From Candidatus Levyibacteriota bacterium (GTDB taxonomy: Bacteria > Patescibacteriota > Microgenomatia > Levybacterales > UBA12049), in assembly GCA_030651475.1 (NCBI GenBank), contig JAUSEW010000027.1, positions 109,614 to 173,613 of the forward strand: a DNA stretch of 64,000 nt. The letters are read 5' to 3'. The notes beneath the pieces were generated by a model. The model ran no database searches and had not been told where the DNA came from. It saw nothing but the letters and a program-made list of their open reading frames with translations. How positions within the stretch are numbered: the first letter of the stretch is position 1; every line of letters begins with the position of its first letter. Positions 1 to 64,000 of the stretch are shown in pieces. Both the position numbers and the translations under genes were made by a program.

Positions 1-544
1 AATAAAGCTTGATTCAAAAGGGCCTTTATTGGCAGACACACCTCAAAGAGTAGGGAAAAACGGCAAACTCTTCAAAATGTATAAATTCCGCTCAATGGTT
101 GAAAATGCCCATGAGATACTGCACGACAACCCGAAATATATGAAACTATTTTCTTTGTACAAAAAAGGAAGCTACAAGTTGAAAAATGATCCGAGAATAA
201 CCGGAGTGGGACATTTTATCCGTAAGTATTCTTTAGATGAAATTCCCCAATTTGTTAATATTCTAAAAGGGGAGATGAGCATAGTTGGGCCAAGAGCATA
301 TTATCCTGACGAGTTAAGGGAACAACAAGGAGAATATCCTCATACGAAGGATTACGTAAAGGTAGTGATTTCGGTCAGGCCGGGAGTAACAGGGCACTGG
401 CAGGTTTCTGGCAGAAGTGAAATTAATTTCGACAAAAGAATTAAAATGGATGCGGAATATGTTAAAAAACGATCTATTCTCTATAACCTTTGGATTATGC
501 TGCAAACTCCATGGGCGATGATTTCCGGTAAAGGCGCCCTCTAA
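1..544 (+). CDS. Polyprenyl glycosylphosphotransferase (WbaP/PglC-type bacterial sugar transferase), C-terminal part; 5' end lies outside the window
   Basis: The ORF runs open to the window edge. The conserved C-terminal motifs of the bacterial sugar transferase family are present: KMYKFRSM and DEIPQFVNILKGEMSIVGPRA. Confidence 0.8.
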   Translation, partial: IKLDSKGPLLADTPQRVGKNGKLFKMYKFRSMVENAHEILHDNPKYMKLFSLYKKGSYKLKNDPRITGVGHFIRKYSLDEIPQFVNILKGEMSIVGPRAYYPDELREQQGEYPHTKDYVKVVISVRPGVTGHWQVSGRSEINFDKRIKMDAEYVKKRSILYNLWIMLQTPWAMISGKGAL

Positions 545-566
545 GCCCCTTTTTCAACACAAGGTA

Positions 567-596
567 TTGACATACGCAAAGCCCATACGATAGAGT
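567..596 (+). promoter_or_regulatory. Putative sigma70-like promoter for the 603 gene (TTGACA, 18-nt spacer, TAGAGT)
   Basis: TTGACA at 567-572 and TAGAGT at 591-596, just upstream of the ATG at 603. Found by eye only. Confidence 0.3.
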
Positions 597-602
597 TAAT
601 AT

Positions 603-2579
603 ATGGAAGGATTTGAGAAAATAGATTTTGGAGTGGAGAAAGCCGCAGTCGATACTTCAGGAGCAAATATCAAGCAAGAAACCGCTATCAATAATAGCAA
701 AAGAAAGTTATCTCCGATTTTAATTGCATTACTAATAGTAGTGGCTTTGGCTGTATTTGGTTTTTTTGCAATATTTCTTCCGGCAAGACCGATAATAGTT
801 TCTGCCCAGCAAACATATTCCCAGGCCAAGCTTACGCTGGACGCTGTTAAAAAACAAAACATTACTTTGGCATCCGATGAATTGAATAAAACTAAAAAAG
901 ATTTAGCAATTACGTCTGAAAAACTAAATTCCATAAGCTTTGTTAGGTTTATTCCAATTGTAAATTGGTATTACAACGATGTCTCTCATATTCTGAAAGC
1001 CGCATCTTATGGTGTTGATGGCGCAAGAGTTTTAATTGATTCAGTAGAGCCTTACAGCGATGTTTTAGGACTTAAAGGACAAGGCAGTTTTGTTGGGGGA
1101 ACAGCATCGCAGCGTATAGAAACCGCAGTCAGAACAATGGGAACGATAACGCCTCACATAGATGAAATAGTCAAATCTTTAGAACTTGCTCAAAAAGAAA
1201 TAGACATGATAGATCCCAATCATTATCCTGCTATTTTTGGCGGAAGTAAAATCAAACAACAATTGGCAAGTATCAAAAGCACAACCAGTCAGGCTGTAAG
1301 TTTTGTTAACGAAGCACGGCCTCTGGTTAAGATTTTGCCAAACCTTCTTGGGGAGCCTACAGACAAAAAATACTTAATCTTATTTCAAAATGACGGTGAG
1401 CTTCGTCCTACCGGAGGCTTCATTACGGCATATTCTGTTTTTAGACTATCTAAAGGCGTTATTCATGTGGACAGATCGGATGATATCTATACTCTTGATG
1501 CTGGAGCTCCGAAGCCAAAAGCTCCTGCTCCAATTCTTAAATATCTTGCTAACGTAACTACATTTAACTTACGCGACACAAATCTTTCTCCTGATTTCAT
1601 AGAGTCAATGAATACATTTAATTCTATATATGAGAAAACTTCAGGAAGAATTAGCGTTGACGGCATTATCGCCATAGATACGCATGTGCTCGTATCGGTG
1701 CTTAAGATATTAGATGATGAAATTACGGTTGACGGTATACGTTTTACAACCAAAAACGATGCCAGATGCGATTGTCCTCAAGTTATTTATCAGCTGGAAA
1801 GTCTTATTAGTACGCCCAGAAGTTTAGATTTAAGAATAACTCCTCTTGCAACTGCTCAAGCCGTAAGAAAAGACATTTTGGGCTCCCTTTTATATGCTCT
1901 TATGGATAAAGCTTTTAAGTCTTCACCTAAGCTTTATTGGGGACCGCTTTTCCAAAATTTGTTAACCCAAGCCAACCAAAAACATGTTCTATTTTACTTA
2001 TATAATAAAGATGCTCAAACAGGAATAGACGCTCTGAATGTAGCCGGCAGAATAAAATCTGTTGATGGAGATTATCTTCATATAAATGAGGCCAACTTCG
2101 GAGGAGCCAAAGCTAATCTTTTCGTTGAGGAATCTGTAGATCAAAAAATAGATATTTCTGGGACAGGGGTTATTACAAAAACTGTTACCATTAATTACAA
2201 AAATCCTCATCCTCCTTCAGATTGTAATCTTGAAAGAGGAGCATTATGTCTGAATGCAGTGTTGAGAGATTGGATTAGAGTTTATGTTCCGAAAGGAAGC
2301 CAGCTCGTAGCTAATCAAGGTTCGGAAGTTAAAGTAACTTCTTACGAAGAATTAGGAAAAACCGTATTTGAAGGATTTTTAACCGTTCGGCCATTGGGTA
2401 CAGCAACGTACAAACTTACATATACTTTGCCATTTAAACTTGCCAACGGATCACCTTTGCCTTTGCTTATTCAGAAACAGCCGGGTACGGATAAAAACGA
2501 ATACACGATAAGCGTAAACGGTAAGCAAATAGATAAGTTCAATCTATTGACGGATAAGACTCTTAATCTAAGCTTATAA
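603..2579 (+). CDS. Membrane-anchored DUF4012-like protein (N-terminal TM helix, large extracytoplasmic domain)
   Basis: 658-aa ORF with one hydrophobic helix near the N-terminus. The motif QNDGELRPTGGFITAYSV resembles the DUF4012 signature. It lies next to a sugar transferase gene. Confidence 0.5.
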   Translation: MEGFEKIDFGVEKAAVDTSGANIKQETAINNSKRKLSPILIALLIVVALAVFGFFAIFLPARPIIVSAQQTYSQAKLTLDAVKKQNITLASDELNKTKKDLAITSEKLNSISFVRFIPIVNWYYNDVSHILKAASYGVDGARVLIDSVEPYSDVLGLKGQGSFVGGTASQRIETAVRTMGTITPHIDEIVKSLELAQKEIDMIDPNHYPAIFGGSKIKQQLASIKSTTSQAVSFVNEARPLVKILPNLLGEPTDKKYLILFQNDGELRPTGGFITAYSVFRLSKGVIHVDRSDDIYTLDAGAPKPKAPAPILKYLANVTTFNLRDTNLSPDFIESMNTFNSIYEKTSGRISVDGIIAIDTHVLVSVLKILDDEITVDGIRFTTKNDARCDCPQVIYQLESLISTPRSLDLRITPLATAQAVRKDILGSLLYALMDKAFKSSPKLYWGPLFQNLLTQANQKHVLFYLYNKDAQTGIDALNVAGRIKSVDGDYLHINEANFGGAKANLFVEESVDQKIDISGTGVITKTVTINYKNPHPPSDCNLERGALCLNAVLRDWIRVYVPKGSQLVANQGSEVKVTSYEELGKTVFEGFLTVRPLGTATYKLTYTLPFKLANGSPLPLLIQKQPGTDKNEYTISVNGKQIDKFNLLTDKTLNLSL

Positions 2580-2581
2580 TC

Positions 2582-3127
2582 ATGAGGTTACACAAAATAG
2601 AAGGTTTTGTTATTAAAAGAAACAATTTTAACGAAGCCGATAGAATTCTGACCGTATTTACCAAACAATCAGGTAAAGTTAAAATTAAAGCAGCAGGTGT
2701 CAGGCGAATTGCCAGCCGCAGATCTCCCCACGTAGAGCTTTTAAATTTATCTCTGCTTACTGTTTATCAAGGCAGGAATATTCCTACGCTTATAGAAGCA
2801 GAAACCATAGAAAGCTTTTCCGATATTAAAAAAAATCTTAAAAAAGTGGGTTTTGCCTATCATATTTGTGAATTGATAGATAAACTTTGCGCGGAGAATC
2901 AGGAGAATAGAGCAGTTTTTAATCTTCTGATGGACATTCTTACGAAACTTGCCAAAGAAGATAATATAGAAGCCACTATTGATAAATTTGAAATTAATTT
3001 GTTAAGTTTGTTGGGATTTTATACGTCTTCGCAATCCCTTATTCCTTCGTTTAATATATCGTCTTTCATAGAAAACATTACGGAAAGAAAACTTAAGAGC
3101 AGGCAATTCTTATCTAAATTTCTGTAA
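2582..3127 (+). CDS. recO: DNA repair protein RecO (short form)
   Basis: The N-terminal OB-fold pattern GFVIKRNNFNEADRILTVFTKQSGKVKIKAAGVRR matches the RecO N-terminus. Confidence 0.65.
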   Translation: MRLHKIEGFVIKRNNFNEADRILTVFTKQSGKVKIKAAGVRRIASRRSPHVELLNLSLLTVYQGRNIPTLIEAETIESFSDIKKNLKKVGFAYHICELIDKLCAENQENRAVFNLLMDILTKLAKEDNIEATIDKFEINLLSLLGFYTSSQSLIPSFNISSFIENITERKLKSRQFLSKFL

Positions 3128-3180
3128 ATTAATCTCCCCTTTTATCGTAACCTCAAAGCTCATAGTGAAATCTTAAACGG

Positions 3181-3196
3181 AAGGGATTATAATAAA
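3181..3196 (+). repeat. 16-bp direct repeat AAGGGATTATAATAAA, copy 1 (contains TATAAT)
   Basis: Identical 16-mer at 3181-3196 and 3576-3591. It contains a consensus -10 hexamer. Confidence 0.75.
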
Positions 3197-3220
3197 AAGA
3201 AATAAAAGCAACAATTCAAA

Positions 3221-3460
3221 ATGCAAAAACCAGCAAAAACAATCATTCTTTTCAATCAGCAAAAAATCCGCCGTTACTGGGATGATGAGAAGGAATTATG
3301 GTATTTCTCTGTTGTTGACGTTATTGCGGCTCTTACAGGTAGCGTTGACCCCTTTGCGTATTGGAGAAAGTTAAAAGAAAGACTTAAGGATGAGGGTGGA
3401 GATGAAACCGTGACAAAATGTCACGCTTTGAAAATGCAAGTAAGCGACGGAAAATTTTAA
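3221..3460 (+). CDS. Bro-N/DinD-like domain protein, truncated (79 aa); possible gene remnant
   Basis: The motif WYFSVVDVIAALTGS..YWRKLKERL matches the Bro-N type. The ORF is far shorter than full-length family members and is followed by about 220 bp of non-coding AT-rich DNA. Confidence 0.4.
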   Translation: MQKPAKTIILFNQQKIRRYWDDEKELWYFSVVDVIAALTGSVDPFAYWRKLKERLKDEGGDETVTKCHALKMQVSDGKF

Positions 3461-3575
3461 ATTCCCTGAAAGAAAAATCAAAAAACTGAAATAACATTAT
3501 AGTAGCTTTCCAAAAAGTGATTTTGGAACAAGCCAATTGCAAAAAAGGTTAAAGGGAAAGTGAAAGAAGAAGGGA

Positions 3576-3591
3576 AAGGGATTATAATAAA
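3576..3591 (+). repeat. 16-bp direct repeat AAGGGATTATAATAAA, copy 2; promoter-like element upstream of the methyltransferase operon
   Basis: Exact copy of the 3181-3196 sequence, about 90 nt upstream of the ATG at 3684. Confidence 0.75.
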
Positions 3592-3683
3592 TATTAATAT
3601 ACGCTATATTTTCTCTTAGGTTTTTATGTATAATTGCTATAGCTATAAAATAGTTAAGATAAGCATCCTGCTTATGTAATTTT

Positions 3684-4523
3684 ATGCAAAATATAATTCC
3701 AATAGGACAAAACAAGGTAATTAATGGATTAGAAGCTAAAAAACCATATTTCAAAAGTGATAATATTCTTATTTATAAAGACGATATTTTGAAAATTGCC
3801 TCTATTCCTGAAAATTCTGTAGATTTGATCGTAACTTCACCGCCTTATAATGTTAATATTCATTACAATTCCCATGTTGACAATTTGACTTATGAGGATT
3901 ATTTGGAATTTACCCAAAAATGGATTAAGAAATGTTTTGATTTAGCAAAAACTGAAGGACGGTTTTTGTTAAACATTCCGCTTGATAAAAATAAAGGCGG
4001 ACAAAAATCAGTTGGAGCAGACATTACACAAATCGCAAAAAATGTTGGCTGGAAATATCACTCAACAATTATTTGGAACGAAGGAAATATATCTCGTCGT
4101 ACTGCTTGGGGTTCATTTATGTCTGCTTCTGCTCCTTATGTTATTGCTCCGGTGGAATTGATTTTGGTTTTATACAAAGACAGCTGGAAGAAGACAGGTG
4201 CGAGTAGGAAAAATGACATTACAAAGCAGGAATTTATGGATTGGACAAACGGAATGTGGACATTTCCTGGCCAAAGTAGAAAAGGAGCAGGCGGTCATCC
4301 CGCACCATTTCCGATTGAATTACCAAGACGGTGTATAAAATTATTTAGCTTTGTCGGTGAAACGGTTTTGGATCCATTTCTAGGAAGCGGAACAACACTT
4401 ATCGCCTCATATCTACATAATAGAAAAGGAATAGGGATTGATATTGATAAAAATTATTGCGATTTGGCAATTAAGCGCTTACAAGTGGAAGCGAAAATAA
4501 ATCAATCAAGTTTGCTAAACTAA
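3684..4523 (+). CDS. DNA methyltransferase, beta-class N4-cytosine/N6-adenine type (SPPY motif IV ahead of the SAM-binding motif)
   Basis: LIVTSPPYNV is the catalytic motif. The SAM-binding region DPFLGSGTTLIAS lies near the C-terminus, which is the circularly permuted beta-class order. Confidence 0.85.
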   Translation: MQNIIPIGQNKVINGLEAKKPYFKSDNILIYKDDILKIASIPENSVDLIVTSPPYNVNIHYNSHVDNLTYEDYLEFTQKWIKKCFDLAKTEGRFLLNIPLDKNKGGQKSVGADITQIAKNVGWKYHSTIIWNEGNISRRTAWGSFMSASAPYVIAPVELILVLYKDSWKKTGASRKNDITKQEFMDWTNGMWTFPGQSRKGAGGHPAPFPIELPRRCIKLFSFVGETVLDPFLGSGTTLIASYLHNRKGIGIDIDKNYCDLAIKRLQVEAKINQSSLLN

Positions 4524-4528
4524 TAATT

Positions 4529-5125
4529 ATGAAGAAAGACAAAAACAACAATATAGTTCAGGAAGATCTTGTAATTGAGTTTTTTAAGAAAAACCCAAAT
4601 AGGGACATAAAACATCCCGAAGTGGTTGATTGGGTTGTATCAGCATATAGAGATAGAACGGGTAATGTGTTTCGTGATCCCGATAGGGCAATTCGTAAAT
4701 TGTCCCAAAGCGGATTTTTAATAAAAATAGCCAAAGGAATTTATAGATATGATCCCAAAAAGGCATATAAACGCGAACTTCAAGATTTTACTGTTGCTCA
4801 AAAACAGACAATTCTAGAAAGAGATGGTTACAAGTGCGTTATATGCGGAAGAGGTAAGAAAGATGGCGTTGATTTACACGTTGACCATATTAAGCCAAAA
4901 GATTTTGGCGGTGAAGCAACAATAGAAAACGGTCAAACTTTATGTTCGCAACATAATTTTATAAAAAAGAATTTGAAGCAAACAGAAACAGGCAAGAAGA
5001 TGTTTATTCGTCTTTATGAATTGGCAAAAAGTGAAAAGAACGAGGAATTAAAAAAGTTTTGCGCAGATGTTCTTGAAACCTACGAAAAACACAATATAAA
5101 TGGGCATATTATCTGGGAAAAATAA
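4529..5125 (+). CDS. HNH endonuclease (candidate restriction endonuclease partner of the methyltransferase)
   Basis: CVICGRGKKDGVDLHVDHIKPKDFGG....CSQHN is an HNH/zinc-finger nuclease motif. It starts 5 nt after the methyltransferase stop. Confidence 0.8.
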   Translation: MKKDKNNNIVQEDLVIEFFKKNPNRDIKHPEVVDWVVSAYRDRTGNVFRDPDRAIRKLSQSGFLIKIAKGIYRYDPKKAYKRELQDFTVAQKQTILERDGYKCVICGRGKKDGVDLHVDHIKPKDFGGEATIENGQTLCSQHNFIKKNLKQTETGKKMFIRLYELAKSEKNEELKKFCADVLETYEKHNINGHIIWEK

Positions 5126-5131
5126 TTACCT

Positions 5132-5518
5132 ATGAATCCTTCCAGAGAACATCAAGATTTAATTAAGGCCCTTAAAAACCATTTTATACAAAGATTGGGC
5201 TTTACTATATTAAGCGTTGATCTTCCTGAATCTTTAGATAAGCCTTTTCAAATTGGCAGACACAGTCCCGATATTATCGCTAAGGATCAATTTGGAATTA
5301 TACAAATTGGAGAGGCTAAGGTAGGAGACAACATATCTTCTCCTGAGTCTGAAGAACAATTTAAGGATTTCTCTAATCAAGTAATGAGGGGAACAAATGT
5401 TCCAGTTCCGTTGCATATAATAATTTTTCAAAAAGATTATAATACTTTATTAACAAAATTAACAACAGTTGGTCTAAGTCAAAAAATAGGTACGAAAATT
5501 GTAATATGGACAATATAG
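5132..5518 (+). CDS. Hypothetical small protein with a possible PD-(D/E)xK nuclease-like motif (SPD...GEAK)
   Basis: 128-aa ORF packed tightly between the HNH and PIN genes. HSPDIIAKDQFGIIQIGEAKVG fits a [S/P]D-x(n)-E-x-K pattern. The fold assignment is speculative. Confidence 0.45.
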   Translation: MNPSREHQDLIKALKNHFIQRLGFTILSVDLPESLDKPFQIGRHSPDIIAKDQFGIIQIGEAKVGDNISSPESEEQFKDFSNQVMRGTNVPVPLHIIIFQKDYNTLLTKLTTVGLSQKIGTKIVIWTI

Positions 5519-6126
5519 CTTCCGATCAAAAGGCTAAAATAGCTGAAACAAAAGAGGCAATAGAAGATAGGCCTGTTGTGAAGGAACCCCCTAGTGGTCC
5601 AAAAATACTCCTAGAGTCATCTTTTATTTTGGCAATACTGAATCAAGTGGATCCAAATAACAAAACTGCTAGTGCAATATTAGGTTTTCTTACGCCTTTT
5701 AACTGCAGATTTCATATTCCATTATTAGTTTCGGCTGAAGTTTTATCAAAAGTCGTACAAAGAGAAAAGGGCGTAGCGGCAGGAATAAAACTCTTTGAGT
5801 CTTTTATGAAAAGACTACCAGGGACACTTTTAACAGGAGCTACGCCCGATTTCGATGATATCGTCAGTCGATATAAAATGTTTGGCAGAAAAGACATAAA
5901 AAATTTACAAGGCAACGATTTCATAATAGTTACAGAAGGAATAATTTCTGGTTCTGTTATTTTAACTTGTGACCATGAAATGTATAAAAGAGTTAAGAAT
6001 TACCATGAAGACATATATTTTGTTGCCACAGACTCTGATAAATATGAGGATGATGCTGCTAAATTAATTAGTAGATTTCTCAAATTATCTGCTGCTCCAG
6101 TCGGTAGCAAACAGGGGGTTAAATAA
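5506..6126 (+). CDS. PIN-domain protein (VapC-like nuclease fold) with an N-terminal extension
   Basis: Four PIN-type acidic positions are recognisable: ILLESSFILA, LLVSAEVLSKV, PDFDDIVS and ILTCDHEMYK. It overlaps the upstream gene by 13 nt. Confidence 0.55.
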   Translation: MDNIASDQKAKIAETKEAIEDRPVVKEPPSGPKILLESSFILAILNQVDPNNKTASAILGFLTPFNCRFHIPLLVSAEVLSKVVQREKGVAAGIKLFESFMKRLPGTLLTGATPDFDDIVSRYKMFGRKDIKNLQGNDFIIVTEGIISGSVILTCDHEMYKRVKNYHEDIYFVATDSDKYEDDAAKLISRFLKLSAAPVGSKQGVK

Positions 6127-6151
6127 TAGATAGGGCGCATGCGTTACGTAT

Positions 6152-6178
6152 ACACCTCGAAGGTGTAAGGCTATTTTC
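6152..6178 (+). terminator. Possible intrinsic terminator (ACACCT-CGA-AGGTGT hairpin then TATTTTC)
   Basis: A 6-bp stem with a 3-nt loop sits 26 nt after the PIN gene stop. A U-rich tract follows after 5 nt. Weak. Confidence 0.3.
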
Positions 6179-6356
6179 AAGAGAAGAAATAGACAAAATA
6201 GGACGACTTTATTAGCAAGGAGTTTTTGCTGCTATTGAATTATTTATTTATGGCTTCTTTTCTGCTATTATAGATTTGTGGATAACCTGATGGAAAAGAT
6301 TGTTTCTCTTTGCAAACGCCGAGCCGCCAAAGGCGAGCCTCGCCTTATTATTCAAT

Positions 6357-7712
6357 ATGGATCAAAAAAATAATAAACAAAACTTAATGGATAAAATTAC
6401 AGCTTTATGTAAGAGGCGGGGTTTTATTTATCCCGGAAGTGAAATCTACGGAGGATTGCAAGGCACTTGGGATTACGGGCCCCTTGGTACGCTTCTGAAA
6501 AAGAATCTAAAAGATATTTGGTGGAAAGACGCAGTTGAGAAAAGAGACGACATGGTGGGAGTTGACGCCGCAATTATGATGCATCCAAAAGCTTGGGAAG
6601 CTTCAGGACATGTGGAAGCATTTACAGATCCTTTGGTTGAATGCAAGATATGCCACGAACGTTTTAGAGCTGATGAGAAAGAAAAAGTTCTTGAGCATAT
6701 CAAAACCCATGATGGGAAAAAAGTTGACTGGACTAATCCGCAAAAGTTTAATTTATTGGTAAAAGCATATTTAGGAGTAATTGAAGGTAAGCAGTCGGAA
6801 TTATATCTGCGGGGAGAAATTACAAACGGAGCACAAGTGAATTTCAGAAATGTTTTAGATTCTACCAGAATAAAAATTCCTTTTGGTATAGCGCAAATAG
6901 GTAAAGCCTTTAGAAATGAAATAACGCCGGGGAATTTTACTTTTAGAAGCAGGGAGTTTGAGCAAATGGAAACCCAATATTACATAAAGCCCGACAAAAA
7001 AGAAGGAGAAAAATGGTTTGAATACTGGAAAGATAACAGAATGAATTTCTATCTTTCTTTGGGAATAAAAAAAGAAAACTTAAGATTTAGAGAACATAGG
7101 GAAGAAGAAAAAGCGCATTATGCGATAGCAGCAACAGATATAGAATATAACGCTCCGTTTGGGTGGTCGGAATTTATGGGCATACATAATAGGGGTGACT
7201 GGGATTTGTCAAGACACCAGAAATATTCGGGACAGAAAATGACATATAAAGATGAAGTAGCTGGAGAAGAATATGTTCCATGGGACATAGAAACATCAGC
7301 AGGAGTTGACAGATCAATATTATTTTTGCTAATTGATTCGTATGAAGAGGATGATCCTTCGACAGGCTCAGGACAAGGGAAGAGAGTGGTTTTGAAGCTT
7401 AATCCCAAGCTTGCTCCGTATAAAGCTGCGGTTTTTCCTCTTCTTGCCAATAAAGAAGATCTTGTAAAAACCGCCAAAGATGTTTATTATAGTCTCAAGA
7501 AAGATATCAATGGAATGGTTGCTTTTGACGCCAGGGGAAATATCGGAAAACGCTATTATTCCCAAGATGAAATCGGTACGCCATATTGCATAACAGTTGA
7601 TTTTCAAACACTTGAAGACGAAACAGTTACGGTTAGGAATAGAGATACGATGAAACAGGAAAGAATAAAAATAGAAAAACTCGCAGAATTCTTAAATCCA
7701 AAAATAGATTAA
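6357..7712 (+). CDS. glyQS: Glycine--tRNA ligase (class II, alpha2 GlyQS type)
   Basis: ITALCKRRGFIYPGSEIYGGLQGTWDYGPLG and downstream class II motifs. The start is taken at the ATG at 6357 inside the longer ORF. Confidence 0.9.
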   Translation: MDQKNNKQNLMDKITALCKRRGFIYPGSEIYGGLQGTWDYGPLGTLLKKNLKDIWWKDAVEKRDDMVGVDAAIMMHPKAWEASGHVEAFTDPLVECKICHERFRADEKEKVLEHIKTHDGKKVDWTNPQKFNLLVKAYLGVIEGKQSELYLRGEITNGAQVNFRNVLDSTRIKIPFGIAQIGKAFRNEITPGNFTFRSREFEQMETQYYIKPDKKEGEKWFEYWKDNRMNFYLSLGIKKENLRFREHREEEKAHYAIAATDIEYNAPFGWSEFMGIHNRGDWDLSRHQKYSGQKMTYKDEVAGEEYVPWDIETSAGVDRSILFLLIDSYEEDDPSTGSGQGKRVVLKLNPKLAPYKAAVFPLLANKEDLVKTAKDVYYSLKKDINGMVAFDARGNIGKRYYSQDEIGTPYCITVDFQTLEDETVTVRNRDTMKQERIKIEKLAEFLNPKID

Positions 7713-7721
7713 GAGTTTATA

Positions 7722-8033
7722 ATGAATATGGAAACCGCAAGGCGTCGTATACAGTTGGTTGTTTCAATAAATGGGACCAAAAGGACTGAACTTACAGGGA
7801 AAGGTTTGATGGTACAGGAGCTAGTTAGGATAGATTACTCTTTAAGAAAGCATGAAAGGCCATCGGTATCTTTTAAAATGTCGGATGACATGGTTCGTGC
7901 ATATTCCGAGAGAAGGGATGAATTGTATAAGCTTCTTGGATTACCCGAGAATCAAATTACCAGAGCAAAAATAATAGATGGTTACAGCGGAAAACTTTGG
8001 GAAATCGGTCATCCCCATTGGCATTTCAAATAA
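7722..8033 (+). CDS. Hypothetical protein (103 aa)
   Basis: ORF only. No recognisable motif. Confidence 0.35.
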   Translation: MNMETARRRIQLVVSINGTKRTELTGKGLMVQELVRIDYSLRKHERPSVSFKMSDDMVRAYSERRDELYKLLGLPENQITRAKIIDGYSGKLWEIGHPHWHFK

Positions 8034-8091
8034 AAATTATAAATATTTCCTTATTGACAAAATTATTGAAATTAGTACAATTATTACATAA

Positions 8092-8562
8092 GTGAAGAAT
8101 AAGAAGCTTATTGTTGTTCTGGGAGTTTCAATAGTGTTGGTTTTGGCTGGGGGAGGATATTTCCTGCTTTCAGGCAAGAATACAGCTCCTGCGCCAACTA
8201 CGAGTGCTACGTCACAGGTTCAGGACGTTTCGGAACAAGCTATTCCTACTCTTACTCCTTCGGATCTTGGTCTTTCTCTTACGGCCAACAGCAATACTAC
8301 CAAAGTCACAATGGTCCTAACCAAGACAAGCGATGTATCCACGATTGACTACGAACTTTCTTATACTGCAAAAGGAGACATTCCAAGGGGAATTATAGGC
8401 CAGGTTATTGTTAAGCCAGGTAAGTCTGTCAGTCAGGAAATTACACTTGGAACTTGCTCTGACGTTTGTCATTACGATCAAGATGTTACAGGAATTAATC
8501 TTGTTTTGAAGATTACGAAAACTAACGGTAAAACATATCAAGTAGAAAAAAGCCTCGACTAA
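8092..8562 (+). CDS. Hypothetical secreted/membrane-anchored protein (GTG start, N-terminal hydrophobic helix, Ser/Thr-rich linker)
   Basis: KLIVVLGVSIVLVLAGGGYFLL is a hydrophobic anchor or signal. A low-complexity linker and a beta-rich domain follow. Confidence 0.45.
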   Translation: MKNKKLIVVLGVSIVLVLAGGGYFLLSGKNTAPAPTTSATSQVQDVSEQAIPTLTPSDLGLSLTANSNTTKVTMVLTKTSDVSTIDYELSYTAKGDIPRGIIGQVIVKPGKSVSQEITLGTCSDVCHYDQDVTGINLVLKITKTNGKTYQVEKSLD

Positions 8563-8649
8563 CTTCATTTTATCTTTTTACCCCAGGCAAGTTTATATGG
8601 GTAGAGCCTCAACCATTAGTCGACACTAACGCGAGCCTATTTTGCTCTC

Positions 8650-8716
8650 TTGACAAGTGGGAAAAAGGAGTTCAAAATGGATTAAAGTGGGAAAAAGTGG
8701 GACAAAGTGGGACACA
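8650..8716 (+). promoter_or_regulatory. mraZ promoter/operator: TTGACA -35-like hexamer plus four GTGGG direct repeats on a 10-bp period (MraZ-box array)
   Basis: TTGACA at 8650-8655. GTGGG at 8657, 8687, 8697 and 8707, the last three in perfect 10-bp register (GTGGGAAAAA GTGGGACAAA GTGGGACACA), immediately 5' of the mraZ ATG at 8736. Confidence 0.55.
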
Positions 8717-8735
8717 AGGAAGGCAGGCGGAAAAT

Positions 8736-9182
8736 ATGCTCATAGGACAATATGAAGGAAAACTTGGAGAAAAAAATAGACTCGCATTTCCAAAAAGGCT
8801 TAGGGAGCTTTTGGGGAATAAATTAATTATTACATTAGGTTATGAAAACTCGCTTATTATCGTCTCGGAAGAAGGCTGGCAGGCATTGCTTGAAGGAACA
8901 GAGGGTAAGCCTTTTATTCAAAGGAGCGCAAGAGAGACTCAGCGATTCTTGCTCGGAGGAGCCAGTTTCGTTGAACTTGACGGTAAAGGAAGGTTTATTA
9001 TACCTAACTATCTTAGAGAATTTGCAAAAATTGAAAGCGAGGTCGTATTCCTAGGTTTGTCCAGATACGTAGAGCTGTGGGGAAAAGAAAATTGGGGCGT
9101 ATACAAAAAGAACCTTGAAAAAAACATAGATAAAATTTCGGCAAAGCTTATTGAAAATAGCAAAAAAGGTGAAAATGGATAG
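8736..9182 (+). CDS. mraZ: Transcriptional regulator MraZ
   Basis: MLIGQYEGKLGEKNRLAFPKRLRELLG and a duplicated MraZ-type fold. It is the first gene of the dcw cluster. Confidence 0.9.
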   Translation: MLIGQYEGKLGEKNRLAFPKRLRELLGNKLIITLGYENSLIIVSEEGWQALLEGTEGKPFIQRSARETQRFLLGGASFVELDGKGRFIIPNYLREFAKIESEVVFLGLSRYVELWGKENWGVYKKNLEKNIDKISAKLIENSKKGENG

Positions 9183-10074
9183 CTTTCATACGAGCGTACT
9201 TTTAAAAGAAATTATAAGCGGTTTAAATGTTCAAAAAAACAAGAACTATATTGACGCAACAATTGGAGGGGGAGGACATAGCTTTGAGATTTTGAGATTG
9301 GGTGGAATTGTTTTGGGAATTGACTGTGATAAAGACGCGATAGATTATGTAGGGGAAAATTGGAAATTAGAAAGCAAAAGATGCGGGATCCCGGAGAAAA
9401 ATTTGATTTTGGTAAAAGGAAACTTTAGGGATTTGGATAAAATTGCACATTTAAATAATTTTGACAAAATTTCGGGAATAATTTTTGACTTGGGGGTAAG
9501 CAGCCACCAGTTGGGAGCTGCACAAAGAGGTTTTAGTTTTCAAAAAGAGGGCCCATTGGATATGCGGATGGACCAAGATCTAAATCTTACAGCTAAAGAT
9601 TTTATTTACGCATTAACGAAAGGAGAATTATATGAATTATTTACTAAGCTGGGTGAAGAAAGCAATGCTAGGGAGTTTTCTAACCTTATTGTTATGGCCC
9701 GTGGAGTAAAACCGATTGAAACGACAAGAGATTTGGCGATGATCTTTGAAAAAATTCCCTCAAGAAGAGTTTGGGGAATTAACAGAGCAACGAAAATATT
9801 TCAGGCGTTGCGTATAGCTGTAAACGATGAGCTAAACGCTATCAGAGAAGCATTGCCCAAAGCAGTAAATATGCTTGAGGACGAGGGAAGAATTTTGGTA
9901 ATTTCGTTTCATTCGCTGGAAGATAGAATTGTAAAAAGAGCTTTTCTAGAATTTGAAGAAAAAAATATGGGAAAAATAATTACAAAAAAACCTATAACTC
10001 CGACAAAAGAAGAATTAGGAATAAATAGAAGAAGCCGGAGTGCCAAACTTAGAATTTTCGAAAGGAATATATGA
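9175..10074 (+). CDS. rsmH: 16S rRNA (cytosine1402-N4)-methyltransferase RsmH (MraW)
   Basis: MDSFHTSVLLKEI...YIDATIGGGGHS and DLGVSSHQL are RsmH motifs. Confidence 0.9.
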   Translation: MDSFHTSVLLKEIISGLNVQKNKNYIDATIGGGGHSFEILRLGGIVLGIDCDKDAIDYVGENWKLESKRCGIPEKNLILVKGNFRDLDKIAHLNNFDKISGIIFDLGVSSHQLGAAQRGFSFQKEGPLDMRMDQDLNLTAKDFIYALTKGELYELFTKLGEESNAREFSNLIVMARGVKPIETTRDLAMIFEKIPSRRVWGINRATKIFQALRIAVNDELNAIREALPKAVNMLEDEGRILVISFHSLEDRIVKRAFLEFEEKNMGKIITKKPITPTKEELGINRRSRSAKLRIFERNI

Positions 10075-10355
10075 AAAGATTTAAATTACTTATAACATTT
10101 TTGGTTTTGGTAATAGTTTTCTTATCAATCGTTCAGGTTGTTGTATCCAACAGGCTGTCAACGACAGGTCCGCTTTTTAGCAAGATAGAAGAGGAAACGA
10201 ATTTCTATAAAAGAGAGAATTTACTTCTTTCGGAACGGCTTTTAACGTCGTCATCTCTTAATAATATAGCGTTAAAAGCAGAAGCTTTAGGCTTCATAGA
10301 AGGAAAAACCAAGTTTATCGTTACAGCATCATTGCCATTGGCTCTTAGACAATAA
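10071..10355 (+). CDS. ftsL: FtsL-like cell division protein (small single-TM protein)
   Basis: 94 aa with an N-terminal TM helix. The assignment is positional, between rsmH and ftsI. Confidence 0.45.
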   Translation: MKRFKLLITFLVLVIVFLSIVQVVVSNRLSTTGPLFSKIEEETNFYKRENLLLSERLLTSSSLNNIALKAEALGFIEGKTKFIVTASLPLALRQ

Positions 10356-12034
10356 TGACTTGGCGATACCGTTTTATTTTTGCAATTTTTCTTTTCTTCT
10401 TCGGTTTAATAATTATCAGGTTGTTTTACTGGCAAGTTGTCAAAGCTCAAGAATTATCTGTTCTTGCGGAATATCAGTACAGCGGTATAGTGAAAATGCT
10501 GCCTAATCGTGGAGAAATACAGACATCCGATGACTTTCCAATAGCTGCCAATAAAGTTTCCTATCTTGTGTTTGTAAATCCTAAAGCAATAAAGGATAAA
10601 AGGAATATTACAAACGAGATATCTCCAATAATTAACGTAGATAAAGCTTCCATAAGTGCGTTTCTATCTTTTGATAAAGTTTGGGTTTCTTTGAAATCGG
10701 GCATTGACGATAAAACAAAAAAAAGTATTGAGGCATTGAATTTTACCGGAATTGGATTTGAGCAGCAATCTTCCCGTTTTTATCCGGAAGCATCTTTAGC
10801 AGCTCACCTTCTTGGATTTGTTGGAAAAAACGAAGCAGGAGGAGATAAAGGATATTTTGGACTTGAAGGATATTATGACAGACTTTTAAGAGGTAAGGAA
10901 GGATATGCGGTTCAGATACAAGATGCTTTAGGAAGGCCGATTTTGTCCAGAATGTCAGGAAATTTAGTTAAGGTTGACGGAAGCAGCATCAAGCTTAGCA
11001 TAGATAGGTCAATACAGTTTCTGGCAGAGCAAAAATTAAAAGAAGGCATAGAGATGTATGGAGCAAGCGGGGGAATGGTAGGGATTATGGATCCAAAAAC
11101 AGGAGGAATGCTTGCCATGGCTTCTTTCCCATCGTTTACACCTCAAGATTATCAAAAGTATTCGGAGGATTTGTACAAAAACCCTTTTATTACAAATACC
11201 TATGAACCGGGATCTACTTTTAAGCCTATGGTTATGTCGGCAGCTTTAGAAGAGGGACTGGTTAAACCGGATACGAAGTGTCCAGCCTGCAATGGGCCGG
11301 TTTCGGTCGGAGGATATGATCTGCACACATGGAATGATAAGTATTATAAGGACACTAATATGATTGACGTAATAAAACACTCCGACAATACGGGAATGGT
11401 TTTCGTGGCGCAGAAACTTGGAGTAGATAAGATGATTGATTATCTTACGAAGTTTGGTATAGGAAGTCTGACAAATATTGACCTTCAGGGTGAGGTATCG
11501 CCGAGTCTTAAAGCAAGAAACGCTTGGTATGCGGTTGATCTTGCTACAACAGGGTTTGGGCAGGGTATATCGGTGACGCCTATAGGGCTTTTGGATGCTT
11601 TTTCAGCAATTGCCAACGGAGGTAAACGTGTGGAGCCTCACGTGGTATCTCAAGTTCAATCTCCTGATGGAAAAATATCTAAAATACTTCCAAAAACCGT
11701 AGATACCCCTATTTCGGGAAAAACTGCCAAAATTATGACGGAAATGTTAGTTAATGCAGTTAATAATGGGGAGGCTTCGTGGGCGCGTCTTAAGGGGTAT
11801 AGAATCGCCGGAAAAACAGGTACGGCTTCAATTCCTGTCAAAGGCCACTACGATCCTACGAAAACTATAACTTCATTTATTGGTTTCGCGCCGGCAAATG
11901 ATCCTAAATTTGTCATGTTGGTTATTTTGGATAAGCCGACAACATCCATTTACGGAGCGGAAACAGCAGCTCCGGTATTTTTCGATATCGCAAAAGACCT
12001 CTTACTCTATTACGGCGTTCCCCCCAGCGAATAG
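10355..12034 (+). CDS. ftsI: Peptidoglycan D,D-transpeptidase FtsI (class B penicillin-binding protein)
   Basis: N-terminal TM helix. SxxK is present as GSTFKP, SxN as HSDNTG and KTG as AGKTGTA. Confidence 0.85.
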   Translation: MTWRYRFIFAIFLFFFGLIIIRLFYWQVVKAQELSVLAEYQYSGIVKMLPNRGEIQTSDDFPIAANKVSYLVFVNPKAIKDKRNITNEISPIINVDKASISAFLSFDKVWVSLKSGIDDKTKKSIEALNFTGIGFEQQSSRFYPEASLAAHLLGFVGKNEAGGDKGYFGLEGYYDRLLRGKEGYAVQIQDALGRPILSRMSGNLVKVDGSSIKLSIDRSIQFLAEQKLKEGIEMYGASGGMVGIMDPKTGGMLAMASFPSFTPQDYQKYSEDLYKNPFITNTYEPGSTFKPMVMSAALEEGLVKPDTKCPACNGPVSVGGYDLHTWNDKYYKDTNMIDVIKHSDNTGMVFVAQKLGVDKMIDYLTKFGIGSLTNIDLQGEVSPSLKARNAWYAVDLATTGFGQGISVTPIGLLDAFSAIANGGKRVEPHVVSQVQSPDGKISKILPKTVDTPISGKTAKIMTEMLVNAVNNGEASWARLKGYRIAGKTGTASIPVKGHYDPTKTITSFIGFAPANDPKFVMLVILDKPTTSIYGAETAAPVFFDIAKDLLLYYGVPPSE

Positions 12035-12058
12035 TTTATGGTACAATAAGTTTATAAA

Positions 12059-12490
12059 ATGGCAGAAGCTCAAAGTCCTGATGGCCAAGCAAGTAGAGAA
12101 CCAGTAGAGAAATCTCTAGCGCATGTTTCGGATGCAGATATTATTGGAGAATTATCAAGAAGACTTCATGCCAATCCTCAATTAGATCCTACTGTCTTAA
12201 AAAGTTTCGATGAAGTTACGGCAAAAATAAAGGAAGGATTAAAACCAGGAGAGCCTAAAGCAGATTTAAAACCCACTACGGAGCCAGGCAACGTAGAGGC
12301 TCAAGCTACATCCGAGTCGGAAGGAAAAAAATGGGCAAAAATTATACGAGAAAAAGGCGCAGGTGGCCTGTTGCAGGGAAAGTTCAAAAACAGCTGGGGT
12401 TATTATGATGAAAGTGGTATTTTTCATGGCATTGAGCCAATCGGGCAGAGCAGTTCGGAAACAGCAATAGGCTACACAAGCGCCGGGTAG
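12059..12490 (+). CDS. Hypothetical low-complexity protein inserted in the dcw cluster
   Basis: ORF only. Acidic and Pro/Lys-rich, no TM helix. Confidence 0.35.
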   Translation: MAEAQSPDGQASREPVEKSLAHVSDADIIGELSRRLHANPQLDPTVLKSFDEVTAKIKEGLKPGEPKADLKPTTEPGNVEAQATSESEGKKWAKIIREKGAGGLLQGKFKNSWGYYDESGIFHGIEPIGQSSSETAIGYTSAG

Positions 12491-12628
12491 TTTGGGAAGC
12501 CTGAAATTCCCATAGGAAGCGAGTCGATAATAACATATTCAAGAGCTACTTTCTATAACGATACTGCAGGATCCCCACCTCAAGATACCTCTTCAAATTT
12601 TTTGGTCGTTGGGGATACAGGAAACAGT

Positions 12629-13063
12629 ATGGAAAACAGGAATCGTTTTAAGGGTTGGAAAACGTTTAGATATTTAACTTGGTACGACATTAGTCAAGCT
12701 GGAGGTCAAAATCCTCCCGATTTTAAATTTTTAGATTTTAATTTTACATTACCTCCAGAGGAATCTTCTCAATTTAGTGAGGCTATAAATAGGAGTCCTG
12801 ACTTAGTTGAAGATGCATTTCAGAATGTTTACCCTGGCCTTTTCGGAGAAAAAGGAATTAAGCGTCTTATCGTTAAGAAATTGACTATCACTGATAATAT
12901 AATTACCAAAAAAATTGAAGACCGCGAACGAAATGAGTTTTACAGAAAACAGGATCCGAAAGAAAATAGGCCAAAAGCCTACAATACAGTTCTAGAATCA
13001 GCTAGGACTCGGGAGGTAGATTTTTCGAAACCTGTTGGCGAGATTGTTCCGCAAACCCCATAG
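12629..13063 (+). CDS. Hypothetical protein (start taken at the ATG at 12629; the ORF track begins at TTG 12602)
   Basis: ORF only. Confidence 0.35.
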   Translation: MENRNRFKGWKTFRYLTWYDISQAGGQNPPDFKFLDFNFTLPPEESSQFSEAINRSPDLVEDAFQNVYPGLFGEKGIKRLIVKKLTITDNIITKKIEDRERNEFYRKQDPKENRPKAYNTVLESARTREVDFSKPVGEIVPQTP

Positions 13064-13113
13064 CGCATGCTTAAGGATTGGAGAAGAAGAGGAAGAAGCT
13101 GTATAATAGGTGA

Positions 13114-14301
13114 ATGTGGCAAGATTTAAAAAATATTTATCATCTCCTCGTAGCTTTTTTGGCTAATATTTATTATGGTTTCCCTTCCAGAAAATTCATT
13201 GTAATTGGAGTAACCGGAACAGACGGGAAAACCACTACAACAAGTCTAATTTATCATATACTTCGTACTGCCGGAAAAAAAGCTTTGATGATAAGTTCCG
13301 TAGGCGCAATTATTGACGGTAAAGAATATGATGTTGGTTTTCATGTCACAACTCCATCTTCTTTTGCCTTGCAGAAATTTTTAAAACAAGCTGCGGACGC
13401 AGGACTAAAGTATTTGGTTCTTGAAACAACTTCGCATGCTTTGGACCAATACAGGGTTTTTGGAATACATTTCAATGTTGGCGTTTTAACCAACATTACC
13501 CATGAACATTTGGATTACCATAAAACGTATGACGAATACGTTAAAACAAAGGCAAAACTTTTAAATATGAGTAAAGTTGCAATTGTAAATAGAGACGATA
13601 AGTCATTCGTTTTGCTAAGTTCAAAGTTCAAAGTTAAAAGTTCAAAGTTAAAAACGTATGGAATGGGTAAGAATGCAGATGTAAATCCGTATAATTTCCC
13701 TTTTTCAACAACTCTTTTTGGAGAGTTTAATAAATATAATATTTTGGCTGCGGTTTCCGTATGTAAAGCTTTAGATATTGAAAACAGCAAGATTAGAAAT
13801 GGTATAAAAAGTTTTAAACCCCCTAAGGGCAGGGAAGATATAGTTTATAAAAATAGCTTTTCGGTGATGATAGATTTTGCCCATACGCCTAATGCCTTTG
13901 AAGTGGTTTTGAAGGATTTGCGTGCCAATATCAAAGGCAGAATTATTCATGTTTTTGGTTCTGCAGGATCAAGAGATGCAACAAAACGTCCTTTAATGGG
14001 AAAAATATCTTCAAAATATGCGGATATACTTATTTTAACAGCAGAAGATCCAAGGAGAGAGCCAGTTGAAAAAATTATAAATGAGATTGCGTCAGGAATT
14101 ACAGACGCAAAGGAGGTTCTAAGAATTTATGATAGAAAAAAAGCAATTTTTGAAGCCATTAAAATGGCGAAAAAGGGAGATTTTGTTTTAGTAACAGGTA
14201 AAAGCCATGAAAAATCCATGAATTACGGACATAGTGAACAGCCGTGGGACGAATACGAAACAGTAAAGAGCGCTTTGGAAAATATTAAACATGAAAATTA
14301 A
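13114..14301 (+). CDS. murE: Mur ligase family protein, most likely MurE (UDP-MurNAc-L-Ala-D-Glu--diamino acid ligase); short form
   Basis: P-loop IGVTGTDGKTTTT. DFAHTPNAFE resembles the MurE DxAHTP motif. It sits ahead of murC in the cluster. Confidence 0.6.
   Translation: MWQDLKNIYHLLVAFLANIYYGFPSRKFIVIGVTGTDGKTTTTSLIYHILRTAGKKALMISSVGAIIDGKEYDVGFHVTTPSSFALQKFLKQAADAGLKYLVLETTSHALDQYRVFGIHFNVGVLTNITHEHLDYHKTYDEYVKTKAKLLNMSKVAIVNRDDKSFVLLSSKFKVKSSKLKTYGMGKNADVNPYNFPFSTTLFGEFNKYNILAAVSVCKALDIENSKIRNGIKSFKPPKGREDIVYKNSFSVMIDFAHTPNAFEVVLKDLRANIKGRIIHVFGSAGSRDATKRPLMGKISSKYADILILTAEDPRREPVEKIINEIASGITDAKEVLRIYDRKKAIFEAIKMAKKGDFVLVTGKSHEKSMNYGHSEQPWDEYETVKSALENIKHEN
13617..13651 (+). repeat. Five tandem copies of the heptamer AAGTT(C/A)A inside the murE-like coding sequence
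   Basis: AAGTTCA AAGTTCA AAGTTAA AAGTTCA AAGTTAA, in frame, encoding SSKFKVKSSKLK. Confidence 0.8.
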
Positions 14302-15709
14302 TTCAATTCATTTCGTCGGAATAAAAGGTGTCGGAATGACGCCTTTGGCAGTTATTGCAAAAGAGGCGGGTATGAAAGTTTCCGGTTCGGATATCGGAGA
14401 AACTTTTATTACGGATGAAATTTTAAAAAAGGCAAAAATTATTCCCCTTGTTGGTTTTTCTAAAAATCATATAGGAAATCCCGATCTCGTCATAACAACA
14501 GGCGCACATGGAGGATTCACTAACGTAGAGGTAATTGAAGCAAAGAAAAAAGAGATAAAAGTTATTACGCAGGGTGAAGCTGTAGGAATTTTCATGAAAG
14601 GTAAAATTTTCGGAAGAGAACAAATTGGCATTTCCGTGACAGGAACTCATGGTAAAACTACGACAACAGCTATAATTGCGACAATCCTTAAAGGATGCTA
14701 TCTTGATCCGTCATTCTTAATTGGTACCGGAAACGTCTTGTCGCTTGGTTCTTCCGGGCATTTCGGGCAAGGGAAATATTTCATTGCGGAAGCGGATGAG
14801 TATATGACAGAACCTGTTTTTGATAAAACCATAAAATTTTTATGGCAGTATCCCAAAATCGCAATTTTTACAAACATAGAATTTGATCATCCTGACGCAT
14901 ATAAATCTCTAGATGATGTAAAAAAGGCATTTCTTAAATTCGCCAATCAGTTATCAGAAGATGCAGTTTTAATTGCATGCCAAGATAACGAAAATGTTGC
15001 GGAAGTTTTGAAATCATATAGCGGCAGAAGAATTACTTATGGATTTTCCAAAGAAACTGATTTCGTAATTGAAAATGTTAAATCGAAAAATGGGAAATTA
15101 GAATTTGATTTAACAGGTAAAGGAAAAAGCTTAGGTAAATTTAAGCTTAATGTTTTTGGCAAGCATAACGCTCTAAATGCAACTGCTGCAATTATAGCAA
15201 GTCTCGAAGCAGGACTTCCAATAGGCGCAATAAAAAAAGCACTTTTGTTATTCGTTGGTACGAAAAGAAGATCGGAATATATTGGGAAACTTTCAACCGG
15301 AGCTATGGTTTTTGATGATTATGCCCATCACCCTACGGAAATTAGAAATACCTTATCCGCTTTCAGAAACTCGTTTCCACGCAATAAGATAGTTTGTATT
15401 TTCCAGCCGCATACTTATTCTAGAACAAAATCACTGTTCGAACAATTTATACACTCTTTTAACGATGCAGATATTGTCGTGTTAACCAATATCTATGCAT
15501 CGCTTAGAGAACAGCCTGATTCGACTGTTTCATCAGAGATGCTAGCAGAAAAGATGAGTAGATTTAAAAAAAATGTAATTTTTTTACCAAAACTTAGCGA
15601 TGTGGTAAAATATATATCTCAAAAGCAGTTTGGCAGAGATACTATAATTATCACAATGGGAGCGGGAGACGTGTATAGAATGAACGAAAGATTAAATATT
15701 AAAGATTGA
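14291..15709 (+). CDS. murC: UDP-N-acetylmuramate--L-alanine ligase MurC
   Basis: The N-terminus HFVGIKGVGMTPLAVIAKEAGMKVSGSD is MurC-type. P-loop VTGTHGKTTTT. Confidence 0.8.
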   Translation: MKINSIHFVGIKGVGMTPLAVIAKEAGMKVSGSDIGETFITDEILKKAKIIPLVGFSKNHIGNPDLVITTGAHGGFTNVEVIEAKKKEIKVITQGEAVGIFMKGKIFGREQIGISVTGTHGKTTTTAIIATILKGCYLDPSFLIGTGNVLSLGSSGHFGQGKYFIAEADEYMTEPVFDKTIKFLWQYPKIAIFTNIEFDHPDAYKSLDDVKKAFLKFANQLSEDAVLIACQDNENVAEVLKSYSGRRITYGFSKETDFVIENVKSKNGKLEFDLTGKGKSLGKFKLNVFGKHNALNATAAIIASLEAGLPIGAIKKALLLFVGTKRRSEYIGKLSTGAMVFDDYAHHPTEIRNTLSAFRNSFPRNKIVCIFQPHTYSRTKSLFEQFIHSFNDADIVVLTNIYASLREQPDSTVSSEMLAEKMSRFKKNVIFLPKLSDVVKYISQKQFGRDTIIITMGAGDVYRMNERLNIKD

Positions 15710-15717
15710 AGATTATT

Positions 15718-17058
15718 ATGGAAAAGCTAATTGTGAATGGAGGAAAAGCATTGAAGGGAAATGTTGTAGTGTCGGGAGCAAAAAACGTTGCCCTCAAGAC
15801 TCTTGTCGCAGCTTGTCTTACGGAGGAGGAGGTAGTGATAAGGAATATTCCGCTAGTCTCCGATTTCATGGTAATGCTTGATATCATAAGGGAACTTGGT
15901 GGAGAAGTTAAGATAAAAGATCATGAGGTAAGAATAAGGGTAAGAAAATTAAAAAAAAACAAAATCACTCTTGATGAAGCCGCGAAGATTAGGACTTCGG
16001 CTATGTTTATGGCACCTCTTCTTGCTAGAAACGGACAAGCTGTTATACCAAACCCTGGAGGATGCAGAATTGGAGCACGCCCAATCGACAGAACCATTAA
16101 AGGCATAGAGGCGCTTGGTGTAATAGCAAAATACAATACAAAAGACGGATATTTTTATCTAAAAATAGATAAAGATAAAGAAAAAAAATGGAAAAAAGTA
16201 ATTCATAAATTTGATAAGAGTACTCATACCGGTACGGAGACAATGATTCTGGCCTCGGTTCTTTTTAATGGAGAGGTAACTCTCCTTAACGCGGCAGAAG
16301 AGCCGGAGATAGATGAACTTATCAGCCTTTTGGTGCAAATGGGTGCAAAGATTGTAAGAAGCGGGAAAAGAGAAATAACCATAGATGGTGTTTCCAAACT
16401 TAATGGTACAACTTTCGTGGTGGGTCCTGACCGAAACGAAGTCGTAACATTCGCTATTGCGGGAATATTAACAAAAGGAGATGTTTTTATTGAAAATGCC
16501 CATAAGGTTGATTTGGGGATATTCATAGATAGAATGGAAGAAATAGGAGCAGGTGTGGAGATGAAAAAAAACGGTATAAGATTCTATTACAAAGGGTCTT
16601 TTAAAAATAGCGATATGGAAACATCTTTTTACCCGGGATTTATGACAGACTGGCAGGGTCCTTGGGCAGTTCTTATGACTCAAGCTGAAGGAAAATCTAC
16701 AATTCACGAAACAGTATATGAAAGCAGATTCGGTTATGTGAAGGAACTTAAAAAAATGGGCGCCCAAATATCTTTTTTTGATCCTGTCATTAAAAATCCT
16801 GAAGAAATTTATAATTTTAATCTTTCCGACAATAACCCCGATTATTTTCATGCAATAAAGATTATTGGCCCCACCAAGCTTCATAATGCTGTTGTTGAAA
16901 TATCGGATTTAAGAGCAGGCGCAACTCTTGTCTTGGCGGCTTTATTAGCAGATGGGGAAAGCGTTGTTTTCGGCGTAGAACATTTAGACAGAGGATACGA
17001 AAAGTTTGAAGAAAGACTTAGCGGTTTAGGAGCGAATATAAAAAGACTAAAGGAATAA
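15718..17058 (+). CDS. murA: UDP-N-acetylglucosamine 1-carboxyvinyltransferase MurA
   Basis: MEKLIVNGGKALKGNVVVSGAKNVALK is the MurA N-terminus. Full-length EPT fold with a small Lys-rich insertion. Confidence 0.9.
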   Translation: MEKLIVNGGKALKGNVVVSGAKNVALKTLVAACLTEEEVVIRNIPLVSDFMVMLDIIRELGGEVKIKDHEVRIRVRKLKKNKITLDEAAKIRTSAMFMAPLLARNGQAVIPNPGGCRIGARPIDRTIKGIEALGVIAKYNTKDGYFYLKIDKDKEKKWKKVIHKFDKSTHTGTETMILASVLFNGEVTLLNAAEEPEIDELISLLVQMGAKIVRSGKREITIDGVSKLNGTTFVVGPDRNEVVTFAIAGILTKGDVFIENAHKVDLGIFIDRMEEIGAGVEMKKNGIRFYYKGSFKNSDMETSFYPGFMTDWQGPWAVLMTQAEGKSTIHETVYESRFGYVKELKKMGAQISFFDPVIKNPEEIYNFNLSDNNPDYFHAIKIIGPTKLHNAVVEISDLRAGATLVLAALLADGESVVFGVEHLDRGYEKFEERLSGLGANIKRLKE

Positions 17059-17062
17059 ATAT

Positions 17063-18871
17063 ATGCAAGCAGTAATTTTGGCAGCAGGACAATCCAGCAG
17101 AATGTATCCGTTCGAAAACGAAATTCATAAATCCATGATTAGAATCATGGGAAAACCAATTCTTTATTACACAATAGAGGCACTTAAAAGATCAAAGATT
17201 TTTGATTTGATAATTGTTACAAGTGGAAAAAGTAAAACGGAGCAGTATTTTGGAGACGGAAAGAAATTGGGAGTATCGATTCAATACGTTTTTCAGGAAA
17301 AACCTGAAGGAGCAGGAGATGCTTTACTTCTTGCCGGTAAATATATAACCGGTGATTTTTTTCTTCTTAATGCATCTCACGTTGAAATTGATACGCTTAC
17401 GGAAGATTTGTTAAACGCGAAAGATAAAGATACCCAAGCAGTTCTTCTTGCAAGGAAAAAAACAACTGGCGTTATTCAGGGAGTTCTCAAATTTAAAGGC
17501 AGAAAAGTAGAGGAGATAGTTGAAAAACCAAAAATTGGAGAAGAGCCATCAAGTATGTGTGTTGTCGGCGTATATCTTTTCGAGAAAGAGTTTTTAAAAG
17601 CTCTTAATAATACGCCAAAAGAACATTATCAGCTTGAAAAGGCAATTTCCTCTTACGCCAAAAATAATTCCGTTGTGTTTTTGAAAACGTCAAAGGAAAC
17701 GGTTACGTTGAGATATCCATGGGATCTTTTGGGGATAAAAAATTACCTGTTTAAAAGCCTAAGAAGATCCATAAGCGTAAAATCAAAGATTGCAAAAACA
17801 GCAGAAATTATCGGAGAAGTTATGATTCAGGATAACGTAATTATAATGGAAGGAGTCCGCATAAAGGGACCGTGTTTTATCGGAAAAGGTACGGTAGTTG
17901 GAAATAATGCTTTGTTACGGAATGGAGTTAATATTGGAGAAAATTGTTTGGTAGGCAGTTTTATGGAAGTAAAAAACACTATTATTATGGATGAGTCAAC
18001 AACTCATTCGGGTTTTATTGGCGACTCGGTTATCGGTGAGAAGTGTAAGATAGCAGCGCAGTTTTGTACAGGAAACGTGAGGCTTGATAGAGGCATAATA
18101 AAAACTGTTGTTAAGGGAGAAAGCATAGAGACAGGAGTTAAGTTCCTTGGAGTATTTGTTGGAGCGGGATCAAATATCGGAATTAAAGTTTCCGCAATGC
18201 CCGGAATTATCATTGGAAGAAATGCAACCATTGGTCCTTCAACCGTAGTAATGAAGAATGTCCCAAGCGATACTAAATATTATACAAAATTTCAGGAAAT
18301 TATAAGCAAGAAAAATGTCCTTCAGCAAGTCTTCGACTCCGAGGTCTTCGACCGTGAGGCTCAGACCGAATCGGCTCAGACTCGAGGAGCTCAGGATTTT
18401 CAGAAATCAATAGTTCTTTTCGATATTGACTACACGCTTTTCGATACTCGCAAATTTAAGGATTCACAGCTTCAAGATTATAATATTTATGAAGAAGTTA
18501 TGGGGATATTAATGCAGCTTTCGGGTTTAGTCAATTTAGGAATTTTTTCTAAAGGAGAAACTGATTTTCAAAAAACCAAACTGGAAAAAACAGGAATGAT
18601 GCAGTTTTTTAAAGAAAATAATGTTCATATCTTTAACGACAAAGACGCCAATTTGATAAATGTTTTAGAAAAATACAAAGATTCTAAGCTGTTTCTTGTT
18701 GATGATAAATTGGGCATATTGTATTCTGCCAAAAAACATATGCCACAAGTTTTTACCATTTGGGTCAAAAGAGGTCCATTTGCCAAAGCTCAAAAGCCAA
18801 TTGAAGGATTTTCGCCCGATGAGCAAGTTGAAAATCTCTCAGAAATTGTTAGAATAGTAAGGTCAAATTAG
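17063..18871 (+). CDS. GlmU-like sugar-1-phosphate nucleotidyltransferase with a left-handed beta-helix, fused to a C-terminal HAD-superfamily hydrolase/phosphomutase-like domain
   Basis: N-terminus MQAVILAAGQSSRMYP is a nucleotidyltransferase motif. Hexapeptide repeats sit in the middle (IGEKCKIAAQF..VGAGSNIG). The C-terminal HAD motifs are DIDYTLFD (DxDxT) and LVDDK. Confidence 0.7.
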   Translation: MQAVILAAGQSSRMYPFENEIHKSMIRIMGKPILYYTIEALKRSKIFDLIIVTSGKSKTEQYFGDGKKLGVSIQYVFQEKPEGAGDALLLAGKYITGDFFLLNASHVEIDTLTEDLLNAKDKDTQAVLLARKKTTGVIQGVLKFKGRKVEEIVEKPKIGEEPSSMCVVGVYLFEKEFLKALNNTPKEHYQLEKAISSYAKNNSVVFLKTSKETVTLRYPWDLLGIKNYLFKSLRRSISVKSKIAKTAEIIGEVMIQDNVIIMEGVRIKGPCFIGKGTVVGNNALLRNGVNIGENCLVGSFMEVKNTIIMDESTTHSGFIGDSVIGEKCKIAAQFCTGNVRLDRGIIKTVVKGESIETGVKFLGVFVGAGSNIGIKVSAMPGIIIGRNATIGPSTVVMKNVPSDTKYYTKFQEIISKKNVLQQVFDSEVFDREAQTESAQTRGAQDFQKSIVLFDIDYTLFDTRKFKDSQLQDYNIYEEVMGILMQLSGLVNLGIFSKGETDFQKTKLEKTGMMQFFKENNVHIFNDKDANLINVLEKYKDSKLFLVDDKLGILYSAKKHMPQVFTIWVKRGPFAKAQKPIEGFSPDEQVENLSEIVRIVRSN

Positions 18872-18876
18872 AAATT

Positions 18877-20640
18877 ATGTGTGGAATATTTGGATACGTT
18901 GGGAATAAAAATGACGCTGCAGATATTGTCCTTGAGGGATTAAAGCTGTTGGAATACAGAGGTTATGACTCATGGGGAGTGGCGGTAAAAGTTCGGAAAA
19001 AGCTTTCGGTAGATAAGCATATAGGCAAAATAGGAGATGCGCAAGTAAACCTTCCTCAAAGCGTTTTGGGAATTGGACACACAAGGTGGGCAACTCATGG
19101 CGGAGTAACTGCTGCTAATGCCCATCCCCATATGGATTGCACGAAAACAATAGCAGTTGTCCATAATGGAATTGTTGAAAATTTTCAGGAATTAAAAACA
19201 GAACTTATTGAAAAAGGTCATAAATTTATTTCGGAAACAGATACAGAAATTATCCCTCATTTGATAGAAGAAAATCTGAAAAAAGAAGGTTTTGCTTCGT
19301 CTGTCAGAGATGCCTTCAATAGCCTTAAGGGTCTAAATGCAGTAGTTGTAGCGTATGCTCCATCTAGAGAAATAGTTGCGGCAAAAACAGGATCGCCTTT
19401 GGTTGTAGGTATTGGCAAAAATGAATTATTTGTTGCATCGGATGCATCAGCAATAGTTAAACATACAAAAAAAGTTATTTTTCTTGAAGATAATCAAATG
19501 GTTATTTTGGGAAAAAGATTAAAGCTAATAAATCTACCTGGAGGTAAAGAAATAAAACCAACAATAAATAAAATTAACTGGAAATTTGAGCATGGAGAAA
19601 AAGGGAAATTTAAACACTTTTTACTTAAAGAAATTAATGATCAGCGCACCACAATTATAGACGCTGTTACGCAGAACGAAAAAAAATTGTTCGAGTTTGC
19701 AAACCTTATTAGGAATTCGTTTGATACCTATATCTCTGGTTGTGGGACAGCGGGGCATGCTTGTAGAATGGCAACGTATATATTCTCAACTATTGCAAAA
19801 AAACATATAAATTTCGCTATTGGATCAGAATTTTCATATTATGAAGATTTTTTAACAGATAAGTCATTATTAATTGTCGCATCGCAAAGCGGAGAGACAA
19901 TAGATCTGGTAGAGGCAGTAAGCGCTGCAAGACGGCACAAAAGTAAAGTAACGGCATTGGTAAATGTGATTGGTTCAACGTTATATAGGCAATGTGATCT
20001 TGTACTTCCCTTGCGAGCCGGAGTTGAGAGATGTGTATTGTCTACAAAATCCTTTACCAGTAAGCTTGCAATTTTCTATCTTTTGGCGTTCATATTAAAA
20101 GGTGAATATAGCGAGGGTAGAAAAAAAATAATAAAAACAGCACGAGCCGTAGGAGAGCTTTTGGATGACAAAGAATTTAATCAGCAATTAAAGAATGTTG
20201 CAGATGAAATCTATAAAACAAAAGATATATATATTCTTGGTCGTGGTTTTAGCTTTCCTTTGGCATTGGAAGCTGCGCATAAAATTAAAGAAGCAAGTTA
20301 TATACATGCGGAAGGATTTGCTGGGGGTGAGCCAAAACATTGCGAAATCTCTCTTGTTTCAGAAGGTACTCCAACAATTGTTTTTGTACCAAATGATGAA
20401 ACTAAATCAGCAATAATTAGCAATGCAACAGAATTTAAGGCACGAGGTGCATATATTATTGGCATTGGGCCTGAGAAGCAAGCGGTTTTCGACGAATGGA
20501 TTCAAGTTCCCGATCTGGGAGTGACATCATCTATTATTAATATAATTCCCGCTCAACTATTAGCTTACTATTTAGCTTTAAAGAAGGGTAACGATCCAGA
20601 CAAGCCAAGGAATTTAGCCAAAAGTGTTACTGTGAAATAA
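18877..20640 (+). CDS. glmS: Glutamine--fructose-6-phosphate aminotransferase GlmS
   Basis: MCGIFGYVG gives the N-terminal nucleophile Cys. Two SIS domains follow. Confidence 0.9.
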   Translation: MCGIFGYVGNKNDAADIVLEGLKLLEYRGYDSWGVAVKVRKKLSVDKHIGKIGDAQVNLPQSVLGIGHTRWATHGGVTAANAHPHMDCTKTIAVVHNGIVENFQELKTELIEKGHKFISETDTEIIPHLIEENLKKEGFASSVRDAFNSLKGLNAVVVAYAPSREIVAAKTGSPLVVGIGKNELFVASDASAIVKHTKKVIFLEDNQMVILGKRLKLINLPGGKEIKPTINKINWKFEHGEKGKFKHFLLKEINDQRTTIIDAVTQNEKKLFEFANLIRNSFDTYISGCGTAGHACRMATYIFSTIAKKHINFAIGSEFSYYEDFLTDKSLLIVASQSGETIDLVEAVSAARRHKSKVTALVNVIGSTLYRQCDLVLPLRAGVERCVLSTKSFTSKLAIFYLLAFILKGEYSEGRKKIIKTARAVGELLDDKEFNQQLKNVADEIYKTKDIYILGRGFSFPLALEAAHKIKEASYIHAEGFAGGEPKHCEISLVSEGTPTIVFVPNDETKSAIISNATEFKARGAYIIGIGPEKQAVFDEWIQVPDLGVTSSIINIIPAQLLAYYLALKKGNDPDKPRNLAKSVTVK

Positions 20641-23600
20641 TACCCTTATCGATTAGCTGATATACAATCGTTTTACATTCATCATCCGTGAGAGCATACT
20701 TGTCCAATACAGTTATTCTCCCTTTATTATTTGATACCCTTTTTGCATGGCTCAAGATATTTATAAGTTGAGGAATAGTTAATTTTAGTCGGGTTAAATT
20801 TAAATCAATTCCCGCTTCGTTAATAGTATGTGCTATATGTGTGGTGTCTTTTTGCTGTAAATGTGTCATAATCAATGTGCCCAATGCCATCACTTCTCCA
20901 TGACGAACCTTATCTGGAAATAATTCTAAAGCAGCCGTGCTAAAAATTTTCTCGGAACCACTCGCTGGATGAGAACCGATACCTCTTACGAGAGTACAGT
21001 ATGAAAGCCATGTAAGAGACTTTGCTAATTCTTCTATAGATTGAGTATAAATAAAATTATCCGTAGCGCTTATCGATTTTAAAAGCGATAACGCTCTAGC
21101 TTCAATGGCGCTGCTGTATCTTGTTTGACCATTCAGACTTGCTGTTTTCCAGTCTTCCAAAGCAGAGGCAACAGCTATTATATCTCCATATCCCAATCTA
21201 TTCAAATCTTGATCCTGTTTAGATAGGAATGTCGTATCTATCATAACAAAATCTGGTAAACGTCCAGTAATAGTAGCATCTACCCCAACTGTTTTTAGAA
21301 CTCCTAATGGATGTATGTAGGGAGAGGAGAAGGTGTTGGTTGATAATATTGTAGGAATCAATACCATTAGGCAATTTTTATTATATGCGGCGTATTTTGT
21401 TAAGTCCATCACGGTTCCACTGCCCAAACCGACTATAATCTTCTCATCGTTTGTCAGTACTTTTTCCAAATCTTCTTTTTTGGGTTCATGAGCAATAAAT
21501 ATACACTTTTCCTTTATTGCTTGAGCAATATTGGGATAATTTTCCTCAACTTTTCTGAAAGCATCTTGGTCTGTTACTACTCTAAATTCAACGCCATCAA
21601 CTAATATTTTTTCTAAAACTCTTTGTATCCCATTTTCACTAATCGCAATATTGCTAGATATTCTATCTGCAAAATGTTCCCACGAAAATAAATCATCGAC
21701 TCTATGATTATGTTGAATATCTAATTCTAGACAAACTGTTTCGATAAATTCTATTTCATCCTCAATAGTCTTAGTTAATTCTTCGAGCTTGGGTAATGTT
21801 TCTCTCATTGCGTCTCGAGTTGTCTCTAAAATGTTTTCACCTTGACCATATAAAGATAGATGATTTTGAATAAATGTAAATAAAATTTTGTTTATTTTCT
21901 TTAAAGACGCATCGTAAGTTGCTTGTAGATGATATTTTCCTTCACGTACAATAATTGTAGGTTTTGTTTTCAATAGACTTGTCATTTTGTGTATAATTTC
22001 AGGCATTTTAGTTAAGTGAAGATATGCCATATTACTGTCAAAATCTTCAAGTTTTTTGTTTTCTTTATATGCAATATTTAGGGCGTCTGCTAATTTTCCT
22101 ACTTTTGGATCTGCAAATTGATAGTCTTGAGGATCTGTAGTGCAATTAAAATAAGGAGGAAGTAGCCCCTTTTGTTGTAAGCGGTATTTGTCTGTGGTCC
22201 CTGGGAATATATCTAATTTTTGTACCATTACTGAAAAATTGTATAATTCATCTGAGTCTTTAAGGAATTGAAAATTTTGAGATGCGTCCTCGACGGTCAT
22301 AAGTGGATGCCAAGCGATAAAGCCAAGTTGCAAGGATACCCCTTCTTCTCTAGCTCTTTGAACGAATTTTTTGTAATTGTCTGCCTGAGAAAATTTATTC
22401 ATAGTGTTAAGCATTCCTTGACTGGCAGATTCAAATCCAACAAAAGCCATTATCATCCCGTTTTGGTGTAGCTTTCTAAACAATCTGTCTCCCTCTTCGT
22501 TTAGCGGAATACTGTCAGGCCGAAGAAGAGGGCGAAATTGCATATTCAGGTCTCTTTGTTCAAGCTCATCACAGAAAGCACTTATTCTTTCTAATCCATC
22601 TCTGCCTGGTTTGATAAAAATATCATCATTAAAGTAGACTGTTTCTACTCCGTATTTTTTTAAATATTCCATTTCGTCAACAATTTGACGAACATGACGA
22701 GGATTGTAACGCCGATCATATAATTTTACGCTTGTGCAAAATGAGCAGTTACCGATACATCCTTCGCTCGTACTCATTCTAGCGGTTTTAGGGCTTTTTA
22801 CTAGAACATTTTTGGGGTATGTATCGTTAAGCTGGACGTGTTGGATTTGAGGAAACTTAGATAGGGGTATTGCGCGCCATGCATTTACAATTTTGTTTGG
22901 CTTTAAACCATTGTGCGTCACTATGTCAGGAATATCATTTAGGGATTTGCCTCTACGTAAAGCATCTATCAGGAGTGGAAACGATAAATCCCCTTTTCCA
23001 ACGATTACGGCATCAACATTCTTAAAATCTGGTTGTTCAAATATCCTCTCATCTTGAACTGCTAATGATATATGATGACCTCCCATAACCACAAACGTAT
23101 CGGGATTTATATCCTTGCTTGCTTGGGCTACTTTCAGTCCATCTCTAACGGTCATTGCAGTTGCGTTTATGCCAACCACACGTGTTTTGGAGGAGGCAAT
23201 GTGTTCGGCTATATCTTCAAGACTTAAGTTTTTCTGTTCGGCATTCAATATGGTTGTTCCGTAGCCTGCTTGACTTAAGGCTACATAAAGTTCTTCAAAG
23301 CCAAGATACTCTTTTCCTGCTTGAGATAGTACGCTTGCTCTTTTTTCAAAAGTTCTTGGGAAAACGAGAGCAACAGGATACTCTGCTTTTGGCGTTGCAT
23401 CATCGGGTTTTCTGTTTACGTATTCCATCACGGAATTATAAGGATCAAATAGTTGCCATTCTTCTGTAATACCTGAATAAACACGTAGAATGTCTTTTGT
23501 TCTACGCCATGTAGGAAAGGTCGCGTCTAAATGAGCAACATACCTCCTACACAAAAGTTCCCTAGTGGAGCGTTGGGCAATGGCTGTAGGAAGTTTTGCC

Positions 23601-23800
23601 TGTAAGCTTTGTACCAGTACGTCAAAATCTATTTCCTTGACCCTTTTTGTATTAGTTGTTAAGTTTTCTAAAATTTTCGATACATAACTATCGGGACACA
23701 ATAAACGTAGATTGCCATAAGGAAATTCAATATTATGCTTGGATAAAGCTTCTTTAGGGTAAAAAGTTTCATGTTCACCCTTTTCTTTTCCTACTGCCAT
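20627..23800 (-). CDS. Fusion protein: N-terminal extension, cobalamin-binding-domain radical SAM enzyme (class B type), and a C-terminal DHQS / glycerol(-1-phosphate) dehydrogenase / Fe-ADH-superfamily domain
   Basis: B12-binding-like VVGINATAMTVRDGL...VVMGGHH. Radical-SAM cluster CIGNCSFC (CxxxCxxC). C-terminal IIVGLGSGTVMDLTKYAA (GGGSxxDxxK-type), LIPTILSTNTFSSP and RHGEVMALG are typical of the DHQS/GlyDH/G1PDH fold. Single uninterrupted 1057-aa ORF. Confidence 0.7.
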   Translation of the reverse strand: MAVGKEKGEHETFYPKEALSKHNIEFPYGNLRLLCPDSYVSKILENLTTNTKRVKEIDFDVLVQSLQAKLPTAIAQRSTRELLCRRYVAHLDATFPTWRRTKDILRVYSGITEEWQLFDPYNSVMEYVNRKPDDATPKAEYPVALVFPRTFEKRASVLSQAGKEYLGFEELYVALSQAGYGTTILNAEQKNLSLEDIAEHIASSKTRVVGINATAMTVRDGLKVAQASKDINPDTFVVMGGHHISLAVQDERIFEQPDFKNVDAVIVGKGDLSFPLLIDALRRGKSLNDIPDIVTHNGLKPNKIVNAWRAIPLSKFPQIQHVQLNDTYPKNVLVKSPKTARMSTSEGCIGNCSFCTSVKLYDRRYNPRHVRQIVDEMEYLKKYGVETVYFNDDIFIKPGRDGLERISAFCDELEQRDLNMQFRPLLRPDSIPLNEEGDRLFRKLHQNGMIMAFVGFESASQGMLNTMNKFSQADNYKKFVQRAREEGVSLQLGFIAWHPLMTVEDASQNFQFLKDSDELYNFSVMVQKLDIFPGTTDKYRLQQKGLLPPYFNCTTDPQDYQFADPKVGKLADALNIAYKENKKLEDFDSNMAYLHLTKMPEIIHKMTSLLKTKPTIIVREGKYHLQATYDASLKKINKILFTFIQNHLSLYGQGENILETTRDAMRETLPKLEELTKTIEDEIEFIETVCLELDIQHNHRVDDLFSWEHFADRISSNIAISENGIQRVLEKILVDGVEFRVVTDQDAFRKVEENYPNIAQAIKEKCIFIAHEPKKEDLEKVLTNDEKIIVGLGSGTVMDLTKYAAYNKNCLMVLIPTILSTNTFSSPYIHPLGVLKTVGVDATITGRLPDFVMIDTTFLSKQDQDLNRLGYGDIIAVASALEDWKTASLNGQTRYSSAIEARALSLLKSISATDNFIYTQSIEELAKSLTWLSYCTLVRGIGSHPASGSEKIFSTAALELFPDKVRHGEVMALGTLIMTHLQQKDTTHIAHTINEAGIDLNLTRLKLTIPQLINILSHAKRVSNNKGRITVLDKYALTDDECKTIVYQLIDKGIISQ

Positions 23801-23866
23801 ATATTGATTCTTTTATCTTTTAAGGCTAGTATTCTATACGCGTATCATACAGCTTTGTGATTTAAT

Positions 23867-23882
23867 GTCAAGAATTCTTGAC
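23867..23882. promoter_or_regulatory. Perfect 16-bp palindrome GTCAAGAATTCTTGAC in the divergent intergenic region
   Basis: Seen directly. It lies between the radical-SAM fusion gene (minus strand) and mraY (plus strand). Confidence 0.4.
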
Positions 23883-23966
23883 GAATCTTATATTTAGCTC
23901 AAAAGTTTTTATTCCATATCATTTGAAAACTCGCAAAATCCGTGACGGTGAAGTAGCCTCTTTTAT

Positions 23967-23995
23967 TTGTATATCGCTTCGTAGGATAGTATAAT
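23967..23995 (+). promoter_or_regulatory. Putative mraY promoter: TTGTAT, 17-nt spacer, TATAAT, ending 8 nt before the start codon (near-leaderless)
   Basis: TTGTAT at 23967-23972 and TATAAT at 23990-23995. ATG at 24004. Confidence 0.45.
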
Positions 23996-24003
23996 AGATA
24001 GTC

Positions 24004-25014
24004 ATGGCGCAACTTTTGGGCTTAACGCTTCTTTCTTTTTTCATAACAGGTATTCTGCTTATTCCTTTTATAGATTTTCTATACAAAATAAAACTTCGCC
24101 GTCAGAAGCAAAAAACTAAAGATCTTTTTAATAAGTCCACTCCGATTTTTGACAAATTCAATAATTGGAAAGTGGGAACTCCGTTTGGGGGAGGAATACT
24201 AATCATAGCTGTGGCATCAATGCTTACGCTATGGGCATACGGGATATTGAAAATAAGCGTAAAGCCGTGGGAAGTTTTCGTAATTCTGTTTACATTTGTT
24301 GGTTTTGGGCTTTTGGGACTTTTAGATGATGCGAAAAAGTTAAATCCGGGGAAAGAATTTTTCTTTTTTGGGCTTAGGTTCAGGCATAAGTTTATACTGC
24401 AGTGGGTTTTGGCTTTTATCGTGGCGGCAGTTTTATATAGACAGCTTGGTTATACTTTTATTTTCATACGGGGAGTCGGCTTAACAAGTATGGGATTTTT
24501 GTATATTCCTTTTGCCGCTTTTGTCATAGTTTCTTTCGCAAATGCCTTCAATATTGCAGACGGATTAGACGGATTGGCTACTGGTCTTTTCTTAATATCG
24601 CTTGTTGCTTTTCTGGCTATTTCTGCCAACCAATTGGATAATTCGCTTGGAGCTTTTATTGCAATACTTATGGGAAGCGTAGCGGCATTTTTGTACTTCA
24701 ATATATACAAAGCCAGAATATGGCTTGGGGACGTAGGATCTTTATCTTTGGGTGCGACTTTGGGAGTGATAGGTCTTCTTACAGGGAAAATCATAGCGGT
24801 TGCGTTTATCGGAGGAGTATTCATTATAGAAATAGGATCATCTCTTATCCAGATTCTTTCCAGAAAATTTTTTGGGAAAAAAGTTTTTCCGGTTGCGCCC
24901 CTCCATTTATATTTATTAAGAAAAGGATGGGATGAGCCAAAAATTGTAATGAGAGCTTGGCTTGCGGGATTTTTCTTTGCAATCTTAGGACTTTATATAG
25001 CCTTCATAAAATGA
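24004..25014 (+). CDS. mraY: Phospho-N-acetylmuramoyl-pentapeptide transferase MraY
   Basis: NAFNIADGLDGLATG and a polytopic membrane topology. Confidence 0.9.
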   Translation: MAQLLGLTLLSFFITGILLIPFIDFLYKIKLRRQKQKTKDLFNKSTPIFDKFNNWKVGTPFGGGILIIAVASMLTLWAYGILKISVKPWEVFVILFTFVGFGLLGLLDDAKKLNPGKEFFFFGLRFRHKFILQWVLAFIVAAVLYRQLGYTFIFIRGVGLTSMGFLYIPFAAFVIVSFANAFNIADGLDGLATGLFLISLVAFLAISANQLDNSLGAFIAILMGSVAAFLYFNIYKARIWLGDVGSLSLGATLGVIGLLTGKIIAVAFIGGVFIIEIGSSLIQILSRKFFGKKVFPVAPLHLYLLRKGWDEPKIVMRAWLAGFFFAILGLYIAFIK

Positions 25015-25037
25015 TATTTATTTATCTTTCCTAATGT

Positions 25038-26111
25038 ATGAAAAGGATAGATGTTTTTCTTCTTGGAATAGTTTCAATATTAGTCTTATTTGGACTATTT
25101 ATGATTTACGATGCGTCCTCATATGTTGCATTTAGAGATTTTGGGGATAAATACCATTACATAAAAGACCAATTTTTTTGGGGAGCATTAGGGTTCTTGG
25201 GATTAATTTTCTTTACGCTTTTCGATTATCGTAAATTATATAACCTTGCTTTGCCTTTGCTGGTAATTTCAATAATTCTCCTTATTTTAGTTTTTATGCC
25301 TGGCATTGGAGTATATGTTTTGGGAGCGCATCGATGGATCAATCTAGGCATTTTCACCCTTCAGCCTGCAGAATTCGTTAAGCTTGCTCTGGCGATTTAT
25401 CTTGCGGCTTGGTTTTCCAATAAAGAAAAGGGCAGATTTACGGCATTTTTATTTCTTATTGGGTTAGTTTTAGTTCTTGTTGCTCTTCAGCCGGATATGG
25501 GTACTGGTATTGTAATACTAACAGAAGCTCTCGTTATTTATTTTTTGTCGGGCGGAAACATATTTTATTATGTAGTTTTAATTCCTGTATTAACAGCAAT
25601 AGGGTTTATATTTGCAAAAATTGAACCATACAGAGCAAGACGTCTTGAGACATTTTTAAGCCTGGATAAATCTCTTGATTCATCTTCTTATCACGTAAGA
25701 CAGATACTTATAGCTTTAGGGTCAGGAGGCATAATGGGAGTCGGGCTTGGCAATTCCTTGCAGAAATATGCATATCTTCCGGAAACAACTACAGATTCGA
25801 TATTCGCAATTATAGCAGAGGAGTTAGGGTTTTTTGGAGCAGGAATTGTTATTGTTATATTTGCTTTAGTCACTTGGAGAGGCATACATATTGCATTAAG
25901 GGCAAAGGATAATTTTGGCAAACTTTTGGCAGGCGGAATTACAACATTTTTGGCAATACAGGCAATTATAAATTTTGCGGCTCAAACAGCGCTTTTGCCT
26001 TTAACGGGAATTCCCCTTCCTTTTATCTCCTATGGAGGATCTGCTCTTATAGTTGATCTCTGCGCGGTTGGCATGCTTTTAAATATTTCTAAACAGGGGA
26101 GCAATACATGA
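25038..26111 (+). CDS. ftsW: SEDS-family peptidoglycan glycosyltransferase FtsW
   Basis: SEDS motifs LGSGGIMGVGLG and PETTTDSIFAIIAEELGF. It lies between mraY and murG. Confidence 0.85.
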   Translation: MKRIDVFLLGIVSILVLFGLFMIYDASSYVAFRDFGDKYHYIKDQFFWGALGFLGLIFFTLFDYRKLYNLALPLLVISIILLILVFMPGIGVYVLGAHRWINLGIFTLQPAEFVKLALAIYLAAWFSNKEKGRFTAFLFLIGLVLVLVALQPDMGTGIVILTEALVIYFLSGGNIFYYVVLIPVLTAIGFIFAKIEPYRARRLETFLSLDKSLDSSSYHVRQILIALGSGGIMGVGLGNSLQKYAYLPETTTDSIFAIIAEELGFFGAGIVIVIFALVTWRGIHIALRAKDNFGKLLAGGITTFLAIQAIINFAAQTALLPLTGIPLPFISYGGSALIVDLCAVGMLLNISKQGSNT

Positions 26112-27241
26112 AGGTTGTAGTAATAGGCGGACATTTGTCGCCGGCTTTATCCGTAATAGAAAAACTTCCAAAAACGGATAGGGTTCTTTTTATCGGAAGA
26201 AAATATGTTTTTGAAGGAGACAAAGCGTTGTCTTTGGAGTATAAAACTATTCAATCTCTTAAAATTCCTTTTGTTAATCTTACTACGGGAAGATTTCAGC
26301 GTAAATTTACAGAATACACAATTCCTTCTTTGTTAAAACTGCCGTATGGTTTTATGCAAGCAATATTTGCTCTTATAAAATTTCAGCCGGATGTGGTCTT
26401 AAGCTTTGGCGGATACTTATCTTTTCCGGTTGTTCTTTCGGCATTCTTATTAAGAATTCCTATTGTTATTCATGAGCAGACTTTAGAAGCAGGTCTTGCA
26501 AATAAAATACTTTCCATCTTCGCAAGCAAGATTTGTATCTCATGGGAAACCTCTAGAAAATTTTTTCCTAAAGACAAAGTTGTGCTTACGGGAAACCCGG
26601 TGCGTCAATTTTCAATTTTCAATTTTTCCCGCGCGACGGGATCCCGATTCGCGGGACAATTTTCAATTCCCGAAAATGGATTTCCGATTATTTATATTAC
26701 CGGGGGAAGTTCGGGATCGCATTTTATTAATACTCTGATTGAAAGCAACTTAACGAAAATTTTAGAAAAATTTAATATTATTCACCAGACAGGCGAAAGT
26801 TTCAAGTACGAAGATTTTAATAGGCTGGAAAAAATTAAAGCGTTGTTACCGAACGAATTGCAATCAAGGTATACATTAACTACATTTATTGACCCGTCAC
26901 TAGTTGGGGGTATTTTAAAAAAAGCGGATATTGTAATTAGCAGATCCGGTATGAATACAGTAACGGAACTTATTTTTTTTGGCGTTCCTTCTCTTTTAAT
27001 TCCGCTGCCTTTTTCCCAAAGACAAGAGCAGCTAAAAAATGCATTATTCCTTAGGACAAAAGGGTGCGCGGAAATATTTGAGCAAAAAGATGATAGAAAC
27101 ATTTTTCTCTCAAAATTATTTGATATGTTTGAGAATATAAATAAGTATAAGGAAAATTTGCGGAAAATTTCTTCACTTACGAATATTGATGCTGCCAAGA
27201 AAATAATTGATGTTTTGGAATATGCCAAAAAGAAGAAATAA
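26108..27241 (+). CDS. murG: Undecaprenyldiphospho-muramoylpentapeptide beta-N-acetylglucosaminyltransferase MurG
   Basis: GT28 architecture. N-terminus VVIGGHLSPAL. ITGGSSGS in the C-domain. Confidence 0.8.
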   Translation: MKVVVIGGHLSPALSVIEKLPKTDRVLFIGRKYVFEGDKALSLEYKTIQSLKIPFVNLTTGRFQRKFTEYTIPSLLKLPYGFMQAIFALIKFQPDVVLSFGGYLSFPVVLSAFLLRIPIVIHEQTLEAGLANKILSIFASKICISWETSRKFFPKDKVVLTGNPVRQFSIFNFSRATGSRFAGQFSIPENGFPIIYITGGSSGSHFINTLIESNLTKILEKFNIIHQTGESFKYEDFNRLEKIKALLPNELQSRYTLTTFIDPSLVGGILKKADIVISRSGMNTVTELIFFGVPSLLIPLPFSQRQEQLKNALFLRTKGCAEIFEQKDDRNIFLSKLFDMFENINKYKENLRKISSLTNIDAAKKIIDVLEYAKKKK

Positions 27242-27602
27242 GAATTTATTTCCTGTTCTTATTCCTATTAGCATGATAGCAATATTAATTTGCGGATTTT
27301 TGTATATTTATCTTTTCAAAAAACCAATAATAATAAGCCCTATCGGTACGAAGAATAGCGTATCAAGTGAAATAGTACGAAAATTACTTTTGGAAGCAAA
27401 AATTCCATTTTCCGAAATTTCAATTGCCACAGACTCTTCTTATTTGGTAAGACTTAACGACGGAAGTGAGGTGTTTTTGTCTCCGAAAGACACAAGCTTA
27501 AGAATACAGTCTTTACAAGCCCTACTAAAACAGTTTACAATAGAAGGGCAAAAATTTAAACGCGTAGATTTTAGGTTCGAGAAACCGACAATTATATTTT
27601 AG
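27207..27602 (+). CDS. Minimal FtsQ/DivIB-like protein (single TM helix plus a small POTRA-like domain)
   Basis: Assigned by position between murG and ftsA, plus a TM helix. Confidence 0.35.
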   Translation: MMFWNMPKRRNKNLFPVLIPISMIAILICGFLYIYLFKKPIIISPIGTKNSVSSEIVRKLLLEAKIPFSEISIATDSSYLVRLNDGSEVFLSPKDTSLRIQSLQALLKQFTIEGQKFKRVDFRFEKPTIIF

Positions 27603-27604
27603 AT

Positions 27605-28897
27605 ATGACAGACGGAAAAATCGTAGTAGGAGTTGATATTGGTTCCTCAAAAATAGTTACTCTAATAACAAGAGTTGACGAAGAAGCAGTAAATGTAATG
27701 GGCGTTTCTGAAGTTCAGTCAAACGGCGTTAAAAAAGGTCAAATCGTAGACATCAAGGCTGCAGTAGAATGCATCAATAATTCTTTGGATAGCGCAGAGA
27801 GAATGGCAGGATCTTCGGTGTCTCACATAGTTGCTTCAATTGGAGGGAATCACATTGAATCTTTGAACTCAAAAGGCGTAGTGGCTGTTTCCATGCCTGA
27901 CCAAGAAATAACGCAGGGAGATATGCTAAGAGTGATTGATGCTGCAAAAGCAGTCTCACTGCCCTCTACTCGAGAAATAATCCATGTTCTGCCGAGAGCC
28001 TATACGGTAGACGGTCAGGAAGGAATAAAAGATCCAATTGGTATGACAGGAGTAAGGCTTGAAGTTGACACTCATATTATTTCCGCAAACGGAATTTCCC
28101 TAAGAAATTTGGAAAAAGCTTTTTCGGAAGTTGGAATTGATGTTGACGCGGTGGTTTTCAGCGGTTACGCTTCAAGTCTTGCGGTTTTGTCTGACACAGA
28201 AAAAGAACTTGGTGTCGTAATGGTTGATATCGGAGCGGGAACGACTGATATATCAATATACATAGAGGGGTCGGTTGCGTTTTCTTCGGTTTTGCCAATT
28301 GGAGCAAAACATATTACGAATGATTTGGCAATAGGACTAAGAATTTCGCTGGAGAGCGCTGAAAAAATAAAATTATTCCTATCGTCTCCTTCCGAAAACC
28401 CAATAAAAATTGACGATTTGGGAGAAATGCAGTCGATAGGAAGAAAGAATCCTGACGAAATAGACTTAAATTCCCTAAATCTTCCCGAAGATCTTAGGAA
28501 AGTTTCACAAAAAACTTTGATAGACGGAATAATCAGACCAAGGCTTAATGAGCTTTTTACTATGGTAGGACTTGAGCTTAAAAGAAGCGGATACGGCGGT
28601 CAGACTCCTTCGGGTTTGGTAGTGACAGGCGGAGGCGCAAGGACAATTGGGATTGCAATTTCCGCAAAAAGAACTTTGGCAATGCCTGTAAGAATCGGAA
28701 TACCGATGAAGATAAAAGGACTTATAGATGAAATACAGGATACTCCTTTTTCAACGGTTGTTGGCCTGGCTATGTATGGCGCTACAATGGAAGAGAATGA
28801 GTCATTGCCTTTCGGAATTAATCTGCATCTTCCGAACATAAAATTTTCGGGATTATTATCTAAGGCAGTTGGATTTGTCAAATCCTTCATGCCCTAG
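27605..28897 (+). CDS. ftsA: Cell division protein FtsA
   Basis: Actin-fold motifs VGVDIGSSKIV and VVMVDIGAGTTD. Confidence 0.9.
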   Translation: MTDGKIVVGVDIGSSKIVTLITRVDEEAVNVMGVSEVQSNGVKKGQIVDIKAAVECINNSLDSAERMAGSSVSHIVASIGGNHIESLNSKGVVAVSMPDQEITQGDMLRVIDAAKAVSLPSTREIIHVLPRAYTVDGQEGIKDPIGMTGVRLEVDTHIISANGISLRNLEKAFSEVGIDVDAVVFSGYASSLAVLSDTEKELGVVMVDIGAGTTDISIYIEGSVAFSSVLPIGAKHITNDLAIGLRISLESAEKIKLFLSSPSENPIKIDDLGEMQSIGRKNPDEIDLNSLNLPEDLRKVSQKTLIDGIIRPRLNELFTMVGLELKRSGYGGQTPSGLVVTGGGARTIGIAISAKRTLAMPVRIGIPMKIKGLIDEIQDTPFSTVVGLAMYGATMEENESLPFGINLHLPNIKFSGLLSKAVGFVKSFMP

Positions 28898-28940
28898 GTG
28901 TTGCAAAAACAATTTTGATGTGTTAGTATTTTGTTGATTT

Positions 28941-30044
28941 ATGTTGATAAAGCCGCAAACAGCAAATTTCGCGAAGATAAGAGTTATGGGAATTGGCGGA
29001 GGTGGAGTAAACGCTTTAAATTCCATGATCTCCCAATCCCAGATACAAGGAGTAGATTTTGTTGCGGTTAATACGGATGCCCAAGCGCTTCTTCTTGCTC
29101 AAGCGGCGACAAAACTTCAAATAGGAGAAAATCTTACCAAAGGATTAGGCAGCGGAGGAAATCCTGAAGTAGGAAGACAGGCGGCGGAAGAATCTTACGA
29201 GAAAATAAAAGAGATGATAGACGGATCGGATATGATTTTCTTGGCAGCCGGAATGGGCGGAGGAACAGGGACAGGAGCAACACCTATCATTGCCAAAGCA
29301 GCCAAAGAAGTTGGAGCTTTGACAGTAGCGGTAGCAACCAAACCATTTTTATTTGAAGGAACGCGCAGGATGGTAGCGGCAGAAGAAGGATTGGAAGAAT
29401 TAAAAGATAAAGTAGATACCCTTATTGTTATTCCCAATCAAAGAATATTGGACGTAGTTGACAGAAAATTAACGCTTCTTGAGGCATTTAGGGTGGCAGA
29501 TTCTGTTCTAACCCAAGGAGTTCAGGGAATTTCAGACCTTATAACAATTCCAGGACTTATCAATGTAGATTTTGCTGATGTGAAGGCGATAATGTCTTCT
29601 GCTGGTTCAGCTCTTATGGGTATTGGGACAGGGGTTGGCGAGAACAGAGCGCAGACTGCGGCAAGAATGGCAATTGCATCTCCGCTTCTGGAAATTACTA
29701 TGGAGGGAGCAAGGGGAGTTCTTTTTAATATAACCGGCGGACCTGATCTTACAATGAGCGAGGTTGATGAAGCAGCCAAAATTATTTCTTCATCGGCTGA
29801 TCCGGATGCAAATATTATTTTCGGAGCAACTATTGACGAAACGATGCATGATCAGATAAGAATCACTGTTGTTGCAACCGGTTTTGACCAGACTCGTCAG
29901 ACTCTTAAAGAATTTGTGAGCCCAAGGCCTGCAAATAAAGAAACTCTAAAAATGGAAACTCCCAAACCCGAAGTAGAAAAAGAACCGGAAAATAAAGAAG
30001 ACGAAATTTGGGACATTCCCGCCTTCCTTCGCCAACGAAATTAG
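28941..30044 (+). CDS. ftsZ: Cell division GTPase FtsZ
   Basis: Tubulin signature GGGTGTGA and NTDAQAL. Confidence 0.9.
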
Positions 30045-30091
30045 CGAAGTTCGGCGAGGCAAGCCCGCATTTCTAAGGCAGAGGAATTAAT

Positions 30092-30304
30092 ATGGGAAAA
30101 GAAAATCGCACAGACTCTCCAGCTCAAATTATAAATGCGTTTAAAAAAGCGGGAATTAAATGTACGCGAATAACAATTAATCTTAATCCTCAAGGAAAAA
30201 AAGATGTAAGAGATTATGTAATGCGAATTGAAGAGGCTCATAGGAAAGCAGCAGAAAGCGAACTCATTTTTCCTAGCTATTTAGTTTCAAATTCCCAGCC
30301 TTAA
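30092..30304 (+). CDS. Hypothetical small protein (70 aa)
   Basis: ORF only. Confidence 0.3.
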   Translation: MGKENRTDSPAQIINAFKKAGIKCTRITINLNPQGKKDVRDYVMRIEEAHRKAAESELIFPSYLVSNSQP

Positions 30305-30452
30305 AATTCCCAATCCATTATTTTAATCGGCCGCTTTTTAATAAATTAGCTTCAGAAGAAAACCTATCTTATAAATTCTCACCTTCTCTTCTTTAATGCC
30401 AGCAATTGGGCTAATTTGTTTGTTTATCGTGATATGAAGTGCTAGAATCTGT

Positions 30453-31139
30453 ATGGATATGCCAGAAGTAATTAACAGACCACAGCAAGAATTACTTATT
30501 GCTGAAAGATTGAAAGCTCAATGGAGTACGCTTGTCAAATCAGCTGGAGGTAAATTATCTTTGCTAGATAGTGAATTTTCAAAAATGGTTCGGGAATACC
30601 AATCCGGAGGGAGGGTTTATCATAACCTTTTCCATATAGGGAAAGTTGATGAAGTACTCAATAGATATCGCCATCTTGCTCGCAATTTTGTTGCTCTAAA
30701 ATTTGCAGGAGACGGGCATGATGTAATTTATATTCCTGGTTCTAAAACGAATGAAGAAGATAGCGCTAGCCATATAAGAGGGGTGATGACTAAATTGGGA
30801 ATGCCAGCTTCTATAGTTACGGAAACAGAAAGAATAATTCTTATAACAAAAGATCATAAAACTACAGATGACGATATTGACGGAAAACTTATGATAGATG
30901 CAGATTTTGTGATTTTCGCTTCTCCCGAAGTGGAATATGATGCATATGCGAGAGGAATTTGGCAAGAATATGTAGATTCTGGAAAAGTTTCAAAAGATGC
31001 GTTTAGAGAGGGACGAGAGAAGCTTGTTAGGAATTGGCTTAAAAGAGATAGACTATTTTTGATAGACGAAATCCAAAAAGAGTCTGGGTTTTTAGCGAGA
31101 AAAAATCTCGAAAGAGAGCTTATACTTCTTACTTCTTAA
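30453..31139 (+). CDS. Hypothetical protein, possibly an HD-domain phosphohydrolase-like protein
   Basis: YHNLFHIG ... GDGHDVIY suggests an H...HD metal-binding arrangement. Weak. Confidence 0.35.
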   Translation: MDMPEVINRPQQELLIAERLKAQWSTLVKSAGGKLSLLDSEFSKMVREYQSGGRVYHNLFHIGKVDEVLNRYRHLARNFVALKFAGDGHDVIYIPGSKTNEEDSASHIRGVMTKLGMPASIVTETERIILITKDHKTTDDDIDGKLMIDADFVIFASPEVEYDAYARGIWQEYVDSGKVSKDAFREGREKLVRNWLKRDRLFLIDEIQKESGFLARKNLERELILLTS

Positions 31140-31193
31140 TCGTCATAAGTTTTTTAATCGTCATTTTTAAGAAATTAGCGTTGAGTTATAACT

Positions 31194-31712
31194 TTATTTT
31201 ACTTCGTAAGAGTGAACTTTTACAGGTATCCCTTTTGTTTTTGCCTTGTCTATGGTGTCTTGGACTGCAGGGCTATTATTTACCTGAAAAGCTACTAATT
31301 CATCAGAAGCATTCACGATTTCGGAGTTTCTTTCAAAGTAAGTTTTTTCATTAACTTCTGTATTTGTCGGATTTTCTATCAACCCATGTGGGTTTAGATT
31401 TTTGAGCGTAATGAGTTGTGAAATTAAATCTTCTGCTTGTTGTTCTGTTATAGCTTTTTCCTGTGCCCTTTTACGATAGTGGGTAGCATAAATGTCAAGA
31501 GTGGTGGGAAGAAAAACTTTTATTTGTTGGTGTCGATTTAGCTTTAAAACTTCATCCGTTGCTTGATAATCTACATTTAGGGCTCCTCCCGATATAATGC
31601 CAGCTCCTTCAAGGATGATGTGCCTTACAGTTTCCCTGACATCTTGTTCTATCTCTGGAGTTGTTGTTCTCCAGCTTCCGCTTATTCCAATCCATCTATT
31701 AACACCAGCCAT
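31194..31712 (-). CDS. SLOG-type (DprA/LOG-like Rossmann) nucleotide-binding domain protein
   Basis: GISGSWR and IISGGALNVD resemble the DprA/SLOG GSR...SGGAxGVD core. Confidence 0.4.
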   Translation of the reverse strand: MAGVNRWIGISGSWRTTTPEIEQDVRETVRHIILEGAGIISGGALNVDYQATDEVLKLNRHQQIKVFLPTTLDIYATHYRKRAQEKAITEQQAEDLISQLITLKNLNPHGLIENPTNTEVNEKTYFERNSEIVNASDELVAFQVNNSPAVQDTIDKAKTKGIPVKVHSYEVK

Positions 31713-31825
31713 ATATAAATTATATCAAAAAGCTGTTAACTTTGTTCTGTATTGTTGTTAAATTCTCCTTGAAGATTTTAAAATGTAATTTTTTAATTGG
31801 GCGATCTTTTAGGCAGATATATTTA

Positions 31826-32887
31826 CTATTGCTTCAGCTTTTTCAACAAAGAGTCGTCTTCGCCAGTGTCAGATTCGGGGAATATTAAAGGGTGTTCTTT
31901 ATCAAATATTCCCAAAGAACTTTTTTTCCTAATTCTAAAATGCCGGTAAAAAGCTAGACCCAAAATAGCAAGAATAATTATTGCTCCTATGGCAATTATT
32001 CTAATTTTTGTTTCATTTAAAGATTTTACAAGCGGTTTACTTTTGGCAGGAATTGCAGTTGGTAAAACAAGAGTGGAGACTTGAGTCGGAGCGGCGGAAA
32101 CAGTACTTGCAATTGTAGGCGAGAGCTGAAAAGCGATTGTCGGAGTTGGAGTAGAAACAGTAATGGTTTTTATTTTTGTTAATGTTGTTGCGGATAACTC
32201 ATTGGAATTGTTTCCGGGCATGCAGCCGTTTACGGCTTTAATTATAAAATAATATTTTGTGTTGGGAGATAGAGAATCGATAGTAAAAGCGGTCGTGTCG
32301 CGTCCTCCTATGCGCGGATTCCCATATTGATATTGTCCTGAAGACACGCCATAAGCAACCAGGTAATGCGAAACAGGATCCAAAGATTTAGTCCAGGTCA
32401 GCATAATTTGAGTATTCCCGATTGTTTTAGCAGAAGTTAGTTGGGGAGTACTGCCTGGTGAAGGATTTGTGCAGGTAGATTGTACGCCCGAGGTTGGATT
32501 AAAAACTACCGTTCCGAGTCCATTGAAAGGAGTGTTGGTTGTAGTGTCTATAATATCAAGGCTGTAGGTTCCGGGATAGAGGGATGTAATTGTAAAAGTG
32601 GCACGACCTGCACCATCAGTGGTAGTGGATGTCGGGATTATTACTGCGGAACCGTCATTGGGGTCTTTTAGGGTTACAGTGTCTTCTACTACCGGATTTC
32701 CCGATGTATCTTTCAAAATTACGGTTACAGTAACTTTGGTTTGTCCGTCTGCCGGTACTGCCGAACTTACGCTTAGGCTGGAATGGGCAAGATCAGGAGG
32801 GGCTTTGGCAAATACAGGAGTAGCGAAAGAAAAACAAAGAACTAAGAGTACAAGAGCAGACAATAAATTTATTATTGTTTTTGGCAT
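31826..32887 (-). CDS. Cell-surface protein: signal peptide, Thr/Ser-rich Ig/FN3-like repeats, C-terminal TM anchor
   Basis: Signal peptide LLSALVLLVLCFSFATPVFA. FN3-like TKYYFIIKAVNG. C-terminal helix IIAIGAIIILAILGLAFY followed by a basic tail. Confidence 0.6.
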   Translation of the reverse strand: MPKTIINLLSALVLLVLCFSFATPVFAKAPPDLAHSSLSVSSAVPADGQTKVTVTVILKDTSGNPVVEDTVTLKDPNDGSAVIIPTSTTTDGAGRATFTITSLYPGTYSLDIIDTTTNTPFNGLGTVVFNPTSGVQSTCTNPSPGSTPQLTSAKTIGNTQIMLTWTKSLDPVSHYLVAYGVSSGQYQYGNPRIGGRDTTAFTIDSLSPNTKYYFIIKAVNGCMPGNNSNELSATTLTKIKTITVSTPTPTIAFQLSPTIASTVSAAPTQVSTLVLPTAIPAKSKPLVKSLNETKIRIIAIGAIIILAILGLAFYRHFRIRKKSSLGIFDKEHPLIFPESDTGEDDSLLKKLKQ

Positions 32888-32986
32888 AACAATTATATTC
32901 TACCTTATTTTTCTTAAGGGTTTAAGAAAAGAAGCTTTTCAATCAGGTGGTTTTTAAAAGTAGCTTTAAAAGTAGAGATGATTTAG

Positions 32987-34780
32987 TTATTTTCTTTGAT
33001 AATCTATTATAAATGTCTCGCAGAATTGTTTTTTTGTTAATTTCTCTACCGAAAAATCCTGCACGGTCAAATGAGAAATATATGGTTTCAATTCGTAAGG
33101 GGAGCAGAGGACATCTTGGTAAATAGAGTAGATGGTACCGGAATCGGATAGTTGTGCAATAGTCAGCAGTTGATTGCTGTCTTTAAAAAGTTGGCAATTT
33201 CCTGCTCCCGGGTCAAAAATGTAGGTAGTATTTTTATCAAGAGTTTTTGTGTCGGTACAAGTACGAAATGAGGCAAACTCAAAGGCGTAAGTGTGGCGCA
33301 AAAAGTCATTACGGAAATGCGAAGCTGTTTCTCTATTATAGCTGTTAGAATAAAAAATAAAATCTTTATACAATATTTTTGGTGCTTCTACGACTACGGT
33401 AATAGGTTTTTTTTCTTCATTAGCTAAGGCAACATAGCGGGCAACCACACGAGCACTAAATGCTGTGCCTTCCGAAGCGTAGATTGGTTGGATAAAGAAA
33501 TAAGTATAGAGAAAATTTCCGACAAATATCGTATATATGCCGGCAATAATGATTGTTCCTGGAATAAGAATATTCCCCTTCTTTAAAAGCATAAGCGAAT
33601 ACCAGATACCTGTGCCGATAATAATATGAAAAAAAGGAATATATAAAGACGCGCGCATAGCATATGATGTCTCTACACTGCTAATTATGGAGGGAAGCGG
33701 CGCCAGTAACAGTATCAGGATGAGGAATAGCCACAGTTTTCTTTTATAGGCAAATAAATAGCAAAATCCCAAGATAAAAAAGAGAAGGTCGGCATAATAA
33801 AAGTATCCATGATTGTAAATATGAAAGCGCAAAGTTTTTTCGTTATCAATAAATAAATTCTGTAAAGAGAACGCACCGTAATATTTAGCAATACTATCCT
33901 TTAATATGGCCACCGCTTTGTTGGATACTATTTCTTTAAACGGATTTTGTATAGCGAGCTGCCGTTCGGTATTCACCTGTTTATTAATAGCTGCGGAAGA
34001 GACAAATGATAGCTCTCCAAGCCTGTTTGCGGTATTTTGATATTTTAGGGCAAAAAGAAATCCTGCTAGTAACGCAATGCATGCAAGAAATAAAACAACA
34101 TATTGTTTGGTATATTTCCTATTGTGTATTTGACTCCAAGTATAAAGAGATATGATAAATAGATAAGGCAGGAGGAGAATTTTGTACGCCATGTATGTAT
34201 AAAAACCAAGAGCAAGCGGTATAAATGTCCATAATATTTTCCATCGTGTTGTCTTTAACAAAATAAAAAAGCCAAACGTATAGAAGAACACTGCTAATGA
34301 TGCTTCGAATGCAGATCTTCCAAAAAATATATTCCATGGACTAAAACAGGCGACAAGCCCCACCAGAAAAGCCGGACCTTTTCCCAGTAGCCGTAAGACG
34401 ATAAAAAATAAAATAACGACTAAGAAAGAATTTATAATGGCGTGAAATATATGAGCAGAAAAAAGCGATGACGGAAGTATTCCTAGTATCGGCGCCATCA
34501 GCGTGTAGGGAATTTCCGCTTGCGCCGGTTCATCGGGAATAGGAGCAAATGAGAGGGGATTCCATTGTCCGCTTACATCATGGCCAGTAAGAAACACAGC
34601 GCGCGCGTTCAGCACAAAAATCATATTGTCATTGACAATGCCAACTGGGAATTTGTCTAGCCAGAATGTCCTAAAAAAGAGAGCGATGAAGAACAAGAGG
34701 ATAGCGAGGAAGACCGGTTTACAGATGAAAGCTTTATACGACATTGCAATTATTCTTTCAGATAATAAATTTAATGTCAA
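32987..34780 (-). CDS. GT-C fold polytopic membrane glycosyltransferase (ArnT/PMT-like)
   Basis: Ten or more predicted TM helices in the N-terminal half and a soluble C-terminal domain. It is divergently paired with a polyprenyl-phosphate sugar synthase. Confidence 0.5.
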   Translation of the reverse strand: MTLNLLSERIIAMSYKAFICKPVFLAILLFFIALFFRTFWLDKFPVGIVNDNMIFVLNARAVFLTGHDVSGQWNPLSFAPIPDEPAQAEIPYTLMAPILGILPSSLFSAHIFHAIINSFLVVILFFIVLRLLGKGPAFLVGLVACFSPWNIFFGRSAFEASLAVFFYTFGFFILLKTTRWKILWTFIPLALGFYTYMAYKILLLPYLFIISLYTWSQIHNRKYTKQYVVLFLACIALLAGFLFALKYQNTANRLGELSFVSSAAINKQVNTERQLAIQNPFKEIVSNKAVAILKDSIAKYYGAFSLQNLFIDNEKTLRFHIYNHGYFYYADLLFFILGFCYLFAYKRKLWLFLILILLLAPLPSIISSVETSYAMRASLYIPFFHIIIGTGIWYSLMLLKKGNILIPGTIIIAGIYTIFVGNFLYTYFFIQPIYASEGTAFSARVVARYVALANEEKKPITVVVEAPKILYKDFIFYSNSYNRETASHFRNDFLRHTYAFEFASFRTCTDTKTLDKNTTYIFDPGAGNCQLFKDSNQLLTIAQLSDSGTIYSIYQDVLCSPYELKPYISHLTVQDFSVEKLTKKQFCETFIIDYQRK

Positions 34781-34811
34781 CAGTGCATATTTATGCTAAA
34801 ATCAAATAAAG

Positions 34812-35537
34812 ATGAGAAAGAAAATAATTGTGGTTATGCCGGCATATAACGCTGAAAGGACACTTGCAGCTGTCTATAGAAAAATTCCTTCAGGTATAGT
34901 AGATAAAGTGATACTTACCGACGATGGCTCTTCCGATCAGACTGTGACGGTTGCCAAAAAATTAGGTATTGAAACAATCGTGCACGACAAAAATCTTGGT
35001 TACGGCGGTAATCAAAAAACGTGCTATATGGAAGCGTTAAAACTGGGAGTAGATTATATTATTATGCTGCATCCTGATGGGCAGTATGACGGAACGGATT
35101 TGCCTCTGTTCGTAGACGCTCTCTTAAAAGGACAATCGGATCTTGTTTTGGGATCGCGATTTTTAGGTAAACAACATAAAACACCATTTTATAAAGCTAT
35201 TTCCATTCAATTTTTGACAAAACTTTTTAATCTGGTACTTCGAACAGACTTGACGGAAGTAAATACAGGTTATAGAGGTTTTAGTAGGAAATTTTTAGAG
35301 ACTGTGCCATTTTCTGCCAATGGAAATGGCTATATTTTTGACCCGCAGATAATTATCCAAGCAGTATATTTTGGTTTTCGTATGCAGGAAGTACCCGTAA
35401 CAAAGGATTATTTTAAAGAAGCCAGTTCTCCGAATTTCAGTCAATCCGTCCGCCATGGCATAGAAAACATACAACTATTAATTCAGTATCTTCTCCATAG
35501 ATCTGGCATAAAAAAAGCAGATTTTTTAATTGGGTGA
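34812..35537 (+). CDS. GT2 polyprenyl-phosphate glycosyltransferase (DPM1/GtrB/ArnC-like)
   Basis: VVMPAYNAERTL and LTDDGSSDQT form the GT2 DxD region. About 240 aa, typical size for GtrB/ArnC enzymes. Confidence 0.75.
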   Translation: MRKKIIVVMPAYNAERTLAAVYRKIPSGIVDKVILTDDGSSDQTVTVAKKLGIETIVHDKNLGYGGNQKTCYMEALKLGVDYIIMLHPDGQYDGTDLPLFVDALLKGQSDLVLGSRFLGKQHKTPFYKAISIQFLTKLFNLVLRTDLTEVNTGYRGFSRKFLETVPFSANGNGYIFDPQIIIQAVYFGFRMQEVPVTKDYFKEASSPNFSQSVRHGIENIQLLIQYLLHRSGIKKADFLIG

Positions 35538-35588
35538 TTTTGAGACAGGGGAATTAATTTACTCCGTTGCGAATTTTTTTGCTTTTTT

Positions 35589-36197
35589 CTAGGCAGAAAC
35601 ACTAAGCGGCTCACGGCCTTCTTCCCTAGAAAGTGTTACAGGAGAAGCTTTAGGAAAATATTTCATCCTGATTGGTGCTTCGCTTATACTAGAATTAGTA
35701 GATTGCGGTAAGCTTTCTAGGGATTTTTTAACGAGAGATAACAAATTCTTAGCCACGTCTATCTGTTCAGCAGTTGCTTTTTCTCCCAACGCGTTTTCGA
35801 TTCTTTCAGTTCCAATAAAAACTATAATTTTCTCTTTGCTTTGATTGGTACCACCAACAACCATACGTCGAATACTAAAACCTCTTGGCTCAATGTTGGA
35901 GTCTGGTCCTGGACATAACTCTTCCACAACCCGAAACAACATCTTCTCGCTTCCTATGCCTTTTTCTATGAGTGGAGTTGCCAAGCAAGTTACGTAGTCT
36001 AGCCTATATTTAGTATCTTCATCAGAATTTCCTGTTGTCTCTATTTTTCTTTGTTTCCCAAACTCCTTAATTACGTCGTGTGCTTCTCTGCGTAGCAGTT
36101 CTTCGCCATGTGGTATTTCGGCAGGAGACCCTTGTTTTTGTTCACTTGGTGGAGTTATTAACGAAAATACCTCTTCGTTTGGGAAATGTGCGTCCAT
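35589..36197 (-). CDS. Hypothetical protein
   Basis: ORF only. Confidence 0.35.
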   Translation of the reverse strand: MDAHFPNEEVFSLITPPSEQKQGSPAEIPHGEELLRREAHDVIKEFGKQRKIETTGNSDEDTKYRLDYVTCLATPLIEKGIGSEKMLFRVVEELCPGPDSNIEPRGFSIRRMVVGGTNQSKEKIIVFIGTERIENALGEKATAEQIDVAKNLLSLVKKSLESLPQSTNSSISEAPIRMKYFPKASPVTLSREEGREPLSVSA

Positions 36198-36276
36198 TAA
36201 TATTTTATATCAAAAGGTACGTATGTTGTCAAGCGATCGCAATAGTCCATTGACAAGGGTTTGGTAAAGCAGGACA

Positions 36277-36849
36277 ATGTTATGTATGGGAATTCTGCGG
36301 AAAATTTACTCATTTTTGCTTGATGCAGTACAGACATTTCTTCTTGCCGCTGCATTTTTTCTGGTTATTTACGTATTTTTATTCAGGCCATTTCAGGTTA
36401 ACGGAGATTCAATGTTTCCTAATTTCAAAGACCAAGAGTATGTGCTTACCAATATTATCCAGCTTCGTTTTCAAGAACCAAAATTAGGAGATGTAATTGT
36501 TTTTAAAGCTCCGCCCGATCCGGAAAAAGACTATATAAAAAGAGTTATCGGTGTGCCTGGAGATAGGGTAATGGTTAGAGATGGTAATGTTTATGTGAAC
36601 GGAAAAATGCTGGATGAAAGTTCTTATCTTAAGCCGACTGTGAGAACTTATGCGGGGTCATTTCTTAAGGAGGGAGAAGAAGTAACTGTTCCTCAAGGAA
36701 GTTTCCTGGCATTTGGAGATAATAGGCCATACAGTTCGGATTCAAGGGAATGGGGATGGGTACCAAAGGATTTAATAATTGGACATTCATTTTTCGCTTA
36801 CTGGCCTCCTCCGCTTGCAGGGCTTATTAAAAATCCTTATTCAAACTAA
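36277..36849 (+). CDS. lepB: Signal peptidase I
   Basis: GDSMFPNF carries the catalytic Ser. KRVIGVPGD carries the Lys. GDNRPYSSDSREWGWV. Confidence 0.85.
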   Translation: MLCMGILRKIYSFLLDAVQTFLLAAAFFLVIYVFLFRPFQVNGDSMFPNFKDQEYVLTNIIQLRFQEPKLGDVIVFKAPPDPEKDYIKRVIGVPGDRVMVRDGNVYVNGKMLDESSYLKPTVRTYAGSFLKEGEEVTVPQGSFLAFGDNRPYSSDSREWGWVPKDLIIGHSFFAYWPPPLAGLIKNPYSN

Positions 36850-36855
36850 GGAGTA

Positions 36856-37680
36856 CTATTTGGAGAGGATATCGGCAATTTCTTTTATTTTTGGTCCGGT
36901 AACTTCAACATCTCCCCGAACTACAATAACCATTCTTGCCAGAGATCTCGATTGGTAAATGCTGACTTTATCAAGATTATGCTTTTTTTCTACATTTTTT
37001 GCCATTTCATCCAGTTCGGGAACCCAAAGCCTATCGTGTCTGGCTCTTGGTTCTTTTTTTTGGACATCGCCTTTAATTTTCCTTGCAGCTTCTTCCGTTT
37101 CCCTGACAGTAATATTCTCACGGAGTATTTGTTTGAACAGATCAAGCATTAATTTCGGATCGCCTAAAGATATAAGAGGTCTGACGTGTCCTTCAGTGAT
37201 GACTCCGGCAACTAAAGCATCCTTTATCGCATCCGGCAAAGATAATAATCTCATTGTGTTAGAAACTGTTGGCGCGCTTTTTCCTACTCTTTTTGCCACT
37301 TCATTGGTTCCAAGACCGAATTCATCAATCAATCTTCTGTAAGCAAGAGCTCTTTCTATTGGATTTAAATCTTCCCGCTGTACGTTTTCAACAATTGACA
37401 TCTCAAGCATCCCCTGGGGTGTTGTTTCTTTTATAACTACAGGTACTTTGACAAGACCCAAAAGTTTGGATGCTCTCCAGCGTCTTTCTCCTGCAATAAT
37501 TTGATAGCCTGCAGGAGTTTTGGCAACAACTAGGGGTTCCAATACACCATGTTCCCTTATTGATTCCATTAATTCGTTCAGAGATTGGGGAGTGATTACG
37601 CCTCTTGGCTGAAGAGGATTAGACTGAAGAACACTTACTTCTAATTCAAATACTCTTTCTTCCTGCTTCTGGTTATCCAT
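36856..37680 (-). CDS. parB: Chromosome partitioning protein ParB/Spo0J
   Basis: ParB box GERRWRAS, LEPLVV and an HTH region. Confidence 0.85.
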   Translation of the reverse strand: MDNQKQEERVFELEVSVLQSNPLQPRGVITPQSLNELMESIREHGVLEPLVVAKTPAGYQIIAGERRWRASKLLGLVKVPVVIKETTPQGMLEMSIVENVQREDLNPIERALAYRRLIDEFGLGTNEVAKRVGKSAPTVSNTMRLLSLPDAIKDALVAGVITEGHVRPLISLGDPKLMLDLFKQILRENITVRETEEAARKIKGDVQKKEPRARHDRLWVPELDEMAKNVEKKHNLDKVSIYQSRSLARMVIVVRGDVEVTGPKIKEIADILSK

Positions 37681-37690
37681 AAAATATAAC

Positions 37691-37942
37691 TTACGAATTT
37701 ATAATCTCTACAATTTTCTTGCCCCTCAATGTCCTGAAATTAACAACACCTTCTTTGATTGCAAATAAAGTAAAATCATTCCCCATAGAAACACCATATC
37801 CCGGAAAAAACTTTGTGCCTTTTTGCCTTACTATAATATTGCCGGCAATAGCCTTCTGCCCGCCGTAAACCTTCACGCCTAAACGTTTTGCTATCGAGTC
37901 TCTATTGCCTTTTGTCGCTCCCTGCGCTTTTGTATGTGCCAT
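37691..37942 (-). CDS. rpmA: 50S ribosomal protein L27
   Basis: [16 protein letters not shown]. The start is taken at the internal ATG of the longer ORF. Confidence 0.9.
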
Positions 37943-38045
37943 ATAGTAAATTAAAAATTTAAAATGAAAAGTTAAAAATAATTCTTGTGAAAATCCACTC
38001 AATGTTACTTTAAATTTTCACGCAAGTCAAGAGGTTCAAAGTATA

Positions 38046-38366
38046 TCAGCTGCCAAATGCGATATCGTCTATTTGAACTTTGCTTAAGCTTTGTCTATGT
38101 CCGGTAACTCTTCTGTAGCGTACTTTTGCTTTAAATTTAGATACTCTTATCTTTTCTCCCCTGATGTTGTCCAGGACTGTTGCTTTGACTTTGGCGCCTT
38201 TAACTTTCGGAGTACCTATTTTAGTATCCGTATCGGAAACAGTTAAAAGAACATCTTCTATAGTGAATTTGTCTTTTGGTTTAAGATCTAGTCGTTCTGT
38301 TTCGATTATGTCTCCGGCTTTTACCGTATATTGTTTGCCGGCTAGTTTGATAACAGCGTATTTCAT
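38046..38366 (-). CDS. rplU: 50S ribosomal protein L21
   Basis: MKYAVIKLAGKQYTVKAGD. Confidence 0.9.
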   Translation of the reverse strand: MKYAVIKLAGKQYTVKAGDIIETERLDLKPKDKFTIEDVLLTVSDTDTKIGTPKVKGAKVKATVLDNIRGEKIRVSKFKAKVRYRRVTGHRQSLSKVQIDDIAFGS

Positions 38367-38391
38367 TTAGAACTCTATTATAGCAAACTAT

Positions 38392-39471
38392 CTACTTAAT
38401 TTCTAGGACATTATCTTCATCAGACTTTCTGCTTATCGAAGACACAAGTCCAAGCAAAATAAAGCTGGAGAGAAGAGAACTTCCTCCATAAGAAACAAAA
38501 GGAAGAGTTATGCCGACGATAGGGAGAATTCCTATATTCATCCCTATGTTTACGAAAGCCTGAAGAAGGATAATTGAGAAAGCAGAAATAGCAAAGATTT
38601 TGGGAAATGTTTCCTGAGAATTGGAAAATATCTTAAATATTCTGAAAAGAAGAAACGCGAAGCACAAAATTACAATAAGACTGCCTACGAAGCCTAGTTC
38701 TTCGGACAAGGTTGCAAATATAAAATCAGTGTGGCGTTCCGGCAGAAATCTTAATGCAGATTGAGTTCCTTGACCTAAACCTTTTCCAAAAAACATTCCC
38801 GAACCAACAGCGATGACTGATTGGATAGCGTTATATGAAAAACCAAGAGGATCTTGCGGGTTAAGGAATGTAATAATCCGCTGTTTTTGATAGTCATGCA
38901 GAAATCTCCAAATAAGAGGAGAAAGTAGTCCTAAGGGTACGCCAAACGCCAAAAAGAAACGGATAGGGATTCCAAAAACAATAAGAGTTAAAACTGCAAC
39001 AGAAATATATATAAGAGCATTGCCAAGATCGGGCTGTATAAAAATTAATAAAGATATAGGAGTAAGAAAAATAAAAGCCAGGAGAATCGTTTTAAAAGAA
39101 TAATTTTCACGTGAAGAAAGAAACGAAGCGAAAGAAACTAAAAGAAAAGGTTTGAGGATTTCGGAAAACTGAATTCTTATTCCCCAAATTTCAACCCATC
39201 TGACAGATCCTCTTGTTGCGGCGCCTAAAACCAAAACTAAGATAAGTAAAACCAGAGACGTAATATAAATGGGAAAAGAGTAGAGTTTAATTATTCTGTA
39301 GTTTACTTGGGAGAAAAATAAAAAGGTGAAAAGAGAGATGATAAGGAAAATAAGCTGGCTTCGGAATAAAGAGAAGCTAATTGAGAAAAGCGTAGTTAAG
39401 CTTAGGAGTACCAATACGAAAACTGGCAGTATCAAAGTCCAGTCTAAATCCAAAAGGGTTCTTTTTGTCAT
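38392..39471 (-). CDS. SEDS-family protein (RodA/FtsW paralog)
   Basis: SEDS motifs PERHTDFIFATLSEELGF and GKGLGQG. Second SEDS gene in the window. Confidence 0.75.
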   Translation of the reverse strand: MTKRTLLDLDWTLILPVFVLVLLSLTTLFSISFSLFRSQLIFLIISLFTFLFFSQVNYRIIKLYSFPIYITSLVLLILVLVLGAATRGSVRWVEIWGIRIQFSEILKPFLLVSFASFLSSRENYSFKTILLAFIFLTPISLLIFIQPDLGNALIYISVAVLTLIVFGIPIRFFLAFGVPLGLLSPLIWRFLHDYQKQRIITFLNPQDPLGFSYNAIQSVIAVGSGMFFGKGLGQGTQSALRFLPERHTDFIFATLSEELGFVGSLIVILCFAFLLFRIFKIFSNSQETFPKIFAISAFSIILLQAFVNIGMNIGILPIVGITLPFVSYGGSSLLSSFILLGLVSSISRKSDEDNVLEIK

Positions 39472-42320
39472 ACGCGGTCAACGATAAATTTTGGCCCTTT
39501 TTTAAGATTCCTTATTAAAGTCTTTTTCTTGATAAGACCTTCAAAAGGTAAAGGCCAATCTGGCAATGTAACGTTTATGTTGTCATTAAGCTCTGTTTCG
39601 AGTCTCTTTCTTTCTTCCTGAATTTGCCTTATTATATCCCTAGCCTCCATCTCTTCCTGCAGGTCTTTAGTTATATTCGTATCAAATTCAACAAATAGCT
39701 CTCCTTTATTTTTTTCAAAAACAACCTTCTTAACATTTAGTTCATCTTTAATTAGGTCTATTAGTTCTTCATCGATTGAAAATTTAGAATTGAAAATTGA
39801 AAATTTAGCAAGCGGTTGCCTTACTTTGATATCCAATTCTTTTCGTTTTGCATGTCCTAATTCAACAATAGTCCTAACGAAAGACATATCGTCTATTAAT
39901 TTTTTATCTAGCAAACTTTCATCTTTCAACGGATAATTTTGCAAATGAACTGATTCCTCTCCTGTTAAATTAATAAACATTTCGTCGGAGATAAAAGGAA
40001 CGAACGGAGCAAGCAGTTTGCAAAGCGTTAGTAAAACTTTATACATTGTGGATAAAGCAATATTCCTTTCATTGCTATCCGAGGTAGTGCCAACACGGTT
40101 TCTGGAACGTCTTACGTACCAAGTTGAAAAATCATTTATTACGAAGTCTTGAATAGCTCGGGACGAAATCATTGCGTCGTATTTTTCTAAAGACTTATTC
40201 GTTACATCTATAACTTGATTTAGTTTCGCCAAAATCCATAGGTCTAAAGGTTTTAATGTTCCTACTTTAGTATTAGGATTCCACTTGGAAAAATTTACAT
40301 AATCAACAAAAAACTTATATGAATTCCAAAGAATTAGGTAGAATTTTCTTTTAGTTTCGCTTGCAGCTTTATATCCAAAATTTAAATTATTTTCTGGGTT
40401 TGCAGTTGCAAACATCCACCTCATAACATCTGATCCTAAATTTTGCGCTCCTTCATTGAATTCAACCGCATTGCCTTTTGATTTATGCATTTCTTCGCCT
40501 TTTTCATCTCTCACGGATGCAAATCCTAGAACGGTTGCAAAAGGATTTGTATTTTTCAAGGCAGTGCTCATAGCTATCAAGGAGTAAAACCAATTTTTAA
40601 ACTGTCCGGGAAAACTTTCGGTTATGAAATCTGCTGGAAACCAATCTTCAGGCAATGTAGAAAAAGGTACAATACCTGCATCCAGCCATGGATTGCCAAC
40701 GTCCGGTACTCTTTGCATAATCTCACCGCATTTTTCGCATTTCAATTTGACCTCATCTATCCATGGTCTGTGAGGGCTATTCCCATCGAATATATCCCAT
40801 CCTTTGACTGCTTTTTCCCTTAATTCGTTTTTTCCTCCAATTACCTCAAAATGCTTACGCTTAATACATTCCCAAATGGGCAGCGCAAGTCCCCAATATC
40901 TTTTCTTGCTGATAAGCCAATCGTGCATATTTTTTAACCAGTCCAGCTCTCTTTCTTTTCCCCAAGAAGGAATCCAGTTAATTTTTTTCACTACTTCAGC
41001 CATCTGCTCTCTGTAAGTTCTACCCGATTTATCTTTTTTATCCATAGCTATATACCATTCATCAACAACTCTCCAAACTAATTCCGTCTTACATCTCCAG
41101 CAAGTGGGGTATCGATGGGTAATTCTTTCAGTTTCAAAGAAATATTTACCGTCCTCATACGATTTAAGATAATCAATTATTAATTCAGGATGCTTCTTGG
41201 CATTTTTCCCTGCAAATTCACCCATACCTGCAACATAAGATGCATCTTCTTCAATAGAGGCAATAACTGGTAGATTATTTTCTTTCCCAAGTTTAAAATC
41301 TTCTTCTCCTGCTCCCGGAGCAACATGTAACAATCCTGTTCCTTCAGTTTCCGTGACAATATCTCCACCGTCAATAATTCGATGAACATAGTTACCTAAT
41401 GTTTTTTTAACCAAAGGGATTTCATCGAAAGGCGCAACATACTCCCAACCTATCAGCTCTTTCCCTAATTTCTTAGCAAATATCTCATCTTTCTTTTCTT
41501 TAATTAACCATCTTTTTTCCATAAGCCAAAGCTTTTCGCCATTGGAGCTTTTTGTAAGAACATATTGCTCTTTAGGATTTACAGCGATTGCAACATTTGA
41601 GGGAATTGTCCAGGGTGTTGTTGTCCAAACCAATAAATATTCGTTTGCTTTATTCTTTATAGGAAGTTTAAAATAAACAGTTTCGTGTGTTATCTCTTTA
41701 TATTCTTCAGTAAGGATTTCATGTTGGGAAATTGCCGTACCGCATCTCGGGCACCATGGTACAGTATCATGGCCTTTATATAGCCATCCTTTTTCGTTAA
41801 CAACTTTTATAAAATTCCAAATAGCGTAGTTATTTTCATCGGAAGAAGTATGGTAAGAATTATCCCAATCCATAAAATATCCAAGCCGCTTGCTTTGCTC
41901 TGTTTGAATAGCGGAAAATTTTTTGACGCGTTCTTTGCAAAGATTAATAAATTTTTCAATGCTTTCGAATTTATTTCCAGAAACAAGATTCTCAATGTCT
42001 TTTTTATTTCTTAAGCTTAATTCTTTCTCCACTTCCACCTCAACCCACAAGCCTTGTTCGTCAAAACCGTTCTGAAACCTTTGTTTTCTTCCTTTCATAT
42101 TCCAAAATCTTTGCCATAAGTCTTTGTATGTTCTTCCCCATGCATGGTGAACAGCCATGGGGTTATTTGCGGTTATCGGACCATCCAAGAAAGAAAACTT
42201 CTGTTTTGAAGAAGTGTTTTTGTGTAAATATTTGTCGACTATTCCTTTTTGCTGCCACCTAGCTAACAATTCTTCTTCAAGTTTTGGAAAATCTATTTGC
42301 GAAGAAACAGGTTTGAACAT
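39468..42320 (-). CDS. ileS: Isoleucine--tRNA ligase (eukaryote/archaeal-like type)
   Basis: Class I synthetase. The editing-domain signature TTTPWTIPSN, the KMSKS variant MHKSKGN, WD..GL after the HIGH region and a Cys4 zinc-binding site are present. Confidence 0.75.
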   Translation of the reverse strand: MFKPVSSQIDFPKLEEELLARWQQKGIVDKYLHKNTSSKQKFSFLDGPITANNPMAVHHAWGRTYKDLWQRFWNMKGRKQRFQNGFDEQGLWVEVEVEKELSLRNKKDIENLVSGNKFESIEKFINLCKERVKKFSAIQTEQSKRLGYFMDWDNSYHTSSDENNYAIWNFIKVVNEKGWLYKGHDTVPWCPRCGTAISQHEILTEEYKEITHETVYFKLPIKNKANEYLLVWTTTPWTIPSNVAIAVNPKEQYVLTKSSNGEKLWLMEKRWLIKEKKDEIFAKKLGKELIGWEYVAPFDEIPLVKKTLGNYVHRIIDGGDIVTETEGTGLLHVAPGAGEEDFKLGKENNLPVIASIEEDASYVAGMGEFAGKNAKKHPELIIDYLKSYEDGKYFFETERITHRYPTCWRCKTELVWRVVDEWYIAMDKKDKSGRTYREQMAEVVKKINWIPSWGKERELDWLKNMHDWLISKKRYWGLALPIWECIKRKHFEVIGGKNELREKAVKGWDIFDGNSPHRPWIDEVKLKCEKCGEIMQRVPDVGNPWLDAGIVPFSTLPEDWFPADFITESFPGQFKNWFYSLIAMSTALKNTNPFATVLGFASVRDEKGEEMHKSKGNAVEFNEGAQNLGSDVMRWMFATANPENNLNFGYKAASETKRKFYLILWNSYKFFVDYVNFSKWNPNTKVGTLKPLDLWILAKLNQVIDVTNKSLEKYDAMISSRAIQDFVINDFSTWYVRRSRNRVGTTSDSNERNIALSTMYKVLLTLCKLLAPFVPFISDEMFINLTGEESVHLQNYPLKDESLLDKKLIDDMSFVRTIVELGHAKRKELDIKVRQPLAKFSIFNSKFSIDEELIDLIKDELNVKKVVFEKNKGELFVEFDTNITKDLQEEMEARDIIRQIQEERKRLETELNDNINVTLPDWPLPFEGLIKKKTLIRNLKKGPKFIVDRV

Positions 42321-42340
42321 ATTATTAATTCTATCTGATT

Positions 42341-42349
42341 TGGTATAAT
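42341..42349 (+). promoter_or_regulatory. Extended -10 element TGGTATAAT upstream of tRNA-Val
   Basis: TATAAT at 42344-42349, 8 nt before tRNA position 1. There is no good -35. Confidence 0.4.
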
Positions 42350-42357
42350 TAACGCAA

Positions 42358-42429
42358 GGACGCGTAGCTCAGCGGTAGAGTGCTTCATTCACATTGAAGA
42401 AGTCAGAGGTTCGAATCCTCTCGCGTCCA
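42358..42429 (+). tRNA. tRNA-Val (anticodon CAC)
   Basis: Hand-folded cloverleaf. Acceptor stem GGACGCG/CGCGTCC. T-loop TTCGAAT. Anticodon loop TTCACAT. 72 nt, CCA not encoded. Confidence 0.8.
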
Positions 42430-42430
42430 C

Positions 42431-43480
42431 ATGAATATTCTTTTTTTATCCCGACTTTTTTATCCCCATATTGGCGGAGTTGAGAAGCATGTCCTAGAGA
42501 TAAGCAGAGAGCTTATGAAAAAAGGACATAGGATAATTGTCATAACGGAACAGCATGATAAAAATTTAAAGCTTGAAGAGGAAATAGAAGGAATAGAGGT
42601 ATACAGAATTCCCGTTGGCAAAGACAGTTTTTTTAAAAAATTTAGAATATGGCGGCAGCTATGGGAATTCAGAAAACTTATAAAAAATGCGGATATAGTT
42701 CATTGCCACGATGTATTTTTTTGGTATCTCCCTTTTAGACTTTTATATCCGAGAAAACCTGTCTATACAACATTTCATGGTTATGAAACTTATCCTATTC
42801 CCAAAAAAGCAATTCTCGTTAGGAAGATTTCCGAAATTTTATCTCGGGGAAATATATGCATAGGTCAATTTATGAAGAAATGGTATGGGACAAAACCTAC
42901 GTATGTATCGTATGGAGGCGCTAAGGTAAGCGAAAAGCGACCCTTCGGTTTCGCTCAGGGCGGGCAAGTGAAAAGCGAAAAGCAGGTAGAGCGATCGGCG
43001 GTTTTTGTAGGAAGATTGGACGAGCAGACGGGTTTCTTAACTTATCTTGAGGCGGTAAAAAAGATAAAGAAAAAATTTCCAGATTTTAAATTTACCGTAT
43101 TTGGAGACGGCAAGTTTAATAATAAGATTGGTAAGGATATCGACTTCAGAGGTTTCGTAGGAAATTATGAAAAAGAATTGCCAAAATTTAATTTTGTTTT
43201 CGCATCTCGCTATCTGTCAATTCTTGAAGCAATGGCTGCGAAAAGATTGGTATTTGCAGTTTACGATAATCCCGTTAAGGAAGACTATCTAAAGATGTCG
43301 CCATTTGCCAAATATATTATTATTGCGAATTCTGCAGATGAAATTGTTCAAAAAGTAGTTTATTTTTTAGAAAATCCCAAAGAAGAGGAATTAATAGGTA
43401 AAGCTTTTGAATGGGCAAAAAAGCAATCCTGGGAAAATCTATCCAATACATACATAAATCTTTGGCAACGAAATAAATAG
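42431..43480 (+). CDS. GT4-family glycosyltransferase (with a short GC-rich in-frame insertion)
   Basis: N-terminus MNILFLSRLFYPHIGGVEKHV is GT4-like. A two-Rossmann-domain layout is likely. Confidence 0.65.
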   Translation: MNILFLSRLFYPHIGGVEKHVLEISRELMKKGHRIIVITEQHDKNLKLEEEIEGIEVYRIPVGKDSFFKKFRIWRQLWEFRKLIKNADIVHCHDVFFWYLPFRLLYPRKPVYTTFHGYETYPIPKKAILVRKISEILSRGNICIGQFMKKWYGTKPTYVSYGGAKVSEKRPFGFAQGGQVKSEKQVERSAVFVGRLDEQTGFLTYLEAVKKIKKKFPDFKFTVFGDGKFNNKIGKDIDFRGFVGNYEKELPKFNFVFASRYLSILEAMAAKRLVFAVYDNPVKEDYLKMSPFAKYIIIANSADEIVQKVVYFLENPKEEELIGKAFEWAKKQSWENLSNTYINLWQRNK

Positions 43481-43486
43481 AAAGAG

Positions 43487-44509
43487 TTATATCTCATACA
43501 AGGCTTCAAAAAACAGTCTTTGAATGGGGTGAGGATGTTGATAAATAGTGTGCCAATTTTTTGGAATAGGGTATTCGTCTTCTCTTATGTAGGAATTGTC
43601 CTTTGCGTACGATCTTATCCATTGCTTGTTATAAAAATAGCCATTAGTTAAGCGGTTAATCTGCTTAATGTAATTGCTTATTTGTTTTCGTGTCATTTCA
43701 TGCAATGTGCTTATTGAGATCGTAAGATTAAAATACTTTTTGGGTAAATATTCTATTTGATGGGCCATAATAAACCTAATCCGCGCGGCTTCAAATTCTT
43801 CCTTTATCTCTTCAAATGACGAAAAAGGTCTAAAAAAGAATATCTTTTCTTTGGGGAACACTTTTGATAAATACTCCTGTGATATAAGAAGAGCAGGCGG
43901 AATGTCGATAATACAATAGGAAGTTTTTGACAATGTATTTAGAAATATGTATGCCAACCTTCCGTATCCTGCACCTAGTTCAGCAATATTTTTTAACTTT
44001 AGCAAATTAATATTTTCGGATATGCTATAAAATTCATGTACGGAATTGCATAGGTCTTGAGAGATAGATTTGTTTTTATAATTAATAATAAAAGGGTTTC
44101 CGATGAGCGGTTCTTCGATGCGATCTAAAAGTTTCAATTTATCTTTGCGATAAACATAGTCATTTAAAAAAGCGACATATATTTTATATATGAAAGCAGA
44201 AATATAGTTAAAAGACGTGACATATGAACGGATTTTAGATCGAGGATTTAAAAACCGGCTGTTAAAAATCGGGGCGAAATTTCCCTTCATAAGCTCTGAA
44301 AGTATTGGAGATAATTGGTGTCTAATAATCATCAAGATTTTCCAATTAAAGTAGTGTACCGTAACTGATCTTTTGAAATTGTCAAAACCGGCATGCATCA
44401 ACTGTTTGTTGTGTATTTTATTTAATTTTTTCCAAAATTCCGAAGGGTAATAGATTCGAGGAGCTTTTTTGATTTCGTTAATCATCTCTTTTAATTGCGT
44501 ATTATTCAT
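43487..44509 (-). CDS. Class I SAM-dependent methyltransferase (putative sugar O-methyltransferase)
   Basis: Gly-rich SAM motif IAELGAGYGRLAYIF. Confidence 0.55.
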   Translation of the reverse strand: MNNTQLKEMINEIKKAPRIYYPSEFWKKLNKIHNKQLMHAGFDNFKRSVTVHYFNWKILMIIRHQLSPILSELMKGNFAPIFNSRFLNPRSKIRSYVTSFNYISAFIYKIYVAFLNDYVYRKDKLKLLDRIEEPLIGNPFIINYKNKSISQDLCNSVHEFYSISENINLLKLKNIAELGAGYGRLAYIFLNTLSKTSYCIIDIPPALLISQEYLSKVFPKEKIFFFRPFSSFEEIKEEFEAARIRFIMAHQIEYLPKKYFNLTISISTLHEMTRKQISNYIKQINRLTNGYFYNKQWIRSYAKDNSYIREDEYPIPKNWHTIYQHPHPIQRLFFEALYEI

Positions 44510-46254
44510 ATAAGCTTAAGAAAAATATTTTTAATCTGTTTTGATAAAAATATTAAAATAAGAGCAACGAAGGCAAAAATACTTACAAGCATCGAGAAAA
44601 TCCTGATTCTCGTATTGGTAAAAACTACATCCACCTCATGCGATCCCTGGTTTAGACTGAAAGTTATAATACCGGGATAAGAAGAATTATTAAAGCTAAA
44701 TGGATAAGGATTGCCATTTACTTTTACAATCCAGTTTGGGAAATATAAGGTATTCTCTTTTATAAACGCTGTTTTGGATATAACATTTATTAAATATGCG
44801 TGCTTCACCGAATTTCTCGACAGTTCTTGGATATCTGCTTTTCCTTGTCTAACCTCAATATGGGGTACTGTTCTCTGATTGGATTTGAAATTATTGGAAT
44901 TGACCCATATTGTAGTTCCTTGTCCAACCTTAGCTATGCTACTGGGCAATTCGTATAGAATAGAAGAATCAGTTAATAGAGGTAAGGTTTTCCTATTTCC
45001 CCAATTTAAAATAGTTGTTGATATCGCAATTAGACACAGAACGACAACAAGCCATTTTTGAGTGATAGTCTTTGTAACTACACCAGCGATTATAGAGATG
45101 AAAAATGTAATTGGCAAAAGCAGTCTATAGGAATATTGGAAACCTTTTAGCAATAAAACATTCGTCCATATTATCTTTGAGAACGATTGGGTCATGAAAA
45201 GGAGTATGAAAAGAGAAATAATAGATATCAAATATACTATTTTTTCCTTCAGCGAAATCTTATTCTTGAAAAATAAAATAATAGACAATATAACAATGAA
45301 CAATTGGATATATCCTAATAAGAAAGACAATTCACCATTGGGTCCTTGGAATAGAAATCCCCATCTCCATGGGGAATAAAAAAGCTGATTTAACGATATG
45401 AACGATACAGCTCCCGTTGTTAATAAATTTGTATATTTAGCTTCGAAAATAACAGGTATCCAGTAAAACGAAGACAACAACAGACCCATGGCAAGAGAAA
45501 GAATATAAAAAAATATATATTTAATTTTTTTTCTATTGCCCTCAAACCAGAGATATAGGCAGTAAGTAATAATAAACGGAAACGATATAAGCGATATAGC
45601 TTGGTGGGAAAGTATGAGAAGCGAAATGCTTAGTGCAGACAAAAAAAACCATAGATATTTCATATCGTGAGACATTTTTCTTATGGCAAAAAAACAAAAC
45701 GGAAGGATAGCAAACGCAATGATCTCTCCGATAGCTGCCCTAAAATGTAAATCAACAAGGTGATATGGAGAAAAAAGATAAATTATTGCCGCCGCAAATG
45801 CCGAAAATTTATTTCTGAACTCTTCTTTTATAAAAAGATACATAGTGACGCCTGAAGCAATAAATGAAAAAGCAAGGATGAGCTTTAGGCTATTGATAAA
45901 GCTAAATCCTATAAAATGAAAGAATGACGCTAAATAATAAGGAAGAGGATAAGCAAAAATAAAAAGAGGATATCCATAGCCGTAAATAATTTGACTGCTC
46001 CATCGTGGGATAAAATTACCGTCTTTTAGGGATTCGTAAAAGGACATGGCAAATCCAGTATGAATAGTTAAATCCGAACTTTCGTACGTCCCTTTCCTTA
46101 GTATGCTTACCAGAGGCAATATGGAAATTAAAATTAGGAGGAATAATAAATTAATATTTCTTTTTGGGTAAACATATCTATAGATTATTATCCCGACGAT
46201 AAGGGTAATTGAAAATATCAAGTTAATTACGACCATTCTATAGGGTTCAATCAT
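44506..46254 (-). CDS. Polytopic membrane protein, GT-C-like glycosyltransferase candidate (paralog A)
   Basis: About 12 predicted TM helices plus a C-terminal soluble domain. Strongly similar to the adjacent 46259-48001 product. Confidence 0.5.
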   Translation of the reverse strand: MIEPYRMVVINLIFSITLIVGIIIYRYVYPKRNINLLFLLILISILPLVSILRKGTYESSDLTIHTGFAMSFYESLKDGNFIPRWSSQIIYGYGYPLFIFAYPLPYYLASFFHFIGFSFINSLKLILAFSFIASGVTMYLFIKEEFRNKFSAFAAAIIYLFSPYHLVDLHFRAAIGEIIAFAILPFCFFAIRKMSHDMKYLWFFLSALSISLLILSHQAISLISFPFIITYCLYLWFEGNRKKIKYIFFYILSLAMGLLLSSFYWIPVIFEAKYTNLLTTGAVSFISLNQLFYSPWRWGFLFQGPNGELSFLLGYIQLFIVILSIILFFKNKISLKEKIVYLISIISLFILLFMTQSFSKIIWTNVLLLKGFQYSYRLLLPITFFISIIAGVVTKTITQKWLVVVLCLIAISTTILNWGNRKTLPLLTDSSILYELPSSIAKVGQGTTIWVNSNNFKSNQRTVPHIEVRQGKADIQELSRNSVKHAYLINVISKTAFIKENTLYFPNWIVKVNGNPYPFSFNNSSYPGIITFSLNQGSHEVDVVFTNTRIRIFSMLVSIFAFVALILIFLSKQIKNIFLKLI

Positions 46255-46258
46255 ATGT

Positions 46259-48001
46259 TTAATTTTTTCTAGAATTAACAGTTAGATATATAATTTGCAG
46301 TAATAGTACTGTTATTATAGATGATAAGGAGAAGATGCTTATTAACTGGGAAATCGTTCTAATTTTGGTATTTTGGAATTTCAACTCTGCCTTATATATA
46401 CCACGATTTAATTTAAAGGTGATAACTCCCATGTATTTGGGATTTTTGAATTCGATTGGATGAGGGGAATTGTCTATAAACAATTCCCAGTTTGGGAAAT
46501 ATAAAGTGTTTTCTTTAATTATCACATCTGTTTTAGCATCAATTAGATATTCATGATCCGTTGGGTTTCTGTGGATTTGCTTGATTTCGGCTTTGCCCTT
46601 TATTGTTTCTATTGGTAATTTAGGTATATCTTTCAAAACAATATGATTTAAATTAGGATAAACTTTTTTATATATCGGGTCTAATGGGTCATAATATTCT
46701 GTATATAGCGTCTCGTAGCCCGCTCGGTTTATTTTTTGTTCAGGTACAGTTTTTCTGTTCCCCCAGTTGAGAATTGTTGAAAAAATTGTAAAAATACAGA
46801 TAATAAATACTATTTTTTTATTTAATTTTTTTGCAGTAATTGCTGCTATCGCTGATAATATAAAAGCAATGGGAACCAATAACCTCCATGCAAATTGAAA
46901 GTTATTAAGGTACGAAAAAGTTTCCCATATTTTTTTGGATTCTGATTGCGTCATGAAGGCTAGTATGAAAAAAGAAATTTGAAAAAATAGGAGAAACAAT
47001 CTTTCTCTTTTATTTCTAATTTTTTTAATTAGTAAAATTGATATAGCTAGTAGTAATAGCTGTGTATAGCCTAAAAGATAATACGTTTCCCCGTGGTGGC
47101 CTTGAAACAATAATCCGAACATAGTAGGAGAGTAAAAAAGTTCCCATAGTGATAAAAATCCAGTTGTAGGCAATGTAAAGGAATACAAAGTATATTGCAC
47201 TTCGAATTTTGCTGGTATCCAATAAAATGAAGATACTAACAATCCAAGAATTATAGAGCTAAGCCAATAAAGAAGGTCAATTTTTCTTTTATTTTTCTTT
47301 TTTACCCAAATAATAAAAGTATAAATGGCAACCAGATGAAGCGTGATTAGCGAGGTTGATAAATGTGACAACATTAGAAAAGCAAAGCTTATGGCTCCCA
47401 AAATTAAAAATTTATATTTTCTCGTTTCGATAATCTTTTTGGAAAATAGGAAAATTAATGGTATAAAAGCAAAAGATAAAGTTTCTCCAACAGATGCTCT
47501 AAAATGCATATCTACTAAATGATAAGGAGCAAAGAGATATACAAGTGATGCTAAAAATCCGGGAATTTTACCAAATTCTTCCTTTGCCCATAAATACATT
47601 GTAATCCCAGAGACTATATAGGCTGATATGAAAACTAATTTCATACTATTGAGGAAAGAAAATCCTATAAAGTGAAAAAGTGAGGCAAGATAAAATGGTA
47701 AGGGATACAAAAATATAAAAACTGGAGTTCCGTAACCAACATTCGTCCATTGTGGAAACAAATTTCCAGCTTGTAAATTTTCATAGAAAGACATGGCATA
47801 ATGAGCATGTAGAGTTAAATCTCCGCTCTCATAAGTTCCCTTTCTAAGGATGCTTATGAGAGGAAGTAGGGAGATTAAAATTAAGAGGAATAATGGATTA
47901 ATATTACGTTTTGGATAGATATACTTATAGATTAATACTCCGGAGAATAATGAAATTGAAGCAATTAAATTTACTACAACCATTCTATATACATCTATCA
48001 T
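46259..48001 (-). CDS. Polytopic membrane protein, GT-C-like glycosyltransferase candidate (paralog B)
   Basis: The N-terminus MIDVYRMVVVNLIASISL...RKGTYESGDL aligns with paralog A. Confidence 0.5.
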   Translation of the reverse strand: MIDVYRMVVVNLIASISLFSGVLIYKYIYPKRNINPLFLLILISLLPLISILRKGTYESGDLTLHAHYAMSFYENLQAGNLFPQWTNVGYGTPVFIFLYPLPFYLASLFHFIGFSFLNSMKLVFISAYIVSGITMYLWAKEEFGKIPGFLASLVYLFAPYHLVDMHFRASVGETLSFAFIPLIFLFSKKIIETRKYKFLILGAISFAFLMLSHLSTSLITLHLVAIYTFIIWVKKKNKRKIDLLYWLSSIILGLLVSSFYWIPAKFEVQYTLYSFTLPTTGFLSLWELFYSPTMFGLLFQGHHGETYYLLGYTQLLLLAISILLIKKIRNKRERLFLLFFQISFFILAFMTQSESKKIWETFSYLNNFQFAWRLLVPIAFILSAIAAITAKKLNKKIVFIICIFTIFSTILNWGNRKTVPEQKINRAGYETLYTEYYDPLDPIYKKVYPNLNHIVLKDIPKLPIETIKGKAEIKQIHRNPTDHEYLIDAKTDVIIKENTLYFPNWELFIDNSPHPIEFKNPKYMGVITFKLNRGIYKAELKFQNTKIRTISQLISIFSLSSIITVLLLQIIYLTVNSRKN

Positions 48002-48897
48002 AAGAATTTTATTTTATTGAGCGTTCCTTTTAGGTATCTTAAAAACTCTACAATCATAAATAAGACGAGTCTTGCTAAAATTCCTGCATAAACAACTAAG
48101 TTTATTAAAAAAAAGTTTTGATTTGAATAATGCTTGTTGTAATACAAAAATATTCCTTTATGGAAAAGAAATAATGCTCTTAGTCTAAATTTACTTGTCG
48201 TTCCTCCATGCATATGTTTTACTTGAATTTTTGGAAAATAATATACGTCCCACCCTGCTTTTATCGCCCTATAGCAATAATCTGTGTCTTCGCAGTAGAT
48301 AAAAAACTGTTCATCTAAATAGCCTATTTCCTCAATGAGACTTTTTCTTATCAGCATAAATGCTCCAAGACCTCCAACCTTTGCGGGTTCGTTGTCAGAA
48401 AGATAAGTCATATAATAATTTATAGATTTGATTTTCGGAAATAATTTATATAAACCAAATGGCTGGAAAAATGAGTTTTTCAAAGTAGGTATAGCATGCT
48501 TACAGGGAAGATCCGAAGATCCGTCATGTCTTATAATTTTGCAGCCGCAAATGCCAACGTTTCGATTGTTGTTCATAAAATCTATTAGTAGGTTTATCGA
48601 TGTGTCTTTCGTAAAGTTTACGTCGGAATTTAATTGAAGAATATATCTTCCCTTGGCGAGCTTTGTTCCAATATTACAGCTCTTGCTATATCCTAAATTT
48701 TTAATATTTCTTATTGCTTTGATTTTAGGAAAATATTTATTGATTATTTCTACAGAGTTGTCTGTAGACCCGTCATCTACGACAATAATCTCAAAAGAAA
48801 TATTCCTAGTGTTTCTATAAATAGAAGAAAGTGTATTTTTCAGTATTTTACTGGTGTTATAGTTACAGATGACTATTGATATGTCTGGAAGTTTCAT
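47998..48897 (-). CDS. GT2-family glycosyltransferase
   Basis: ISIVICNYNT and VVDDGSTDNS give the GT2 DxD region. Confidence 0.8.
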   Translation of the reverse strand: MKLPDISIVICNYNTSKILKNTLSSIYRNTRNISFEIIVVDDGSTDNSVEIINKYFPKIKAIRNIKNLGYSKSCNIGTKLAKGRYILQLNSDVNFTKDTSINLLIDFMNNNRNVGICGCKIIRHDGSSDLPCKHAIPTLKNSFFQPFGLYKLFPKIKSINYYMTYLSDNEPAKVGGLGAFMLIRKSLIEEIGYLDEQFFIYCEDTDYCYRAIKAGWDVYYFPKIQVKHMHGGTTSKFRLRALFLFHKGIFLYYNKHYSNQNFFLINLVVYAGILARLVLFMIVEFLRYLKGTLNKIKFL

Positions 48898-48987
48898 TCT
48901 ATGTACTGCATTTTAGCATTTCTTTGTTAAAAACGAAACTAAATTGAAAATGAGGTTAAATATAGAATTTTATGGTAGAATTGTTAG

Positions 48988-50247
48988 GTGTTAACGACAG
49001 TAAATAATTTAATAGAAATAAAAAAATGCAGAATATGTGAGGGAGCAGAGCTATTCGATGTGATTGATTTAGGCGATCAGCCGATTCCAAACGGTTTTTT
49101 GTCGAAAAAAGATCTTACGAAGAAAGAACCAAGATACCCCCTTATTGTTTGTTTTTGCAGCAATTGCTCATTGCTTCAGTTAAGATATTTAGTTAATCCC
49201 GAAGTTATGTTTAAGAATTACCTATACATACCGTCTTCTTCCAAGACAAGGGTTGAGCATTTTCGAAAACTTGCAGAAAGCATGAACTCAATTATTAAAT
49301 TAGATGATAAATCCCTAGTGATTGACATAGGAAGTAACGATGGGAGTTTGCTTATATGTTTTAGAAACTTAGGGGTAAGAGTTTTGGGAATAGATCCTGC
49401 GGAAAATCTGGTTAAAATAGCAGCTCTTAATGGGATTGAAACGATTAGGGGATATTTCGACTCTAAACTGGCATTAAAGACTGCAAGGAGATATGGAAAA
49501 GCAAAAATAATTCTGTCCACAAACACAATAGCTCATATCCCAAACCTTCATGAAGCATTAAAGGGAGTGAGTGTATTAATGGGAAAAGAAGGAATATTTG
49601 TAATGCAATTTCCATACGTTATGGATCTGCTCGATAAGAATCTTTTTGACACCATTTATCACGAGCATCTTTCGTATTTTTCTTTAAAATCTTTATTAAA
49701 GCTATCGGAAAAATCCGAGCTGGAAATATTTGATATAGAAAGAAATGACTTGGATGGTGGAGCAATAAGAGTATTTTGGAAAAGAAAGGCAGGGACACTA
49801 AATAAAGTTAATAAAAAAAACATAAACAGAATTCTTGAGGAAGAAAAGAAGTATGGTTTGTATGAAAAAAAAACGTATAGTAAATTTGCAGATAGAATAA
49901 AAACACTGAAAATTACCTTTTTGCAAAAGATTAGCGATCTTAAGAAAAATAAAAAGAAAATTGTCGGTTATGGAGCAGCAGCCAAAGCTAATGTTTTGTT
50001 GAATTATTTTGGGCTTGATACAAAAACCATAGATTATATCGTAGATTCCACTCCGTATAAGCAAGGGCTTTTTACTCCGGGTACACATATACCAATTTAT
50101 TCTGAAGATAAAATTTACAATACTATCCCTGATTACGTTTTGATTTTCGCTTGGAATTTCAGCAAAGAAATTATTCAAAAAAACAAGAAATATAAGGATA
50201 ATGGTGGAAAATTTATCCTTGCTGAGCCCAAACTGCAAATCATTTAG
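48988..50247 (+). CDS. NDP-sugar C-methyltransferase-like enzyme (Cys4 zinc-ribbon, SAM methyltransferase core, C-methyltransferase C-terminal domain)
   Basis: CRICEGA...CFCSNCS forms a Cys4 site. LVIDIGSNDGSLL is the SAM site. The C-terminal domain carries VGYGAAAKAN. Confidence 0.6.
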   Translation: MLTTVNNLIEIKKCRICEGAELFDVIDLGDQPIPNGFLSKKDLTKKEPRYPLIVCFCSNCSLLQLRYLVNPEVMFKNYLYIPSSSKTRVEHFRKLAESMNSIIKLDDKSLVIDIGSNDGSLLICFRNLGVRVLGIDPAENLVKIAALNGIETIRGYFDSKLALKTARRYGKAKIILSTNTIAHIPNLHEALKGVSVLMGKEGIFVMQFPYVMDLLDKNLFDTIYHEHLSYFSLKSLLKLSEKSELEIFDIERNDLDGGAIRVFWKRKAGTLNKVNKKNINRILEEEKKYGLYEKKTYSKFADRIKTLKITFLQKISDLKKNKKKIVGYGAAAKANVLLNYFGLDTKTIDYIVDSTPYKQGLFTPGTHIPIYSEDKIYNTIPDYVLIFAWNFSKEIIQKNKKYKDNGGKFILAEPKLQII

Positions 50248-50252
50248 AAGGT

Positions 50253-51176
50253 ATGAAGATTTCATTTATCGCAACAGTTTTGAATGAAGAGAATAATATT
50301 GAGAAATTTTTATATTCAGTTGTTGTTCAATCTCGTAAGGCAGATCAAATTATTATTGTTGATGGTGGTTCCACCGATCGTACTGTTTCTCGAATCTCCA
50401 GCTTCGGCACCAAAATTAAATTAATAATTAAAAAAGGCAATAGATCCATTGGAAGAAATGAGGCGATAAGACAAGCTACGGGAGATATTATCGTTTGTTC
50501 TGACGCAGGCTGCATATTGGATAAAAATTGGATTAAAGGAATTACGGAGCCATTTAGGGAGCAGGATGTAGATGTTGTTGCGGGTTACTATAGAGGAGAA
50601 CCTAAAAATTCTTTTGAGAAATGTATAATTCCCTATTTCTTAGTCATGGAAGATCGAGTAGATCCGAATAATTTTCTCCCGGCAACAAGGTCAATGGCTT
50701 TCAAGAAATCAATTTGGGAAAGGGTTGGAGGATTTCCTGAAAAATTTAGCAATAACGAAGATTATATATTTGCAAGAAACCTTAAAAGAATAAAAGCAAA
50801 AATCGTTTTTGAGAAAGATGCGATAGCTTATTGGTTACCGAAAGAAAATCTTAAAGAAGTACTTATCTCTTTCTATCGTTTTGCAAAAGGCGATACGGAG
50901 TCAGGAATTTTCAGACCCAAGGTAATCATCCTTTTTATGCGTTATTTTATCGGGTTAATTCTCCTATTTACTTTTGTAGTATTAAAAATATACATAATAT
51001 TCAATACATTATACTTAATACTTATTTTATATATTCTTTGGTCAATATTTAAAAATTATAAATACGTAAGGAGATTAGAAGCGCTATATTACTTGCCTTT
51101 AATTCAAATAAGCAGCGATCTGGCAATCATAATTGGGACTGCTGTCGGTTTACTTCGTCGTAAGAAAGCTAGTTAA
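50253..51176 (+). CDS. GT2-family glycosyltransferase with C-terminal TM helices
   Basis: ISFIATVLNEENNI and IIVDGGSTDRT. Confidence 0.75.
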   Translation: MKISFIATVLNEENNIEKFLYSVVVQSRKADQIIIVDGGSTDRTVSRISSFGTKIKLIIKKGNRSIGRNEAIRQATGDIIVCSDAGCILDKNWIKGITEPFREQDVDVVAGYYRGEPKNSFEKCIIPYFLVMEDRVDPNNFLPATRSMAFKKSIWERVGGFPEKFSNNEDYIFARNLKRIKAKIVFEKDAIAYWLPKENLKEVLISFYRFAKGDTESGIFRPKVIILFMRYFIGLILLFTFVVLKIYIIFNTLYLILILYILWSIFKNYKYVRRLEALYYLPLIQISSDLAIIIGTAVGLLRRKKAS

Positions 51177-51179
51177 ATT

Positions 51180-52835
51180 ATGGACAATAAATTAGTTTCT
51201 CTTAAAAATATTTGCTTGTCCCCTCTTTTCGTAGGAATAATATTTTTTTTATCACTACAGCTTCAATTGTTCAATTTAGATATAGGCTTTAGGGATGAAG
51301 GTTATTTGTTAAATAATGCCCAAAGAATAAATAATGGCGAAATGCCCTACGTAGATTTCTTCTTAGCTATTACACCGGGAACTTACTACATTCAAGCTTT
51401 TGTTATGAAAATATTTGGTAACTATATTATTACAGACAGAATTCTTTACATACTGTGCGTTATCTTAATTTTAATATTAAGTTCAAGGCTGTTTAAATTT
51501 ACATCATATTTAAACTACATATTTTTAATATCTTTAGGAATCATATATGCTGGTAAGCTATCGTTTGCATCCTACAACATTGAAGCTCTAGTTTTTATTA
51601 TAATTTCACTTTTACTATTTAATAAATTGATAAGTAATGATAGGGAACACAAATATTCATTTCTAATTGGATTAATGAACTCTATCGTTTTTATTTTCAA
51701 ACAAAGCTATGGCGGAGTATTCTTTCTTACGCTTTTAATTTTGATAACATTTTTTACAAAACGCAGATATTTGGCCAAAAACATTTTTTTATATTTATTA
51801 GGGGGCTTAATAGTGCCCGCTATTTTTTCATTATTCTTTTATTTAAACGGTTCCCTATATAAATTAGTTAATGCCATATTTTATTCTGCATTGTCTGTAA
51901 AAAACGATCGATTGCCATTTATTTTAACATCACTTTTATTTATTGCATTTTTTGCGTTTGTTTTTAATTTTGCTAAAAAGTTTTCTTTGAAAAGAATAAT
52001 TTTATCAGTATGTCTTTTTTTACTCTTTCTTGCCTTATATATCTTAATATCTCCAGGCAGAATGCATTACATATATGGTTTTTATAAAGATACCTCGGTG
52101 TATTATTTCTTGATTTTTCTTACAGCGCCAATAATTTTAATTAATTTATTTTTTAAATCAAATAGTAAGCAAGAAAGATATCTGGTGATTATATCTATCG
52201 AAGCGCTAGGCCTGTTTTTGGCAAGTGCTTTTTCAGGCAGAGATTATGCGACAGTGGTGGTAACGGCTCCTTTATATATACCGCTTTTTTTCTACGCTTT
52301 AGTAATTATATGCAAAAAATTTAGGTTACCTACAAATAACATCTTAATAACGTTATTATTAGCATTATTTATATTTCCATCCATCTCCTATCTAGCTAAG
52401 ACTTATGGAAAATTGTACGGAATAGGATATGATAAGGAAATTTATGTCAATTTGAATATAAAGCAAGCAAAATATATTAATATTCCGATAAGTCAAAAAA
52501 ATGATTTGGAACCATTAATTGATTACGTAAAAAAAGTATCGTTGAATAATGGTAAATTACTCTGTTTTCCATATTGTCCACTTCTAAATTTTTTGACTGA
52601 CAGGGATAACGCATCATATTTTAATTTTTTCTATAAATTTAGACCAGGCGATCAAAACAAGGTCATAGTGGATATTGGTAATAATAAAAATATAATTATT
52701 CTAATACAAAAAATGGGAGAAATAGAAAAAGAAGCGAATTACGAAGACGAAAAACTTAGTGTTTTAAAAACATTTATTCAAACGAATTACAAGCCAACTA
52801 AAACCACGCAGAATTTTTATATTTACAAAAATTAA
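51180..52835 (+). CDS. Polytopic membrane protein, GT-C-like (DE motif in the first loop)
   Basis: Many TM helices. RDEGY sits in the first extracytoplasmic loop. Confidence 0.5.
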   Translation: MDNKLVSLKNICLSPLFVGIIFFLSLQLQLFNLDIGFRDEGYLLNNAQRINNGEMPYVDFFLAITPGTYYIQAFVMKIFGNYIITDRILYILCVILILILSSRLFKFTSYLNYIFLISLGIIYAGKLSFASYNIEALVFIIISLLLFNKLISNDREHKYSFLIGLMNSIVFIFKQSYGGVFFLTLLILITFFTKRRYLAKNIFLYLLGGLIVPAIFSLFFYLNGSLYKLVNAIFYSALSVKNDRLPFILTSLLFIAFFAFVFNFAKKFSLKRIILSVCLFLLFLALYILISPGRMHYIYGFYKDTSVYYFLIFLTAPIILINLFFKSNSKQERYLVIISIEALGLFLASAFSGRDYATVVVTAPLYIPLFFYALVIICKKFRLPTNNILITLLLALFIFPSISYLAKTYGKLYGIGYDKEIYVNLNIKQAKYINIPISQKNDLEPLIDYVKKVSLNNGKLLCFPYCPLLNFLTDRDNASYFNFFYKFRPGDQNKVIVDIGNNKNIIILIQKMGEIEKEANYEDEKLSVLKTFIQTNYKPTKTTQNFYIYKN

Positions 52836-52841
52836 AGCAGT

Positions 52842-53243
52842 ATGAATAAAAAGAATCTTAACAAACTTTTTAATATTTATTTAGCTTTGTTGTCTTTAGT
52901 ATTGCTTAATAGTTTATTCCCTCATGCTCTGCCTACGCATAAAATAATTTATTTTTTTACGATATTAATAATTTTAGCGCCTATGTTTTTACTTCTGATT
53001 AACCTTCTGAATCTAAAAGGTTTTATAAAGTTTGTTATTTATTTGGGACTATTTGATCTAACCTTATTCTTATCTTTCAGATTCCTGAGGACATTATTTC
53101 CACTGCCGGAAATTTTGGGCAATAAAATAATAGGATATGCGCAGTATTTTGGCTATCCTATTTATTTCGACAATCTAGTTTTTATTATCCTATTTTTTAT
53201 TCCTGCTTTGATTTTCCTAATTTTATTTAATAAGAAAAGATGA
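52842..53243 (+). CDS. Small membrane protein (4 TM helices)
   Basis: ORF and hydrophobicity only. Confidence 0.4.
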   Translation: MNKKNLNKLFNIYLALLSLVLLNSLFPHALPTHKIIYFFTILIILAPMFLLLINLLNLKGFIKFVIYLGLFDLTLFLSFRFLRTLFPLPEILGNKIIGYAQYFGYPIYFDNLVFIILFFIPALIFLILFNKKR

Positions 53244-55231
53244 AATTGCCATTAACCATTAAAAAATTTAATTTGGATACAGTATTGGTTTTCGTGTTGA
53301 CCTTAGCTATTTCAATTAAGGATTTTTTGTTTTCTTGTGTCAGTTTCTCGCAATTCAGCTTTGATTATCAAATACCATTAAGTTGGTACTTTGCAGCTTC
53401 AAAAAATCTTTTGCCATACAGAGATATTTATTATCCCTATGGCATAATGTTTTATTTTAGAGATCATAATATTGTTTTAAGTTTGTTTTACTTAATTTTA
53501 ATGCCCGTTTTGTTTACAGGTATTTTTATTCTTTTTATGAAGCTATGGGGAAATAGGGTATTTGCATATATTTCTTTTATTTCACTTTTTATATTTATAG
53601 CGAAATTTTCAGGATGGGAAAATTTTAATAGATATGGAATTATTCTTCTCTTGACATTAATTTTTTCTTTTATATTTGCAAAAAAAGAATGTGTGGGAAA
53701 AAAGATGATATTTACGATGGGATTCATAACAGGTGTCATTTTCTCGCTCGTAAACGATCAGGGAATATATGTATTAGCGGTATTCATATTATTCCTAGCG
53801 ACTGATTCATTAATTAGACACAGTATAAGCAAATTGTTTAATTTAGGCTATTGTTTCCTATTGGTGAGACAAATGCTTGTTTTTTTTATCGGTTTAGTCT
53901 TAGGCATAAGTCCCTATGTGTATTTTTTGATTGCAAATAAAGCGGTTTTGGGTTTTATTAATTACCTAAAAAGCTTACTGGATTTTTCACTTTATGCAAA
54001 GACTCCGTTCATTCCTTTTTCTATGACATCGGATAATATATTTACATTTCTTATTTTATCATCAACAATTCTTCTTCTCGTAATTAAATTAGCATCATTT
54101 AGAAAAATTTCTTCACTAGCTTCTTATATGGAGATAGGTATTGTCTTTGTAATTCTTTTATTGGAGCAAAAGAGCTTTATTCGTTCCATAAGCACACAAA
54201 TTACTTTTATCAGTTTCTTATTATTTCTAATCCTATTTTATGAAATATGTTTAGTTCTAATCAGATGCGAGATAAAATATTACAAAATTGTAATTTATTA
54301 TATTTTACTTTGTTTAGTAATTTTATTTGCCTTGAGCTTACATCCAATGAGTTTCTATACAGAAATCAATTATGCGTATAAAGGAATAAGCATAGATAAG
54401 GAGTGTCTTAAGACAAATTTGGTTTTTTTATCTAGCAAAGATGAAAAGTATATTCTAGCAAAAGAAACAATAAGGAAAGATGCACGTTCAAGTACTAAAA
54501 TTTTTGATTATCTAAGCGATCCAATTTTTTATCCGTTATTTAATCAGAATCCTCCCTTTTATTTTACGATATTTGAGGCAACTCCCGAATATGCCCAAAA
54601 TAGGAATATAGAATATATAAAAAAGAATAAAATAAATTATGTCATTTACAATACGGATGTCGTAAGATTGCAGGATGGCGTTCCTGACTATGCAAGACAA
54701 AACAAATTATTTAAGTTTATCCTAAATAACTTTTCAGTTTATGATAAAGTTGATAATTTTATTATTTTCAAAAGAACAGCCAATGGCGTTTGGGAAAATG
54801 ACAATTTAGATAAAATTCCAAGCTTCAGGCAATACATTCTTAATGTTAATTTAGAATCTATTCCTAAGTCAGAGGGTATTTACAAAAGTAAAACAATTAA
54901 TAAATTGAAGCAAATAGCTTCCTCAAATTCCATAAATGAGATTAATAACTTTTTTACTAAAAATAATATCAGTTCGGATGATAAGATTTTGGTTCTAACG
55001 CCAGATTCGAATATAAGTACTAAAAAAACGGAAATAATAATAACTACAAACGATTTAGAGACAACGGCAATTATTTTTAATAAGTGTGATGCTAATGATC
55101 AATGCATAATTAATCTTTCAAATGTGCCTCTTTTTTATAAAAATAGAACTATAAAAAAGATAGAAATAGATAAAAATTTCAGCGGAAATATAAAGATATT
55201 GAATGGTAATTCGCCAAATAGTTTATGGTAA
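53240..55231 (+). CDS. Polytopic membrane protein with a C-terminal soluble domain
   Basis: ORF and hydrophobicity only. Confidence 0.45.
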   Translation: MKLPLTIKKFNLDTVLVFVLTLAISIKDFLFSCVSFSQFSFDYQIPLSWYFAASKNLLPYRDIYYPYGIMFYFRDHNIVLSLFYLILMPVLFTGIFILFMKLWGNRVFAYISFISLFIFIAKFSGWENFNRYGIILLLTLIFSFIFAKKECVGKKMIFTMGFITGVIFSLVNDQGIYVLAVFILFLATDSLIRHSISKLFNLGYCFLLVRQMLVFFIGLVLGISPYVYFLIANKAVLGFINYLKSLLDFSLYAKTPFIPFSMTSDNIFTFLILSSTILLLVIKLASFRKISSLASYMEIGIVFVILLLEQKSFIRSISTQITFISFLLFLILFYEICLVLIRCEIKYYKIVIYYILLCLVILFALSLHPMSFYTEINYAYKGISIDKECLKTNLVFLSSKDEKYILAKETIRKDARSSTKIFDYLSDPIFYPLFNQNPPFYFTIFEATPEYAQNRNIEYIKKNKINYVIYNTDVVRLQDGVPDYARQNKLFKFILNNFSVYDKVDNFIIFKRTANGVWENDNLDKIPSFRQYILNVNLESIPKSEGIYKSKTINKLKQIASSNSINEINNFFTKNNISSDDKILVLTPDSNISTKKTEIIITTNDLETTAIIFNKCDANDQCIINLSNVPLFYKNRTIKKIEIDKNFSGNIKILNGNSPNSLW

Positions 55232-56880
55232 TTTTAAAATTTAAAAAGAAGCTGTTAGATATTTACTTAAGTTTTACTAATTGGATATTGGAAAACAAAT
55301 TTCTCTTTTGTGTTTTAATAGTTTATGCAATATCAATGCTAACTGTTATCGATTGGGGCATACCGGGGATAGATCACCCATTTAATTATCAAATGGATGA
55401 ATGGCATCAACTTCAAGCGATAAAGACGACGTTTAAAGACTTTTCCGCAAATGTTCCGGGATCTGCTCATGGAACCATGTTGCATTTTATCCTATCAGGA
55501 CTATATCTTGCTCCATTTTATCTAGCTAAAATAATTAACCCTTTTACCATCAAGTCTTCCGTTGAATTCTTGCAGGTCCAGCAAAAACTTTTTGAAATTC
55601 TAAGATTAAATACTCTTATTTTTGGCTTGCTTTCTATATTTTTTATCGCAAAGGTTGCAAGGGAGCATCTCAAAATGAATCAAAATATAGTAATAATTTT
55701 GTTTGCGGTTACTCCTTTATGGATGTCTCTTAGCAATTACTTTAAGTACGATATTGCACTAGTATTTTGGATAATTATATCCTTGCATTATTTGTTAAAA
55801 TTCGGATCAAAACCGACGTTGCAAAATTATTTACTTGCCGGAGTTTTTTGCTCCCTGGCCGTTGCTACTAAAATTAGCGCTTTGCCACTACTTATTCCCT
55901 ATATTCTTTCCTTCTTCTGGTTTAACAAAAAATTGAAGTTAACGGGACTTTTAATTGGATTATTAATTTTCTTTATAATTTTCATTTTTTTGGGTATTCC
56001 GGATTTGATATTAGGGAAAGGTAATTGGAGTGAATTTCTATATTCAAATTTGACTTCCAGTTCAAGCGCATATGGCAATCTCCTGACAGGGTTTAATAGC
56101 TGGTGGCAATATATACTGCTCAAAATCTTTCCTATGGATTTTGGTTATGGATTTTTTATCATATTTGTAATTGGAATACTCTATTGGATAATTTTATTCC
56201 TGAAGAGGGTTTTCAATAAGAGACAATATTTATATAAAAATGAATTTTTTTTGCTATTTTGTTTTTTGTTATTTTTACTCAGTATAATTCCCTTAAAGCT
56301 TGGAGCTAATGGCAATAGACTGTTGGTTTTGTTGCCCTTTTTCGCTCTTCTTTCGGGTGCCTTTTTGCAAAGAATAAAAAACACTTTAATCAATTATAAA
56401 TCAATATTAACCACGCTATTCATGCTAATTTTTACAATCCAATTCTATCAGTCAATAATAACGGTTTACGTTAAATGGTTGCCGGATGTAAGACAGATAT
56501 CTTCTCAATGGATAGAAAAAAATATAGAAAAGGGTACATTAATCGGCATAGAAAATATTCCCATATATCAATTGTTACCAGATATTGTCGTTAAGGATTT
56601 TTATTCAAAAGACAGAAGTTATGACTATCAAATAATTGATGCATCAAGTAAGACTATCCCGTCACTAGTAATTGTGACAGGTAAAGAGCTTGATCTTAAT
56701 TATCTTAAAGTATCAGCTAAAAAACGATTACTAAGAAGATTGATGGAAGAAGAATATAAGCAGATAATGGAATTTTATCCGCCTAAAATTTTATACTTAT
56801 TCGCAGGAAATGAACTGAATTATTCTATTTCAGGTTTAGCTCCAATATCTACGATATCGATATTTAAAAAAGATAAATGA
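55225..56880 (+). CDS. ArnT/PMT-like GT-C glycosyltransferase
   Basis: The DE motif QMDEWHQL sits in the first loop. Many TM helices. Confidence 0.55.
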   Translation: MVILKFKKKLLDIYLSFTNWILENKFLFCVLIVYAISMLTVIDWGIPGIDHPFNYQMDEWHQLQAIKTTFKDFSANVPGSAHGTMLHFILSGLYLAPFYLAKIINPFTIKSSVEFLQVQQKLFEILRLNTLIFGLLSIFFIAKVAREHLKMNQNIVIILFAVTPLWMSLSNYFKYDIALVFWIIISLHYLLKFGSKPTLQNYLLAGVFCSLAVATKISALPLLIPYILSFFWFNKKLKLTGLLIGLLIFFIIFIFLGIPDLILGKGNWSEFLYSNLTSSSSAYGNLLTGFNSWWQYILLKIFPMDFGYGFFIIFVIGILYWIILFLKRVFNKRQYLYKNEFFLLFCFLLFLLSIIPLKLGANGNRLLVLLPFFALLSGAFLQRIKNTLINYKSILTTLFMLIFTIQFYQSIITVYVKWLPDVRQISSQWIEKNIEKGTLIGIENIPIYQLLPDIVVKDFYSKDRSYDYQIIDASSKTIPSLVIVTGKELDLNYLKVSAKKRLLRRLMEEEYKQIMEFYPPKILYLFAGNELNYSISGLAPISTISIFKKDK

Positions 56881-56915
56881 ACATTATTAGCCATAAGGAT
56901 ATATAATTGTAAAAT

Positions 56916-58154
56916 ATGGGGTATTCGAAGCAAGCTATTATCGGAATTTCATGGATTGGGGCTTTTAGGGTGTTTTCCAGATTGATAGCCTTTTTAAGAG
57001 TTGTTGTTTTAGCCAGACTGCTTGTTCCTTCGCAGTTCGGTGTGTTTGGTATTGTTACGATGGCTCTTGCCCTTTTGGAAATATTGACAGAGACTGGGAT
57101 AAACATATTTCTAGTGCAAGAAAAAAAAGGTATAGATTCATATATAAACGATGCTTGGTTTGTATCTATAGTTAGGGGGTTATTAATTACTATTTTTATA
57201 ATTTTAACGGCTCCTTTTGTTGTTTCATTTTTTAAAATTCCTCAATCTTATGGTCTTATGCTGTTAATTAGCGTAGTTCCCCTCATAAGGGGATTTATAA
57301 ATCCGTCAATAGTTAAATATCAAAAAAATTTGCAATTTAATAAAGAATTTTTTTTGAGAACAGCAATATTCTGTTTTGATTCGCTGGTTGCGATTGTAGT
57401 GTCTTTGATTACTCGAAGCGCCATAGGTTTAGTTTTTGGGCTGATAGCAGGATCTATTCTTGAAGTAATTTTGTCGTTTATATTAATCAAACCTACGCCA
57501 CGCATACAATTTAATCTTCAAAAAATTAGCAAGATATTTCATAGGGGTAAGTGGGTAACATTATATGGAATTTTAAATTTCGCTGCTTCAAAAGGGGACA
57601 GTATCATTATAGGAAGAGCGCTTGGGTCAGGTCCACTAGGAATTTACCAAATGGGATACACGATTTCTACAATGCCGGTTAGCGAGGTATCAGATGTAGT
57701 AAATAAGGTAACGTTTCCTGTCTATTCAAAAATATCGGAGGACGTTGTTAGATTGAAGAAGGGGTTTATAAAGACCATTTTGTTTGTTTCTGCTATTTCC
57801 GTCTTGGTGGGTACAGTGATATTTTTCTTTCCAAAAGAATTATTCGTTTTGATATTTGGTCAGAAATGGGCAGATACAATGATTGTATTGAAACCGCTAG
57901 CGGCATATGGAGTTGTCAGAGCGATTACAGGTACTACTTCCTCATTGTTTTTATCGCTAGGAAAACAGAATTACGTTGCGGGAATAACGTCTATAAGATT
58001 TCTTGCGTTAATTATTACAATTGTACCCTTAACTCTTGCATATGGCATAGTAGGTTCTAGTATTTCAGTTCTCTTGTCCGGAATTGCAGAATTGCCGTTG
58101 GTTATTTATTACATGGTATCTATATTTAAGTCAAATAACAAGGAGATAGGATAG
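56916..58154 (+). CDS. Wzx-type polysaccharide flippase (MOP superfamily)
   Basis: About 12 TM helices. The pattern IAFLRVVVLARLL is Wzx-like. Confidence 0.7.
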   Translation: MGYSKQAIIGISWIGAFRVFSRLIAFLRVVVLARLLVPSQFGVFGIVTMALALLEILTETGINIFLVQEKKGIDSYINDAWFVSIVRGLLITIFIILTAPFVVSFFKIPQSYGLMLLISVVPLIRGFINPSIVKYQKNLQFNKEFFLRTAIFCFDSLVAIVVSLITRSAIGLVFGLIAGSILEVILSFILIKPTPRIQFNLQKISKIFHRGKWVTLYGILNFAASKGDSIIIGRALGSGPLGIYQMGYTISTMPVSEVSDVVNKVTFPVYSKISEDVVRLKKGFIKTILFVSAISVLVGTVIFFFPKELFVLIFGQKWADTMIVLKPLAAYGVVRAITGTTSSLFLSLGKQNYVAGITSIRFLALIITIVPLTLAYGIVGSSISVLLSGIAELPLVIYYMVSIFKSNNKEIG

Positions 58155-59260
58155 TGAAAATTGCAGTATTCCATGAACTATCTTTTGGAGGGGCAAAAAG
58201 AGCATGCTACGAGCTTAGCAAAAAGCTTAGTAAAAAGTTTAATGTTGACCTGTATTATGTTGATATAGAGAAAGATAAGGAAGTAAAAAAGTATTTTCGA
58301 AATGTATATTATTATAATTTTTTGCCAAAACACTGGATAGGAAATGATTGGAAGAGCAGGTTGTATAAGGATACAATTGAGCTGTTTAATCTATATAAAC
58401 TTCACAAGAGAATAGCAAAGGATATATCTTTAAGAAGATACGATTGTGTTATTGTCCATCCATCAAGATATACTCAAGCCCCCTTCATCCTTAGATTTTT
58501 GGTTTGTCCCACTATATATTTTTGTCAGGAGCCATTAAGGATTGTTTACGATAAACACATAAATCAAATGCCATCTATGTCTTTTTACGAAAAATTATAC
58601 GAAGCTATCAATAGAAAGATACGTAAGATAATTGACAAGTCAAATATTGGAAAAGCAGACATGATTTTAGTTAATTCTCTCTTTTCAGAAGACTGGGTAA
58701 GAGCTTCTTACGATTTACAATCAGAAATTTGTTATTTAGGAGTGGATGAAGAAAAGTTTAAACCGCTTAATCTTAAAAAGGAATACGATTTGCTTTTTTT
58801 TGGGAGCAAGAATAAGCTTGGTGGCTATGATTTATTAAATGAAGCCGTAAGGTTATTTAAGATAGAGCCAATAATAAAAATAATAATAAAAGACTTAGGC
58901 GAAAAGGATAGGGTATCGGACAAAGAACTTGTCAGAGAGTATAATAAGTCAAAAATAATTTTGGCGTTAAGCCGCAATGAACCATTTGGCTTGACTGTCT
59001 TGGAAGCAATGGCAAGCGGTGTGCCCGTTATAGCTATTAACGAAGGAGGTTTTGCTGAATCAGTTGTGGATGGAAAAACAGGATTATTGGTAAGTAGGAA
59101 TGCCATAAGTTTACGTGATGCAATTAGGAGTCTTCTTAGCGACAACAACTTAAGATTAAGTATGGGAAATCAAGCAAGAGAAAATATTGCGTTAAATTGG
59201 ACATGGGAAAAAAGCGTTGAAAAATTAGAGGAATATATAAAAATATTAACTAAAAAATGA
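58154..59260 (+). CDS. GT4-family glycosyltransferase
   Basis: EPFGLTVLEAMASGVPVIA is the GT4 E-x7-E region. Confidence 0.8.
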   Translation: MKIAVFHELSFGGAKRACYELSKKLSKKFNVDLYYVDIEKDKEVKKYFRNVYYYNFLPKHWIGNDWKSRLYKDTIELFNLYKLHKRIAKDISLRRYDCVIVHPSRYTQAPFILRFLVCPTIYFCQEPLRIVYDKHINQMPSMSFYEKLYEAINRKIRKIIDKSNIGKADMILVNSLFSEDWVRASYDLQSEICYLGVDEEKFKPLNLKKEYDLLFFGSKNKLGGYDLLNEAVRLFKIEPIIKIIIKDLGEKDRVSDKELVREYNKSKIILALSRNEPFGLTVLEAMASGVPVIAINEGGFAESVVDGKTGLLVSRNAISLRDAIRSLLSDNNLRLSMGNQARENIALNWTWEKSVEKLEEYIKILTKK

Positions 59261-61485
59261 AAATAAAACTATCGGTCATTTACGTTTATTACAACACGCC
59301 AGAGGAATTAAGCGCATCCATTAAATCTTTGGAGCAAGCCTGCGCAGAAATATCCTACGAAGTGGTCATTGTAGACAATAATTCCCCAAAAAGCATTACC
59401 GAAGAGATCTACAATAGGCCTAATTTAAGAATCATTAAGAATAAAGTTAATTGCGGATATGGCAAAGGATTAAATCAGGGTGCCAGCGTAGCGAAAGGGG
59501 AATATCTGCTTTTGGCAAATCCAGATGTGAAGTTTGCGGCAAATTCGATAAAATATCTTTTAGGCAAAATGGAAAGCAATTCAAAGATTGGAGTAATTGC
59601 CCCTCAATTAATAGGCGAGAAGGAAAATATTCTGCAAAGTATTAGCGGTATGCCTTACTTGTCCCAGAGTTTATTTGCATTTTCATTTTTAGGTAAAATA
59701 TGGCGCAAAAATCCGTTTTCTGCCAAATATCACAATATAAATCTTGATAGGAACAAAGAACAGGAAGTAGATGTGGTTGGTGGAGCATGCATGATGGTTA
59801 AGAAATCTATATTCGATAAAGTTGGTGGCTTCGATGAAAGATTTTTTATGTATTTCGAAGAGGCTGACTTTTGTTTCCGAATAAAAAAAATGGGATATAA
59901 AATATTATATTTTCCGAAAACAAAAGCAACACATTCAGTAGGGAGAAGTACGCAAGATAAGGCGTGGATAGAAAAAACATTTGAACAAAGCAGATTCAAG
60001 TTTTTTAAAAAATATCACGGTTTAATCCCTGCCTTATTGGGAGAGTTCGCTTTGAGATTTTTTAAACCGGCAAATATTTTATTACTAACGATATTAGCTC
60101 TTTCCGCTTTTCTGAATTTATATAAATTAAATGAGCAAATGATTTTTATAGGTGATCAGGGATGGTTTTACTTATCGGCAAGAGACATGATTTTATCGGG
60201 CAACATTCCCCTGGTTGGAATTACGTCCAGTCATACTTGGCTGCATCAAGGGCCATTGTGGACATATTTACTTGCTTTAATATTATGGATCTCTAGTTAC
60301 AATCCTCTTTCCGGGGGCTATTTTACGGCTCTATTGGGCGTAATTACCGTAGTTTTCGTATACAAGCTAGGAAAGGAAATGTTTTCAAAAAGAGTAGGCT
60401 TAATTTCTGCTTTATTATATGCAACATCCCCGTTGATTATTATTAATTCTCAAATGCCATACCATACGAGTCCAATTCCCTTACTAACTCTGGGTTTAAT
60501 TAATTCAGTTTTTAAATGGATAAAAGGAGATGTACGCTTTTTTCCCATAACTATTCTTTTTATGGCATTATTATATAATTTTGAGCTTGCAACGCAGATA
60601 TTCTGGTTTCCAACTGGGTTTATTTTTATCGTAGGCTTTATGGGAAAAAAACAATGGGCTAAAGCTGTGTTGAGAACAGGAATTTTACTTACATCTTTAG
60701 CTCTTTTTATCTTGCCGATGATTCCAATTCTTATTTATGATATTAATCATAAATTTGCGCAAACTTTAAAATTTTTCATATGGATACAGTATAGAACATT
60801 TAGTCAGTTATTGAATTTTAAAAATACATTCCTATTAAGCAAATCGCAAGAGTTCTTCTCTTCTATGATTAATTTCTTTTCAGTTAATTATCAGCAACTT
60901 ATTTTTGCACAAAGTAATTTAGTATCATTACTTATTTTATCTTTAAGTATTGTAGGTATAACGTTTTATTTATTAAAGAATAGAAATGTAAACAATCTTT
61001 TTTCTCCAATCAGCCTATTAATAATATTTATTATTATTCCTTCAGTGGGATTTTTTCTTAACATGACGGCTTCAGGTGCATATCTTCCTATATTTTTCCC
61101 GAGTGTAATTATTATTACGGCGTGGATGCTTGATGGAATAATGCATAGGAAATATTTGTTTTTTCCTATTTTGGTTTTAGTTTTTTATATTGCAGCGTTA
61201 AACACTTTGTTCGTTTTAGATAAGGCTAAAAGTAAACCTGCTTATGGTATTTATTTTTCGGAGAGGTTAAATGCTGTAAAAACAATATTGAAAGAAACCA
61301 ATGGGGAAGATTATGGAATAAAAGGAAATGGTTCCGGAAGTCAGTTTGAAAGCTTTACGATGAATTATGAATATCTTACCTGGTGGTTGGGTAAGCCTCC
61401 ATCAAAAAATTCAGCAAAAAATCTATTCATAATCAGCGAGAGTAAAGATGGGATTGTTGTAGATAAAAAAATAATTAATAAATAA
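59257..61485 (+). CDS. Fusion of an N-terminal GT2 glycosyltransferase with a C-terminal polytopic (GT-C-like) membrane domain
   Basis: SVIYVYYNT and VVIVDNNSP give the GT2 region. About 11 TM helices follow from roughly residue 270. Confidence 0.65.
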   Translation: MKIKLSVIYVYYNTPEELSASIKSLEQACAEISYEVVIVDNNSPKSITEEIYNRPNLRIIKNKVNCGYGKGLNQGASVAKGEYLLLANPDVKFAANSIKYLLGKMESNSKIGVIAPQLIGEKENILQSISGMPYLSQSLFAFSFLGKIWRKNPFSAKYHNINLDRNKEQEVDVVGGACMMVKKSIFDKVGGFDERFFMYFEEADFCFRIKKMGYKILYFPKTKATHSVGRSTQDKAWIEKTFEQSRFKFFKKYHGLIPALLGEFALRFFKPANILLLTILALSAFLNLYKLNEQMIFIGDQGWFYLSARDMILSGNIPLVGITSSHTWLHQGPLWTYLLALILWISSYNPLSGGYFTALLGVITVVFVYKLGKEMFSKRVGLISALLYATSPLIIINSQMPYHTSPIPLLTLGLINSVFKWIKGDVRFFPITILFMALLYNFELATQIFWFPTGFIFIVGFMGKKQWAKAVLRTGILLTSLALFILPMIPILIYDINHKFAQTLKFFIWIQYRTFSQLLNFKNTFLLSKSQEFFSSMINFFSVNYQQLIFAQSNLVSLLILSLSIVGITFYLLKNRNVNNLFSPISLLIIFIIIPSVGFFLNMTASGAYLPIFFPSVIIITAWMLDGIMHRKYLFFPILVLVFYIAALNTLFVLDKAKSKPAYGIYFSERLNAVKTILKETNGEDYGIKGNGSGSQFESFTMNYEYLTWWLGKPPSKNSAKNLFIISESKDGIVVDKKIINK

Positions 61486-61486
61486 G

Positions 61487-62239
61487 ATGACAAGCGCAGT
61501 AGTTCTTACTAAAAATGAAGAAAATAACATTATTGATTGTTTGGAATCATTGAGTTGGTGTGATGAGATAATCGTTGTGGATGATTTTTCTCAAGATAGA
61601 ACGATTGAAATTATCAATAGCTTGAAAAATAAAAAAATTGCAGTTTTTAGACACGCTTTAAATGAAAATTATTCCAAACAGCGAAATTTTGGTTTATCGA
61701 AGGCAAAATATGAATGGATATTATTTGTTGACGCAGATGAAAGAATTCCTTTGTCTCTTAGAGACGAAATATTAAAAGCTACAAGCAGAAGAGATAACTA
61801 TGATGGTTATTTTATAAAAAGAAAAGATTTTATATGGGGAAAAGAATTAAGATATGGCGAAACAGGAAATATTAAGCTTTTAAGGTTGGTAAAGAAAGGT
61901 AAGGGAGAATGGAGCGGTCACGTACATGAAAGATGGGAGACGGAAGGAGCAGTCGGGCAACTTAATTTTTCCTTGATGCATTATCCTCACCAAACTATTA
62001 CGGAGTTTCTAAGAGAGATAAATTTTTATACGGAGATAAAGGCAAAAGAATTATTCGATAGTGGTATAAAAACTTCGTGGTTATCGATTATCTTATATCC
62101 GAAAGCTAAATTTATCCTAAATTATTTTTTAAGATTAGGTTTTTTAGACGGCATACAAGGATTAATAGTGGCCATTTTTATGAGTTTTCATTCCTTCCTA
62201 GTTAGGAGTAAGTTATGGAAACTGCGGCAAGAAAAATAG
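61487..62239 (+). CDS. GT2-family glycosyltransferase (WaaE/KdtX-like)
   Basis: AVVLTKNEENNI and IIVVDDFSQDRT. Confidence 0.75.
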   Translation: MTSAVVLTKNEENNIIDCLESLSWCDEIIVVDDFSQDRTIEIINSLKNKKIAVFRHALNENYSKQRNFGLSKAKYEWILFVDADERIPLSLRDEILKATSRRDNYDGYFIKRKDFIWGKELRYGETGNIKLLRLVKKGKGEWSGHVHERWETEGAVGQLNFSLMHYPHQTITEFLREINFYTEIKAKELFDSGIKTSWLSIILYPKAKFILNYFLRLGFLDGIQGLIVAIFMSFHSFLVRSKLWKLRQEK

Positions 62240-63831
62240 CTATTTCTATTATGTTTACAATTGCCGTTTCAATAGGAATCTACTCATATCTTATTTTCAC
62301 TTTGGGACTACTGGGACTTTTGTATAGGGAAAGCGTTATTATTTTTTCGTTATTGTACGCTGCGGTTGTAGTATTAGCTTACAAAAGAAAAATAATTTAT
62401 ACTCTTAAGTTAATCCGTATCGGAAAAACTCCTAACGTAAATTTTGGTTTTGTATTAATTACATTAATTGTTTCTCTTGCACTGGTAAATTTAATAGGAG
62501 CTTTTGGTCCAGAGTTGGGATTTGACGCTTTATGGTACCACCTAACCTTGCCAAAAATTTATCTAGTAAATCATGATATTCTACATATTCCTGGTGGACT
62601 TTTATATTATTCCAGCATGCCAAAACTCACAGAGATGATATATGTCGGAGCGTTATCTTTTGGGAATGAACTAGTAGTAAAATTAGTACATTTTTCGTTT
62701 GGAATAATCTCGCTTATAGCATTGTATAATCTCTCAAGAAATTTTCTCAATAAGACATATTCCCTCATAACGGTTTTGATTTTTTACAGTAATTTAGTGG
62801 TGGCGTGGCAGTCGACAACTGCTTATATTGATCTTGCTAGAACCTTTTTTGAAATAATGGCATTGTTTGGTTTTATCAATTGGTGGAAAAGTAAAAATAA
62901 AAAGTGGCTTATGGAATCAGCTGTAATGATGGGACTTGCAATATCTACGAAGCTTCTTGCGATCGGCTCTTTAATAATATTTTCAGCTTTGATTGCATTA
63001 TTCTTTTTCTACCATAAAAGATCTGCCATAAGTTTTGCTAAAAGCCTATCTGTTTATTGGTTTATTTCTTTACTAATTCCTTTACCATGGTTTGTCTTCT
63101 CGTTTATACATACAGGTAATCCTGTTTACCCCTTTTTTACAAATTTATATAAAATTGGCTTAAACTTGCAATTCATAAATCCCTTTATTCACAGATCGGA
63201 TTCTATTTCGATTGTCTATATTATTATTCCGTTTGTTTTTCCCTTTGTTTTTACTAAATTTAAATCAGGAATGAGAATCGTTTCCTTATATTCGATTTTA
63301 GCATTTGCTATTTGGTATTTAACTCCTAAAACCGATTGGGGAAGATTTATAATGCCATATCTTCCGGCTTTTTCCATAGTCTGTTCTGCCATCATATTAA
63401 CAATAAAAAAATATAACTTCTTGAAAAATCTAGCAATAGGATTGGTCATTTTATCGGCCTTAATTACGATGTTTTATAGATTGGTTGCTAGTGCAAAATA
63501 TATTTCGGTAATTCTAGGAATAGAAACAAAAAATAAGTTCTTAACGGATCACCTCAATTTTTCATTTGGAGATTTTTACGATACTGACGGGTATTTTTCA
63601 AAAAATATAACACGAAATAATAAAGTGCTTTTATACGGATTTCACAATCTATATTATGTAGATTTTCCATTCATAGATTCATCATGGGTTAAAAAGGGAG
63701 ACGTTTTTGATTATATAGCGGTTCAAAATTCAGTGATTCCCAAAAGATTTTCGTATTGGAATCTCGTATACTACAACAAGAAGACCAACGTAAAGCTTTA
63801 TTCTTTAGGGGGGCAAAAATGGGTTTATTGA
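62215..63831 (+). CDS. Polytopic membrane protein, GT-C-like
   Basis: ORF, hydrophobicity and ELGFDALWYH in the first loop. Confidence 0.45.
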   Translation: METAARKIAISIMFTIAVSIGIYSYLIFTLGLLGLLYRESVIIFSLLYAAVVVLAYKRKIIYTLKLIRIGKTPNVNFGFVLITLIVSLALVNLIGAFGPELGFDALWYHLTLPKIYLVNHDILHIPGGLLYYSSMPKLTEMIYVGALSFGNELVVKLVHFSFGIISLIALYNLSRNFLNKTYSLITVLIFYSNLVVAWQSTTAYIDLARTFFEIMALFGFINWWKSKNKKWLMESAVMMGLAISTKLLAIGSLIIFSALIALFFFYHKRSAISFAKSLSVYWFISLLIPLPWFVFSFIHTGNPVYPFFTNLYKIGLNLQFINPFIHRSDSISIVYIIIPFVFPFVFTKFKSGMRIVSLYSILAFAIWYLTPKTDWGRFIMPYLPAFSIVCSAIILTIKKYNFLKNLAIGLVILSALITMFYRLVASAKYISVILGIETKNKFLTDHLNFSFGDFYDTDGYFSKNITRNNKVLLYGFHNLYYVDFPFIDSSWVKKGDVFDYIAVQNSVIPKRFSYWNLVYYNKKTNVKLYSLGGQKWVY

Positions 63832-64000
63832 AAACATTTTTCATTATATTTATTTTTTTTCTGTTTCCTTTGGGAGAAATCGCTAGATATCAATTTGGTA
63901 ACGGTATATCAGTAACTGGTATTGACATAGGAACATTATTATTAATTGTTGTTTGGTTAACGGTAAACATTATTCGTAGGAAAGAAAAGCGAATTCTTAA
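63819..64000 (+). CDS. Membrane protein, N-terminal fragment (continues past the window end)
   Basis: ATG at 63819 followed by two TM helices. The ORF is still open at 64000. Confidence 0.35.
   Translation, partial: MGLLKTFFIIFIFFLFPLGEIARYQFGNGISVTGIDIGTLLLIVVWLTVNIIRRKEKRIL

Follow-up and report, generated by a model that had tools for sequence, protein, structure and literature searches.

Cobalamin-dependent radical SAM enzymes carry out C-H chemistry that ranks among the hardest known; no more than a handful of them are characterised. In OxsB (5ul2-4), TokK (7kdx) and TsrM (6wtf), a Rossmann-type B12 domain is followed by a barrel carrying the CxxxCxxC motif and by a helical C-terminal part, and OxsB has an extra domain at its N terminus. 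The aldehyde product of OxsB requires an alcohol dehydrogenase (PMC13331322). AprD4, a radical SAM dehydratase, likewise has a partner: together with AprD3, an NADPH reductase, it acts on the glucosamine ring in paromamine (PMC5461906). In this C3'-deoxygenation of the apramycin pathway the two separate proteins, a 1,2-diol dehydratase and a reductase, perform a radical step followed by NAD(P)H-dependent carbonyl reduction on a glucosamine-derived ring. AprD4 is not known to depend on cobalamin, despite its similar N-terminal domain. Phosphonate pathways pair a reductase of the Fe-ADH superfamily with a B12 radical SAM methyltransferase (FomC with Fom3, PhpC with PhpK), bringing both superfamilies into one pathway that acts on small phosph(on)ate alcohols; the FomC/PhpC-type reductases fall in PF00465 rather than in the branch of sn-glycerol-1-phosphate dehydrogenase (G1PDH), and are separate proteins from the radical SAM enzymes.

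Here, we describe a gene that joins a radical SAM enzyme and a G1PDH-like domain in one ORF. It lies in a window of 64,000 nucleotides (the whole stretch of DNA that was analysed) from Candidatus Levybacteria, a CPR bacterium, within the division/cell-wall (dcw) gene cluster, and its product consists, from N to C terminus, of a helical N-domain, a B12-binding Rossmann domain, a radical SAM core, a three-helix bundle and a G1PDH-family domain. This architecture is novel: as the original prediction supposed, it matches no characterised enzyme, NCBIfam equivalogs scoring far under their cut-offs and the PDB holding no close relative. We found no curated family, solved structure or paper covering the fusion family, and no paper on B12 radical SAMs in CPR bacteria. 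NCBI has an identical protein (100%) from a Candidatus Levybacteria MAG, with 'iron-containing alcohol dehydrogenase' as its sole annotation. The gene, its surroundings and its domains are located as follows (window positions, with residues of the protein).

20627-23800, minus strand: whole gene of the radical-SAM/G1PDH-like fusion, 1057 aa plus stop (ORF list and translation)
18877-20640, plus strand: glmS, convergent neighbour (NCBIfam glmS, 611 bits)
23844-23871, minus strand: promoter-like site TTGACA-16-TATGAT, 11/12 consensus positions (consensus match only)
23381-23800, minus strand: orphan N-terminal domain, predicted all-helical, residues 1-140 (conserved within the family only)
22901-23308, minus strand: Rossmann-type B12-binding domain, residues about 165-300 (Pfam, AF2, Foldseek)
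22121-22789, minus strand: radical SAM core, residues about 338-560 (Pfam PF04055)
22736-22759, minus strand: CxxxCxxC [4Fe-4S]/SAM motif CIGNCSFC, residues 348-355, with C348, C352 and C355 (alignment)
21728-22108, minus strand: three long helices closing the radical-SAM module, residues 565-691 (AF2)
20630-21703, minus strand: G1PDH-family (Fe-ADH_2) domain, residues 700-1057 (NCBIfam, PDB, Foldseek)

On the plus strand the window runs mraZ, mraW, ftsI, murE, murC, murA, a glmU-like gene and glmS, followed by the fusion gene on the minus strand and then by mraY, ftsW, murG, ftsA and ftsZ, an order that bears out the predicted placement in the dcw cluster, convergent with glmS and between murA/glmU/glmS and mraY-ftsW-murG. 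The fusion gene and glmS overlap at their 3' ends by 14 nt, and the promoter-like site stands 44 nt 5' of the fusion start codon, within a ~90%-identical block common to the window and contig L006. Identity between the window and L006 has a sharp boundary, which suggests that the fusion gene is passed from genome to genome in the manner of accessory genes; as for flanking repeats that might signal insertion, just short, chance-level ones surround it. Rfam returned no riboswitch or other RNA close to the gene, only a tRNA at 42358, and no cobalamin transporter was seen in the window.

Since the radical SAM part also occurs as a separate protein of 662-698 aa in some genomes, the ORF might in principle be an artefact in which a frameshift or a chimeric contig has run two ordinary neighbouring genes together. 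The same fusion is nevertheless found on four more distinct contigs, at 84% (L006), 50% (L001), 50% (L090) and 40% (P0009, a fragment) identity, as well as on L091, apparently the L090 organism truncated at a contig end. Its ORF is continuous in independent assemblies from different projects (an NCBI MAG, Logan SRR22387912, ENA ERZ28564079, JGI Ga0066639 and Ga0210057), and the junction region aligns without gaps among homologues. Between P0001 and P0002, dN/dS is 0.10-0.33 across all domains (N-domain, 0.24; radical SAM core, 0.10, the strongest constraint; G1PDH-like domain, 0.28), which indicates purifying selection on every part in one frame. With the ORF kept on independent contigs and selection purifying, we rejected the frameshift or chimera, an explanation whose probability we now put close to nil; the predicted 1057-aa fusion is confirmed as a genuine single-ORF enzyme gene, carried by tiny CPR bacteria of the groundwater type. 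Its family is exceedingly rare, with about ten sequences among roughly 15 billion proteins, and the fusion was found neither in GTDB species representatives (best match, 32% identical) nor in viral contigs.

The region ahead of the B12 domain is shorter than the roughly 200 aa first predicted, at about 140-165 aa. Its N-domain (residues 1-140) has no Pfam or PDB match, is modelled by AF2 with low confidence (pLDDT 27-65) and shows conservation with family members alone (P0002, P0004-6, P0062 and, upstream of an N-gap, L001). The cobalamin-binding domain and radical-SAM core that had been predicted both exceed their Pfam cut-offs, PF02310 covering residues 167-276 (44.3 bits against 32.1, E 1.9e-11) and PF04055 residues 342-490 (33 bits against 29.5). 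In the AF2 model of the whole protein (pLDDT 80, pTM 0.79), the former appears as alternating strands and helices at pLDDT 80-92 and the latter as a barrel-like alternation of strand and helix, and the three motif cysteines are invariant in 6/6 full-length family members. The closing helices (582-612, 616-648 and 657-691) are modelled at pLDDT above 90, and this linker of residues 565-691 has no match in Pfam or the PDB. The unfused homologues P0004, P0005 and P0006 terminate at about residue 700, after the helical bundle, and no adjacent G1PDH-like gene replaces the missing C-domain at their loci; the radical module can therefore work unfused.

For the first 700 residues, Foldseek gave OxsB (E 1.6e-15, 627 aligned columns), TsrM, TokK and AprD4 as top matches, those to OxsB, TokK and TsrM spanning both the B12-binding and the radical SAM domains, and with its extra N-terminal domain OxsB has the same four-part order as residues 1-700. 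The likeness is one of fold: E values of 1.6e-15 to 1e-11 for the three enzymes come with just 15-17% identity, sequence comparison gave E values of 4e-6 or worse over the core only, and, unlike the fusion protein, none of the three has a fused dehydrogenase-like domain. AprD4 matches residues about 150-650 with a TM of 0.66-0.68 (normalised to AprD4), and the fusion scores 25 bits in its NCBIfam model against a cut-off of 500; we take the likeness to AprD4/AprD3 as an analogy of logic, not as membership. The named B12 radical SAM families, scored on NCBIfam cut-offs (HpnR, PhpK, HpnJ, BchE, ApyD, BzaD, the ladderane rSAM and others), all fell far short, the best being HpnR (92 bits against 650), with PhpK as the second-best radical SAM match (E 4.6e-22; 78 bits against 600), HpnJ at 72 against 578 and the ladderane rSAM at 69 against 360. 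From this domain composition we infer that residues 1-700 constitute a radical SAM module of the cobalamin type (class B). We know of no cobalamin synthesis in CPR bacteria, so the cofactor would need to be scavenged.

In the C-terminal part, residues 700-1057 resemble G1PDH (EgsA; 5fb3, 4rgq) and the AraM protein of B. subtilis (9h4x) over the full length, in fold and in sequence. Pfam Fe-ADH_2 covers residues 738-860 (51 bits against 28), and the NCBIfam G1PDH model PRK00843 aligns residues 727-1046 with its profile positions 26-344 of 350 (E 7.7e-34), at 117 bits under an equivalog cut-off of 413. Against the PDB, 5fb3 matched with an E value of 9e-21 and was the best Foldseek match (TM 0.82, normalised to 5fb3), the domain being modelled at pLDDT above 90. 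Of the superfamily originally named, the likeness to G1PDH and glycerol dehydrogenase therefore held, whereas an identity as DHQS or cyclitol synthase was rejected (PF01761, E 0.19, 11.8 bits against 24.2; no aroB match). The sites that bear on catalysis are the following.

21395-21430, minus strand: glycine-rich dinucleotide loop GLGSGTVMDLTK, residues 791-802 (aligns with GIGGGRPLDMAK of 5fb3)
21182-21193, minus strand: GYGD, residues 870-873, with D873 as the Asp metal ligand (Mj Asp148) (alignment)
20948-20962, minus strand: SGSEK, residues 947-951, with K951 in place of the first His metal ligand (His226 of M. jannaschii G1PDH) (alignment to 4rgq)
20894-20905, minus strand: RHGE, residues 966-969, with H967 as the second His metal ligand (Mj His247) (alignment)

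The M. jannaschii ligand numbering (Asp148, His226, His247) is presumed, and agrees with a 33-residue offset in chain 4rgq. Alongside the loop and RHGE, the predicted PT..S..SP motif is present as PTILSTNTFSSP at residues 816-827. The glycine loop is kept as G.G.G...D..K across relatives, and the loop, PT..S..SP, D873 and H967 are all retained in fusion members across 40-84% identity. The nucleotide- and metal-binding residues, whose loss the original prediction would have counted against itself, are thus kept in part: the nucleotide loop and two ligands, shared with G1PDH and AraM, stand, and the first His has become Lys. Position 951 is Lys in P0001, P0002, P0003, P0009 and L090 and His in 34/34 other relatives examined. 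Because this Lys is invariant and confined to the fusion clade, the C-domain, as judged from the alignment, is not a canonical G1PDH, from which it also differs in standing behind a radical SAM enzyme and in having no G1P-using lipid genes downstream. We read it as a predicted NAD(P)-binding domain of the G1PDH/polyol-phosphate dehydrogenase family with one His ligand replaced by a clade-specific Lys. Its nearest relatives are likewise not canonical G1PDHs, forming instead a separate DPANN-type clade with the motif PTSL.THVYASPKIH, at about 33% identity; the closest free-standing ones are DPANN archaeal proteins such as P0059 of a Nanoarchaeote. The His-to-Lys change could mean that the C-domain is no dehydrogenase at all. 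Glycerol dehydrogenases in general have a metal site of Asp/His/His, and maleylacetate reductases constitute a metal-free subfamily within the same superfamily (PMC5125639), so one lost ligand need not inactivate the domain.

A glmS gene adjoins the fusion-family gene in 4/6 distinct neighbourhoods and in two orientations, convergent in the window, L006 and L001 and tandem in L005, and is missing from this position in L090 and L002-4; in part, this arrangement could reflect synteny handed down in a single lineage. Further neighbours of the family include glmU-like genes, murA/B/C/E, a NagB-like gene and Acyl_transf_3, and the relative P0181 adjoins Polysacc_deac_2 and a LysM-amidase. The conserved upstream protein of L001 and L090 (328-345 aa) and the 168-aa gene downstream of P0006 have no Pfam or PDB match. 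The sugar chemistry originally suggested is plausible from these neighbours (glmS, glmU-like, NagB-like, Acyl_transf_3), not from family membership, and its DHQS/cyclitol form has no sequence support.

We infer, tentatively and at slightly less than an even chance, a bifunctional CPR enzyme in which a cobalamin-using radical module would act first and an NAD(P)-redox domain second on a phosphorylated sugar or polyol, with a product for the hexosamine/cell-envelope branch. The radical module would perform a C-H functionalisation, of the methylation or the dehydration/rearrangement type, and the fused domain would take the same intermediate through an adjoining redox step (carbonyl/alcohol), yielding a product that would feed this branch (Fru-6-P, GlcN-6-P or UDP-GlcNAc-derived). 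A more specific version, which we regard as conceivable but unlikely, is a self-contained catalyst in which cobalamin/radical-SAM C-H functionalisation would be joined to a lysine-assisted, possibly metal-independent NAD(P) redox step, giving a novel modified hexosamine or polyol-phosphate of a CPR envelope polymer. The modification might then be a C-methylation, deoxygenation or rearrangement, and the polymer peptidoglycan or another. If this lysine-assisted version were true, it would add a new building block of the cell wall and extend the G1PDH fold to a new class of reaction; the invariant His-to-Lys change is itself a lead to new catalysis in the G1PDH/Fe-ADH superfamily. CPR bacteria have a minimal metabolism, and their envelope chemistry is essentially uncharted; lying beside glmS in a CPR division/cell-wall cluster, the fusion gene therefore hints at an envelope precursor not yet described. 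With a dehydrogenase domain of the NAD(P) type naturally fused to the radical enzyme, the reaction is narrowed to a radical step plus a carbonyl/alcohol redox step, and both partners come as one expressible protein, within the limits of a function predicted from sequence and model and of an extreme rarity (about ten public sequences).

Three other readings compete with this two-step proposal. The C-domain may be a catalytically dead G1PDH relic that serves in binding, regulation or scaffolding while the radical SAM module does all the chemistry; such a relic might keep NAD(P)H or a sugar phosphate bound, or mediate oligomerisation. The Lys in every fusion member would fit this, as would the C-domain having been lost or never gained in P0004, P0005 and P0006, without an adjacent replacement gene, and a dN/dS of 0.28 that is ~3x the 0.10 of the radical SAM core. 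That value is still well under 1, however, the Lys is invariant rather than variable, which amounts to positive conservation, and the loop, PT..S..SP, D873 and H967 all persist in a superfamily with active metal-free members (PMC5125639), leaving a dead relic improbable.

Alternatively, sn-glycerol-1-phosphate could be the product of the C-domain, and the lipid modified by the radical SAM module an ether or isoprenoid one of the archaeal or the hopanoid/ladderane type, G1PDH being the best family and fold match of the C-domain and the weak radical SAM matches including HpnR, HpnJ and the ladderane-associated enzyme. The sub-threshold scores (117 bits against 413 for G1PDH, 69-92 against 360-650 for the lipid rSAMs), the altered canonical Zn site and the lack of lipid genes disfavour this role: a scan of most window ORFs of at least 120 aa and of the genes called in L001-L009 and L090 turned up neither GGGPS/PcrB nor a UbiA-type prenyltransferase, a CDP-archaeol synthase or another lipid gene, and the neighbours are murein and hexosamine genes. 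The glycerol-phosphate lipid-backbone chemistry originally envisaged thus lacks support from gene context, and we consider a lipid enzyme very unlikely. A slimmer chance still attaches to an enzyme that would rearrange nucleosides or nucleotides in the manner of OxsB, with an aldehyde reductase of its own, to make an antimetabolite, for instance an analogue of the oxetanocin type. For it speak the top structural match, the shared N-domain/B12/rSAM/helical layout, the separate alcohol dehydrogenase needed for the OxsB aldehyde (PMC13331322) and the accessory-gene-like mobility suggested by the boundary against L006. Against this, identity to OxsB is only 16%, with a TM of 0.34/0.47 and an rmsd of 9 A, no HD-domain OxsA-like partner was found in any neighbourhood examined, and the gene sits among core cell-wall genes rather than in a secondary-metabolite cluster.

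In favour of the two-step proposal, two further cases, the protein P0156 and the locus L011, suggest that the B12 radical SAM and G1PDH-like superfamilies may be functionally coupled. P0156 (1014 aa, GCA_964570585.1), uncharacterised and known from a single contig, has the opposite order, with a G1PDH-like domain at 75-426 followed by a B12 radical SAM at 464-881. Both parts belong to subfamilies distant from those of the fusion (radical SAM half, about 28% identical; C-domain, 57 bits), and P0156 keeps the His ligand. G1PDH-like genes were not found to lie near B12 radical SAMs as a rule: among 80 GTDB loci, one lay nearby in 1/4 of the closest free-standing C-domain loci and a strong one in 0/76 of the other G1PDH-like loci. 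Here phmmer with the query half gave no match, and a 120-sequence profile gave L011 plus two weak matches. Neither PEP mutase nor phosphonopyruvate decarboxylase occurs in the window or in any fusion-carrying locus. In L011, the only locus with a strong match, the P0059 gene forms part of a phosphonate cluster, verified by its PEP mutase (412 bits) and phosphonopyruvate decarboxylase (448 bits), and stands two genes away from a B12 radical SAM.

The fusion gene is an uninterrupted ORF of 1,057 codons at window 20627-23800 (-), as given by the window's ORF list and translation. As originally predicted, a single protein (P0001) combines a B12-binding domain, a CxxxCxxC radical SAM core, and a dehydrogenase-like C-terminal domain, with three Pfam domains and all motifs present.

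Domains and motifs of the fusion protein (residues)
167-276, B12-binding domain (Pfam, above gathering score)
342-490, Radical_SAM domain (Pfam, above gathering score)
348-355, motif CIGNCSFC
738-860, Fe-ADH_2 domain (Pfam, above gathering score)
791-802, motif GLGSGTVMDLTK
816-827, motif PTILSTNTFSSP
966-969, motif RHGE

The N-terminal region preceding the B12 domain exists, though at ~140-165 aa rather than the 200 first estimated. Kinship of the C-domain with sn-glycerol-1-phosphate dehydrogenase (G1PDH) and glycerol dehydrogenase held, with residues 727-1046 aligning to almost the entire NCBIfam G1PDH model PRK00843 (E 7.7e-34), whereas an identity as DHQS was rejected (PF01761, E only 0.19). 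NCBI has a protein 100% identical to the fusion, from a MAG of Candidatus Levybacteria (CPR/Patescibacteria), where it is annotated solely as 'iron-containing alcohol dehydrogenase'.

It is scarcely credible that the fusion is an assembly or annotation artefact, such as a frameshift joining two genes, as the same continuous ORF recurs in independent assemblies and is constrained in one frame throughout. P0002 (contig L006) and P0003 (L001) are 84% and 50% identical to the window protein, respectively, and L090 carries a 1009-aa fusion ORF (50% identical) with a contig-truncated copy on L091. The N-terminal domain apparently absent from P0003 is encoded just upstream in L001, with a scaffold N run between, and P0009 (40% identical) is a fragment starting within the linker. 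Per-domain Nei-Gojobori dN/dS between the window gene and that of L006 was 0.24 for the N-domain, 0.12 for the B12 domain, 0.10 for the radical SAM core, 0.33 for the helical linker and 0.28 for the C-domain, showing that every part of the fusion is under purifying selection in a single reading frame.

The fusion is thus a real and conserved architecture joining two well-known enzyme superfamilies, and an extremely rare one. When 1.84 billion cluster representatives were searched exhaustively with HMMER, there were 24,082 matches, among which only P0003, P0005, P0009 and the fragments P0033 and P0062 belong to the same family; the family was absent from 185,579 GTDB species representatives and from the viral contigs searched. 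The next radical SAM relatives are uncharacterised B12 enzymes of 500-580 aa (~32% identity), and the next relatives of the C-domain are proteins of 366-432 aa (~33% identity). Three unfused homologues (P0004, P0005, and P0006; 662-698 aa) stop exactly at the C-domain start. The fused P0001/P0002 pair is nearest to the unfused P0004/P0005 pair (62-65% identity), and the fused P0003/L090 pair and unfused P0006 are each ~50% identical to all others; from this identity pattern, gain or loss of the fused state has therefore happened more than once.

From 26 sequences, AlphaFold2 gave a model (mean pLDDT 80, pTM 0.79) with the following layout.

Predicted layout of the fusion protein (residues)
1-130, helical N-domain (low confidence)
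165-300, Rossmann domain
338-560, radical SAM barrel
565-691, three long helices (confident)
700-1057, C-domain (very confident)

Neither the N-domain nor the helical bundle had a Pfam match. Foldseek searches against the PDB matched the model to OxsB (E 1.6e-15 over 627 aligned columns, with a TM of just 0.34/0.47 and 16% identity), residues 1-700 also to TsrM, TokK and AprD4 (TM 0.66-0.68 normalised to AprD4), and the C-domain to the G1PDH structure 5fb3 (TM 0.82). Given this layout and these matches, the four-part order of OxsB recurs in the first 700 residues. No named B12 radical SAM family in NCBIfam came near its cut-off, the top being HpnR at 92 bits versus 650.

Ligand positions in the C-domain were located by alignment to the M. 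jannaschii G1PDH chain 4rgq, where D, H, and H stand at chain positions 181, 259, and 280; allowing for a 33-residue tag, these are Asp148, His226, and His247, which we take to be the zinc ligands of this enzyme. The fusion protein aligns D873, K951, and H967 to these positions. The nucleotide- and metal-binding residues anticipated in the original prediction are therefore only partly retained: the glycine loop and PT..S..SP motif are conserved and D873 and H967 are kept, but the first His ligand is replaced by K951. Lysine occupies this position in P0001, P0002, P0003, P0009 and L090, whereas His is found in 34 of 34 other relatives examined, among them the nearest free-standing clade and the distantly related fusion P0156, so that the predicted dehydrogenase-type active site appears to carry a clade-specific change. 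By sequence, the C-domain belongs to the G1PDH branch of the DHQS/Fe-ADH superfamily but is not a canonical G1PDH, as its score of 117 bits is far short of the cut-off of 413 and it lacks one defining metal ligand. In related glycerol dehydrogenases, zinc is held by one Asp and two His, and maleylacetate reductases are metal-independent yet active members of the same superfamily (PMC5125639); the His-to-Lys change is therefore no proof of inactivity. The invariant K951 would seem to be a functional substitute and not a sign of decay. A noncatalytic C-domain is an unlikely reading.

The genomic setting agrees with that first described: the fusion lies in the dcw cluster, convergent with glmS and between murA/glmU/glmS and mraY-ftsW-murG. 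It is preceded on the + strand by mraZ, mraW, ftsI, two small orphans, murE, murC, murA, a 602-aa glmU-like gene and glmS, whose 3' end shares a 14-nt overlap with that of the fusion; the fusion itself is on the - strand, and after it come mraY, ftsW, murG, ftsA, and ftsZ. An immediate glmS neighbour was found in four of six distinct neighbourhoods, convergent with the fusion in the window, L006, and L001, and in tandem downstream of unfused P0004 in L005. L001 further holds murB, murL, three Mur ligases, a glmU-like gene and a NagB-like Glucosamine_iso gene; an Acyl_transf_3 gene precedes unfused P0006, and the distant radical SAM relative P0181 adjoins Polysacc_deac_2 and a LysM/Amidase_2 gene. 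In L090, a HAD hydrolase lies downstream of the fusion and a conserved 328-aa orphan upstream, its stop codon overlapping the fusion start. This orphan (328-345 aa; 41% identity between L001 and L090) directly precedes the fusion in the 50%-identity clade (L001 8519-9556, L090 177-1163, and L091 553-1539), lacks Pfam or PDB matches, and is not present in the window.

The fusion or radical SAM protein is generally more conserved than GlmS: identities to the window were 84% and 52%, respectively, for L006, 65% and 52% for L005, and 50% and 41% for L001. In a nucleotide comparison spanning window 20607-23900, identity to L006 was 80-94% over the whole fusion gene and ~100 nt upstream, a block that includes a promoter-like TTGACA-16-TATGAT at 23871-23844, and dropped abruptly to 55-62% right past the fusion 3' end, within glmS. 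The large discordance (84% versus 52%) for the P0001/P0002 pair suggests, as a lead drawn from an L006 flank of just 1 kb, a recent gene-specific horizontal exchange or recombination between lineages.

The features in hand are a predicted radical SAM/[4Fe-4S] site, a B12-type Rossmann domain, covalent linkage and conservation, together with a C-domain bearing an NAD(P)-type dinucleotide loop and a modified polar/metal site, in a neighbourhood of hexosamine and murein genes. We tentatively propose, at a little under an even chance, a general model of a radical C-H step and an adjoining redox step on a phosphorylated sugar or polyol, in which the radical module would perform C-H functionalisation, by either methylation or dehydration/rearrangement, and the C-domain would perform the adjoining carbonyl/alcohol redox on the same molecule. 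Candidate substrates would be Fru-6-P, GlcN-6-P, and UDP-GlcNAc-derived compounds, because glmS, glmU, and murA lie nearby. Phosphonate pathways share this pairing logic, in that a reductase of Fe-ADH type is paired there with a methyltransferase of the B12 radical SAM kind (FomC/Fom3 and PhpC/PhpK). The same logic of a radical and a redox step is seen in C3' deoxygenation of the glucosamine ring of paromamine by AprD4, a radical SAM diol dehydratase, with the NADPH reductase AprD3 (PMC5461906), and in the requirement of the aldehyde product of OxsB for an alcohol dehydrogenase (PMC13331322). That the protein is a nucleoside-analogue synthase of the OxsB kind, with its reductase built in, is very improbable, and a lipid/G1P role improbable. 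Lipid genes, PEP mutase, and RiPP-type genes were all missing from the window and the related loci examined. In keeping with the original view that this is not a characterised enzyme, the literature searched held neither a characterisation nor a description of the architecture. The fusion is better seen as a variant on known kinds than as a new category of system; it is of relevance to radical SAM enzymology and CPR envelope biology, tempered by its rarity.

The two superfamilies also meet elsewhere. P0156 (1014 aa), a single observation on one 6.3-kb contig, has the opposite domain order, with a G1PDH-like domain (75-426) followed by a B12 radical SAM (464-881), each half being no more than a distant relative of its counterpart in the window fusion. 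The C-domain's nearest free-standing relatives are proteins of DPANN archaea, namely Nanoarchaeota, Woesearchaeota, and two MAGs with a Methanosarcinales label. The same core recurs in three of their loci, L011-L013: an RpiB-Rpe fusion, then an orphan, the G1PDH-like gene and a SAM methyltransferase. In L012 and L013, the core is followed by a hexapeptide acyltransferase and a CDP-alcohol phosphatidyltransferase, with a Wzx-like flippase also in L012; this conserved cassette (about 4600-13000 in each) looks like CDP-alditol-type surface polymer synthesis, with the G1PDH-like protein perhaps a ketose-phosphate reductase. L011 (1-11843 of Nanoarchaeota MAG JBDRFR010000011.1) is a genuine phosphonate cluster: it opens with a cytidylyltransferase, next to which come a Fom1-like cytidylyltransferase-PEP mutase fusion (412 bits), a phosphonopyruvate decarboxylase (448 bits), then an Fe-ADH and a nucleotidyltransferase, all ahead of the core, and a 488-aa B12 radical SAM follows it. 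Because only L011 among the 80 G1PDH-like loci fetched has a strong B12 radical SAM nearby, the association is suggestive, not general. The same superfamilies occur in other unusual fusions: a G1PDH-like domain is joined to a 2-phosphoglycerate-kinase-like P-loop kinase in P0081 (604 aa), to HTH domains in P0182 and to DIT1_PvcA in P0183. P0184, a G1PDH-like protein of 883 aa from Omnitrophota, has further domains for which no Pfam match is recorded, and P0043 pairs a Bud32-like kinase region with a B12 radical SAM.

Elsewhere in the window, the 602-aa glmU-like gene (17063-18871, +) extends ~190 residues past the archaeal-type GlmU model; the extension has HAD motif I (VLFDIDYTLFDT) and is similar to 2p11, a hypothetical protein in the PDB (E 4e-7). 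It may represent a HAD phosphatase or mutase of the hexosamine pathway that has become fused. The murE ORF (13114-14301, +; 395 aa) aligns only from MurE model position 71, and the two orphan ORFs preceding it (12059-12490 and 12602-13063, +), neither with a Pfam or PDB match, could represent an N-terminal region that has diverged or been split, or else small genes resembling ftsL. An N6/N4 DNA methyltransferase directly followed by an HNH endonuclease (3684-5125, +) has the look of a restriction-modification pair. Outside the dcw cluster, a second gene of the FtsW/RodA/SpoVE family adjoins an isoleucyl/valyl-type tRNA synthetase.

Further features of the window
36856-37680, ParB gene
38392-39471 (-), second FtsW/RodA/SpoVE-family gene
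42358-42429, tRNA
48988-50247, NDP-hexose C-methyltransferase-type gene, in the glycan cluster
56916-58154, Wzx-like flippase, in the glycan cluster

From 42 to 64 kb, the window is given over to polysaccharide biosynthesis: a large cluster for envelope glycans at 42431-63831 has several GT2 and GT4 glycosyltransferases, PMT_2, and YfhO/PTPS-related membrane proteins, in which GC content falls to 28-32%.
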